Shown: positions 1 to 64,000 of the stretch, piece by piece | Layout: every line of letters starts with the position of its first letter | How positions within the stretch are numbered: the stretch's first letter is position 1 | DNA from: Nemertoderma westbladi | Taxonomy: Eukaryota > Animalia > Xenacoelomorpha | Length of the DNA stretch: 64,000 bases | Assembly: GCA_032718475.1 (NCBI GenBank) | Contig: JAUCBJ010002551.1 | Span: 20,160-84,159, forward strand | Reading direction: 5' to 3' | Position numbers and translations under genes: made by a program | Notes under the pieces: generated by a model | The model's database searches: none | The model's input: only the letters and a program-made list of their open reading frames with translations | What the model was told of the DNA's origin: nothing

Positions 1-3000
1 ACGAGATGAACTTCAGTTAGTGAGTGGAACCAACGTGGAGCGGAGTAAGTAAGGAGTACGAGATGAACTTCAGTTAGTGAGTGGAACCAACGTGGACCGG
101 AGTAATTAAGGAGTACGAGATGAACTTCAGTTAGTGAGTGGAACCAACGTGGAGCGGAGTAAGTAAGGAGTACGAGATGAACTTCAGTTAGTGAGTGGAA
201 CCAACGTTGAGCGGAGTAAGTAAGGAGTACGAGATAAACTTCAGTTAGTGAGTGGAACAAACGTGGAGCGGAGTAAGTAAGGAGTATGAGATGAACTTCA
301 GTTAGTGAGTGGAACCAACGTGGAGCGGAGTAAGTAAGGAGTACGAGATGAACTTCAGTTAGTGAGTGGAACAAACGTGGAGCGGAGTAAGTAAGGAGTA
401 TGAGATGAACTTCAGTTAGTGAGTGGAACCAACGTGGAGCGGAGTAAGTAAGGAGACGAGATGAACTTCAGTTAGTGAGTGGAACCAACGTGGAGCGGAG
501 TAAGTAAGGAGTACGAGATGAACTTCAGTTAGTGAGTGGAACCAAAGTGGAGCGGAGTAAGTAAGGAGTACGAGATGAACTTCAGTTAGTGAGTGGAACC
601 AACGTGGAGCGGAGTATTTAAGGAGTACGAGATGAACTTCAGTTAGTGAGTGGAACCAAAGTGGAGCGGAGTAAGTAAGGAGTATGAGATGAACTTCAGT
701 TAGTGAGTGGAACCAACGTAGAGCGGAGTAAGTAAGGAGTACGAGATGAACTTCAGTTAGTGAGTGGAACCAACGTGGAGCGGAGTAAGTAAGGAGTACG
801 AGATGAACTTCAGTTAGTGAGTGGAACCAACGTGGAGCGGAGTAAGTAAGGAGTACGAGATGAACTTCAGTTAGTGAGTGGAACCAACGTGGAGCGGAGT
901 AAGAGATGAACTTCAGTTAGTGAGTGGAACCAACGTGGAGCGGAGTAAGTTAGTAGTACGAGATGAACTTCAGTTAGTGAGTGGAACCAACGTGGAGCGG
1001 AGTAAGAGATGAACTTCAGTTAGTGAGTGGAACCAACGTGGAGCGGAGTAAGTTATGAGTACGAGATGAACTTCAGTTAGTGAGTGGAACCAACGTGGAG
1101 CGGAGTAAGTAAGGAGTACGAGATGAACTTCAGTTAGTGAGTGGAACCAACGTGGAGCGGAGTAAGTAAGGAGTACGAGATGAACTTCAGTTAGTGAGTG
1201 GAACCAACGTTGAGCGGAGTAAGTAAGGAGTACGAGATGAACTTCAGTTAGTGAGTGGAACAAACGTGGAGCGGAGTAAGTAAGGAGTATGAGATGAACT
1301 TCAGTTAGTGAGTGGAACCAACGTGGAGCGGAGTAAGTAAGGAGTACGAGATGAACTTCAGTTAGTGAGTGGAACCAACGTTGAGCGGAGTAAGTAAGGA
1401 GTACGAGATAAACTTCAGTTAGTGAGTGGAACAAACGTGGAGCGGAGTAAGTAAGGAGTATGAGATGAACTTCAGTTAGTGAGTGGAACCAACGTGGAGC
1501 GGAGTAAGTAAGGAGTACGAGATGAACTTCAGTTAGTGAGTGGAACAAACGTGGAGCGGAGTAAGTAAGGAGTATGAGATGAACTTCAGTTAGTGAGTGG
1601 AACCAACGTGGAGCGGAGTAAGTAAGGAGTACGAGATGAACTTCAGTTAGTGAGTGGAACCAACGTGGAGCGGAGTAAGAGATGAACTTCAGTTAGTGAG
1701 TGGAACCAACGTGGAGCGGAGTAAGTTATGAGTACGAGATGAACTTCAGTTAGTGAGTGGAACCAACGTGGAGCGGAGTAAGTAAGGAGTACGAGATGAA
1801 CTTCAGTTAGTGAGTGGAACCAACGTGGAGCGGAGTAAGAGATGAACTTCAGTTAGTGAGTGGAACCAACGTGGAGCGGAGTAAGTTAGTAGTACGAGAT
1901 GAACTTCAGTTAGTGAGTGGAACCAACGTGGAGCGGAGTAAGAGATGAACTTCAGTTAGTGAGTGGAACCAACGTGGAGCGGAGTAAGTTATGAGTACGA
2001 GATGAACTTCAGTTAGTGAGTGGAACCAACGTGGAGCGGAGTAAGTAAGGAGTACGAGATGAACTTCAGTTAGTGAGTGGAACCAACGTGGAGCGGAGTA
2101 AGTAAGGAGTACGAGATGAACTTCAGTTAGTGAGTGGAACCAACGTGGAGCGGAGTAAGTAAGGAGTACGAGATGAACTTCAGTTAGTGAGTGGAACAAA
2201 CGTGGAGCGGAGTAAGTAAGGAGTATGAGATGAACTTCAGTTAGTGAGTGGAACCAACGTGGAGCGGAGTAAGTAAGGAGTACGAGATGAACTTCAGTTA
2301 GTGAGTGGAACCAACGTTGAGCGGAGTAAGTAAGGAGTACGAGATGAACTTCAGTTAGTGAGTGGAACAAACGTGGAGCGGAGTAAGTAAGGAGTATGAG
2401 ATGAACTTCAGTTAGTGAGTGGAACCAACGTGGAGCGGAGTAAGTAAGGAGTACGAGATGAACTTCAGTTAGTGAGTGGAACAAACGTGGAGCGGAGTAA
2501 GTAAGGAGTATGAGATGAACTTCAGTTAGTGAGTGGAACCAACGTGGAGCGGAGTAAGTAAGGAGTACGAGATGAACTTCAGTTAGTGAGTGGAACCAAC
2601 GTGGAGCGGAGTAAGTTAGGAGTACGAGATGAACTTCAGTTAGTGAGTGGAACCAACGTGGAGCGGAGTAAGTAAGGAGTACGAGATGAACTTCAGTTAG
2701 TGAGTGGAACCAACGTGGAGCGGAGTAAGTAAGGAGTACGAGATGAACTTCAGTTAGTGAGTGGAACCAACGTTGAGCGGAGTAAGTAAGGAGTACGAGA
2801 TGAACTTCAGTTAGTGAGTGGAACCAACGTGGAGCGGAGTAAGTAAGGAGTACGAGATGAACTTCAGTTAGTGAGTGGAACCAACGTGGAGCGGAGTAAG
2901 TAAGGAGTACGAGATGAACTTCAGTTAGTGAGTGGAACCAACGTGGAGCGGAGTAAGTAAGGAGTACGAGATGAACTTCAGTTAGTGAGTGGAACCAACG

Positions 3001-6000
3001 TGGAGCGGAGTAAGTAAGGAGTACGAGATGAACTTCAGTTAGTGAGTGGAACCAACGTGGAGCGGAGTAAGTAAGGAGTACGAGATGAACTTCAGTTAGT
3101 GAGTGGAACCAACGTGGACCGGAGTAAGTAAGGAGTACGAGATGAACTTCAGTTAGTGAGTGGAACCAACGTGGACCGGAGTAAGTAAGGAGTATGAGAT
3201 GAACTTCAGTTAGTGAGTGGAACCAACGTGGAGCGGAGTAAGTAAGGAGACGAGATGAACTTCAGTTAGTGAGTGGAACCAACGTGGAGCGGAGTAAGTA
3301 AGGAGTACGAGATGAACTTCAGTTAGTGAGTGGAACCAAAGTGGAGCGGAGTAAGTAAGGAGTACGAGATGAACTTCAGTTAGTGAGTGGAACCAACGTG
3401 GAGCGGAGTATTTAAGGAGTACGAGATGAACTTCAGTTAGTGAGTGGAACCAAAGTGGAGCGGAGTAAGTAAGGAGTATGAGATGAACTTCAGTTAGTGA
3501 GTGGAACCAACGTAGAGCGGAGTAAGTAAGGAGTACGAGATGAACTTCAGTTAGTGAGTGGAACCAACGTGGAGCGGAGTAAGTAAGGAGTACGAGATGA
3601 ACTTCAGTTAGTGAGTGGAACCAACGTGGAGCGGAGTAAGTAAGGAGTACGAGATGAACTTCAGTTAGTGAGTGGAACCAACGTGGAGCGGAGTAAGAGA
3701 TGAACTTCAGTTAGTGAGTGGAACCAACGTGGAGCGGAGTAAGTTAGTAGTACGAGATGAACTTCAGTTAGTGAGTGGAACCAACGTGGAGCGGAGTAAG
3801 AGATGAACTTCAGTTAGTGAGTGGAACCAACGTGGAGCGGAGTAAGTTATGAGTACGAGATGAACTTCAGTTAGTGAGTGGAACCAACGTGGAGCGGAGT
3901 AAGTAAGGAGTACGAGATGAACTTCAGTTAGTGAGTGGAACCAACGTGGAGCGGAGTAAGTAAGGAGTACGAGATGAACTTCAGTTAGTGAGTGGAACCA
4001 ACGTTGAGCGGAGTAAGTAAGGAGTACGAGATGAACTTCAGTTAGTGAGTGGAACAAACGTGGAGCGGAGTAAGTAAGGAGTATGAGATGAACTTCAGTT
4101 AGTGAGTGGAACCAACGTGGAGCGGAGTAAGTAAGGAGTACGAGATGAACTTCAGTTAGTGAGTGGAACCAACGTTGAGCGGAGTAAGTAAGGAGTACGA
4201 GATAAACTTCAGTTAGTGAGTGGAACAAACGTGGAGCGGAGTAAGTAAGGAGTATGAGATGAACTTCAGTTAGTGAGTGGAACCAACGTGGAGCGGAGTA
4301 AGTAAGGAGTACGAGATGAACTTCAGTTAGTGAGTGGAACAAACGTGGAGCGGAGTAAGTAAGGAGTATGAGATGAACTTCAGTTAGTGAGTGGAACCAA
4401 CGTGGAGCGGAGTAAGTAAGGAGTACGAGATGAACTTCAGTTAGTGAGTGGAACCAACGTGGAGCGGAGTAAGAGATGAACTTCAGTTAGTGAGTGGAAC
4501 CAACGTGGAGCGGAGTAAGTTATGAGTACGAGATGAACTTCAGTTAGTGAGTGGAACCAACGTGGAGCGGAGTAAGTAAGGAGTACGAGATGAACTTCAG
4601 TTAGTGAGTGGAACCAACGTGGAGCGGAGTAAGTAGTAAGGAGTACGAGATGAACTTCAGTTAGTGAGTGGAACCAACGTTGAGCGGAGTAAGTAAGGAG
4701 TACGAGATGAACTTCAGTTAGTGAGTGGAACAAACGTGGAGCGGAGTAAGTAAGGAGTATGAGATGAACTTCAGTTAGTGAGTGGAACCAACGTGGAGCG
4801 GAGTAAGTAAGGAGTACGAGATGAACTTCAGTTAGTGAGTGGAACCAACGTGGAGCGGAGTAAGTAAGGAGTACGAGATGAACTTCAGATAGTGAGTGGA
4901 ACCAACGTGGAGCGGAGTAAGTAAGGAGTACGAGATGAACTTCAGTTAGTGAGTGGAACCAACGTGGAGCGGAGTAAGTAAGGAGTACGAGATGAACTTC
5001 AGTTAGTGAGTGGAACCAACGTGGACCGGAGTAAGTAAGGAGTACGAGATGAACTTCAGTTAGTGAGTGGAACCAACGTGGACCGGAGTAAGTAAGGAGT
5101 ATGAGATGAACTTCAGTTAGTGAGTGGAACCAACGTGGAGCGGAGTAAGTAAGGAGACGAGATGAACTTCAGTTAGTGAGTGGAACCAACGTGGAGCGGA
5201 GTAAGTAAGGAGTACGAGATGAACTTTAGTTAGTGAGTGGAACCAAAGTGGAGCGGAGTAAGTAAGGAGTACGAGATGAACTTCAGTTAGTGAGTGGAAC
5301 CAACGTGGAGCGGAGTAAGAGATGAACTTCAGTTAGTGAGTGGAACCAAAGTGGAGCGGAGTAAGTAAGGAGTATGAGATGAACTTCAGTTAGTGAGTGG
5401 AACCAACGTAGAGCGGAGTAAGTAAGGAGTACGAGATGAACTTCAGTTAGTGAGTGGAACCAACGTGGAGCGGATTAAGTTAGGAGTACGAGATGAACTT
5501 CAGTTAGTGAGTGGAACCAACGTGGAGCGGAGTAAGTAAGGAGTACGAGATGAACTTCGGTTAGAGAGTGGAACCAACGTGGAGCGGAGTAAGTAAGGAG
5601 TACGAGATGAACTTCAGTTAGTGAGTGGAACCAACGTGGAGCGGAGTAAGTAAGGAGTACGAGATGAACTTCAGTTAGTGAGTGGAACCAACGTGGAGCG
5701 GAGTATTTAAGGAGTACGAGATGAACTTCAGTTAGTGAGTGGAACCAACGTGGAGCGGAGTAAGTTATGAGTACGAGATGAACTTCAGTTAGTGAGTGGA
5801 ACCAACGTGGAGCGGAATAAGTAAGGAGTACGAGATGAACTTCGGTTAGTGAGTGGAACCAAAGTGGAGCGGAGTAATTAAGGAGTACGAGATGAACTTC
5901 AGTTAGTGAGTGGAACCAACATGGAGCGGAGTAAGTTATGAGTACGAGATGAACTTCAGTTAGTGAGTGGAACCAACGTGGAGCGGAATAAGTAAGGAGT

Positions 6001-9000
6001 ACGAGATGAACTTCGGTTAGTGAGTGGAACCAAAGTGGAGCGGAGTAATTAAGGAGTACGAGATGAACTTCAGTTAGTGAGTGGAACCAACGTGGAGCGG
6101 ATTAAGTTAGGAGTACGATATGAACTTCAGTTAGTGAGTGGAACCAACGTGGAGCGGAGTAAGTAAAGAGTACGAGATGAACTTCAGTTAGTGAGTGGAA
6201 CCAACGTGGACCGGAGTAATTAAGGAGTACGAGATGAACTTCAGTTAGTGAGTGGAACCAACGTAGAGCGGAGTAAGTAAGGAGTACGAGATGAACTTCA
6301 GTTAGTGAGTGGAACCAACGTGGAGCGGAGTAAGTAAGGAGTACGAGATGAACTTCAGTTAGTGAGTGGAACCAACGTAGAGCGGAGTAAGTAAGGAGTA
6401 CGAGATGAACTTCAGTTAGTGAGTGGAACCAACGTGGAGCGGAGTAAGTAAGGAGTACGAGATGAACTTCAGTTAGTGAGTGGAACCAACGTGGACCGGA
6501 GTAAGTAAGGAGTACGAGATGAACTTCAGTTAGTGAGTGGAACCAACGTGGACCGGAGTAAGTAAGGAGTATGAGATGAACTTCAGTTAGTGAGTGGAAC
6601 CAACGTGGAGCGGAGTAAGTAAGGAGACGAGATGAACTTCAGTTAGTGAGTGGAACCAACGTGGAGCGGAGTAAGTAAGGAGTACGAGATGAACTTCAGT
6701 TAGTGAGTGGAACCAAAGTGGAGCGGAGTAAGTAAGGAGTACGAGATGAACTTCAGTTAGTGAGTGGAACCAACGTGGAGCGGAGTATTTAAGGAGTACG
6801 AGATGAACTTCAGTTAGTGAGTGGAACCAAAGTGGAGCGGAGTAAGTAAGGAGTATGAGATGAACTTCAGTTAGTGAGTGGAACCAACGTAGAGCGGAGT
6901 AAGTAAGGAGTACGAGATGAACTTCAGTTAGTGAGTGGAACCAACGTGGAGCGGAGTAAGTAAGGAGTACGAGATGAACTTCAGTTAGTGAGTGGAACCA
7001 ACGTGGAGCGGAGTAAGTAAGGAGTACGAGATGAACTTCAGTTAGTGAGTGGAACCAACGTGGAGCGGAGTAAGAGATGAACTTCAGTTAGTGAGTGGAA
7101 CCAACGTGGAGCGGAGTAAGTTAGTAGTACGAGATGAACTTCAGTTAGTGAGTGGAACCAACGTGGAGCGGAGTAAGAGATGAACTTCAGTTAGTGAGTG
7201 GAACCAACGTGGAGCGGAGTAAGTTATGAGTACGAGATGAACTTCAGTTAGTGAGTGGAACCAACGTGGAGCGGAGTAAGTAAGGAGTACGAGATGAACT
7301 TCAGTTAGTGAGTGGAACCAACGTGGAGCGGAGTAAGTAAGGAGTACGAGATGAACTTCAGTTAGTGAGTGGAACCAACGTTGAGCGGAGTAAGTAAGGA
7401 GTACGAGATGAACTTCAGTTAGTGAGTGGAACAAACGTGGAGCGGAGTAAGTAAGGAGTATGAGATGAACTTCAGTTAGTGAGTGGAACCAACGTGGAGC
7501 GGAGTAAGTAAGGAGTACGAGATGAACTTCAGTTAGTGAGTGGAACCAACGTTGAGCGGAGTAAGTAAGGAGTACGAGATAAACTTCAGTTAGTGAGTGG
7601 AACAAACGTGGAGCGGAGTAAGTAAGGAGTATGAGATGAACTTCAGTTAGTGAGTGGAACCAACGTGGAGCGGAGTAAGTAAGGAGTACGAGATGAACTT
7701 CAGTTAGTGAGTGGAACAAACGTGGAGCGGAGTAAGTAAGGAGTATGAGATGAACTTCAGTTAGTGAGTGGAACCAACGTGGAGCGGAGTAAGTAAGGAG
7801 TACGAGATGAACTTCAGTTAGTGAGTGGAACCAACGTGGAGCGGAGTAAGAGATGAACTTCAGTTAGTGAGTGGAACCAACGTGGAGCGGAGTAAGTTAT
7901 GAGTACGAGATGAACTTCAGTTAGTGAGTGGAACCAACGTGGAGCGGAGTAAGTAAGGAGTACGAGATGAACTTCAGTTAGTGAGTGGAACCAACGTGGA
8001 GCGGAGTAAGTAAGGAGTACGAGATGAACTTCAGTTAGTGAGTGGAACCAACGTTGAGCGGAGTAAGTAAGGAGTACGAGATGAACTTCAGTTAGTGAGT
8101 GGAACAAACGTGGAGCGGAGTAAGTAAGGAGTATGAGATGAACTTCAGTTAGTGAGTGGAACCAACGTGGAGCGGAGTAAGTAAGGAGTACGAGATGAAC
8201 TTCAGTTAGTGAGTGGAACCAACGTGGAGCGGAGTAAGTAAGGAGTACGAGATGAACTTCAGATAGTGAGTGGAACCAACGTGGAGCGGAGTAAGTAAGG
8301 AGTACGAGATGAACTTCAGTTAGTGAGTGGAACCAACGTGGAGCGGAGTAAGTAAGGAGTACGAGATGAACTTCAGTTAGTGAGTGGAACCAACGTGGAC
8401 CGGAGTAAGTAAGGAGTACGAGATGAACTTCAGTTAGTGAGTGGAACCAACGTGGACCGGAGTAAGTAAGGAGTATGAGATGAACTTCAGTTAGTGAGTG
8501 GAACCAACGTGGAGCGGAGTAAGTAAGGAGACGAGATGAACTTCAGTTAGTGAGTGGAACCAACGTGGAGCGGAGTAAGTAAGGAGTACGAGATGAACTT
8601 TAGTTAGTGAGTGGAACCAAAGTGGAGCGGAGTAAGTAAGGAGTACGAGATGAACTTCAGTTAGTGAGTGGAACCAACGTGGAGCGGAGTAAGAGATGAA
8701 CTTCAGTTAGTGAGTGGAACCAAAGTGGAGCGGAGTAAGTAAGGAGTATGAGATGAACTTCAGTTAGTGAGTGGAACCAACGTAGAGCGGAGTAAGTAAG
8801 GAGTACGAGATGAACTTCAGTTAGTGAGTGGAACCAACGTGGAGCGGATTAAGTTAGGAGTACGAGATGAACTTCAGTTAGTGAGTGGAACCAACGTGGA
8901 GCGGAGTAAGTAAGGAGTACGAGATGAACTTCGGTTAGAGAGTGGAACCAACGTGGAGCGGAGTAAGTAAGGAGTACGAGATGAACTTCAGTTAGTGAGT

Positions 9001-12000
9001 GGAACCAACGTGGAGCGGAGTAAGTAAGGAGTACGAGATGAACTTCAGTTAGTGAGTGGAACCAACGTGGAGCGGAGTATTTAAGGAGTACGAGATGAAC
9101 TTCAGTTAGTGAGTGGAACCAACGTGGAGCGGAGTAAGTTATGAGTACGAGATGAACTTCAGTTAGTGAGTGGAACCAACGTGGAGCGGAATAAGTAAGG
9201 AGTACGAGATGAACTTCGGTTAGTGAGTGGAACCAAAGTGGAGCGGAGTAATTAAGGAGTACGAGATGAACTTCAGTTAGTGAGTGGAACCAACGTGGAG
9301 CGGAGTAAGTAAGGAGTACGAGATGAACTTCAGTTAGTGAGTGGAACAAACGTGGAGCGGAGTAAGTAAGGAGTATGAGATGAACTTCAGTTAGTGAGTG
9401 GAACCAACGTGGAGCGGAGTAAGTAAGGAGTACGAGATGAACTTCAGTTAGTGAGTGGAACCAACGTGGAGCGGAGTAAGTAAGGAGTACGAGATGAACT
9501 TCAGATAGTGAGTGGAACCAACGTGGAGCGGAGTAAGTAAGGAGTACGAGATGAACTTCAGTTAGTGAGTGGAACCAACGTGGAGCGGAGTAAGTAAGGA
9601 GTACGAGATGAACTTCAGTTAGTGAGTGGAACCAACGTGGACCGGAGTAAGTAAGGAGTACGAGATGAACTTCAGTTAGTGAGTGGAACCAACGTGGACC
9701 GGAGTAAGTAAGGAGTATGAGATGAACTTCAGTTAGTGAGTGGAACCAACGTGGAGCGGAGTAAGTAAGGAGACGAGATGAACTTCAGTTAGTGAGTGGA
9801 ACCAACGTGGAGCGGAGTAAGTAAGGAGTACGAGATGAACTTTAGTTAGTGAGTGGAACCAAAGTGGAGCGGAGTAAGTAAGGAGTACGAGATGAACTTC
9901 AGTTAGTGAGTGGAACCAACGTGGAGCGGAGTAAGAGATGAACTTCAGTTAGTGAGTGGAACCAAAGTGGAGCGGAGTAAGTAAGGAGTATGAGATGAAC
10001 TTCAGTTAGTGAGTGGAACCAACGTAGAGCGGAGTAAGTAAGGAGTACGAGATGAACTTCAGTTAGTGAGTGGAACCAACGTGGAGCGGATTAAGTTAGG
10101 AGTACGAGATGAACTTCAGTTAGTGAGTGGAACCAACGTGGAGCGGAGTAAGTAAGGAGTACGAGATGAACTTCGGTTAGAGAGTGGAACCAACGTGGAG
10201 CGGAGTAAGTAAGGAGTACGAGATGAACTTCAGTTAGTGAGTGGAACCAACGTGGAGCGGAGTAAGTAAGGAGTACGAGATGAACTTCAGTTAGTGAGTG
10301 GAACCAACGTGGAGCGGAGTATTTAAGGAGTACGAGATGAACTTCAGTTAGTGAGTGGAACCAACGTGGAGCGGAGTAAGTTATGAGTACGAGATGAACT
10401 TCAGTTAGTGAGTGGAACCAACGTGGAGCGGAATAAGTAAGGAGTACGAGATGAACTTCGGTTAGTGAGTGGAACCAAAGTGGAGCGGAGTAATTAAGGA
10501 GTACGAGATGAACTTCAGTTAGTGAGTGGAACCAACGTGGAGCGGAGTAAGTTATGAGTACGAGATGAACTTCAGTTAGTGAGTGGAACCAACGTGGAGC
10601 GGAATAAGTAAGGAGTACGAGATGAACTTCGGTTAGTGAGTGGAACCAAAGTGGAGCGGAGTAATTAAGGAGTACGAGATGAACTTCAGTTAGTGAGTGG
10701 AACCAACGTGGAGCGGATTAAGTTAGGAGTACGATATGAACTTCAGTTAGTGAGTGGAACCAACGTGGAGCGGAGTAAGTAAAGAGTACGAGATGAACTT
10801 CAGTTAGTGAGTGGAACCAACGTGGACCGGAGTAATTAAGGAGTACGAGATGAACTTCAGTTAGTGAGTGGAACCAACGTAGAGCGGAGTAAGTAAGGAG
10901 TACGAGATGAACTTCAGTTAGTGAGTGGAACCAACGTGGAGCGGAGTAAGTAAGGAGTACGAGATGAACTTCAGTTAGTGAGTGGAACCAACATGGACCG
11001 GAGTAATTAAGGAGTACGAGATGAACTTCAGTTAGTGAGTGGAACCAACGTGGAGCGGAGTAAGTAAGGAGTACGAGATGAACTTCAGTTAGTGAGTGGA
11101 ACCAACGTAGAGCGGAGTAAGTAAGGAGTACGAGATGAACTTCAGTTAGTGAGTGGAACCAACGTGGAGCGGATTAAGTTAGGAGTACGAGATGAACTTC
11201 AGTTAGTGAGTGGAACCAACGTGGAGCGGAGTAAGTAAGGAGTACGAGATGAACTTCGGTTAGAGAGTGGAACCAACGTGGAGCGGAGTAAGTAAGGAGT
11301 ACGAGATGAACTTCAGTTAGTGAGTGGAACCAACGTGGAGCGGAGTAAGTAAGGAGTACGAGATGAACTTCAGTTAGTGAGTGGAACCAACGTGGAGCGG
11401 AGTATTTAAGGAGTACGAGATGAACTTCAGTTAGTGAGTGGAACCAACGTGGAGCGGAGTAAGTTATGAGTACGAGATGAACTTCAGTTAGTGAGTGGAA
11501 CCAACGTGGAGCGGAATAAGTAAGGAGTACGAGATGAACTTCGGTTAGTGAGTGGAACCAAAGTGGAGCGGAGTAATTAAGGAGTACGAGATGAACTTCA
11601 GTTAGTGAGTGGAACCAACGTGGAGCGGAGTAAGTTATGAGTACGAGATGAACTTCAGTTAGTGAGTGGAACCAACGTGGAGCGGAATAAGTAAGGAGTA
11701 CGAGATGAACTTCGGTTAGTGAGTGGAACCAAAGTGGAGCGGAGTAATTAAGGAGTACGAGATGAACTTCAGTTAGTGAGTGGAACCAACGTGGAGCGGA
11801 TTAAGTTAGGAGTACGATATGAACTTCAGTTAGTGAGTGGAACCAACGTGGAGCGGAGTAAGTAAAGAGTACGAGATGAACTTCAGTTAGTGAGTGGAAC
11901 CAACGTGGACCGGAGTAATTAAGGAGTACGAGATGAACTTCAGTTAGTGAGTGGAACCAACGTAGAGCGGAGTAAGTAAGGAGTACGAGATGAACTTCAG

Positions 12001-15000
12001 TTAGTGAGTGGAACCAACGTGGAGCGGAGTAAGTAAGGAGTACGAGATGAACTTCAGTTAGTGAGTGGAACCAACGTGGACCGGAGTAATTAAGGAGTAC
12101 GAGATGAACTTCAGTTAGTGAGTGGAACCAACGTGGAGCGGAGTAAGTAAGGAGTACGAGATGAACTTCAGTTAGTGAGTGGAACCAACGTGGAGCGGAG
12201 TAAGTTAGGAGTACGAGATGAACTTCAGTTAGTGAGTGGAACCAACGTGGAGCGGAGTAAGTAAGGAGTACGAGATGAACTTCAGTTAGTGAGTGGAACC
12301 AACGTGGAGCGGAGTAAGTAAGGAGTACGAGATGAACTTCAGTTAGTGAGTGGAACCAACGTGGAGCGGAGTAAGTAAGGAGTACGAGATGAACTTCAGT
12401 TAGTGAGTGGAACCAACGTGGAGCGGAGTAAGTAAGGAGTACGAGATGAACTTCAGTTAGTGAGTGGAACCAACGTGGAGCGGAGTAAGTAAGGAGTACG
12501 AGATGAACTTCAGTTAGTGAGTGGAACCAACGTGGAGCGGAGTAAGTAAGGAGTACGAGATGAACTTCAGTTAGTGAGTGGAACCAACGTGGAGCGGAGT
12601 AAGTAAGGAGTACGAGATGAACTTCAGTTAGTGAGTGGAACCAACGTGGAACGGAGTAAGTAAGGAGTACGAGATGAACTTCAGTTAGTGAGTGGAACCA
12701 ACGTGGACCGGAGTAATTAAGGAGTACGAGATGAACTTCAGTTAGTGAGTGGAACCAACGTGGAGCGGAGTAAGTAAGGAGTACGAGATGAATTTCAGTT
12801 AGTGAGTGGAACCAACGTGGAAAGGAGTAAGTAAGGAGTACGAGATGAACTTCAGTTAGTGAGTGGAACCAACGTGGACCGGAGTAATTAAGGAGTACGA
12901 GATGAACTTCAGTTATTGAGTGGAACCAACGTGGAGCGGAGTAAGTAAGGAGTACGAGATGAATTTCAGTTAGTGAGTGGAACCAACGTGGAAAGGAGTA
13001 AGTAAGGAGTACGAGATGAACTTCAGTTAGTGAGTGGAACCAACGTGGAGCGGAGTAAGTAAGGAGTACGAGATGAACTTCAGTTAGTGAGTGGAACCAA
13101 CGTGGAGCGGAGTAAGTAAGGAGTACGAGATGAACTTCAGTTAGTGAGTGGAACCAACGTGGAGCGGAGTAAGTAAGGAGTACGAGATGAACTTCAGTTA
13201 GTGAGTGGAACCAACGTGGAGCGGAGTAAGTAAGGAGTACGAGATGAACTTCAGTTAGTGAGTGGAACCAACGTGGAGCGGAGTAAGTAAGGAGTACGAG
13301 ATGAACTTCAGTTAGTGAGTGGAACCAACGTGGAGCGGAGTAAGTAAGGAGTACGAGATGAACTTCAGTTAGTGAGTGGAACCAACGTGGAGCGGAGTAA
13401 GTAAGGAGTATGAGATGAACTTCAGTAACCAACGTGGAGCGGAGTAAGTAAGGAGTACGAGATGAACTTCAGTTAGTGAGTGGAACCAACGTGGAGCGGA
13501 GTAAGTAAGGAGTACGAGATGAACTTCAGTTAGTGAGTGGAACCAACGTGGAGCGGAGTAAGTAAGGAGTACGAGATGAACTTCAGTTAGTGAGTGGAAC
13601 CAACGTGGAGCGGAGTAAGTAAGGAGTACGAGATGAACTTCAGTTAGTGAGTGGAACCAACGTGGAGCGGAGTAAGTAAGGAGTATGAGATGAACTTCAG
13701 TTAGTGAGTGGAACCAACGTGGAGCGGAGTAAGTAAGGAGTACGAGATGAACTTCAGTTAGTGAGTGGAACCAACGTGGAGCGGAGTAAGTAAGGAGTAC
13801 GAGATGAACTTCAGTTAGTGAGTGGAACCAACGTGGAGCGGAGTAAGTAAGGAGTACGAGATGAACTTCAGTTAGTGAGTGGAACCAACGTGGAGCGGAG
13901 TAAGTAAGGAGTATGAGATGAACTTCAGTTAGTGAGTGGAACCAACGTGGAGCGGAGTAAGTTATGAGTACGAGATGAACTTCAGTTAGTGAGTGGAACC
14001 AACGTGGAGCGGAATAAGTAAGGAGTACGAGATGAACTTCGGTTAGTGAGTGGAACCAAAGTGGAGCGGAGTAATTAAGGAGTACGAGATGAACTTCAGT
14101 TAGTGAGTGGAACCAACGTGGAGCGGAGTAAGTTATGAGTACGAGATGAACTTCAGTTAGTGAGTGGAACCAACGTGGAGCGGAATAAGTAAGGAGTACG
14201 AGATGAACTTCGGTTAGTGAGTGGAACCAAAGTGGAGCGGAGTAATTAAGGAGTACGAGATGAACTTCAGTTAGTGAGTGGAACCAACGTGGAGCGGATT
14301 AAGTTAGGAGTACGATATGAACTTCAGTTAGTGAGTGGAACCAACGTGGAGCGGAGTAAGTAAAGAGTACGAGATGAACTTCAGTTAGTGAGTGGAACCA
14401 ACGTGGACCGGAGTAATTAAGGAGTACGAGATGAACTTCAGTTAGTGAGTGGAACCAACGTAGAGCGGAGTAAGTAAGGAGTACGAGATGAACTTCAGTT
14501 AGTGAGTGGAACCAACGTGGAGCGGAGTAAGTAAGGAGTACGAGATGAACTTCAGTTAGTGAGTGGAACCAACATGGACCGGAGTAATTAAGGAGTACGA
14601 GATGAACTTCAGTTAGTGAGTGGAACCAACGTGGAGCGGAGTAAGTAAGGAGTACGAGATGAACTTCAGTTAGTGAGTGGAACCAACGTAGAGCGGAGTA
14701 AGTTAGGAGTACGAGATGAACTTCAGTTAGTGAGTGGAACCAACGTGGAGCGGAGTAAGTAAGGAGTACGAGATGAACTTCAGTTAGTGAGTGGAACCAA
14801 CGTGGAGCGGAGTAAGTAAGGAGTACGAGATGAACTTCAGTTAGTGAGTGGAACCAACGTGGAGCGGAGTAAGTAAGGAGTACGAGATGAATTTCAGTTA
14901 GTGAGTGGAACCAACGTGGAAAGGAGTAAGTAAGGAGTACGAGATGAACTTCAGTTAGTGAGTGGAACCAACGTGGAGCGGAGTAAGTAAGGAGTACGAG

Positions 15001-16172
15001 ATGAACTTCAGTTAGTGAGTGGAACCAACGTGGAGCGGAGTAAGTAAGGAGTACGAGATGAATTTCAGTTAGTGAGTGGAACCAACGTGGAAAGGAGTAA
15101 GTAAGGAGTACGAGATGAACTTCAGTTAGTGAGTGGAACCAACGTGGAGCGGAGTAAGTAAGGAGTACGAGATGAATTTCAGTTAGTGAGTGGAACCAAC
15201 GTGGAAAGGAGTAAGTAAGGAGTACGAGATGAACTTCAGTTAGTGAGTGGAACCAACGTGGACCGGAGTAATTAAGGAGTACGAGATGAACTTCAGTTAG
15301 TGAGTGGAACCAACGTGGAGCGGAGTAAGTAAGGAGTACGAGATGAATTTCAGTTAGTGAGTGGAACCAACGTGGAAAGGAGTAAGTAAGGAGTACGAGA
15401 TGAACTTCAGTTAGTGAGTGGAACCAACGTGGAGCGGAGTAAGTAAGGAGTACGAGATGAACTTCAGTTAGTGAGTGGAACCAACGTGGAGCGGAGTAAG
15501 TAAGGAGTACGAGATGAACTTCAGTTAGTGAGTGGAACCAACGTGGAGCGGAGTAAGTAAGGAGTACGAGATGAACTTCAGTTAGTGAGTGGAACCAACG
15601 TGGAGCGGAGTAAGTAAGGAGTATGAGATGAACTTCAGTAACCAACGTGGAGCGGAGTAAGTAAGGAGTACGAGATGAACTTCAGTTAGTGAGTGGAACC
15701 AACGTGGAGCGGAGTAAGTAAGGAGTACGAGATGAACTTCAGTTAGTGAGTGGAACCAACGTGGAGCGGAGTAAGTAAGGAGTACGAGATGAACTTCAGT
15801 TAGTGAGTGGAACCAACGTGGAGCGGAGTAAGTAAGGAGTACGAGATGAACTTCAGTTAGTGAGTGGAACCAACGTGGAGCGGAGTAAGTAAGGAGTATG
15901 AGATGAACTTCAGTTAGTGAGTGGAACCAACGTGGAGCGGAGTAAGTAAGGAGTACGAGATGAACTTCAGTTAGTGAGTGGAACCAACGTGGAGCGGAGT
16001 AAGTAAGGAGTACGAGATGAACTTCAGTTAGTGAGTGGAACCAACGTGGAGCGGAGTAAGTAAGGAGTACGAGATGAACTTCAGTTAGTGAGTGGAACCA
16101 ACGTGGAGCGGAGTAAGTAAGGAGTATGAGATGAACTTCAGTTAGTGAGTGGAACCAACGTGGAGCAGAGTA
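1..16172. repeat. 57-bp tandem satellite array; runs off the left edge of the window
   Basis: Consensus unit GAGATGAACTTCAGTTAGTGAGTGGAACCAACGTGGAGCGGAGTAAGTAAGGAGTAC repeats head-to-tail. There are point variants and 46-, 56- and 45-bp deletion variants. The array ends at ...TGGAGCAGAGTAAG near 16172. Confidence 0.99.
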
Positions 16173-17339
16173 AGAAGTAGGTAGTGTAGTTGATGGGTTG
16201 TGGGTGGCGTTGTGGTGGATGCGCGGCACAAAATGTACCTGAAAGGAGGGGCGAGACACGTAGTCGGCGAGCCTTGGCATACGGTTAATTTAGGGAAAAT
16301 TGGGCATGTCTGGTAAATGTTTGAACACGAATTTCTCGGCATCGCTGGTTCGGAATTGAACCAATATTATTAGGTAAGTAGTAGAGGGAAAGTTTAGAAA
16401 ATTTGTGAAGTTTTGTGAAAATAAGATATGTGTTTTTTTTAATGTTAAATTTCTTGTGAACGCCTCATATTGCAGAACTAAAAATTTGTTTGCTTTTAGA
16501 ATCATGAAGTCTATCTTTTACGAAATTGAAAAGTTAAGACAATTAGAAAAATGGAGATCCGCTAGAGGCTTCGAAATAATGACTTACCGGTGTAACAGGA
16601 AAATAGAGACAGGGGGGGGGGGGGCTTGACGCAAAACCCGCCTTGGCGAATTAATATCCCGCCTCAATGTTAAATTCTCAATTTAGGGAAAGGAGCAGGT
16701 TACAGTGGCACGCTATTTTAACCAAAACAATAAACTAAACACAATAGAACCCCCCCCGGGTTAAATTTCCTAGAAAAATTTCCCGGGGGGACATATTCTA
16801 GGACACTACCTGTTCCTGTACCAAGCTCAAGCACCAGTAGTCCTAAGTATTACTGCAGAATTACAACTACAGTAACAGTTCAGCCTATATAAGATGTCAT
16901 TATGTTTCTTATAATGTAGGTCGATCGGTATTGGACGAATGGTTAAGGCTTTAGACTAGAATTCCAATTCTAGTTTGAATTTGGTAATAGTTATTTTGCA
17001 CGTTTTTTAATTTTATTCCTAAAAGCCCACAATCATTACTGAAAATAAACCAACCTTTGTTACGTATGCAGTCCGTCAAAAGTTTATAAATAATCTGAAG
17101 TTTTGTAAAAAAAATGAGACAGTTTTTCAGTTGGTACCGGTGGTTTCAGACTCTTGATAAAATCCGGAATAAGTCGGTCAATCATTGATGCAATTAAACC
17201 AAACTTGGTACGTATGCAGTCTCGTGCTGCCCGAAGGCCCCACGAACGTGTACAATAAACTATAACTTTATAAATGCATCAATAAACAGTAACTTTATAA
17301 ATGCATCAATAAACTATCTTATAATTATTTACCTTGTAG

Positions 17340-17511
17340 GTTCACGTACATCCAGACTATCATTCTCCAATAGGCTACTCCAATGATATTGCTGTTCTGG
17401 TATTAGAGAAACCCGCTACACTTGGCACATACGTAAATGTCGCTTGTCTACCAAAACAAACTGATTATGATCTTATGAACTGTGTTACCACTGGATGGGG
17501 GAGCACCGAAG
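17340..17511 (+). CDS. Internal exon of a host trypsin-like (S1A) serine protease, catalytic Asp region
   Basis: Flanked by acceptor ttaccttgtAG and donor GTaact. Translates VHVHPDYHSPIGYSNDIAVLVLEKPATLGTYVNVACLPKQTDYDLMNCVTTGWGSTE+G, with the HPxY, NDIA(V)L, CLP and GWG chymotrypsin-family motifs. 172 bp, ending in phase 1. Confidence 0.93.
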
Positions 17512-17644
17512 GTAACTTACAATGTTTCTAACTGATCAGCTTTATCCACCACAGGAATAAAAGAATTCAAATTTATGTCAGGTGAAAAACCAACCCAATC
17601 AATTCTATGATTCACAATAATTTCCAATACAAATATTCCCTTAG

Positions 17645-17790
17645 GAACCGGAGATCGTATTGTTCTGAGACAGGTTGTGGTCCCTATAGTCCCTCAAGCA
17701 ACATGCAAGGGAAGTGATTACTATGGTATCGGAATCCATGACAGCATGATCTGTGCTGGGTATGAGGAGGGTGGTAAAGATTCTTGCCAG
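17645..17790 (+). CDS. Next exon of the same serine protease, ending just before GDSGGP
   Basis: Flanked by acceptor cccttAG and donor GTttga; phase matches the previous exon across a 133-bp intron. Translates GTGDRIVLRQVVVPIVPQATCKGSDYYGIGIHDSMICAGYEEGGKDSCQ. MICAG and GKDSCQ (S1-pocket Asp) indicate trypsin-like specificity. Confidence 0.93.
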
Positions 17791-18690
17791 GTTTGAGATA
17801 AAAAATCAAATATTAATTACTGTATTATAATATAAATTACACGTAGATTAAAGTAAGATTTTAACATTATGTTACATTATGACTAATTACGCGTCAGACT
17901 ACGTAAATTTGAATAAATCACTACTTGTAGGCCTACAGTGCGTTATAGAATGGTACACTTATTCAGCCAAGGAATGCATCCCTCCCTACTCAGGGGCATG
18001 GCAGATCTTCCCTTTCTCAGTAAAACTACTCTATCCGGTTTCCAAAGTTAAGACCGATAAGGCAGATAAACTGCAACATTGAGTTCTTTTTCCGATAACA
18101 GTGATATTAACCACGATACTGAACGTTTGTAGCGTTTTAAAGGCTCCATGAAATATTGCAACTTTCTACGGAAAAACTTGTATTCTTAAATTGTTACCTT
18201 TTCTCTCAAAATTAGACCAAAATCGGGAGGAAAAAGTTGCACTTTTTCCCTACTGTAGGGAAAAAAAGTAACCCATAGGATTGCATTGATTTTACTTTTT
18301 TTCCTGGCGAAAAAAGTAAAACAAAATATTTTTGGTGGAATTTTTAAAATGTTATTAAACGTGTTCAAAGAGCATTGACATAGAAAAAGTTTGCAGGTAA
18401 TTTTAGCCAAATCCATGCACGAACTCCAAAGATATGGCAAATTTAGTGTCTGCGTGGCGTAGGCCTACTCCAAAACGGAACTCAATATCCAATAATGGTT
18501 TATGTTGTTAAGCGGCTCCCTAGTTACGTAATAAATATTCGCGAACACTAAATTATTTAACATTCAGTATGGCAGCATCAGTAATGAAGAGTACAGTAAT
18601 TTGAATTTCAGTAACTATGGAAGCAATATAGTAAAATTTTATAGTTCAATTTATTTTGTACCTCTACTGTATATCGCTGTACGTTTTATT

Positions 18691-19048
18691 AGGAGCCCGC
18701 TTGACAGCGGGATACTTACTGTAAGAATCTCAGGGATACTTTCTGTAAATATTTAGGAGCCCGCTTGACAGCGGGATACTTACTGTAAGAATCTCAGGGA
18801 TACTTTCTGTAAAAATCTCAGGATACATTACGCTGACTGACTGACTGACATACTGACTGATAATTATCTAGGTTAAGGCACTTCCTGCCTGGCGATTTTG
18901 ATAAAATTTTGCAAGTACATTGCTTTGGTGGTTCATAATCGCGTTACAAAATTTCAGATCGAATCTATGTGTGGTATTCGATATATTTCGTTTTTTGACA
19001 TTGTTTTGTCGCGAAATTAAAAGCAATGGTAAAATAACAGCTGGTGTT
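18691..19048 (+). mobile_element. Truncated non-autonomous element, HINE/DINE-1 (Helentron-derived)-like
   Basis: T-rich flank, then a 64-bp duplicated head containing the hairpin CCCGCT-TGAC-AGCGGG (copies at 18691 and 18755), then a (CTGA)n microsatellite at ~18833-18860. Cut off by the Gypsy-like 5' LTR. Confidence 0.45.
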
Positions 19049-19167
19049 TATACTAATATACTAGATATATGGTGGAGGGAAGTTTGAACGATGAGATTGT
19101 ATCTGTATGTAGAAGGTAGAAAGAGAGAGTAATAGAGCTTACAGAAAAACGCTATTCAGTTCTTATA
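19049..19167 (+). repeat. 5' LTR of the Gypsy-like element (TATA...TATA)
   Basis: Direct repeat of 23756-23874, differing at two positions (ATGAGATT/ATGACATT and GAGTAAT/GAATAAT). Confidence 0.93.
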
Positions 19168-19179
19168 AGCTAACCGGGC
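19168..19179 (+). promoter_or_regulatory. Putative primer-binding site AGCTAACCGGGC
   Basis: Lies immediately 3' of the 5' LTR. It is the reverse complement of GCCCGGTTAGCT, which has the form of tRNA nt 1-12 (7-nt acceptor strand plus U8-A9-G10-C11-U12), as in tRNA-Lys. Confidence 0.55.
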
Positions 19180-19273
19180 CTGTACAGCTGTAGTGCAGTA
19201 TTGATGTGTTGTTGATAATAGTTCTGTAGTTGGTATGATTGACTGTTAATTTTATAAATATCAATGGTGTAAT

Positions 19274-20284
19274 ATGGCTCCGAAGTTGAGCGACTATGTA
19301 AAAAAGTATAACGGTAGTGGGGACCCACTGACATGGTTAATGATATATAATGACACGTTCGATGTGCTGAAAACAGAAGGCGTTGTCAAGGAGGAATCAA
19401 GGGCAACGTATCTCAGGTTATCCTTGGATGGTGCTGCGTATGCCGTCGTTAGTCAGTTATCTGAGGCGGATAAGTTTAGATGTGACAGAATACAAAATGC
19501 AGTGATAGCGGCTTTTGCTGTGAATGAGTATACTGCTTATGAGCAGTTTAAGAATAGAGAATTGAAACCGGGAGAATCGGTAGATGCATTCGTAGCGGAC
19601 TTGAAAAGATTAATCGGATTGGTGACAGGGAACTTAGTTGAGAATGCAGTGTCTAGAAAGATGGTTTCAGCTCAGATGGTAAGCGGTATACCGGATGATA
19701 TTTCAACGGAAGTTAAAGCTCTGGCCGGAGAAATGGACCTCGAAAAACTACTCGTACAAGCACGTCGGTTGTTGTCCGAAAAAGAACACAGTACAGCTGA
19801 TATAGTCGGTGCAGCAGGGCATGGTTATAGCGCAGAGATAGACTACAACAATGGATACCCAGGTCGTGGCCAATGGGGGCGGAGTCAACGAGGTGGACGA
19901 CCATATGGAGGTGGACGAGGTGGATATGGTGGAGATACCGGTAGGGGATCCAATAATTGCTTTCATTGCGGGAGGAGCGGCCATTTTGCCAGGGAGTGTT
20001 ACTACAGAAATGGTGGCGGTGGCGCTCAGCAAGCGTTTAGTAGATATCAGGTGAGCTGCTATCGATGTGGAAAACAGGGCCACATTGTAAGGGAGTGTAC
20101 TGAAGTTACGGGAAATTGTTCGACGGCGACAGGAGTTCGGGAATATGGTAGTAATATGGAGGGAAACGTGCGAGGGGAGATGGCGGAACATGCGCCAGTG
20201 GTCGTTTCCCCGGAGATACAGGGAAGGCGCCAGCCCCAGTCATACAATCAATATGTGGAGGCAAGAAGGCCACCGCGTTGGTAG
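19274..20284 (+). CDS. gag: Gag of the Gypsy-like element
   Basis: 336-aa ORF with a capsid-like region (GESVDAFVADLKRL), an RGG-rich stretch, and knuckles CFHCGRSGHFAREC and CYRCGKQGHIVREC. Confidence 0.92.
   Translation: MAPKLSDYVKKYNGSGDPLTWLMIYNDTFDVLKTEGVVKEESRATYLRLSLDGAAYAVVSQLSEADKFRCDRIQNAVIAAFAVNEYTAYEQFKNRELKPGESVDAFVADLKRLIGLVTGNLVENAVSRKMVSAQMVSGIPDDISTEVKALAGEMDLEKLLVQARRLLSEKEHSTADIVGAAGHGYSAEIDYNNGYPGRGQWGRSQRGGRPYGGGRGGYGGDTGRGSNNCFHCGRSGHFARECYYRNGGGGAQQAFSRYQVSCYRCGKQGHIVRECTEVTGNCSTATGVREYGSNMEGNVRGEMAEHAPVVVSPEIQGRRQPQSYNQYVEARRPPRW
20161..20230 (+). promoter_or_regulatory. -1 programmed ribosomal frameshift signal (gag-pol)
   Basis: G GGA AAC heptamer in the gag frame at 20161-20167, then a 6-nt spacer. 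Stem GGGGAGATGGC (20174-20184) pairs with GTCGTTTCCCC (20201-20211). Loop GCGCC can pair with GGCGC at 20226-20230. The -1 frame is open from the heptamer into the protease. Confidence 0.85.
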
Positions 20285-22148
20285 ATACGGGATGTAGCCG
20301 AGGAGTAATGACTCGAAAGTTTAGTTCTGGATTTATTGGATATATTAGAGAATGTGACTCAAATAATAGGATAGCTATGTTAGATGGAACTGTTACCCAG
20401 AAATTAAAATGTGAAATGATTACTGCTGTGAAAATTGATGGATTAAATGAAATTGAATGGTCATTTCTCATTGTTGATTATATTGTTGGTAATTTGGATG
20501 TTGTAATCGGGTGGGATTTTATCAAAGCACACGGAGGAGTTTCAATTAATTGTTCAAATAATGAGCAAGTGACAATTACATTCGGTTGTGCTGCATATCC
20601 AATTTCAGCGATTGGAACAGTAGAACAGAAACCACAGTCTATGTTAATTATTGAGAAAAACGATTTCAACGCAGAATTTAATGGGAACAATTGGGAGATA
20701 GAATATAAATTTAAAGACGACATTCCCCCGGACAGATTAAATAATACCGTGGCAGAGTATAAAATTCCTGAGAAATTACAAGATAAATATGAACAAGCAG
20801 ATGAAGGGTGGATAAATAACGGCTGGTTAAAGGAGATTAATTACATTCCCAAGGCGCTGATACCACTTATGCACAAAAACGAACCCCGTAAAGACAGAGT
20901 AAGACCCATTATGGACTTCAGGGAACTGAATAAACATTTAAAAAACCAACCTGGTACCGACGCTGCAGTGAGCAATGAGAAACTGAGAAAATGGATGAGA
21001 AAGGGAAATCAAACGGCCGTTATAGACCTAAAAAATGCATACATGCAGGTTCATGTCAATCAGAAATTACACCCATACCAAGTTGTAAAATTTAAAGGCA
21101 AACTCTATGAAATGACGAGATTAGGTTATGGTTTAGCCCCAGCCCCGAAGATACTAGATTCAATAGTAGAGAAAGTTCTAGAACAGGACAAGAAGATAAA
21201 AGATGCAGCAGATAATTTTCGTGATGACATTTATGTAGATGTGAGTAAGGTAGAAGCGATAGAAGTTGTAAATCATTTGAAAAGGTATGGACTCGGAAGT
21301 AAGGATCCAGTTGAAATAAAGAATGGAGCAAGGGTACTCAGTATTTCTGTAAAAGATGGCAAATGGCGACGAGATTCAGAATTGCCTCAACCAGAGGAAA
21401 TTGAGAAATCAATAAGTCATCGTAGATTGTTGGCAATCATAGGCAAATTACGTGGAAATTACTTGATTGGGGGATGGCTGAGAGTAGCATGTTCCTGGCT
21501 ACAAAGACAGGCGTCCAAAACATTAATGGACAGTGCAGTAGATGATGATGTAAGAGAGAAATTGCTGGAAACAGTTGTGAGAGTGAACAAACATGACCCA
21601 GCTCATGGACATTGGCCGATATCAAATATAGATGTTGGCGAAGTATGGTGTGATGCCAGCAACATCGCATTGGGAGCATTGATTCGTATTAATGGGATTG
21701 TAGCAGAAGACGGAACCTGGCTGAGGAAGAACATGGATAATGAGCATATAAATGCAGCTGAACTCACGTCTGTAGTTGAAGGATTAAACATGGCCATGGC
21801 GTGGGAATTAAAAAATATAACTATATGGACAGATTCATCAACTGTATATGGTTGGGTCAATGCCACAATAAACGATGAACATCGAATCAGAACACATGGT
21901 CTATCCAGGATGTTGATTCTAAGACGCCTAGATATAATTAAGAAAATTATAAATGAATATAAGTTGAACGTTTCTATAAAACTGATACCATCAAGTAAAA
22001 ATTTAGCGGACTGCTTAACCAGAGTGCCAAAGCCATGGATAATGAAACCAAAAGTAGAGATAGTGGCTATTGGAAAAACTGGCTGTACACCAGAAGATGA
22101 AAATAGGTGTGGAAGAGATGCTGTTGGCCGAAGAATACAGAAACTACA

Positions 22149-22646
22149 CGAAGTGGGGACTTCGCGCAGCACGAAGTTGGCAGAGCCTTAGCGAATTGAC
22201 AATTTATGCAAATAGTCACGTTGGCCCTCTAGCGGCAGACTGGAGAACTGCAGATGGATTCGCCTCCTTTGAAAGTCACAGCTAATGGTCTAATACATAT
22301 CTGCCAAGTTTCAGCTTAAACGGATTAAAAGCAAAGAAATGGGAGGGCATTTAATGTTTAGACATGTGGCCCTCTAGCGGGAGACCATTGCACTGATGGT
22401 GTCTGAAAGTCTCTCAAAAATCTCAACTTTTGCTCATATTGATACCTACAAATTTTCAACTTGGCAGCTTTAAATCCGACAAAGTTATTAGCATGTCAAA
22501 ATCGTAACGACGACGACAACGACGACGACGACAACGACGACGACGACAACGACGACGACGACGACGACGACAACTATTTGCATAAATTGACCCACCCCCT
22601 AACAGTGTCAATTCGCTAAGGCTCCGCCAACTTCGTGGCTCGCCCC
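22149..22646. mobile_element. Non-autonomous MITE/HINE-like insertion in the integrase gene
   Basis: Subterminal inverted repeats CACGAAGTTGGCAGAGCCTTAGCGAATTGAC / GTCAATTCGCTAAGGCTCCGCCAACTTCGTG, a second inverted pair AATTTATGCAAATAGT, a terminal hairpin CGAAGT-GGGG-ACTTCG, and an (ACG)n microsatellite at ~22508-22571. Possible ACA duplication at 22146-48 and 22647-49. Confidence 0.85.
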
Positions 22647-23755
22647 ACATGAAATAGCGCATACTGGAGCAGAAAGAACTGAAAGTTTGTGTCAAAGGGA
22701 CAGAGAGTTACAAGGGAAATCATTTAACAAAGCAGTAATAATTGATATATGCAAAACGTGTGATAAATGTAATAGAATTGATCCAATGCCTATTAAGGTA
22801 GAAGGGGGTAGCTGTAAAGTCAATAAAGCTTGGCAACGACTGTCATTGGACATTACTAAAAATGAGGGAAAAACATATTTTACCATTGAGGACTGTGCAT
22901 CATCATTTACAATATGGCGACAGATTTACAGAGAAACCAGTGAAGTAGTCATTAGAGAACTGCAACAGATATTTATAGAGTGGGGCCCATCTGAGGAAGT
23001 GATAACTGATAATGGTCCGGCTTTCAGGAGCGAGAAGTTTAATGAGTTTCTAGATAGTTGGGAAGTTATTCATATAGCAGCTTGTGCTCATAGACCTCAA
23101 GGGAATCCCGTCGAGAGGGTTCATCGCACTATCAAGACATGGGCAGCCCGTTCAGGCAAAGATCCAGTAAAAGTAACGTTCTGGCACAACAGAACAAAAA
23201 TAAGAGGGAACCAATCGCCGCTAGAGAAACTAATGGAAGAACGAGTAATCAAACTGCCAGGAGTAAGTAAATACGAAAGAGTAGATCATGGTCCTCCAGT
23301 GAATCCACGATATTGTGTGGGAGACATGGTATATGTAAAACCGCAACAGCACATTCGTTGTACCCAGGAATGGAATGGACCTTTCAGAGTTGAAGAGGTT
23401 ATAGATCAACGTTCAATCGTAGTGAATGGATTTCGAAGACATTTGCAACATATCAGACCAGCAAAATATAAAACTCCAGCAACTATAGGTCATGATATTG
23501 AGGAACGAGCTAGCTCTGATGATCAAAATATTAGTGAAAGTGATAGTGAATCAGAGGAGAATGACGATAATGTTGAAGATAACGAACAAATAGTAAACAG
23601 TGAAAATGACGAAACAATAGACTACGGTGACAGTCAACCTAACTCGGGGAACCAATACTATATTACGAGGGGAGGCCGACAGTCTAGGCCGCCTGATAGA
23701 TTGCAATATATGTAAATAAGATTATGGTTATTGAGTTCTATAGAACTGGGGGGGA

Positions 23756-23874
23756 TATACTAATATACTAGATATATGGTGGAGGGAAGTTTGAACGATG
23801 ACATTGTATCTGTATGTAGAAGGTAGAAAGAGAGAATAATAGAGCTTACAGAAAAACGCTATTCAGTTCTTATA
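23756..23874 (+). repeat. 3' LTR of the Gypsy-like element
   Basis: Preceded by PPT GGGGGGGA (23748-23755); repeat of 19049-19167. Confidence 0.93.
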
Positions 23875-25862
23875 ACTTCGAACATCGGTTATGCAACCAT
23901 GGACACGCCCCCATCCTGTGGCTCGACTCGCGGCAGTAGAGACAACTAGTCCCTTTCTGGAATCGGAACAAACAGCTCCTTTCCTGGTGGGTCTGTCTCC
24001 CACAGTAGTCACAGCCAAGCACCAATGTCTCCCGCCCCACGTCGTCTTTCGTCCCAAGCGATCTCCGCGGTCTGTGGAGTCGCTGGTAGGCGAACTTCTG
24101 GACGTTAGTGTCCCTGTCTACGTCGATCTCCTCGCCCCTCTCGGGCATCATCTCCCCGAATACTACCTGTGGTGCCGTCCCCGGTTGCTCGCCCAACCTG
24201 ATAGTGCTCCCCGCGAAATCCATCGCCGGTTCCTTGTGCACCCAGGCCCGCTTGCCGGGTTTATCCCAGAAGGCCCTCGCCCCACTGGCCGTCACCACCC
24301 TCCCGCCAACCCAGTCCGTGTCCGAGTGGCCTATCCTCCCGATGGGCGGCATCTCTCCGAACTCGTCATCATCTTCGTCCTCCTCTGGCAGTGGCTCCAA
24401 CCCCGGTATCCCGGTGGATCCACTATGTCCCTTCCCGCCTTGGCTCTCGCCCGTAGCTCTCCATCCCTCTAGCTCCCCTAACTTCCTTAGCGGTTGGTCG
24501 CCTTCGGCGCCCGCTGGTATGGGCATCGCTTGCAACCCCGACATCGACTGTTTCGGCGATCCCACCGTCCATCCCAGTTCTCGCCCTAGAGACTCCCCCG
24601 AACTCCCTGATGAAGCCCAACGAAGTTCATCTAAGCCCGCCTGTTCCTCGAAGCCGTAACTCTGCGTCCTGGCCTCCTCCTCCCTCTCCTCTGCTTCTAT
24701 CCTTTCCCGTCTAGCGACTTCTTCCAGTCGCTTCGCCTCTCGTCTATCCGTCTCTAGCTCCTCCCATCTCTGATACGGCGTGTCTAGCTCCCCGTCTACC
24801 AGATGTCGGCTGTTGTAGTACACCGACTCGTCCTTCAGCCCCGGGTGGTCTACCAGACCGTTGAAAGCCGTCTTAAAGGCTCTTCTGTAGCTTAGGGGTG
24901 ATCCCGATAACAGAAATGCCGCTGGTTCCCTCTCGATAACCACGGTCATGAATAAGTTAAGCAGACTTATCATTATCCAATCCTCCTGCAGGATATATTG
25001 CTTCTGATATACCTTTATCGCTCCTCTTCGGAATTGATACACCTCTTGCTTTCCCGGCCTCGCTCCCCACTTTAGCGAGTTCGCTAGTTCTGCTCCGTAT
25101 TCCTCCCTGAACTTCCCCCAGTCCATCGGTTTGTGGCATACGAGCCCCTAATAGCTGGCCCATTGCCACCGCTCCGCATTGGCCTGTGTTCCCGACTAGT
25201 CCCAACCCGTCTGGTGCTGTCATAGCCATGAAGACCTTCTGCATATCCAGGAGGTTGTTGGCGTCCGGACCGATGATTCTCTCTGCGTCCTCGCGAATCG
25301 CCGATCCCACTTTCGTCGTTGACTTCTCCCTCACTAGGACCTGCACCGCCCTCGGCAGCCGGTCCAACTTCGGCCCATCCTTCTTCCCATACGTTCCCAG
25401 GTCAAATAGGAAAATGTCCCCATTTGGCGCGGCCAAATGTAGGAGTATGGTCCTGGCCGATCCTGCCGATCCTCTCCTTGAACCCTCCTCGTCTTCCACA
25501 GTCCCTTCGTCGTCTAGGATCATGTATCCTCCCCTGTTGACGGACTCTATGAACCTCTTCCAATCTTTCCTCGGTGACTCTCTCGCGTACTTCAGACCCC
25601 GAACTTCGCCTCGTCTCCTTTCACCACGTAGTGGAAATGCTCGAAGATCGCGTTGTCCAGCGACGGCATCCCGTAGGTCCCGACCAGCCGCTGTTCATGC
25701 ATCTCCCTGAAGTGGTCCTGTAGCGCTCGTGCTGCGTGACCCTTTCCTAACCGGTCGTAGTATCCCCTCATCCTCTCTTCCGGATGCCTCTTGGTGAAGT
25801 CCACCAGTATCTCCTTTCCTCCTGACTCCGCCTTTCACTTCCTGATCAGTTTCCCCGCCATT
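23875..25862 (-). pseudogene. Accessory ORF3 of BEL element 1: DEDDy (WRN/RNase D-like) 3'-5' exonuclease, acidic/coiled-coil region and CCHC knuckles
   Basis: ORF pieces 25592-25804, 24957-25523 and 23870-25126 join through two frameshifts (~25595, ~25145). Motifs: YMILDDEG (ExoI DxE), LLHLAAPNGDIFLFDL, LPRAVQVLV, KVGSAIREDAERI (ExoII), QKQYILQED (ExoIII-like). C-terminal CDYCGRQTHQERSC and CLYCRESSHRMGAC, plus a truncated third knuckle. Confidence 0.72.
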
Positions 25863-26685
25863 TCGAACTCTCCCGAACGCTCACCTATAAGGTGGTGCCT
25901 TACCAAGGCGCAATATAAGTGAGTGATGCAGCTAGGATGGTCTGTACGGTCCGATAATGGCCTATTCCTTATCTAATTTTGCCTTATAGCCTAAATTCCT
26001 ACTACTTAATTTTGAAGCTATTAAATGTACCCTAATTTGCAATTTTGTCAGTTACTTTTATTATGTTCCAGAATAATTTCCCTACTGTTACCATAATTTG
26101 TAACTTTTTAGCCCTATTCTTATCTTATTTATTTAATTTTTTAATTTAATTCTACTGTGCTACTACTTACTATTACCTATGGATTATTCTAGTTCATAAT
26201 CCACATTCTGACCTATCCTATGGGCCTGTGCAGTACAGCAGTATATGTCGCGTGGCCTACACGATCTATCCAACTGTACTCATATGCCCCCCTCTCGCTA
26301 CTAACTGCTAAGTAATATCCATATTATACATATCCCTTCTACCCCTATTACTAATCGGTACTACGTACCCTCTAACTCTTACTCTAATACCTCTAACTAG
26401 CGGTACTACGTACCCTCTAACTACTCTAACTCCACTAACTAACGGTTTTTTTTTTTTTTTTTTATGCCTCCATCTCTTTATTCAAAAGAACGTAATATGT
26501 TGCCGTAGTAGTAGCACAAACTGATAAAATCAACGTACTGTATTAAAGTTACAAAATTATTAAAATAGTTAATATTAAAAGAAGGTCCAATAAGTAGCAT
26601 CAATAAGAAGTTATCATTTCTTTGTCCACCTTCTTTCTCCAGTTACACTATTGTTATCCATATTCGCGGCCAGTTACCAGAACCC

Positions 26686-29600
26686 TTAGATGTCCCCGTT
26701 TAACCCCTCAGTCGCCGCGCACTCCATCCCTATGTCACGGAAGGGTTGGATTAGGCGTTTCTGTTTTGGAGTCCTAACCCCCCGTAGACACATAATTGAA
26801 GACCGGAGAAGAGCGAAGTTCAACCGGGTTCTTATAAGGGGCACAGTCTTTGAATAGGGAGAGTTTCTCTTTTCGGATATTATAAGTGCGATCCGGTTTA
26901 TGATGGCATGCGCACTTCGGCTGGCTCCACCCGTCGTCGCCATGATGAAGGGCACGAATCCGGCGTGCTCGATCGAGTTCACTCGCTCCTCGTACTTTCT
27001 CCGCTTGTCGCCTTCGTGTTTTCTGTATGCGGAGGGAATGGAACGAGGGTTCGACGCGCATAGAGGGTTGAAAATCTTCACGTCGACGTAAATCCTTTCG
27101 AAACGACCTCCCCATAATCCACTGGCGGCGACATCGAGACGGGCGTCCGGTTCGCGGGTGGTGCCGGCCAACCGGAACTCCTCGCCTTCCACAGGTTGTA
27201 GGGTGGGCTCTACCTCAACATCGTGAGCTGCCTCGTTGAGGAGTTCGGCCAGGTAGTCCCTAATCTCATTGTGTCTTATGGTAGGGTAACCACCTGTCGG
27301 GCAATGGAGACAGTGTGAGATGTCGAATGGAATCCCGCAGACACAGTGGGAAGGCAACCTGTCTGGCAGCCACCCATATCGCAAACACAGACTATCCCGG
27401 AAGGCTGTTTTATGTAGGGAAAATCCGTATTTTTGAATAGGGATGGCTGACAGCCATGCTGAGGCCCCCTTCTCGCAAGAAAGTGTACGGAGATACTTCG
27501 ACTCGTAGGACAGCTGATCGTGAACTGTTTCACACTTGATCTTTCTAAGTTCTGCCCTCTCCTTCATTATTTCAGTGACGATTGGTCTCTGAGATTGCCG
27601 GTAACTTTCAGCTTCGACCCTCAAAGGTTCACAGATCCTACGTGAATGTTCATAGCTGTGTCTTAAGTCGCCAGGTTGGTTTATGGCCATACCGCCCTCT
27701 TTCACTGGGAGGGCGAGTAGCTCCCTCTCTGTGTGCCCTGGTGGGGGCCGGCCTGTTAGTGAGGGAATCAAAGAGTCCACGATATATTGCTCTACACTGT
27801 CTAACTTTGCGGTGAATTCCGGGGTTGTCCGGGACAAGTAGTTAAATTTAGGCTGTAGACTGTAGATAAGACAACTATATGCGGGGTGTGGGGCCGTAAC
27901 AGCAAACTCCTTCAACCTGGTCAGCTGGTCTATGAGTTGTTCAACGCGTTCTGTGAGGAACGTTTCGCATGCCCGGGGAGAACCTATCACCGAACCCAAT
28001 ACCCTGTAGCCATCGGTCAGTTGGACCCCAGTCCCAGCGAATATATCCTCAGCTATGGCCCGATGTTCGTCTTTAACTATAAGGACAGACTTTTTGGCAT
28101 TGGGGAAATACCCATACCCTGGGCCAATCATATTTACCTTCTCCCAGTAGGCTCTTAAACGGCGGAGGCGACCCGCTACATTTCCATCATCTGCAAACCA
28201 TTTTTTGTGATTGAAGGCTTGCTAGGGTGGTTCGCAGGCCCGTCGGCTGAAGGAGGAGACGGACCCGCCACAGACCCGTCGGCTTGAGGAGGAGACAGAC
28301 CCACCACAGACCCGTCGGCTGGAGGAAGGGACAGACCCACCACGGACCCGTCGGCTGGAGGGGGAGATAGACCCACCACAGACCCGTCGGCTGGAGGAGG
28401 AGACAGACCCACCACAGACCCGTCGGGTGAAGGAGGAGACAGACCCACCACAGACCCGTCGGCAGGAGGAAGGGACAGACCCACCACGGACCCGTCGGCT
28501 GGAGGGGGAGACAGACCCACCACAGACCCGTCGGCTGGAGGAAGGGACAGACCCACCACGGACCCGTCGGCTGAAGGAGGAGACAGACCCGCCACAGGCC
28601 CGTCGGCCGGACGAAGGGACAGACCCCCCACGGACCCGTCGGCTGGGGGATGAGACAGACCCATCACAGACCCGCTGGCTGGAGGAAGGGACAGACCCAC
28701 AACAGGCCCGTCGGCTGGAGGTAGGGACAGACCCACCACGGACCCGTCGGCTGGAGGAGGAGCCAGACCCACCACAGACCCGTCGGCTGGAGGAGGAGAC
28801 AGACCCACCACAGACCCGTCGGGTGGAGGAGGAGACAGACCCACCACAGACCCGTCGGGAGGAGGAGGAGACTGACCCACCACAGACCCGTCGGGTGGAG
28901 GAGGAGACTGACCCACCACAGACCCGTCGGCTGGAGGAGGAGACAGACCCACCACAGACCCGTCGGGTGGAGGAGGAGACAGACCCACCACAGACCCGTC
29001 GGGTGGAGGAGACTGACCCACCGCAGACCCGTCGGCTGGAGGAGGAGACAGACCCACCACAGACCCGTCGGGAGGAGGAGACGGACCCGCCACAAACCCG
29101 TCGGGAGGAGGAGACAGACCCACCACAATCCCGTCGGGTGGAGGAGGAGACGGACCCACCACAGACCCGTCGGGAGGAGGAGACAGACCCACCTTAGACC
29201 CGTCAGGAGGGGACAGACCTAAACCAGACCCATCGGCCACCTTAGACCCGTCGGGTGGAGACAGACCCACCACAGACCCGTCGGGTGGAGGAGGAGACGG
29301 ACCCACCACAGACCCGTCGGGAGGAGGAGACAGACCCTCCATAGACCCGTCAGGACGGGACAGACCTAACACAGACTCGTCAGCCACCTTAGACCCGTCG
29401 GGAGGAGACAGACCCACCACAGACCCGTCGGGAGGAGACAGACCCACCACGGACCCGTCGGGAGGAGACTGACCCACCACAGACCCGTCGGGAGGAGACA
29501 GACCTACCACAGACCCGTCGGGAGGAGACAGACCCGCCACAGACCCGTCGGGGGGAGACAGACCCACCAGAGACCCGTCGGGAGGAGACAGACCCACCAC

Positions 29601-30917
29601 AGACCCGTCGGGGGGAGACAGACCCACCACAGACCCGTCGGGAGGAGACGGACCCACCACAGACCCGTCGGGAGGAGACAGACCCACCACAGACCCGTCG
29701 GGAAGAGCCGTACCACTTGTAGGATCTGGTTCAATCGCCAGAAGTCCCAGCTTCCTTATCATTGGTAGGGTTCCCACTCCATACATCGCCAGACCGATAG
29801 GATCCCCTTGTGTGGAGCCCTCCTTGGACCACATAACCTCGTTGTCGACAAATAACGGGGTTGGTTCCCGGTATGTATTTGTAAGGATCACGGATAGTAT
29901 GGGACATATGTGGTGCGCGTTTAGCAGGGTTAACTTTCTATTTAGGGCGTTAAATGCGTTTGAGGCGTCTATCAGTAGTATTCCTTCACATTCCGGGGAT
30001 TCATATTTCTCCCGTAAGGAGTGTATAGCGTGTTCGGTACCTCCAATCTGTCCCACACATAACTGAGTATTACCGGCTATCCTCTCGAGGTCAACCTTAG
30101 CATAACTCATTATCGCTTTACCTATTATTCGCCGGAGCACTTCACCCACGCCGATGGGCCGAACACCAGGTGATTTATCGATCGGTACGAGTCTGCAGGC
30201 GTTAAACGCGATCGCACTCCGGGGATCGATATACTCGGTAGCGAGTCTCCTCGCCACTACCGCCACGGCGTTTCTTAAATCGTTTGATGTGTTGCTGAAG
30301 GCTGTCAGTATCCGCCGCCAACCATCGGCATCCAGGCCCGAAGGCCCGGGTGATCCATGGGTATGTAGCGCCGCAGAAAGGATGGCCTCGCCCTTTATCC
30401 CTTCAAAGACTACAGGGTGGAAGATTAGGGATTCCGCCCATGTGTCTTCGATTAGTGAAGGATCGACTGGACCTGCAGGAGGATGTTTCTCCCGTAATAT
30501 CTCTTTGACGGTTTTATCCCCGACCATTTCATTTAATCCCATAGGCGAACCGCCTTTACCATTAGCTAAAACGTCCATAGCCGCTGCAATTCTGCCGGTA
30601 TTCATCCTGGACACAAAATCTCGGCGTGGTTTATCAGCATCAGTTCGAGGAATGGGTTTAGTTCTTCGGACCTGGATCGCTCTCCCTTCCTCAACTAGAG
30701 CTGAAATATCGCCGGTTTCCCATAGTTCAAGTCTCCTCCTAAGGGTTTGGCTAATACTGGCAGAAGCCCCATAGCCTTCTGAAGGTTTGACGGCGGCCTG
30801 CAACAGGAGTTTCGGGGCCACCATAACGGCTAACAAAGCCACACCTTCCATGTTGGACTTTTCGCCAAACGCTTTCAGGAGTTTTGTTATTGCTATTGTT
30901 AGTGTTAATAGTTTTTG
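26686..30917 (-). pseudogene. RT-RLE ORF of the CRE-like element, with one frameshift near 28200
   Basis: ORFs 28176-30851 and 26686-28131. The second frame extends upstream as KWFADDGNVAGRLRRLRAYWEKVNMIGPGYGYFPN; the shift maps at or just before an A6 run. Confidence 0.85.
28238..29703 (-). repeat. In-frame GC-rich minisatellite (mainly 27/30/33-bp units) inside the RT domain
   Basis: The + strand repeats ACAGACCCACCACAGACCCGTCGG(GA/CT)GGAGGAG. It encodes (P)PPDGSVVGLS repeats between the QGDP and FADD motifs. Confidence 0.95.
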
Positions 30918-31345
30918 CTAACTAACGGTACTACGTACCCTCTTACTACTCTAACTCCACTAACTAACAGTACTACGTACCCTCTTACTACTCTAACTCT
31001 ACTAACTAACGGTACTACGTACCCTCTCGCTACTCTGACTCTACTAACTCCACTAACTCTCTCTACTAACTAACGGTACTACGTACCCTCTTACTAACCT
31101 CTAACTCCACTAACTAATGGTACTACGTACCCTCTTACTACTCTAACTCCACTAACTAACGGTACTACATACCCTCTCACTACTCTGACTCTACTAACTC
31201 CACTAACTCTCTCTACTAACTAACGGTACTACGTACCCTCTTACTAACCTCTAACTCCACTAACTCCACCAACTCTCTCTACTAACTAACGGTACTACGT
31301 ACCTCCTAACTAACTAACTGTTTTCGGTACTACGTACCTCCTAAC
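30918..31345. repeat. ~42-bp minisatellite in the BEL-1 pol/ORF3 spacer; continues at ~26350-26445 on the far side of the CRE insertion
   Basis: Repeats of CTAACTAACGGTACTACGTACCCTCTTACTACTCTAACTCCA with length variants. Confidence 0.9.
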
Positions 31346-31474
31346 TAACTAACTAATTCTAACTCTAATTATTTTTATTTATTTTTATTTTTATGTGTGG
31401 GAAGGGCGTCTCGCCCTCAATCCCACCCCCCTCAGTCCAAAACTTGGACGACTAAACTCCTCTCCAACTCCAAT

Positions 31475-34400
31475 CTAAGGTGCCCCTTCTAGTAGACAGC
31501 ATTTCCCTACAGCTCTCCTGTAGGTTTTTCTGTCCTTCGCACCTATCTTGCCACCTATCCGCACCTCTACCGATCGGACTCTTCCGTCCTCATCGGAGTA
31601 GGTGCCTACAACTCTCGCCAACCGCCACTGGTTGTTGATGATAGTATCATCCGTAACGATTACGAGATCTCCCTCTCTTAACTCCCTATTTGGCCTCCTC
31701 CACTTGCTTCTTTTATGAAGCGTGGGTAGGTATTCCTCAACCCATCTCCTCCAATACTCTGCGCTTATTGCTTTAGCGACTTTCCAACTTTGGCGGGAGT
31801 GTATGTCATCTGGGTCTACACCCCGCATATCGATGGTCGCTGGCCTTTCCATTAGAAAATGGCTGGGCGTCAGCACATCTAGTGATTCAGGGTCATCATT
31901 CTCCGGATATACAGTAGCTGTCTGCTATTAATGATACCCTCACACTTCGCAAGTACTGTTCTCAAGACGTCCTCTGTGACCATATGGGTGTTCATTAACT
32001 TCGTCATGAGACGCTTCGAACTGCCCACCAGTCTCTTGACGCATCCTAGTGTATGCGGTGCATACGGCGTCCTCCTCTCCCACTTTACTTGTCGTCGCCT
32101 TATGGCTGCCCTGACTTCCTCTCCTTCCAGAATGTCCAAGGCCTCTGCCATCTCGTTCTCAGCTCCCACAAAGTTGGTTCCGCTGTCGGAGTACATTACT
32201 GCGATCGTCCCACCTTTGCGGTCTCTAAACCTTTCTAATGCATTAATGAATGCTGATGCGGTTGCATCTTGGGCGAGTTCTATCCCTACCGCCCGTGTGT
32301 TGTTATATACGAAGATAATACCATAGCGTTTCTCCGTGTGCCGCATCACTTTGATCTTTATCGGCCCGAACATGTCCACAACGCAATGCGTAAATGGCGG
32401 GTCGTGTTGTCTTACCCTACTCGCCGGCAGTGGTGCCATCTCCTGTATGGCTCGCTCCTTCTTCGCTCGTCGGCAGGTCTGGCACTGCCCCACTACCGCT
32501 TTTACCTTCTTTCTCAACTGCTTGACCCAAAAGGTCCTCCGTATCTCCGTAAGGGTTCGGTTGGTGCCCCCGTGCAATATCGATTTGTGGGAGTCCCAGA
32601 TAATCTGGTGGACTATTGGCGATCCTGTGGGGATGATGATGGGCTTCGGTGGTACAACGATGCTGTTGTTGTAGCCCACCCTAGAGTTCATTACTAGAAT
32701 CCCGTCATCATTAAGTTGTGGTGACAGCGTGATTAACTCGCTGTCCCGTCGAAGATGCTGTTGCTTACCGACGCGTTCCACCTCGTCGCCGTAGTTCTTC
32801 CGTTGTTCATAGCGGATGACTGCTTTGGCCGCTCCTTCCAGATCTATGGTTGTCCTGATCTTCTTGCCTTTGCCAACTCCCGCGAGGAAATTCCCGAAGG
32901 ATCTCCAGTACGCCACTAATTTCTTGGTCTTATACCAACTAGAGCTGTAGCTGAGGAGTTTATCCGTCGGGTTATCGCACAGTTCTTCTGGTTTAGGTTG
33001 CACGTCCCTTATCTCCCTCACCATCTGGGAGTATATCTCTTCTCCCTCTGAATCTCCTTCTTCTCCCTCTGATACTGCCTCTCCTGAGCCCGGGTCCACC
33101 TTTCTCATCGGTGGCCAGGCCTCCTTGTCGCTCAGAAACTGTGGCCCATGTTGCCACAATACCTCCTTTTTTAAGAATGTGTGGCGTACCACGCCCCTCG
33201 ATAACAAGTCCACTGGGTTCTCGTCCGTTGGGCAGTAGTGCCACCTTTCCAACTCTGTGGTCGCCCTTATTTCGTCCACCCTATTCGCGATGAATATAGG
33301 GTATCTCGTCCTTTCGTTATGTAGCCAACCAAGCACTACCATGGAATCCGTCCAGTAGTGTGTCTCCACTATGTTGGGAATAGTATCCACTAGGTAGGCT
33401 GTGGCCCTAACTCCTAGTCTCGCAGCTGTCAATTCTAGTTTGGGAACTGATGCTGAATCTGGCGGCGTTGACTTCGCTTTGCTAAAGGCCAGTCTGGGCT
33501 TGTGAGCCCCCTCTCGTTGTACTAAATAGAGTGCCGCTCCGTATGCCTCCAACGACGCATCGGAGAACATGTGTAAGTCCAGATTCGTCATGTTCCCATC
33601 CGGGAAATACACTCTTGGCATGCTGTATGTTCCCATCTTCTCCAAACCTTCTGTCCACTTACACCACTGTTTCTTGATCTCTTCTGGTACCTCTACGTCC
33701 CACTCATCCTTCAGTTTGTATACTCTCTTGAGTATCTGTTTCCCCGTGACTAATAGTGGGGATGCTAGACCTAGGGGATCGTATATTCTTGCTATGTATG
33801 ACACATAGCCTCTCTTTGTGTGGATGTCTGCGCCCTCCTGGCTCAGCTGGTACTTCAGTTCATCTGTCTCTCTGTTCCACGCGATTCCCAGTGCCTTCTG
33901 TTGAGACTCTGTCCTCTTGTTCGCCATGTCCTGCCCTTTGGCTGTTGTGGGATTATCCATGGTCGATTCTGGTCTCTCGTCCTCTATCGCCTTGATAAAT
34001 TCCTCCGAACTGGATTGGAATTTGGTCAGGTTAAAGCCGGATCCTTTTAGGATGTCGCGAACCTCGCGCCCTGTGTCCAGTATCTCCTTAACCGTATTTC
34101 CAGACTCCATTCCGTCGTCTACGTAGAAGCCGCGTCGAATCATATCGACGGCCCTAGTGCTGTATCTATCCTCCTTCCCCTTCACTGTATCTCTTACTGC
34201 CATAGTCGTCGTAAATGAAGACGACTTGGCTCCCATGTTCTGTACTACCATCTTGTACATCGGTATTGTCGACGGTTCTTCGTCGCCGTTGTACCATAAG
34301 AAGCGTTGACTGTCGCTATCCTCTTCCGTCACACGGACTTGGTTGAACATGCCTTCTATGTCACACATGAAGGCGTGTTTCCCATTTCTAAATCTAAGTA

Positions 34401-37400
34401 GGACCTCTATCCCTGAGTTGTATATGTTCGGACCTTCTAGTAGATAGTCGTTTAAGCATTTCCCGTTGGTCTTTGCCGATGCGTCAACTACCATCCGCAG
34501 TTTACCTTTCTTCGGATCTAAAGCCACGTGGAGTGGTAGGTAATACGTCCTATCCGTGTTTGGTTCGTCGACCGGTAACTCCACGGCCCATCCTTTCTCG
34601 ACGTACTTCTTAATTGTTCTGTGGATGTACTCATTCTTCTCGGGGCTCCGTTTTAGTGTCTGCTTCAACTTACGAAGCCTCGTGAGCACCATCCCTTTAT
34701 TATCGGGCAATGGTAGCTTTGGTAGCTTCCATACCATTCCTATGGTATACCGCCCCTCGTCGCATTTCATAGACTCCTCTACGCTTTGTTGAGCCTGTTT
34801 GTCTTCCACCGGGGTCCCGACCCCGGTCTCCTTTAATCCTTCAAAATCCTGCCTGAGCAGTCTCGTAAGCTGCTCCTCTGCTCTCTCATCACCCATTTCC
34901 TGCATAGTTCCCGCGAACATGCATCCTGATGTCTCCGACATCCTAAATGGTATCTTGCTCTTGATTGGGCCACTCAGCGTCCACCCGAATGGTGTCAGTA
35001 TCGCCACCGGGTCACACTGCTTGTCTTCGCCGAAGACCGTTTGCATTCTTTCGTGGGCCGTTGGGCAGTCCATTCCTACTATGATGGATACCTTCCTAAC
35101 GTCCACCTCTGGGATTGAGAAGTCGATATCATCCAGAAATTTATATTGTTCGACCTCGATGTTGGTTGGCCGTCTGGCATTGATGTTTATTGACTCTATC
35201 ACTTGGATGGGGTCGATGCTCGCCCCATAGTCGCATCCTGGTGCTATTGCTGCAATGGCGCACCGTCCGGTTCTCATCTCCAGGACCTCATCTTTGCTGG
35301 AGATGGTTGTTACCGCCATTCTACTCGGCCTCGTTCTCAATCCTATCTCTTCGGCCACCCAATCCTCGATTAATGTGAAGGCAGCTCCACTATCAACCAG
35401 CATCAGTGTGGTTACTGATCGATTGCCTTCTCCAATCACTCGCACTGGTACTACCCCAAGTAGCACCGTTCCTCTCTTCTTCGCCCCTACCGTGCTCGTT
35501 GCCATCGTTTGGCCTTTCCTTTGACCGAACTTGACCGGCGTCTCCTTGCATTGCCTAGCTCTATGTCCACTCATCACACATCGCGAGCAGATCTCATTTC
35601 TCGCCGCATATTCTACCTGATCTTCCCTGGGTAGCGCTTGCCAGTACCTGCAGTTCATGGTTTGATGAAGCGCATTTGTATGTAGCTGGCATTTGCTCTT
35701 TGGGTTGTAGCCCTCCTTATGCAGTGCATTGCGTATCGCAGTCGCATTTGCTCCAAAGTCCCTACTATTCTTGTTGTTTGGGTTCGGCCTACTGGGCGTA
35801 CTAGGGTTATATTTATTTGTGTTGTTATTGTTCCCCTGTCCGTTCCATGGTGTGGTCTTACCTTCGGCTACCTGTGGACTTGCAGTCCCCTGCGTCGCTG
35901 CGTATGGCAATGATTGCCTGAGCTTTGGTAATGCGTTTGACGTGTTGTGTTCTGGTTTCGGCCTATGGTAATCGGTTCTTGGTCCCTTTCCCAGGCTGTC
36001 CTCACTATAGACTGGGTCGGTTATTAGTTCAGCTTCGTAGTTTAAGAAGCTCGACATTTCTTCTAAACCCGGTTCCGCACCCTTCCTATCTCGAGTGGAG
36101 AAAGCGATTTTTCTCCACTTGTTGCGCAGCCACATCGGTAGTGCCTGCGCTATCGTGGTGATGTTGTTGGACGCGTTGAGTTCGTATGGTGCGTTGTTGG
36201 CTTGTTCGCGAATGTCTTAATGCTAATGGGACTATCCTGTAGGCCACCCGATGTTATGCCTCTCAGGGTTTGCCGGATAATCTTGGCCGGGTGCCCGTAT
36301 TCCCTGTCCAATGCCCGCCATGCCGTCGTGAAGCCGCCCTCTATACCCTGGTATTGCCTCACGATGTCGTATGCTGGGCCTCCTGTGTATACTTGGAGAT
36401 ATTTTAGGCACTCCGCCTGCGTCAAGTTCTTTGTTAGTATCTCGTTACTATACATGCGCCGAAACTGTAGATATTCTTCTGGCCTACTCCCATTGAATTT
36501 AAATGGTTCCACGGGTGGTAGCTCGATCCTAGTTTTTAGCGCATCGATCAATGTGGCCATTCCCATCGCCTGCGCTTCCAATGGGTTCGATGGATGTTGC
36601 ATAGTTTCTCCTGTTGGGTGCGGTCCATCCGTCTTATTTCCTGCCTTCCTTTGGCTAGGGTATATCATTGGGGGTAGCGGCCCCCTCCATATTTCTGTGT
36701 CGCATGATCTGTTTTCATCCAAAGGTCTCGTTGTTCTTACTCCTATCGGGGTATATTGTTGATATTGTGATGGGGGAATGTCACCCTGTCCCCCCCCCAC
36801 CAGTATGCTTGGTACTGGGGTTGATGTTAATATATTGGGGCCCATGCACCTATCCGCAATAATTCCCCCCTCCCCTGGGTATATGTTATGTCCCTGCATG
36901 CTGTAGTCATACTGCTGTGCTGGTACCGGTATAGGCCTATCATCTTCTGGCCTACCTGCCGGTATGTACTCCGCGACTTCCGGGTTTAATTCCGTCGTCC
37001 GTGCTATCCTATCGCCTACATTATTCCTGTCAGCATGGCCTATGGTATGTGCAGTAAGGCCTACAGTATGTCCTACAGTCTGTATGTGTCACTCGGGATC
37101 GAAGTTTATTCTTCTCGAATAATCCTCCCCGCGGCTACCGTATTCTCGATTGGTAGGTATATCCCGTCGGAAAGTTTCTCTTCGACCCCCTCTACTGCTC
37201 TCGTCTTCGTACCGGTACATCGTGTACCCCTCTCCCGACGCGTAATGCGTCTCGTCAGGTCGCGTCTCTCCGGGACGACGGCAATCTCCCGAAGTTCGAC
37301 CCCACCGACACTCTCTTTCCATCTCGACTACCGACGGCTTGCTGTCCGTCCTCGCTCTCCTATCGTTCGCGGCGATACTTCTCCTACTGTCTTCTCTTCT

Positions 37401-39970
37401 TCTCCTTTCAGTGCAGTATTCCCGCTTGTGAGATCTCTCGTCGACCTCCCAGTTAAACTCCACTGTTCTTCTTCCCTCTTCTGATCGGGCTCGACGCTCC
37501 GTCCGCCCTCTCGCGACGTCAACCTGCCTCTCTCTGCTCGATCGCACGCCGCTGGGGATACTCGCAATCCCCCTATCACTCTCCGTCACCGGGTGTTGCG
37601 GTTTACCTAATTCGGCCCGCGCATTATCCGCCGACGCCTGTGGGACATTCTCTGCCCCCCCCTCTCGCCACTAACCTGTTGCTGTGGGGTTCCCGTAGTC
37701 CCCCCCCCCACTCGCCACTAGCTTCCCGTTGTGGGGCTCCTGCAGCCCCCCCCCCCCCCCCCCCCACTCGCCACATATCACGCCGTTACCTCTTACTTCA
37801 CTTCTACACCCCTCTCCAGTCGACACAATGTTTCTACTATGGCTGGGTTCGCTTACCCCTGCCTCTCTCCCCACTACTACTTGGCCTACCGGGCCTACTC
37901 CGGGTTGGCTCAACCCCGCCACCTCCTGCCTACTAATTACGTGGCCTACCAGGCCCACTTCGGGTTGACTCAACCCCGTCGCTTCCTGCCTACTAACTAC
38001 GTGGCCTACCAGGCCCACCTCGGGTTGACTCAACCCCGCCACCTCTGGCTCGTTAACTACGCGGTCCATCAGGCTGGCTTCCGGGCTATACATACACGCC
38101 CGTCGCGTTCACATTAATAGCACCACAGGTACCGTTATTGGTTAAATCAATTAAATCCTCCACCCCAGTTAAATTATTTTGTACACCCAAATTAGAAACG
38201 GAATTATTTTGTTCGTTCAAAATAAAGTTATTCGGATTATTTTGCGCAATTGCGTTTCTTGAATTATTTTGTAAATTCGAATTCAGATTATTATTTAGAT
38301 TATTTGGATTATTCGGATTATTTTGCGTAACTACATTAATATTAGAATTATTTCCTACATTAATATCAGAATCATTTGGATTTAAATTTAAATTACTACT
38401 ACTAGGTAAAATATTTCCTGCAATAAAAGTTTGGTTAGAGTTATCCAATACGGTAGTATTAATATTAACGACGTCTACTGTAGCATTATTATTACCCCCC
38501 CCCCCCCCCCCCCGCCCGTACGGTCACACCAGTTTCGTGTCTGTCGTGCGGTCCCTGTAAGTGGGGTATTAATAAATGTATCCACGGCCCTTGGATCCTC
38601 GAAAATATTCGAGTCAGTCCCGCTCTCAGACGCCCCTATCCGCGCCAGTTCCAGTTCGCGCGTGCGTCTAGTTTTGTACTCTATAAGCTCACTTTGGCGT
38701 TTTTCCAATTCTTTTTGCTCACGCTCCTCTCTTGCCATTCTCTCCCGACCCTCCTGTGCGTTCTGGTCGGCCAATTCCGCCTCTCTCCTAGCTCCCTCCC
38801 TTTGCCTCGCCTCATGCTCTTTGCGTTCACTTTCCTCCCTCGCCTCACGTTCCTTGTGTTCCGCCTCACGCTCTTTGCGTTCATTTTCCTCTCTCGCCTC
38901 ACGTTCCTTGCGTTCACTTTTCTCTCTCGCCTCACGTTCCTTGCGTTCCGCCTCACGCTCTTTGCGTTCATTTTCCTCTCTCGCCACACGCTCCTCTTGT
39001 TCCTTCCTCCCTATTTCCTCACACTCCCTAAGGCTTTTCGCGGCCCTTTCGGCCCTCTCTCCGGTTTCTCTAATCAGTTCCATTTCCTTCTCTAGTAGCA
39101 TTCTCCCCTCCTCTAACCGTCTATTTACTTCTCTCTGACCTTGCGCTATCAGGTCGAGATGGTACGTGGCATTTATCTCTCTCACCCGTCTTTCTTTTAC
39201 GGAGGATGTAGCAGACTTATCGGTTGTGACGGATTCCCTCCGCCTTCCCGATCTACTAACTTTCCCCCTTTTCCCAGAACTTCCTCCGACCGACGAGACC
39301 GAATCCTCGGGGTTAACCTCGGATTCGCCCTCCTGCGGCCTTCTCCATCCCACTAATTTTATACCCCGGGCATCGACTAAGTATGGCCCTATGTACACTA
39401 CGCTAGGTTGCATACCCCTACACCGCCATAAGTCACACAGTTCCTCGGCAACCCCTCTCGCTCTCTCCTTGGCCAGTTCTCTCTGCCCGAAGCGCATTAG
39501 ATGACTAAAATGTCTATCCGACTCACCTAGTCCTGTTGTCAACTTTACCTCATCTATCTTCGCCCCCTCCTTGGCCTCCTTAAGTAGCTTCCGGGTCGCG
39601 TTGTAGGCCCGTCAAAGTCGGTCAGAAACCCCGACGTCCTCGTCGCTGACCTCTCCTCCATCTCTCCGGGTCTGACGTCGTACCGGCGGCCCCACCGTCG
39701 CCGTTCCGGTGGGCCGTCCATCGCCCTCAGCCTGTGGCTGGCCGGCGACATCGGTATGTCGACCGACGTGTGTCGACTCGTCTCTTTCTCCTTCCATCTA
39801 GCTCTCTCCTTCTCTCAACTCGACTTCCGGCTCCAGATGGCCCCCCTCATCTTGAACTGCCGGATGACCTAGCCGGACCGGCCTGGCGTCGTAGGCCTAT
39901 ACCGTCTGGTCGCGGCCTCGCGAATCGTTAGTTCTTCGTCCGGGGTCCGCGTTGGCGTAACGTCACTCAT
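31475..39970 (-). pseudogene. Gag-Pol of BEL/Pao element 1, with several frameshifts, some in G homopolymers
   Basis: Coiled-coil ERE/KER repeats, an Asn-rich segment, DUF1759-like FNGSRPEEYLQF, Cys/His cluster CQLH...H...C and CSRC...GHRARQC, protease LVDSGA, RT YYLPLH...CDIEGMFNQV...FYVDDG, RNase H MFSDAS...PKLEL...WTDS, integrase VDMFGP...YSDSGTNF, and DUF5641-like YWRRWVEEYLPTL...WRLARV. Confidence 0.9.
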
Positions 39971-39975
39971 CTCTT

Positions 39976-40759
39976 ACTACTACTACTACTAGGATCGGCA
40001 TGCTGCATTGCAGCTGCATTTTTAAGAATGCTGTGCCGGCTTGTCAACAAAATTGCACCGCCACAACTCCCTATCGCTATCACCCATGACATTTGCTAGA
40101 TCATCCGCATCTTTAAGGCCAGTGTCCTTTAAGATGCGTCTCAAGAAAGTCATGGGCTGTCCTCCATGCTTATTCACTCCATGAGGCTGCCAAAGTACAA
40201 GATTATGCACTGGCTGTTCCTCACGGCGAAAGCAATGTCCTGCAAAGCGGAGGCGATTTTGTTCTAGTGTCAAGCTTGGGGGAACCAATGAGACACCTCC
40301 AATGTTATATAGTGTCTGGTTGGAGATGTGTGCATTGTACTTGACACAATGTACCCGGCGTAGCATTCTTGTGAATGTGCCATCCAGAGATTTGGTGTCC
40401 TCAGCAGTTAGAGCCCAGCATGGACTCCCGTAGAGGAGTACTGGAACTACTGCTGCTCTAAATAATCGGACCTTAAGTTTCCGATTAATTCTAGGTGACT
40501 TCCAAATCCTGGAAAGCCTATTCAAGGCTGCCCATGCCTTTCCCTTACGTATTCGAAGGTCCTCACCTGACTTCCGGATCCATGATCCCAGGTAACAGAA
40601 GTCGTCCACATGCTCAAGCATACCATCCTTTGAGCTTATGCTCATCCGATCAGAGACTTGCTGAGGACTTTCAAAGTTAACTGTCAGAATTTTGGTCTTT
40701 CTGGAGTTAATAAAAAGACCAACACTAGAAGCAGCATGTTCTAATGAGCTGAGGCTTCT
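39976..40759 (-). mobile_element. 5'-truncated RTE-like LINE inserted at the putative BEL-1 gag start
   Basis: ORF 40022-40645 has RT C-terminal motifs FCYLGS, IRKGKAWAA, VLLYGSPCW, RLRFAGHC. (TAG)n tail. 10-bp TSD CTCATCTCTT (39966-39975 and 40760-40769). Confidence 0.88.
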
Positions 40760-41725
40760 CTCATCTCTTGCTTTAGGTTGGTTGCTGACAGAATCTAGTT
40801 CTATTACTGTGACGGGATCTAAGAAGGATCCCGGTTTATCCGCGGTTATTGTATTTACGCGTCCCCGCCGTGTGTGTGTGTGAAAAGAGTCTGGGAATTC
40901 TGATGTTATTGATCATCCGATATGTATAATGCGATAGATAGTATAAAGTGGATATAGTATAAAATGGTTGAAACCCAAATGATGTAATACAGTAATGTAC
41001 AGGTAAATGGTGGTAGGCGAGGATGGTAATAGAAGTCTCCGCTCTACCCTAGCTAACCGACTAACACAAATGAGATAACTGAACTAAGAATTACTGATAC
41101 CTAATAATATATATTGCACGGTTTGGCCGTTGTTACAGTACCTAGCCGGTGCCTGCCCCCCCCATTGGCTAATATCCCTGTTGGCGCCCTTTGGAGTGTT
41201 TCCCCTCACTCCTGCTATTCTCTCTCGGTCAGGGGTATGGCCCCTGACCCCTATTGTGTGTTTCTCCTTCCCACTTTGTTGGGGTGGCACGAGTGGTTGA
41301 TTACCCAACCTCGTGGCCCCCAATATTGCTTAACGGCTTACTTTGTGGGGTGTTAGCGGAATTGAATACGCTAACAAATCTGCACTAGAGGGGATTGTAA
41401 TTAACAATACTTTAGCAATACTTTGGAGGTTAAACTATAAGACCAGCATCAATAAAAGGCTCCAAAAAAAATCGGCTAGTTTTATAATTTTTAGAGAAAT
41501 TGGAAGTTATTTTTGAATTCAACTCTTTTAATATCATCTAATAGTACTACTAATTGTAGCTCACACTTTTTATCGTACAGAGCTCATTCAAGGCCAATTT
41601 TAAAGGACATTTTCTAGATAACAAAGTTAGTATTTTCCAGAGGAACTCTCAAAATATCTCACTATTTTACTGCAATGAAATTTAATCGCTTCAAGTGATT
41701 CAGTAGTAAGGCTGATAAGAGTAAA

Positions 41726-41802
41726 CCCTAGTGGGGCTCGAACCTGCATCCAATAGATTGTAAGACCGGTGTGCGGCTACGACCAAATGAGCTAACACCG
41801 CC
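41726..41802 (-). other. tRNA-derived sequence (SINE head or tRNA pseudogene)
   Basis: The minus strand reads GGCGGTGTTAGCTCATTTGG...GCAGGTTCGAGCCCC, with A box and B box at tRNA-like spacing. Cloverleaf stems are imperfect. Confidence 0.55.
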
Positions 41803-42429
41803 TTTCAATAGTATATTAATTATCTTTGTCATCATAGCCGCATAACGAGCCAAAAACAAGATTATTTATATGGCAATTACAAAGTGACATACAAGCTCTT
41901 TGGAGAAGCATTCAATATATTTTTAAGATTCTGCTACGAGTCGGCTATTCAATGGAGCTAATTGCAGTACGTATAATTTATTTAAGTCGCAAATTGTAAT
42001 TGTTATGATAATGTTCAGTACTCCATATTTGGACTAGTGGCTCCACCCCGAATCCATATAAATTGTTTAACAAATTATTGCCAAGTGATGAGTCAGGCTG
42101 AGATCCGGAATTACAATTACCAGTAATTGAAAATGTTATTTATATTTTAAGGAGCAATTTGAAAAGGCATTTAAAATAGTCAATGAGTTTCAGATGTTTT
42201 TATACTTAAAACCGGTATTTTCTCCATTACATTCAACGGACTCTTGAACAGCCACTTGAATGAACTGAACTGCACCGCTATACATCAGGACTAGGATTAT
42301 ATTTTGAAAGTATGTCGAAATTATATTTTTTAAATTGTGCATTAATGAAAGGGATAAAATTTTAGATATGTTAAGCCAAGGAATTCCGGTTCACCGCCAT
42401 AGACGTCAGGTCAGGTATTCTAGGTCAGA

Positions 42430-44750
42430 GATCAAGAAAGTTGACACCTCCATGCAGCATAAAGGAGGTGCCACCTATGGCTGAATAGGCCGGCCCTCGT
42501 ACTAAGGGGAAATCTTGTCCTGTGACAAGGACCCCCTTCTTTCTGGGATAGGGACGCCCTTGGTCCTGGATTAAGGATCCATACTGTATATTTGGCTGCA
42601 GTGTATATGGTCTGGCCAGGCAGATGGCGATCTACCAATGGCTGGTCATGAGTAGATTGTTCTCATAGCCACTTTGAGTGCACTTCACTGCGACCTGCAC
42701 CTGGCAGCAGGGGTACAGGGCATGGCCCAGCAGATGAGATGCATAGCCAATGATGGGTCATGTGTATCGGATGTAGGACAATTCGGTCCCGAACAATTCG
42801 GTCCCGGACAATTCGGTCCCGGACAATTCGGTCCCGGACAATTTGGTCCCGGACAATTCGGTCTGGACAATTCGGTCCCGGAGAATTCGGTCCCGGACAA
42901 TTCGGTCCCAAAACACTATATAAATGGGACCGAATTATCCTAGGACCGAATTGTCCTAGGACCGAATTGTCCTAGGACCGAATTGTCCGGGACCGAATTG
43001 TCCGGTTCCTGATTGCAACTTTTTAGTGCTTTTTTGATATTTGTGAATGTTCTAGAACATTAGTAGAGATATTTATTATGGTAGCTAGAGTTATATACTT
43101 GCTAGAATTTTTTGAACTTCTAAAAATACTGTATTTTTATTATTATTGTTATTGGTAAGTGTTCGAGAACATTATTATATATTATTTATTAAGATGTAGC
43201 TAGTGTTTTTTTTACTAGCTAGCATTTCCTTGAAATTATAAAAACACTTGTGAAAACATTGATATTTCAGAATTAGGCCTAACTGTTGCTGATTATATTA
43301 ATTACCAACAATATTGATGATATTATAACAGTCCCTGAATGAGATCCAGCTATTATCTATGATAATAATTTAGGCTTGTTCCAACCCACAACACATACAG
43401 TATACTTACGCAATATATTAAAAAAATCAGCTTTAAACATTTTAAATACATACTATTACTAGCTAGTAAATAATTCACAAGCTCCAAAAAAACACCATAG
43501 CTACCAAAACTAATAATGTTAGCAAAAAAAAGTAAAATGTTTTTTATTTTCAAAAAAATACTAGCTAGTAAAAAAAACACTAGCTACCATATAATAATAT
43601 ATATTAAGGTTCTAGAACATTCACCATTATATAGTACCAATTAAATTTGGTCCAGGACAATTCTGTCCCGGACAATTCGGTCCCAAAACACAAAATTAAT
43701 GGGACCGAATTTTCCGGGACCGAATTGTCCGGGACCGAATTGTCCCGAGCGAATTGTCCGGGACCGAATTGTCCGGAGCGAATTGTCCAGGACCGAATTG
43801 TCCTGCTTCCATGTGCACAGAGTAGGTATGTGTGATGGGCCTCATATCTGACTCCACTGCGACACCCACACTGTGGAATGGCAAACCATGGTGTGGTACT
43901 TGCCCCGAGAGCTGACTCTGCAAAAATGCAACCCCCACCCCCACTATGGATTACATTAGTAATGCGGAGGTCCGGCAACTAGAGGCCAGTGGAATTACCG
44001 GACACAATTGGCCTCACAGGCGTCAGTTAGCTTCTGACCGGCTGCCTGTCTCACAATTCCTGTCTCCAACAATTCTGTGAATCCATTTCCTGATGACCTT
44101 TCTGGCCCAAACCCTGGATCACCGACCAGAGAGGCCAGATTTCGAGGGGGAGAGGGATTCTGGAGTTGGAGGCTACTCTCACGTTCCACCCCGACCAACC
44201 AAGCCTTTGTTGATGTTGAATCAGAGGCAAGTCACTAGACTAGCCTTAGTTAACACCCTAACACTCGTGTCCCCAATGCAACAAGGGGAGCTGACTGCCT
44301 TAACAGATGACAGATCTCTTAGCGCAAGTGGGTAGTCAAGAGCACCGAATGCAGACTGGAAGTAGTTCCAGTACTCCTCCATAGCATTCTTAATGTACAC
44401 TGCATTGGGCTTACCAATAATCGATCAGTGAAGGATGAAAGCCAGGATTGTTGGGCTGTGTGCACTGCTGGAGAATTAAACATGAGCTAATACTTTTCTG
44501 GCAAACAACAGAATGAAAGCCCTGTCGTGGACGACCGACTATGACATCTATAGACCAACTTGAGAGGGATACTGGACTTGAGAGACATGAAGTTGGAGGA
44601 TTGTGAAAAACATGGAACTATGGAACCTGATTTCCACTGACTGACTTCGCTCGACCTAGTAGAATTATTGCTCCAGGTGGTGCAACGTGTATATTTGTAT
44701 AAAGTATCGCGGGGTGATATAATTGTACACCGAGACATGATGATTTCCCT
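42430..44750 (-). pseudogene. Highly degraded LINE RT remnant (RTE/BovB-like); boundaries approximate
   Basis: Scattered minus-strand peptides in RT order: QWKSGSIVPCF, FNINK, DLRITNV, and terminal STRAGLFSH. Many stops and frameshifts; split by the foldback element. Confidence 0.4.
42769..43810. mobile_element. Non-autonomous foldback/TIR DNA element built from 15-bp repeats
   Basis: Termini GGATGTAGGACAATTCGG and CCGAATTGTCCTGCTTCC. Arrays of GGACAATTCGGTCCC occur in alternating orientation (42776-42910, 42926-43005, 43654-43685, 43701-43803). The AT-rich core also has inverted pairs. Flanks ATGTGTAT/ATGTGCAC resemble a decayed TSD. Confidence 0.82.
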
Positions 44751-44864
44751 GGGGAATTAAATTACTGAAGTTTTCGTCAATTACAATGTGTTAGATATGT
44801 GGACAGTGATGACAAAGTAAGATTTTTTAGCTAATTTGACGTAGTTCGTTTTTTTTTATTACGT

Positions 44865-45099
44865 TACTACGACTACTACTTCAACTGCTAGGATCGGCAT
44901 GCTGCATTGCAACTGCATTATATATATATATTACATATATATTAAGAATGTTGTGCCAGTTTGTCGACAAAATTGCACTGCCACAACTCCCTATCACCCA
45001 TGACACTTGCTAGATCATCCGCATCTTCAAGGCCAGTGTCCTTTAAGATGCCTCTCAAGAAAGTCATGGGCTGCCCACCATGCTTATTCACTCCATGAG
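44865..45099 (-). mobile_element. Short 3' fragment of the same RTE-like LINE family as 39976-40759
   Basis: Clear similarity to 39976-40185 (CTAGGATCGGCATGCTGCATTGCA...GCTTATTCACTCCATGAG), with a decayed (CTA)n tail. Confidence 0.88.
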
Positions 45100-45337
45100 A
45101 TCTCCGAAGCACAAACTGTTTTATAACGTTAGAGTTTACTAATAGCTATATAGCTTTACTAATAGTCAATCTATGCAAAAAGAGTGGTGTTACCCAAAGC
45201 ATTTCAGAGAATCCTATAAAAATGTATTATGCGTATCATTTTAACCTCCATATTTTTCCTTGGAGCATGGATTATTTTTACATAGCAACAATTCCAAGCA
45301 AAAAATTCCTACCCAATAACATCACTACAACTATATA

Positions 45338-47272
45338 TATAGAATTATATTCCCTAAATGCCGTGGATTTTCAAAATTTTTATTTTATTCGAATTAACTT
45401 TGTAAAGATTGCTTTGAGTTCTCATTAGTATTGGTTCTATCTATTGTGCACCCATCGGTCAAGTGGTTCAGTAGCTCAGTCGGTAGAGCGTTGGAAATTA
45501 TATGTGTAGTAGGTATCTAGTTCGAATCCTAGTAAGTGCGAATTATTTTTTGTGCAGAATTTCAACTCATTTAAATTAACCGCTACAAATTAATTGCATT
45601 TATCTGTACCAATGAGACTGTAGTTATTTGATTGTAACCAATGTCGTGCAAGTTATATATTAGCTGGACCAATAGCTATCTTTAAAACCTTGTTAGAATC
45701 TACAGAACAATCGAGAATTTTCTCGATTGATTGCGGCACAAATTTGGTATAAAAAGGTGCGATTTCGTTCATTAGTTCACTACTACTACTTTAGTATACT
45801 TTATATTCACTCTACTTCACAGATTATATTCACATTATTATTCTGTCGTGCTTAGTTTATTCTCAGATTACATTGTATTATAATTGTATCTTCTGTAATA
45901 AAGTCAGAATATTCTCTCAGCTTTCTACCTGTTTTACCATGGATTCACTACGGTGAACAAACTCAGGGACAGGATGGCCGGCTAGAGATCGGGCCGCAGC
46001 AATGAACGGGAACATCACGGGAATGTAGACGAGAGACAACCCGCAATACCATCTAGAGTTATTCGCCCATCGCCTGAAAGGTTAGACAGCGTTCGATCCT
46101 TGCTACCTAAGTGTAAGACCAAAAGATCAAAAGGTAGACGTAGTGACACGCTGTAAGCCTAAAATTACATCATAGGGACTGTACTGTCTTGATTCAGGAA
46201 AAACCCACAGTAGACCTTCACATTCCTACGGGAGGGAGAGAGAGCAGATACTAGTACGCAGATAGGACGTAGGCACACCGGTACAAGGCATACACATTGG
46301 TTAGGGTGCAGCAAACTGTACGCTTAACTCTTGCTAAGTACAGGTGTGTGTGCGACTATTTGCAGTACGACAGTGTCCATTACATCAGAACTTGTAGGCT
46401 AAGGGGTTGCTGTGTTTTCACCTGAATTGGGATTGTACCGTTCAGGCGGTAGGGCAGTTTACGCTAGGCGCAAATAAATTGAGGCTATCAGGGATATACT
46501 AACATCTACCGTGTCTCCGCCAACGCCCTAATAGGAAGTTACCCGGACTACCTGGGTGACTAAAATTCTAGATAGGAGCCAGGATAGCTATTAGTACCCG
46601 TACGCCTACAGTAGTAAACTAACACATCTCTTCTTAGTATCAGGGACCTGGTACCTAAAATTGCCGAATTCTGGGCGTAGTATTAACCTTATGCCTGAAT
46701 TTGAGTCCTGGAAATACGCAAGAGGGGAAGGAACCTTATCATTCGTGAGTATTGGACCTACAAGTTATAAAATTAGAATATTCGTAAAATGCACACCGTA
46801 CCCAGTAATTATATATGTGAAGGAGCAAAACTGTTTTGACCGTTCAGAATTAACACACGCGCGTTAGAAATTATTTACACCTCAAAATATATAAAATTAA
46901 CTTTTGTCCGTACTGTGCTTTGCCCGCTAGTTAGACATCTCCAAATATCTGCCTCTGTACCTAGCTAGCGTCCCTTTGCCCAACCATATAAATCACACCG
47001 CGGCAAAGTATACGAGCCCCTTAGTCCGTCAGTGAGTCAGCCTGATTTTAGGATTTGCTGCGCGGGATTTTGTTTTATCGAAGTTTGTCTGCTCGTAGAC
47101 TGTTTTCTGCCTCACCGGTTATAAGAGATCGATACTGCAATATATTCGCTTACTTAGAGTTTACTGTTTTGGTGAGAAGGTCGGATTTATGATTTGATTT
47201 ACAAACTTTACAGTAGGATATTGCAGGTATTGTTACCGTCTCTTCCATTAGTAGGAATAGGCGTATCTCTTC
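45338..47272 (+). repeat. 5' LTR of BEL element 2
   Basis: Direct repeat of 59881-61788. Contains TATAAAAAGG (~45748) and AATAAA (~45897), plus a ~24-bp segment near 45780 that the 3' LTR lacks. Confidence 0.93.
45465..45551 (+). ncRNA. tRNA-like Pol III unit in the 5' LTR
   Basis: A box TAGCTCAGTCGG within an intact D-arm (GCTC/GAGC), B box GTTCGAATCC, T6 terminator. Acceptor and anticodon stems do not pair. Confidence 0.65.
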
Positions 47273-48048
47273 CAATAGTAGGAATGTGTTTTACTGAACT
47301 ACGGTTCGGTAGGACTAAAGTTATTTGAAAATTTTGTATTTTGAGGTAAAGGTTTGTATTTGATTAGCTAAGTGCTAATTTTTTGAAATAAAATTTGATT
47401 TGAACCGCGTGTAAAATATTTTTGGAATTGAATACCGGTGTTTAAAAGGGTTTAAATACCATATTGTACCGTTACAAAATTTTCGTAAAAGTAAAACCTA
47501 ACTCTTTTGTTTTTTCAGGATTCAGAACTCATTTCTAGACTGTAACGGGAGCAAGACCGTGTTTAGCAAGTTTGGGAGATAGATAACTCAACAACTTTGG
47601 TTGGGAAAATCGCGTTTCGTCCGCAACGTTAAAAACGGAAAGGTTCACGTCCGGTTTGTATTTGGGAATCTGTTTTCTGGAGAATTATTGGAGTGGGTGA
47701 GTTCGAAAAGTTGCATAAATAAGTTAGGCATTACCGTATTAGTTAAAATTATTGTGGGTTCCACTGTCTCAAGTATTTATGCATTCCGTATGATTTCTTT
47801 GTTCATTGCTGAATTAGTCCGTATTATTGTATTTAATTTACCTTTTTGATAACGCATATCGTTATCCAATTTATTTGTTATAAAATTGGCCGCTAGGCTA
47901 ATTTTATTATATACTTATTCCGTGACATTTATTTGCTATAAAATCGGCCGGTAGGCTAATTTTACATGACTGTAATTAGTACCGTTTTATACAAATACGG
48001 TAAACTTGATACTTTGACACTCACTTTACTTGACTTACAACTACCGAA

Positions 48049-51000
48049 ATGAGTGACAAACAAGACTATACGAAGAATACACAAACCGACTATGACTCGT
48101 GTGACGGAGATAAGTCAGCAGCGGAAGAACAACAGGGGAAGACTCGCGAGCCTACCGAACCTACACCGTGTGCGTCACCAGTACATCCAACGGGAGTACC
48201 GGATGCCGTAGTACGAGGCGACGGCAGGACCGAGGACTTTCTAACTGTTCCGCAACCTAGATATAGGGAAACGGAAATGGTAAGTTCAGCAGGAAGCACA
48301 GAAAGTGTGGTTAGAAGCGTCGGTGGATACATGGCGCATATAACCAGGAGCATTGGAGAAGGCCAACGCATATTAGACGGGTTGACCGCTCCGATGTCTC
48401 GATTCGAGTTCTACACCCTCCAGGTTAGAGTACAGAGTAAAGTATATAAGTCCGTAGATAATCTAGTTGGCCTACAAGATCTAGCTAGACAGAGACAGGA
48501 CATGGATACCCAACTTAGAATCCTCGAGAAACTAATGATCACTAGAGAGAAACTGATTCAGTTTAAGTCGACGATTAGACAGATACAACAGGAACAAGCG
48601 GACCAGTTGTTAGGTGAGTCAGTTTCGGACGAATTATTACAGCCCGAGGAAGAACAGGAACTGTACCGACTGGATGGACAATTGAAACATCTGACGGACC
48701 ACTTACGTATGTGCGGCGAAGACGTCGGCGATTTGGAAACCGTGCCGGAATATACGAGGGAAACTTCACCCGTACGAATCGAATCGGCACCGGGAATACT
48801 GGATCAATCTCTGGTGAGTATTCGTAGCGAAATCGGCGAGGGAAGTATGGCTACGTCAGAAATTGCTCGACAACAACAGCTCTGCAGACAACAACAGGAG
48901 ATGGAGGAACAAACTCAACTTCTAATGCTACAAGCAGCAGTAGAAGAAGAGAAGCTACGCGTTGCAAATATAGCAAGAATCTCCCATCTGCAAGAACAAG
49001 CCGAGTTGGAAGCAGCCGAGATGGAAAGGTTAGAGTTGGACATTGCGCAACAAACAGCAGCAGCGGCAGCGGCTGAGTCAGAGCGACAAGCGGCAGCAGC
49101 AGCGGCAGCGGCTGAGTCAGAGCGACAAGCGGCAGCGGCAGCGGCTGAGTCAGAGCGACAAGCGGCAGCGGCAGCGGCAGCGGCGGAGTTAGAGAGAAAC
49201 CGGTTAGTTTTAGAAGCCAGAGCAGAGATGAAGACACGGCAAATAAAGGCCCAGTCAGCTATACGACAAGCGGAACTCGAGGCGCAACAACAACAAACGG
49301 AACAACGCGAGAAAGAAGTTAAACTTCGTTTCGAACTCGAGAAGAAGGCGAGAGAATTAGCCAACGCCAAGGAAGACCTAGATCTACAAGCCCGCGATCG
49401 ATCGATGAGATCTCGAGACGGACATGACTTGGACCAAATAGAGGTAAGACATCGCCAAATTCAGGAACGGAAGAAGGAAGGAAGCGTAGGAGCACCCGGA
49501 CGGGAACGACAATTAGTAAAGGACTTGTGTCAACGATTCCCACAGGTAACTCATATGTTTGCACCGGTTACGACTAAGGAACCTGTTTCGATTGCGGGTA
49601 GTAGTAACATTTCTCCTATCCATGGTGCGACGGAACACAGGTTTGTTATTCCGGACGAGTTTACACCGCCAAGAGCAACGTCGTCGCCTATTCCGAAAGT
49701 CAAGGTAAGTAACCCACCGATTACAGATCGCAGTAGTTTATTAGTCGAACCTGTATTACTGACGACTAAACAGGTGAGTCCACCTCTGACGCCAAAACCT
49801 GTTACACACTACGCTTACCCAATGACGTTTAGGCCAACAAGGCCTTTGGATTCAAACGTTGTTACTCGACCACCGGTTCAATTTACATCGCAATCTACGA
49901 CTTCGAGGAAGACTTGTGAGCCTACCGAACAACGGAGAACAGTGGATACGCGACCATTCAATCAATTTACATCGCAATCTACGACTTCGAGGAAGACTTG
50001 TGAGCCTACCGAACAACGGAGAACAGTGGATACGCGACCATTCAACCAATTTACATCGCAATCTACGACTTCGAGGAAGACTTGTGAGCCTACCGAACAA
50101 CGGAAACCAGTAGACGATGTTCCAAAACGAAACGTTAGAGTTCGAACGACACAACGGACGCGAGCACGTCGACCACCATATCCAGATGATAGTAGTACTT
50201 CGAGCGAATCGGATTATCCGAAACGCGAGGTATTTAGAACAGGGGCGGCCGATGAATATAAACGCGAGCGTTCAGACAACTCCTTTGTAGACAATCCTCC
50301 ACAGAATACACCGACACAGAAGGCGTTACCACCAGCGGGCGCGATCGGTGCACAACAGTTCGCCGACATTGTCAACAAGTTGGCCCGGATTGAGGAACGT
50401 CTGGAGGAAGGTTACACCGACAGTTCGAGAAATTCCGAATTCGAACACAATAGACACCCGAAGGAACCACAAAGACCGGTACCTTCCAACCCCACATCGT
50501 ATCAGGGAAAAGCGCCCAGAAGGGAGAACATCAACCAGGTTACCAACCAAGGACGCGAAACTCTGAACGTTGCCGAGGAGATAGCGAAATTCGCAGCCAG
50601 ACAAGGATTGCCGGTGCAACAACCACCGAAGTTTTCCGGTAGCTCAAAACACTGGCATACCTTCGTAGACTATATCGAATCCCAGATCGCCGTGTGCGCC
50701 TTTACATCACGGGAGAAGTTCAATTACCTGCTCCAAACGTTGTCAGGAGAACCTAAACGTTTGGCGGAGACCTTCGTTGGTGTACCGGACGCTTTCGAAC
50801 TAGCGTACGATCGTTTGACTTCGATATACGGAGGTACAGTGAGTATGGCCAGGTCAGTAATAGAGGAACTCTGTAAGGGAGGGGCTATCACTAAACCCGT
50901 CGACTTACTAAAACTAGCTGACGAGATCAAGAACGCTATCACTACCTTAAGATCAATTGGACAACTTGATTACGGGAATACCCCTACAGTTCTATTAAAG

Positions 51001-54000
51001 ATAATAGGACGACTCCACCATCGACTTCGTCGGGAGTGGAGGAAGGTCGAATACCAGCGAGAGGAGCGAGGAGGATTCCTAAAATTAGAAGATGTGTACC
51101 TTTTAATATCCAGGGAGGCGGTAGTAGAAACTCGATCTAACTACACCGACCAGCACATCGTAGCAGAAGGAATCACATTGCCCTCTTCAAACCGACAAAA
51201 ACCCCAGACAACATCCACTAAGACGGCCACTTACGCCACACCGACGGAATCACGACAATTCTCAGACGGTAATAGAGTATCTGCGCCCATTGGGACGAAA
51301 CAGACGAGACAGCAACTCAGCACCGACTTCAACGGCTGCCAATACTGCGAGCATCTAGGTAAGCGGTATATTGGTCACAAGTTACGAGGTTGTCGACAAT
51401 TTCGCGAGTTGAACTCGGAAGAACGACGGCTGCAGATACGGCCACTGGACTCTTGTTGGCGGTGTACGCGACACGGACACGTCCGTAAAGATTGCCCAAA
51501 TACCGACACTTGTCCATCCTGTGGACGCAACCACGACGGTCTGCTCCACACAGACAGCCACACGCCGACGAAACGCTTCGCCAGGGAACATCCGGAAGCG
51601 GCAGCGAGATGTGATGCGGCCTACCGAAAACGAGAATCGAAAACGACTCCGACCTTCGTGACACATATTGAGGATTGCTTCTCAGAACAATCCGGATCGT
51701 CGGACGAAGAATCAGAAGACGACGACGAATATCCCAATGGAGACGAACAACCGTCGATCGCGCTCCTGACTACTGATCAACTGAAGGGATTCAGTGTAAT
51801 CCCGATTAAAGTTACTGGCACAAAGGGGAGCAAAAGAATCTACGCGATTCTAGATTCAGCCTCATCTCATAGCTACGTGGACGAAAAGATAGCTGACGTC
51901 GTGACGGATCTTAAACAAGGTAAGCGTGTCAGTTATACAGTAAGTAGTATGCACGGACAGCGTGCAATACCAGTGACACGAGTTAAATTGGACTTAGACT
52001 CTCTTCTTCCAAAATCGCAACACAGCGAGAGGGAGAGGTCTTTGTTACCCTTTAGAGATCTAACCTTTGCTGCCACGAAGGACTTTAGTAACCTACTAGG
52101 TCCAGTGCCGGAACAATCTCTAGAGGACCGTAAGTATTTCAGACACCTTGGTGTACCCGAATGTCCTGTCAATTATAGATCGGTAGCAATGCTGATCGGG
52201 ACGGACCAATTCAACCTACATCAGGTGTGGGAAACCAGACCATCGGCAGTTGTAGCAGGAAACGCATACGCCTGCAGAACGCCGATAGGGTGGTATACTC
52301 GAGCGCCTGTGCGCACACTAGACGTAAGTGACGAGGAAGACGATGTACAGAGTACATGTAGTTTATTAACTACTAATTCAATTCATTCCTTTTCACACGA
52401 CGTTAACCATACTACGCTACAGTCGACAAAACATGACAGACGGGTAACTAGTATGATAAGTCACAAGGAGCAGCTAACCTACAAGGTGAGTCTAGGACTT
52501 GGGGGGAAGACGAGTCAGCTAGAGATTCCATCGACGACAGATGATAGGCTTGCGAGTCTACCTACCCCAATAACCTCAACAGTGCCCGTCGATATCGACG
52601 ATGACGCGTTGAAAATTCATCAGTTGGAACAAGCCGCCTTGGACAAAGAATTAACGGAAAAGACTATCAGGTGGTTAGAACAAGATACAGCTGAACCTGG
52701 TAGCTACGAACCTTGTATGTCGGAACAGGAGAAACAATCTCTGAAAATCATGGAAGATACTATCCACCAGACAAAAGACGGACATTATGAGGTGGGGATG
52801 TTATGGCGTAGCCAAAGTCCTAAACTTATAAATAACTACCCACTGGCTTTAAGACGTCTACACTCAATACGACAATGTCTATTAAAGGACGAGAAAGCCC
52901 ATCTGCAGTACAACACTCAGATGATGACGTATTTGACTGAAGGATACGCTATCCGAATGACTAACCCGGAGCGAGTGACCGACCAGACGTACTACTTGCC
53001 ACATCACTACGTGAGACACCCCGATAAACCAGACAAAGTACGTGTAGTTAATGACTGTGCGGCTCTGTTTGAGGGAATGTCCCTCAATAGTGAGTTGATG
53101 GATGGACCGAACATGAATAATTATCTTATGGGGGTGATTATGCGCTTCCGTCAGCGCCAAGTAGCCTTTACTTGCGACGTTGAAGCGATGTTTCACCAAG
53201 TAAAAGCGTTAGAGCGAGACAAAGACAGTTTGCGGTTCCTCTGGTATCCGGAAGGAGACTTAAGTCTACCACCAGCGACTTACCAAATGCAAGTTCGCGT
53301 TTTCGGTGCCAGAGACAGCCCAAATTGTACGATGTACGCCTTGAAGCAAGCCGCTAGAGATCAGAAACATCTATATGACCCAGAGATAATTAGAATTGTA
53401 GAACGTGACTTTTACGTCGACGACGGTTTACAGAGTTGCGACACAGTAGAACATGCTACAACAGTAGCACATCAATTACGGGACTGCTTGGCGGGCGGAG
53501 GTTTTAACCTCACCAAATTCGCCTCAAACAGTGCCGAATTAGTTGACTCATTCGGAACTACTGAGCGTGGAGGTGGTGACATAGACCTAGAGTTCGAACC
53601 ACTACCGACGACTAAGGTGTTGGGGCTCTTTTGGGACCCAAACACAGACAACTTTCGAGTGAAGGTGAGACTGGACAGTCAAGGGAACACACTGACAAAG
53701 AGATCATGCTTGTCAAAGTTGAGCCGATTGTTCGATCCGTTAGGATTCATCAGTCCAGTGATACTGCAAGCCCGCATTTATATGCGCAGTATATGGAAGG
53801 ATGGACTAACGTGGGACGAGCCGATCTCATCAGACCAAGTGGACTTATGGAAGACCTGGGAGGCGGAATTATCTTCGCTAGAGGATTATTTCATACCCAG
53901 GGTTTACTTTCCATTACAAAGTACATTTCCTGACAACTTAGAACTACACTGTTTTTCTGACGCCAGTGACAACGGTTTTGGTGTGGCAGCGTATTTGCGC

Positions 54001-56807
54001 AGACAAGTAGAATCGGACGAGTTCGATGTTTCGCTCATTACTTCTAAGGCTAAGACCATGCCTACTAAGTATATGACGACACCACGAGCCGAGCTACAAG
54101 CCGCGACCCTGTCAACCACCATCGTGAACCTCATACAGACAGAACTACAGTCGAGTTTACAGATATTTTATTGGACTGACGCGACGTTGGTTTTATTTTA
54201 CATAAACAACGACACACTCGAATTCAAGACATTCGTAGCTAACCGTCGCGCGGAAATTCTAGACCGTTCAATAAAAGAGGATTGGCGACATTGTCCCGGA
54301 CCACAAAACCCAGCTGATATTGCGTCGCGAGGAATGATGCCTGAGGAATTCTGTAAACCGGAGAACAAAGAGTTTTGGCAACACGGACCCCAGTTCTTGC
54401 AGAAATCGACACAAGATTGGCCTCCGTTATACGACAACAAGTCCAACACCATTCCTAAGGACGCCGAAATCAAGAAACCAAAAAGGGGGAAGACAAAGAA
54501 AAAGATAACGGCGGCAAAACTCAAGAAAAAACCGAAGGCGAAATGGAAGGATATCAAGCTTCAAAGGTCAAGAGAGGAAGACTTGCGAGCCTTTCTACAC
54601 CAGACATATCGCCAGACGGTCAACCAGACACGTTACCAGACGGCCAACCAGACATGTTACTAGACAGCCAACCAGACATTTTGCCAGACATATCACAAAA
54701 TGTTCCACCAGACGCTAGTAACACACTGACATACAGTAAAGCCGCAGTTTCCCTATTGGAGCGGCCTTCTATTGACAAACAACCAGATACGTTACCAGAC
54801 GTATCGCCAGACACATTACTAGACAGTCGACTAGACATTAGTAATGTATCGACTAACAATAAAGCCGCAGTTTCCCTATTGGAGCGGCCTTGTATTGACA
54901 AACTACCAATTTTGACACACTTGAGCAACCATAAGCATGGTGAAACCTCATGTATTGCAGATGTGGGTAGTACCTACGCTAATGTAAATACAGGTGTTAC
55001 TTTGCGCTCAAGAGACATACCGAACTTACAACCTGTGGTGAGACCTGGGATTAATGTCGGCAGAAAATTAAGTTTACCAAAACCTGCTGACCCCATAGAG
55101 TTCAAACCACCATTAACGATCGACTTACAAAGTACCGACAATCAAGGTAAGAAGACAAAGAAGGACAAATTACTTGTAGACCCGGACGGATCAACAGTCA
55201 ACAAGGGAATACTTACCGGCGGACCCGTGGGCCCTTCTAGTAATTCAAAACCTTCCAAAATTTCCATTGACTTACCTGATGACGTCACAAATACTTACGT
55301 CGACCGTATTGTAAACCTAACAGATTCTTGGTCAAACGCTTGCCGAAAACTAGCGTGGATTGTACGTTTTGTACAATACGTTAAAGGCAAACGTGACTTT
55401 ACACGTCGACTTACATTGGCTGAGATTGACAGGTGTGAGATTAAATTAATTCGCCATTACCAACTGCGATATTTCGCGCGCGAATTCACATCTATAAATC
55501 AAGGTCAACCAATCAAGTCGTCACCAATACTGAGTTGGAGTCCGATTATTTATAATGGCTTAATTTGTCATAAATCTCGGCTTCAAAACATTGACTTTAA
55601 CACAAACTTTAGGTACCCAATAATAATACCGCAACATCACGAACTACAATGTGCAATGATACTGGACGCACATTTACATCTGAAACACGCTGGAAGACAC
55701 CACTGTCTTTCCTACTTACGTACTAGATTTGTATTAATTAGACCCAGTAAAGCATTAAGTTCAGTGACACGTACGTGTATTATTTGTAAAAAGGTACATT
55801 CTAGAATAGGTACCCAAGAAATGAGTGAACTACCACAAGCACGACTTCAAGCATTCAGACCACCTTTTACAGAGACTGGAATTGATTGCTTTGGTCCCAT
55901 ACATACGAAACGTGGACGTATACTAGTAAAACGCTGGGGACTGATTTTCACATGTATGTCCAGTAGGGCAGTTCACATTGAACGTGTGATGGATCTTTCC
56001 ACCAACGCGTTTATACTAGCACTGCGGCGATTTATCGCTAGACGCGGACTAGTAAAATGCTTGTACTCAGACCAAGGGACAAACTTTGTTGGTGCTCGGA
56101 ATGAGATTGCTAGAGCCTTTAAGAAATTAGATCATGATCAAATCTCAAACGAACTGCAACCTCACAAGATTGTTTGGAAGTTCAATCCTCCAGATAGTCC
56201 TTGGAGAGGCGGAGTCTGGGAGAGACTGATTAGATCTATAAAGACAGCAATGGCAAAGGTCATTCCAGTAAACCACATATTAACAGACGACCAACTGACA
56301 ACATTGTTTGTTGAAATCGAGGCAATACTAAATACTAGACCAATAGTATTAGTACCCGATGACAAACAATCTCAGTTCGCTTTGACACCGGCACACCTGC
56401 TTATGCAGGCACCGACTACTTTAACGCCAATTTCTATTCCAATAGAAAGTGACAGCTACGGTAGAAAAGCGTGGAAAATCACGCAACTACTAGCTAACAA
56501 ATTCTGGGAAATATGGCAAAACCATTATTTGCCCTCTATTTCTGCCAGAACAACATGGTACAATAACACCCGCGCATTAAAGCCGGGAGATCACGTGCTG
56601 TTGGCAGAAGTGAATCTAAAAAGACGCTTCTGGATAACAGGTGTCATTTTAGCCACACATCCATCTATGGATGGAGTGACAAGAACTGTGACGGTACGGA
56701 CAATTGACGGTCGTACAGTAGACAGACCGACTCAACGTCTCATACTTCTTGAAGAGACTCGTAACGAGTCTGGAGACTACAAATCTCCACCTAATACTAG
56801 TAAATAA
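48049..56807 (+). CDS. Gag-Pol polyprotein of BEL element 2, with one -1 frame change between RNase H and integrase (54459-54663)
   Basis: 2204-aa ORF: coiled coil, PPKFSG (DUF1759-like), CQYC...H...C / CWRC...GHVRKDC / CPSC...H...LH, ILDSAS, YYLPHH, CDVEAMFHQV, FYVDDG, FSDAS, PRAEL, WTDA. 754-aa ORF: HLHLKH...CIIC, GIDCFGP, YSDQGTNF, GGVWERLIR, FWEIWQNHYL. Confidence 0.92.
49876..50103 (+). repeat. 84-bp in-frame tandem repeat in gag (~2.7 copies)
   Basis: Encodes QFTSQSTTSRKTCEPTEQRRTVDTRPFN repeats. Confidence 0.92.
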
Positions 56808-57470
56808 TTAGGAGTTTACAAATAGATTTCCACGTACCTGTACACCGTAGTAAGGACAGCGGTAGAATTCCATTGTCTTTATATGTGAACATTGAGGGTG
56901 GTACCCTTATGTGTCACATAGGAGCGGGATTTGTAGGTATAAGAAATGGAATTCTACTTGGAACTCACAATATTGAGACATTTTCGAAATTTTAGACAAT
57001 CCATTTGGATTTGAAAAATTTTTAAAAAATTTCTCCAGTGAATAGATTTCAGGGTACAATCGGGTGGAACTTAAAATTAGAGAAACAAGAGAGGAAGACT
57101 TGCGAGCCTTTCTTAAAATTTTTAATTAAATTTTACACGGTCTTGTTTCAATAAGTTACGTCAAAATAGACTCCCCTATATTTATTACTAATTCTTGACT
57201 GCTTATTTTCTGATAATAGTTTGGGATCAAAAGGTGAGTATTTTAGACTCACGGCCAGTTTAGCCCAAATTCGTTTTTTATTTCGGCAAAAAATTTTAGA
57301 TAAGAAGCAGCGTGTCATTAAAGAAACCTTAGATCTTAGGCTATGGGTAGGAGGTTAGAGCGTTGTCGAAGCCCAAAAGGCAGACGAAACTCTCACGTCT
57401 CCTCACAACTAACCACAAACTCTGTTGTATTCCCTCTAGTAGTAATGATTATGTAACTACACCTCTAATT

Positions 57471-59172
57471 ATGGAGAAAGGGATACAAAGAGAGCCGAGA
57501 TGGGGATATGATATCCAAGAGGAGGCGGCAGCTTCATTCGAACGATTTGGAGCAAAAGACTACACTATATTTGGTATAAAGGAATTATCAGAAAGTACAG
57601 CGAAGCTCGCAAAGACAGCAATGCCTTTACTCGAGCAGGATTTAGCATATTTGAGACGTGTATCTTCGCTGTGCGGGATCTCTTATCGAAAGACCATCTA
57701 TGTTTACATTGTTACCCTATGAAGGAGAACGTATCGTGGAAATTACGGATGAATCACGGCAGACGCGCGCGCCTATCGGTCACCTTGGTGATGAATTCGA
57801 AGTAACTACTACGATCGCCGACGATCCTTTAGAGGAACTTCTTGAGATAGAAAGGAACCTCCCGAAGAAATCTCAGACGGAGATTCGACAACTTGAAGCA
57901 ACAGATGCTATAGTTTGTATACAACCTTCAGAAACCTACCAACCCATAGACCCAGATGATTATGATTATAGTATGGGAGGAAGCGCTCGACCGATTGGAG
58001 ATCTTATATACGAACGAGTGTGGTACCCTGCCAATACGATGTGTAGTAAATGTGGCGTCGCTGGACATCATATGGCAAAGTGCAGTGGAAAGCACATTAC
58101 TACGACTCAGCTAATCTGTGGATGGTGTGGGGATCAAGGGTCTCATACCTTTTATACTTGTTGGAGATTTATGGCTCAATGTACTTACTGCAATATAAAG
58201 GGACATCGAGCATCTGAATGCCAACTAAGAGACATACCTTATGAACACGAATCTGTAAAACTCGTGAGGAAGTTATTTGATGAGTGGGAAGATTTAGCCG
58301 ACGAACATGTATCGGCACAGAGAAGACGGTTTCCGATGAGAGCGCATCTCGGATTTTGGGCGGTAAATCCCCAGACGATGATGTCGGAAGGATATATCTC
58401 CGCTATGCCCCAATATGACGAACTTATCGATGTTGTCGATATTTTGCCCCACGACAGCGGATTCCGAGTGGTGCGCGAGTATCTGTTACAAATTCACCCG
58501 GATAACAAAAACACGTGGAATTTTCAGAAAGTCGTTAATCGGATTACGTATGGTGAATTCCATCGTTTCCGAACTGAAAAGCGGAACAAAGGAGCTTGGT
58601 TAACCGTCGCATGGGCGTACCGAGCCGCGTTTTACCACAAACGTATACGAGCGAGCGTATTCGAGGAAGAAGAGGTCCTAGAGGCGACGAATATACCAGC
58701 CACTCCGGTTGCGCCGTCTGCACGTCACCCTCGGGAGGACGGGCAGGGTAGGATCATACGGGTCCAAAAGGTGGGCCAACAATTGAAGAAAATTATTAAT
58801 GTAGAAGAACGCAAGGGAGTTGAGCCGACTATTCGAGTTACTCGGGATACGGTATCACTTCCAAGAGAACCAGTAGGAGGATCGGGACATACACCAGCTG
58901 ATCAACAGGGGGCGCAAGCTACTCTTGGGTCTGCGTCGTCCACTTCTCGCGCGTTCCCAGACGTTCTACCAACTGTAGTGACGACTGATCGGTCACGAGG
59001 AATCGGTCGAGGTTTTGGGATGCCAAATAGACGAATTTGCGAGGAAATAGTCGCACCGTCTCTCAACGTCCCAAGTAAACCAGTGACTCGCCCCATTAGT
59101 CCCATGTCGCGAGCAAAGTCACCTGTGCGCAGTTTTCGAGGACGCGGCAGGGCTCGATCCACTAAGCGATAA
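57471..59172 (+). CDS. Accessory ORF3 of BEL element 2: triple CCHC zinc-knuckle protein (probable frameshift near 57660-57720)
   Basis: Sense ORF between pol and the 3' LTR, with CSKCGVAGHHMAKC, CGWCGDQGSHTFYTC and CTYCNIKGHRASEC, and a basic low-complexity C-terminus. No signal peptide or transmembrane segment typical of env. Confidence 0.78.
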
Positions 59173-59880
59173 AAGGGAGGGCAAGGGTGGACAGAGGACT
59201 CGTGAGCCTTTCTTGTGAATTTGTGATTTATTTTGAATTATATGTTTTATGTTTAGAAAGTTTTGTATTCTGGAAAAGACTCATATTTAGTAAAACTTAT
59301 ATTTAGTAAAACTTATATTTTATATTTGTGCTTATTCCGAACTTATGCAATTTGTATTGTTCCGAATTTATGAAATTTAGAAAGCAGCTTATATCTGTAT
59401 TTAGTACGACTTATATTTAGTAAGAATTTATATTTTATATTTGTAATTATTCAAAACTTATGCAATTTATATTATTCCGAACTTATGCAATTTATATTGT
59501 TCCGAATATTATGCAATTTATATCTTATAAGCAGTATTTGTATTTACAGTGAAATAGAAATAGATGGAAGACTCGCGAGCCTTTCTTATTGTTTTCATTT
59601 ATTTGTATTTGTAATTGTTTGAATTTATGCAATATTGAGATGCAATAGATTTATATTGGTGAATTTAATTTAGATTTATATTGTACTTACTTAGTAAAGC
59701 CTTAAATACGTAAAGTTTGAATTTGTAATTATTTTGTATCGAATCATTATATAGAAAGGAAGTATTGTTTGAAATTTAATTGTAAATATGTAAGTACGCC
59801 CTAAGTATTCTATAGTTTGATTGATTATTGGTGAAAACCGTATATTTTATGCACGATAATATCCTGTTTTCATGGAGCGG

Positions 59881-61788
59881 TATAGAATTATATTCCCTAA
59901 ATGCCGTGGATTTTCAAAATTTTATTTTATTCGGATTAACTTTGTAAAAGATTACTTTGAGTTCTCATTCGTATTGGTTCCATCATTTGTGCATCTATCG
60001 GTCAAGTGGTTCAGTAGCTCAGTTGGTAGAGCGTTGGAAATTATATGTGTAGTAGGTATCGAGTTCGAATCCTAGTAAGTGCGAATTATTTTTTGTGCAG
60101 AATTTCAACTCATTTAAATTAACCGCTACAAATTAATTGCATTTATCTGTACCAATGAGACTGTAGTTATTTGATTGTAACCAATGTCGTGCAAGTTATA
60201 TATTAGCTGGACCAATAGCTATCTTTAAAACCTTGTTAGAACCCATAGAACAATCGAGAATTTTCTCGATTGATTGCGGCACAAATTTAGTATAAAAAGG
60301 TGCGATTTGTTCATTAGTTATTCACTCTACTTCACAGATTATATTCACATTATTATTCTGTCGTGCTTAGTTTATTCTCAGATTACATTGTATTATAATT
60401 GTATCTTCTGTAATAAAGTCAGAATATTCTCTCAGCTTTCTACCTGTTTTACCATGGATTCACTACGGTGAACAAACTCAGGGACAGGATGGCCGGCTAG
60501 AGATCGGGCCGCAGCAATGAACGGGAACATCACGGGAATGTAGACGAGAGACAACCCGCAATACCATCTAGAGTTATTCGCCCATCGCCTGAAATGTTAG
60601 ACAGCGTTCGATCCTTGCTACCTAAGTGTAAGACCAAAAGATCAAAAGGTAGACGTAGTGACACGCTGTAAGCCTAAAATTACATCATAGGGACTGTACT
60701 GTCTTGATTCAGGAAAACCCACAGTAGACCTTCACATTCCTACGGGGGAGGGAGAGAGAGCAGATACTAGTACGCAGATAGGACGTAGGCACACCGGTAC
60801 AAGGCATACACATTGGTTAGGGTGCAGCAAACTGTACGCTTAACTCTTGCTAAGTACAGGTGTGTGTGCGACTATTTGCAGTACGACAGTGTCCATTACA
60901 TCAGAACTTGTAGGCTAAGGGGTTGCTGTGTTTTCACCTGAATTGGGATTGTACCGTTCAGGCGGTAGGGCAGTTTACGCTAGGCGCAAATAAATTGAGG
61001 CTATCAGGGATATACTAACATCTACCGTGTCCCCGCCAACGCCCTAATAGGAAGTTACCCGGACTACCTGGGTGACTAAAATTCTAGATAGGAGCCAGGA
61101 TAGCTATTAGTACCCGTACGCCTACAGTAGTAAACTAATACATCTCTTCTTAGTATCAGGGACCTGGTACCTAAAATTGCCGAATTCTGGGCGTAGTATT
61201 AACCTTATGCCTGAATTTGAGTCCTGGAAATACGCAAGAAGGGAAGGAACCTTATCATTCGTGAGTATTGGACCTACAAGTTACAAAATTAGAATATTCG
61301 TAAAATGCATACCGTACCCAGTAATTATATATGTGAAGGAGCAAAACTGTTTTGACCGTTCAGAATTAACACACGCGCGTTAGAAATTATTTACACCTCA
61401 AAATATATAAAATTAACTTTTGTCCGTACTGTGCTTTGCCCGCTAGTTAGACATCTCCAAATATCTGCCTCTGTACCTAGCTAGCGTCCCTTTGCCAACC
61501 ATATAAATCACACCGCGGCAAAGTATACGAGCCCCTTAGTCCGTCAGTGAGTCAGCCTGATTTTAGGATTCGCTGCGCGGGATTTTGTTTTATCGAAGTT
61601 TGTCTGCTCGTAGACTGTTTTCTGCCTCACCGGTTATAAGAGATCGATACTGCAATATATTCGCTTACTTAGAGTTTACTGTTTTGGTGAGAAGGTCGGA
61701 TTTATGATTTGATTTACAAACTTTACAGTAGGATATTGCAGGTATTGTTACCGTCTTTTCGCATAGTAGGAATAGACGTATCTCTTCA
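59881..61788 (+). repeat. 3' LTR of BEL element 2
   Basis: Starts TATAGAATT after CATGGAGCGG, ends TCTCTTCA, followed by TATATA. Confidence 0.93.
60008..60094 (+). ncRNA. tRNA-like Pol III unit in the 3' LTR
   Basis: A box TAGCTCAGTTGG, B box GAGTTCGAATCC, T6 terminator; copy of 45465-45551. Confidence 0.65.
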
Positions 61789-61790
61789 TA

Positions 61791-62800
61791 TATACAGTGT
61801 TGTAGAAACCACTGAGACCCCGTAATTCCTGGCCCAGGCTGTTAATTAATAATAATAAATGAATTGTTGTGGGGTGAGTGACGGTGAATTAAATATATAA
61901 TGTAGATAGGACAATATGATAATGCTCTCCATAGCGAAAAAGATCAACCGGCCCTATTGGGGCTCGAATCCGGTACCTAGGTTTCAAACTTCTGGTTATC
62001 ATCAGCCGGGTGACTGTACTGAGCTACCAGACCGGATGAATATTTCGCTGTGGAGTGGGAGATCATATTTAGGCCAACTAATCACTCAAAGGAAAGTACA
62101 AGTTCGTTATTCCCGTGCTCTGCCAGAAATGGCAACCATGCCTCAAAGAATAACTATTATACAGTGTTGTAGAAACCACTGAGACCCCGTAATGCCTGGC
62201 CCAGGCTGTTAATTAATAATAATAAATGAATTGTTGTGGGGTGAGTGACGGTGAATTAAATATATAATGTAGATAGGACAATATGATAATGCTCTCCATA
62301 GCGAAAAATATCAACCGGCCCTATTGGGGCTCGAACCCGGTACCTAGGTTTCAAACTTCTGGTTATCATCAGCCAGGTGACTGTACTGAGCTACCAGACC
62401 GGATGAATATTTCGCTGTGGAGTGGGAGATCATATTTAGGCCAACTAATCACTCAAAGGAAAGTACAAGTTCGTTATTCCCGTGCTCTGCCAGAAATGGC
62501 AACCATGCCTCAAAGAATAACTATTATACAGTGTTGTAGAAACCACTGAGACCCCGTAATGCCTGGCCCAGGCTGTTAATTAATAATAATAAATGAATTG
62601 TTGTGGGGTGAGTGACGGTGAATTAAATATATAATGTAGATAGGACAATATGATAATGCTCTCCATAGCGAAAAATATCAACCGGCCCTATTGGGGCTCG
62701 AACCCGGTACCTAGGTTTCAAACTTCTGGTTATCATCAGCCGGGTGACTGTACTGAGCTACCAGACCGGATGAATATTTCGCTGTGGAGTGGGAGATCAT
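61791..62800. repeat. 367-bp tandem repeat (~2.75 copies), each with a minus-strand tRNA-like unit
   Basis: Near-identical units, with matching landmarks at 61916, 62283 and 62650. The minus strand reads GGTCTGGTAGCTCAGT...GGGTTCGAGCCCC...TTTTT at ~61937-62035, 62304-62402 and 62671-62769. Confidence 0.92.
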
Positions 62801-62804
62801 AATA

Positions 62805-64000
62805 TTTATAGATTTAGATAGATTTATTTATACATTATGTAAAAACAATAACAAATACACCAAACAATGTACCGGTATAAAGGTATTGTCCAACATAACA
62901 TATAGGATTACCCCTAAAGCTTTGCAGCTTATTTCCAAGGGGGTCCTTTATGTTACTTGGTTACAAATACAATATTACACTACACTAACCTAAAACCAAT
63001 ATAAAACGTAATTACACTAACTATGTACATGTACAACTTTACCGAGAGCGTGACAATGTCCGACTCACCGATAAAGATGTAATGTACAGAACAATTTAAT
63101 ATAAAACGTAATTACAGTATAAATAGTAAATAATTAATAAACTAATAACTTACTGTAGGACTATTGTACCTATTTTTACATTGCACACGGAGATGAGATT
63201 TAACTACAGATTTAAAAGAATGTTGATTATTTAGGTTTTTAATTTCATTAGGCAGAGCGTTCCAATTTTTTATGCCGTTAAAAAAGAAAGTATCAGATTC
63301 AAAGGATTTACAATTCGGGAGGTAGAAGTTTGAAGCACTAGCTCTGGTACTATAAGAGTGTGTATCGCGTACTCTGTTGAATTTTTGTTTTAGGTAATTG
63401 GGACATTTACCATTATACACTTTATGCACATGGTTAAGGCGTAGCTGCTTAACTCTACTATCTAAGTTAAGTAGTCCAGATTCAGAAAAGTCATCTGGAG
63501 TTAGGTGGTGCCTAGGTTTGTAGTCTTTAATAAATCGTACTACTTTATTCTGAGCTACTTGTAATTTACATTTAAGCTGTTTGGTTAAGCCTTCATACCA
63601 AGAAGAGCACGCATAGTCCATGTGACACTGTATTAAAGAAGAGCAAAGTAACTTGCGGGAGTCGGTGTTCAAACTATTTTTATTTCTGTATAGAAACCTA
63701 AGCCTACTGTTAACTTTCGAGAAAATATTTTTCACTGTACTTTCTCCTGATAAGCAGTTATCCAATGTGGCGCCTAAATATTTAACTTCCTTTTTATTTT
63801 CAATCTTATGTCCATTACTAGTGACTTCAAACTTAGTTACCTTCTTTAACTTTCTTTTGGAACCAAACAAAATACTTTCAGTTTTACCGTAGTGAATGGA
63901 TAGCTTATTATCAACCAACCACTCATTACAGGATTCTAGAACTGCACTTAACTTTTGGGAAATATGGATAGGATCTTTATGAGAGAAAATAAGAGCACTG
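62805..64000 (-). mobile_element. 3' part of a CR1/L2-group LINE; continues beyond the window
   Basis: ORF 63142-63918 has NKLSIHYGKTESILF, VKYLGATLD, HMDYACSSW, HSYSTR, WNALP. Followed by a 3' UTR with AATAAA and a short ATCTAA-like tail. Confidence 0.88.

What the first reader, a model, noticed from the sequence alone, without database searches (positions are those of the whole stretch)
23875..25862. BEL/Pao retrotransposon carrying a DEDDy (WRN/RNase D-like) 3'-5' exonuclease fused to zinc knuckles in the env position
Seen: joining three minus-strand ORF pieces across two frameshifts gives a >650-aa protein downstream of, and co-oriented with, BEL pol. It contains YMILDDEG, LLHLA..G.IFLFDL, LP..V..LV, KVGSAIREDAERI and QKQYILQED in the order expected for ExoI/II/III, then an acidic/coiled-coil region and CCHC knuckles. 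Established: this motif series typifies WRN/EXD/MUT-7/RNase D DEDDy exonucleases. DEDDy accessory ORFs are known in some Gypsy-type and Penelope-like elements (e.g. in bdelloid rotifers) but are not a standard part of BEL/Pao. Inference: an element-encoded RNA-binding exonuclease that could trim or degrade host small RNAs (anti-silencing) or process the element's own RNA or primer.
Basis: partly seen in the sequence, partly recalled or inferred. Interest (0 to 1): 0.85.

Follow-up and report, generated by a model that had tools for sequence, protein, structure and literature searches.

The report
BEL retrotransposon carries exonuclease-knuckle gene
A broken copy of an abundant BEL/Pao jumping gene carries, where a viral coat gene would sit, an extra gene that other copies keep conserved and that likely encodes an RNA-trimming enzyme joined to zinc knuckles predicted to grip RNA, an arrangement so far described only for unrelated rotifer elements.

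Summary
Largely confirmed. The motifs lie at the stated place, in order. The middle piece resembles DEDDy 3'-5' exonucleases of the WRN/EXD2 type: 27 of 30 ESM Atlas hits carry PF01612, and it outscores 1000 of 1000 shuffles and the other 254 window ORFs on a DEDDy profile. Pfam, phmmer and a single-sequence fold gave nothing. ExoI and ExoII acids align; the last catalytic column holds Glu, with Asp beside it. This copy has four breaks, not two: an early stop, two frameshifts, and truncation by a Gypsy LTR that removed the element's 3' end. A 4.5-kb non-LTR element separates the gene from pol, but it sits inside a tandem array that continues on both sides, so pol and the gene were about 1.1 kb apart. 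In public runs, gag, pol and this gene are all highly repeated, and 24 of 33 variant sites are synonymous (9.3 expected). DEDDy ORF3s are published for rotifer LTR elements, and this scan noted Rrp6-like ones on other DNA. I found no paper on a BEL/Pao case. Function untested.

The parts
40904..41137 (-). candidate 5' LTR of the BEL element (TG...CA, 234 bp; right end uncertain, no second copy in the window)
   Evidence: sequence read; no partner by blastn
39985..40760 (-). 3' fragment of another non-LTR element inserted in the BEL leader, with a 10-bp target duplication
   Evidence: much higher repeat depth than the BEL element
36150..39611 (-). BEL gag region, in several frames (DUF1759 in 36150-37088)
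   Evidence: PF03564 E=2e-08
31475..36216 (-). BEL pol: protease, RT, Pao peptidase A17/RNase H region, integrase, DUF5641; broken near 31900
30918..31314 (.). 42-bp tandem array, pol-side part, starting about 160 bp after the pol stop
26447..30917 (-). inserted non-LTR retrotransposon (RT plus C-terminal Cys/His and nuclease-like motifs; CRE-like by recall), poly(A) tail, about 11-bp target duplication inside the array
   Evidence: low repeat depth
26350..26446 (.). 42-bp tandem array, ORF3-side part
25885..25892 (-). candidate splice acceptor 24 nt before the ATG (weak, untested)
   Evidence: pattern scan, one hit in 520 nt
25595..25861 (-). ORF3 piece 1: ATG, in-frame stop at codon 9, then 80 residues of unknown fold
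25152..25594 (-). ORF3 piece 2: exonuclease ExoI (D 25514, E 25508), LHLA/FLFDL strands, KVG motif, ExoII D (25289)
24980..25147 (-). ORF3 piece 3, start: W of the SNW column and ExoIII-like Y-I-L-Q-E-D (Y 24997)
   Evidence: aligned only in extended/global mode; not significant alone
24665..24766 (-). Glu/Arg-rich charged stretch (coiled-coil-like, inferred), followed by a low-complexity acidic linker
   Evidence: translation
23972..24013 (-). CCHC zinc knuckle 1
23903..23944 (-). CCHC zinc knuckle 2; a further Cys 6 residues on may begin a third, cut at 23875
19049..23875 (+). Gypsy-type LTR element (120-bp LTRs 19049-19168 and 23756-23875, 98% alike) whose 3' LTR truncates ORF3; flanks show no target duplication and no continuation of the BEL element

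Best explanation
The stretch is the broken third gene of an abundant BEL/Pao retrotransposon family, and in unbroken copies it likely encodes a soluble WRN/EXD2-type DEDDy 3'-5' exonuclease whose C-terminal CCHC knuckles are predicted to hold single-stranded RNA so that the nuclease would trim or destroy its 3' end. Shown: motif order, position behind pol, four breaks in this copy, repeat depth shared with gag-pol, synonymous-biased variation, no membrane segment. Inferred: the DEDDy fold (about 0.9), membership of the BEL element (about 0.9), expression from its own probably spliced message, and catalytic activity with Glu or the next Asp as fourth ligand (about 0.65). The target I think most likely is host silencing RNA aimed at the element (piRNA or siRNA precursors with unprotected 3' ends), which would make it a counter-defence gene; I give that last step about 0.35.
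For: ESM Atlas: 27 of 30 hits in PF01612 clusters at 0.94, 184-190 of 256 features shared in the top three, 10 of the 10 best hits with a family in agreement. Profile of 59 bacterial PF01612 domains: piece 2 scores 12.3 bits, 0 of 1000 shuffles reach it, and its ORF is first of 255 window ORFs (10.8 against 1.7 bits). hhalign local E=2.7e-4, 0 of 100 shuffles; extended alignment puts 11 of 11 chosen landmarks in register. Gly in the KVG column as in 28 of 28 WRN-like proteins and 1 of 31 RNase D, NrnC and PolA domains. The same 42-bp array flanks the non-LTR insert, with a target duplication. Purine share 0.61-0.64 on the element strand for gag, pol, both spacers and ORF3, against 0.40-0.53 for the three inserts. 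Summed contig depth in run X1: ORF3 bins 24,000-50,000, pol bins 53,000-78,000, CRE-like and Gypsy inserts 40-170. 24 of 33 variant sites synonymous against 9.3 +/- 2.6 expected, 13 of 15 in the exonuclease part. Other copies differ from the window at all four breaks. Highest 19-residue hydropathy 1.44. Precedent for the architecture: in TbRND a C-terminal CCHC domain raises RNA binding and cleavage by a DEDD domain (PMC7797062, passages).
Against: No Pfam, NCBIfam, PHROGs or PDB-sequence hit for the exonuclease piece. phmmer over 1.84 billion proteins gave 3 hits, all repetitive proteins matched over short stretches. hhalign probability is only 42%, and the significant local match covers only the middle of the domain; the ExoIII piece alone is at shuffle level (662 of 1000 shuffles reach it). 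Motif spacings (75 and 101) lie just outside the reference ranges (28-69 and 69-99, in 40 of 59 parsed). ExoIII is non-canonical. No contig listed spans pol, array and ORF3, and there is no 3' LTR to close the element here. At the second frameshift only 21-45% of depth in three runs shows a length difference. Summed depth is not a copy number, and only 40 of 365 variant rows were shown. The rotifer study found no clear link between DEDDy ORF3 and copy number and argued that a silencing role is less likely (PMC5408684). Nothing here bears on the substrate.
Confidence: 0.62

Rival explanations
1. Same gene, but the nuclease serves the element's own replication. The knuckles bind genomic RNA and carry the protein into the particle, where it trims the primer, RNA 3' ends or non-templated bases on cDNA ends, which reverse transcriptase cannot do.
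For: WRN-type signature; WRN and EXD2 act on DNA and hybrid ends (recalled). The knuckles resemble nucleocapsid knuckles (the best within-window tblastn hit, E=0.025, is the Gypsy gag knuckle). The rotifer paper proposes 3'-end processing of element RNA (PMC5408684).
Against: Most BEL/Pao elements replicate without it: nine distant BEL loci showed no ORF3 similarity (several are fragments), and a second BEL element in the window has a knuckle ORF3 with no exonuclease signal.
Confidence: 0.25
2. The exonuclease fold is catalytically weak or dead and works as an RNA-binding adaptor (like EXD1, Maelstrom or Egalitarian), joining element RNA to host transport or silencing factors through the charged helix.
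For: Glu in the last Asp column; long insertions between motifs; a charged helical stretch. Inactive DEDD derivatives in piRNA pathways are noted in PMC5408684.
Against: ExoI Asp and Glu, ExoII Asp and the ExoIII Tyr are all kept, and the fourth position is still acidic with an Asp beside it.
Confidence: 0.2
3. The gene belongs to a separate repeat that merely lies next to this BEL pol.
For: 5.6 kb between pol and ORF3 in a region of nested insertions; no 3' LTR; ORF3 depth about half to two thirds of pol depth in run X1; no listed contig bridges the array.
Against: The array continues across the insert with a target duplication. No terminal repeat was found between array and ORF3. Composition is continuous. 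Contigs in runs X2 and X3 join the two array parts, though with sides under 30 letters in repeated DNA.
Confidence: 0.08
4. The DEDDy likeness is chance; ORF3 is a conserved knuckle protein with an unrelated N-terminal domain.
For: No curated-library hit; fold prediction uninformative. Shuffled proteins reach Atlas scores of 0.9 or more 4 to 10 times in 100.
Against: Atlas and the profile tests agree independently, with shuffle and decoy controls.
Confidence: 0.07

Closest known systems
DEDDy ORF3 of bdelloid rotifer Juno and Vesta LTR retrotransposons and Athena/Terminon elements (Rodriguez et al. 2017, PMC5408684; passages and section 3.5 read)
   Same: Separate third gene behind pol; DEDDy-type exonuclease in place of env; catalytic acids slightly altered (DEED there); activity not shown.
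   Different: Here the carrier is BEL/Pao (that Juno and Vesta are Ty3/gypsy-type is recalled). The ORF is over 660 codons with a charged helix and CCHC knuckles; the paper says its DEDDy ORFs lack coiled-coil domains, and the words zinc and CCHC do not occur in it. The family is highly repeated. Whether the nucleases share an origin was not tested; some top Atlas clusters are mostly Rotifera.
Trypanosoma brucei TbRND (PMC7797062, passages read; PDB 7c42/7c45)
   Same: DEDD exonuclease followed by a C-terminal array of CCHC knuckles; there the knuckles bind RNA and raise cleavage.
   Different: Cellular, mitochondrial, RNase D subtype, short linker (28 residues) and four knuckles. Here the signature is WRN-type, the linker is about 320 residues and the gene is mobile. 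An analogy, not shown homology.
WRN, EXD2 and Mut-7/Nibbler exonuclease domains (PF01612)
   Same: DxE, QLA-like strand, KVG...D, Dl, W and Y..[D/E] landmarks in order.
   Different: About 20% identity to bacterial WRN-like proteins, insertions between motifs, Glu in the last Asp column, below Pfam detection.
Standard BEL/Pao elements, Belpaoviridae (PMC8742986 whole text; PMC3118150 passages)
   Same: gag with DUF1759, pol order PR-RT-RH-IN, Peptidase_A17 and DUF5641.
   Different: The described third gene is env-like; neither text mentions an exonuclease. This element is at least 12.0 kb without inserts, above the 4.2-10 kb described.

Membership tests
BEL/Pao (Belpaoviridae) | Pao-type gag and pol domains | tested here: met
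   PF05380 E=1.6e-40, PF18701 E=1.9e-25, PF03564 E=2e-08
BEL/Pao (Belpaoviridae) | pol order protease, RT, RNase H, integrase | tested here: met
   domain positions in 31882-36216
BEL/Pao (Belpaoviridae) | two LTRs enclosing all genes, ORF3 included | tested here: inconclusive
   5' LTR candidate only; 3' end removed at the Gypsy LTR
BEL/Pao (Belpaoviridae) | primer site complementary to tRNA-Arg or tRNA-Gly | not tested
   no host tRNA set; LTR end uncertain
BEL/Pao (Belpaoviridae) | typical length 4.2-10 kb | tested here: not met
   12,015 bp from LTR start to the cut, inserts removed; a descriptive range, explained by ORF3 and a long gag region
DEDDy 3'-5' exonuclease (PF01612, WRN/EXD2 type) | ExoI D-x-E | tested here: met
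   aligned to reference D and E in extended and global hhalign, outside the local core
DEDDy 3'-5' exonuclease (PF01612, WRN/EXD2 type) | ExoII Asp after K-x-G | tested here: met
   inside the significant local alignment
DEDDy 3'-5' exonuclease (PF01612, WRN/EXD2 type) | ExoIII Y-x3-D | tested here: inconclusive
   Tyr aligned; Glu at +4, Asp at +5; piece not significant alone
DEDDy 3'-5' exonuclease (PF01612, WRN/EXD2 type) | Pfam gathering score | tested here: not met
   no PF01612 row at E<=1 for the separate pieces; so filed as a diverged relative, not a Pfam member
DEDDy 3'-5' exonuclease (PF01612, WRN/EXD2 type) | RNase H-like fold | tested here: inconclusive
   single-sequence model pLDDT 35.7, no Foldseek match at E<=0.001; language-model features point to PF01612
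DEDDy 3'-5' exonuclease (PF01612, WRN/EXD2 type) | metal-dependent 3'-5' activity | not testable with these tools
   needs an assay
env glycoprotein | transmembrane segment | tested here: not met
   highest 19-residue Kyte-Doolittle mean 1.44 over the three pieces; the lost C-terminus could not be examined
Rotifer Juno/Vesta DEDDy ORF3 | common origin of the exonuclease | not testable with these tools
   no rotifer ORF3 sequences could be fetched
RNase D / Rrp6 subtype (TbRND) | His after the ExoII strand instead of K-x-G | tested here: not met
   window has KVG-S; His in 29 of 31 RNase D, NrnC and PolA domains, in 0 of 28 WRN-like

The most novel reading that the evidence does not exclude
A highly amplified BEL/Pao family has turned a WRN/Nibbler-type exonuclease with an RNA-gripping knuckle array into a suppressor of host small-RNA silencing, the first retrotransposon-encoded small-RNA trimming enzyme, and this is why the family expanded.
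Probability: 0.25. Interest if true: 0.85.

Novelty: new variant of a known kind. Interest (0 to 1): 0.55.

Why it matters
How retrotransposons resist small-RNA silencing is an open question, and the role of the rotifer DEDDy ORF3s has not been shown. This case extends the arrangement to a second LTR superfamily, adds a knuckle array that points to an RNA substrate, and shows purifying selection in an abundant family, which the rotifer study did not find. A family with many copies allows direct tests: whether ORF3-bearing lineages expanded more, and what the enzyme cuts.

Tried and rejected
No genome assembly is held, so copies could not be counted or tested for pol-ORF3 linkage. Sequence searches for relatives of ORF3 found none: word-index searches of longer proteins with pieces 2 and 3 (near-length proteins were not searched with these pieces), phmmer over 1.84 billion representatives (3 spurious repeat hits), viral and metagenome contigs, plasmids and phages (only E>=2), PDB sequences, Pfam, PHROGs, NCBIfam. 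The AlphaFold model of piece 2 without an alignment was unusable and its Foldseek rows are noise. I did not fold it with a WRN-like alignment because that would be circular. The knuckle region gave only Atlas leads under 0.9. No RNA holder was listed among the runs. Nine distant BEL loci (31-40% pol identity) showed no ORF3 similarity; several are fragments or end soon after pol. Homology of this ORF3 with the ORF3 of the second BEL element was considered and not accepted: E=0.18, knuckles only, no better than the Gypsy gag knuckle. An env role was rejected for lack of a membrane segment in the part present. No exact pairing of 7 or more bases was found between the post-LTR sequence and the LTR (LTR end set two bases off in that script). 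Literature: nine answered searches plus one on TbRND found no BEL/Pao exonuclease report. Malik, Henikoff and Eickbush 2000 is not held; I have an unsure recollection that nematode Cer elements of the BEL group were said to carry an RNase D-like domain, and could not check it. Repbase and GyDB annotations could not be searched.

Full report
Observation. The minus strand from an ATG at 25861 to 23876 holds 662 codons in three frames. The copy is more broken than stated. It has an in-frame stop at codon 9, frameshifts near 25596 and 25149, and ends at 23875, where the 3' LTR of a plus-strand Gypsy element begins (LTRs 19049-19168 and 23756-23875, 98% alike). Beyond the Gypsy element the BEL sequence does not resume and there is no target duplication, so the end of ORF3 and the BEL 3' LTR are lost.

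Is it an exonuclease? Curated libraries do not detect it (Pfam, PHROGs 63, NCBIfam 99, PDB sequences 23), and phmmer over 1.84 billion proteins returned 3 repetitive, unrelated proteins. Two other lines support it. The ESM Atlas put 27 of 30 hits for piece 2 in PF01612 clusters at 0.94, with 184-190 of 256 features shared in the top three and 10 of the 10 best family hits in agreement; PF01612 is on 17-47% of the members of those three clusters. I also built profiles from bacterial PF01612 domains; one seed was checked and has WRN as its best solved relative (E=2.9e-14). Piece 2 scored 12.3 bits on the 59-sequence profile and 7.1 on the 28 WRN-like ones; 0 of 1000 shuffles reached either score, and its ORF ranked first of 255 window ORFs. 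That pairwise P of 4e-6 would be about E=0.1 in a Pfam-sized search, which explains the missing Pfam hit. hhalign of a read-through with X at the break gave E=2.7e-4 (probability 42%; 0 of 100 shuffles) over the middle of the domain; extended alignment placed ExoI D and E, ExoII D, the SNW Trp and the ExoIII Tyr on their reference columns, 11 of 11 landmarks. The last Asp column holds Glu, with Asp next. The ExoIII piece alone is at shuffle level, and motif spacings are slightly longer than in the references. The KVG signature matches WRN-like proteins (Gly in 28 of 28) and not RNase D, NrnC or PolA (His in the next column in 29 of 31). The single-sequence fold failed (pLDDT 35.7).

Is it part of the BEL element? 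Upstream on the same strand lie a BEL gag and pol and a 234-bp candidate 5' LTR at 41137-40904. Between the pol stop (31475) and the ATG are 5.6 kb, of which 30917-26447 is a non-LTR retrotransposon with a poly(A) tail. It sits in a 42-bp tandem array present on both sides, with an 11-bp duplication at the junctions. Without it the gap is 1.14 kb (557 + 585 bp). Gag, pol, both spacers and ORF3 share a purine share of 0.61-0.64, unlike the three inserts (0.40-0.53). In contigs of public DNA runs the summed depth in run X1 is 24,000-50,000 over ORF3 and 53,000-78,000 over pol, but 40-170 over the non-LTR and Gypsy inserts; X2 and X3 show the same pattern. The four runs are at most three samples, one may be the window's source, and summed depth is not a copy number. 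Still, ORF3 and gag-pol are clearly repeated together while those two inserts are not. No listed contig spans pol to ORF3, and the joints across the insert have short sides in repeated DNA.

Is it under selection? One search showed the 40 best supported of 365 variant rows. I used the 33 inside the reading frames, dropping 4 upstream of the ATG, 2 at the first frameshift and 1 at the stop. Of these, 25 are third-position and 24 synonymous, against 9.3 +/- 2.6 expected (0 of 20,000 random placements). In the exonuclease part 13 of 15 are synonymous, and at the other two nearly all depth differs from the window, so they look private to this copy. Other copies differ from the window at the stop (essentially all depth in 4 of 4 runs), show a length difference at the first frameshift (all or nearly all depth in 3 of 4 runs) and at the second (21-45% in three runs, all in the fourth), and run on past 23875 with sequence unlike the window (12 and 9 contigs in X2 and X3). 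The family therefore kept an open, conserved ORF3, and this copy decayed after insertion.

How it likely works. There is no membrane segment in the part present, so it is not env. A DEDD domain with C-terminal CCHC knuckles has a cellular analogue, TbRND, whose knuckles bind RNA and raise cleavage (PMC7797062, passages). By inference ORF3 grips single-stranded RNA and trims its 3' end. A weak splice acceptor 24 nt before the ATG would fit a subgenomic message; no RNA run was listed. Most BEL elements lack the gene, so it is accessory. I rank degradation of host silencing RNAs first (about 0.35), end-processing in the element's own replication second (0.25), and a catalytically dead RNA adaptor third (0.2). 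None was tested.

Known systems. DEDDy ORF3s were described in rotifer Juno and Vesta LTR elements and Terminons, with activity unshown (PMC5408684; passages and section 3.5; echoed in PMC6431247, PMC5718144, PMC6338049, passages). The ICTV profile (PMC8742986, whole text), the BEL/Pao survey (PMC3118150, term search) and the Atlas virus paper (PMC9094657, term search) mention no exonuclease. Nine searches found no BEL/Pao case, but older subscription papers and Repbase were out of reach, and I have an unverified recollection concerning nematode Cer elements. Supplements were not read. Earlier notes of this scan describe Rrp6-like and DEDDh accessory genes in LTR elements of other genomes (unchecked); none matched this protein by sequence.

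Verdict. A real, conserved accessory gene of a BEL/Pao family, likely a WRN-type exonuclease with an RNA-binding knuckle array. It is a new variant of a known kind. Interest 0.55.

Noticed in passing
window 45338-61787 (+), ORF 57655-59172: A second BEL/Pao element with 1.9-kb LTRs (97% alike) also has a non-env third gene: 505 codons, three CCHC knuckles and an unknown domain after them, with no exonuclease signal and no membrane segment. Two BEL families in one window thus carry knuckle-bearing ORF3s.
   Followed up: partly
window 26447-30917 (-): The inserted non-LTR element has an in-frame 30/36-bp minisatellite of about 1.47 kb inside its RT region (28235-29701), and it landed in a tandem array, which may be a preferred target.
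   Followed up: no
window 30918-31314 and 26350-26446: The BEL element carries a 42-bp tandem array between pol and ORF3 that is highly repeated in the runs; it could be a regulatory array for ORF3.
   Followed up: partly
window 19049-23875 (+): The Gypsy element has short 120-bp LTRs without TG...CA ends, no target duplication, and after its 5' LTR a sequence that does not begin with TGG; a highly repeated short insert lies near 22500-22650.
   Followed up: no
window 40880-40925 (-): The sequence after the candidate BEL 5' LTR does not begin with TGG, so its primer is unclear; no exact pairing of 7 or more bases with its own LTR was found.
   Followed up: partly
window 1-16000: A 57-bp satellite of about 290 copies with strong GC skew fills the first quarter of the window.
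   Followed up: no
window 42776-43803: A roughly 1-kb element bounded by inverted arrays of a 15-bp unit (foldback- or MITE-like).
   Followed up: no
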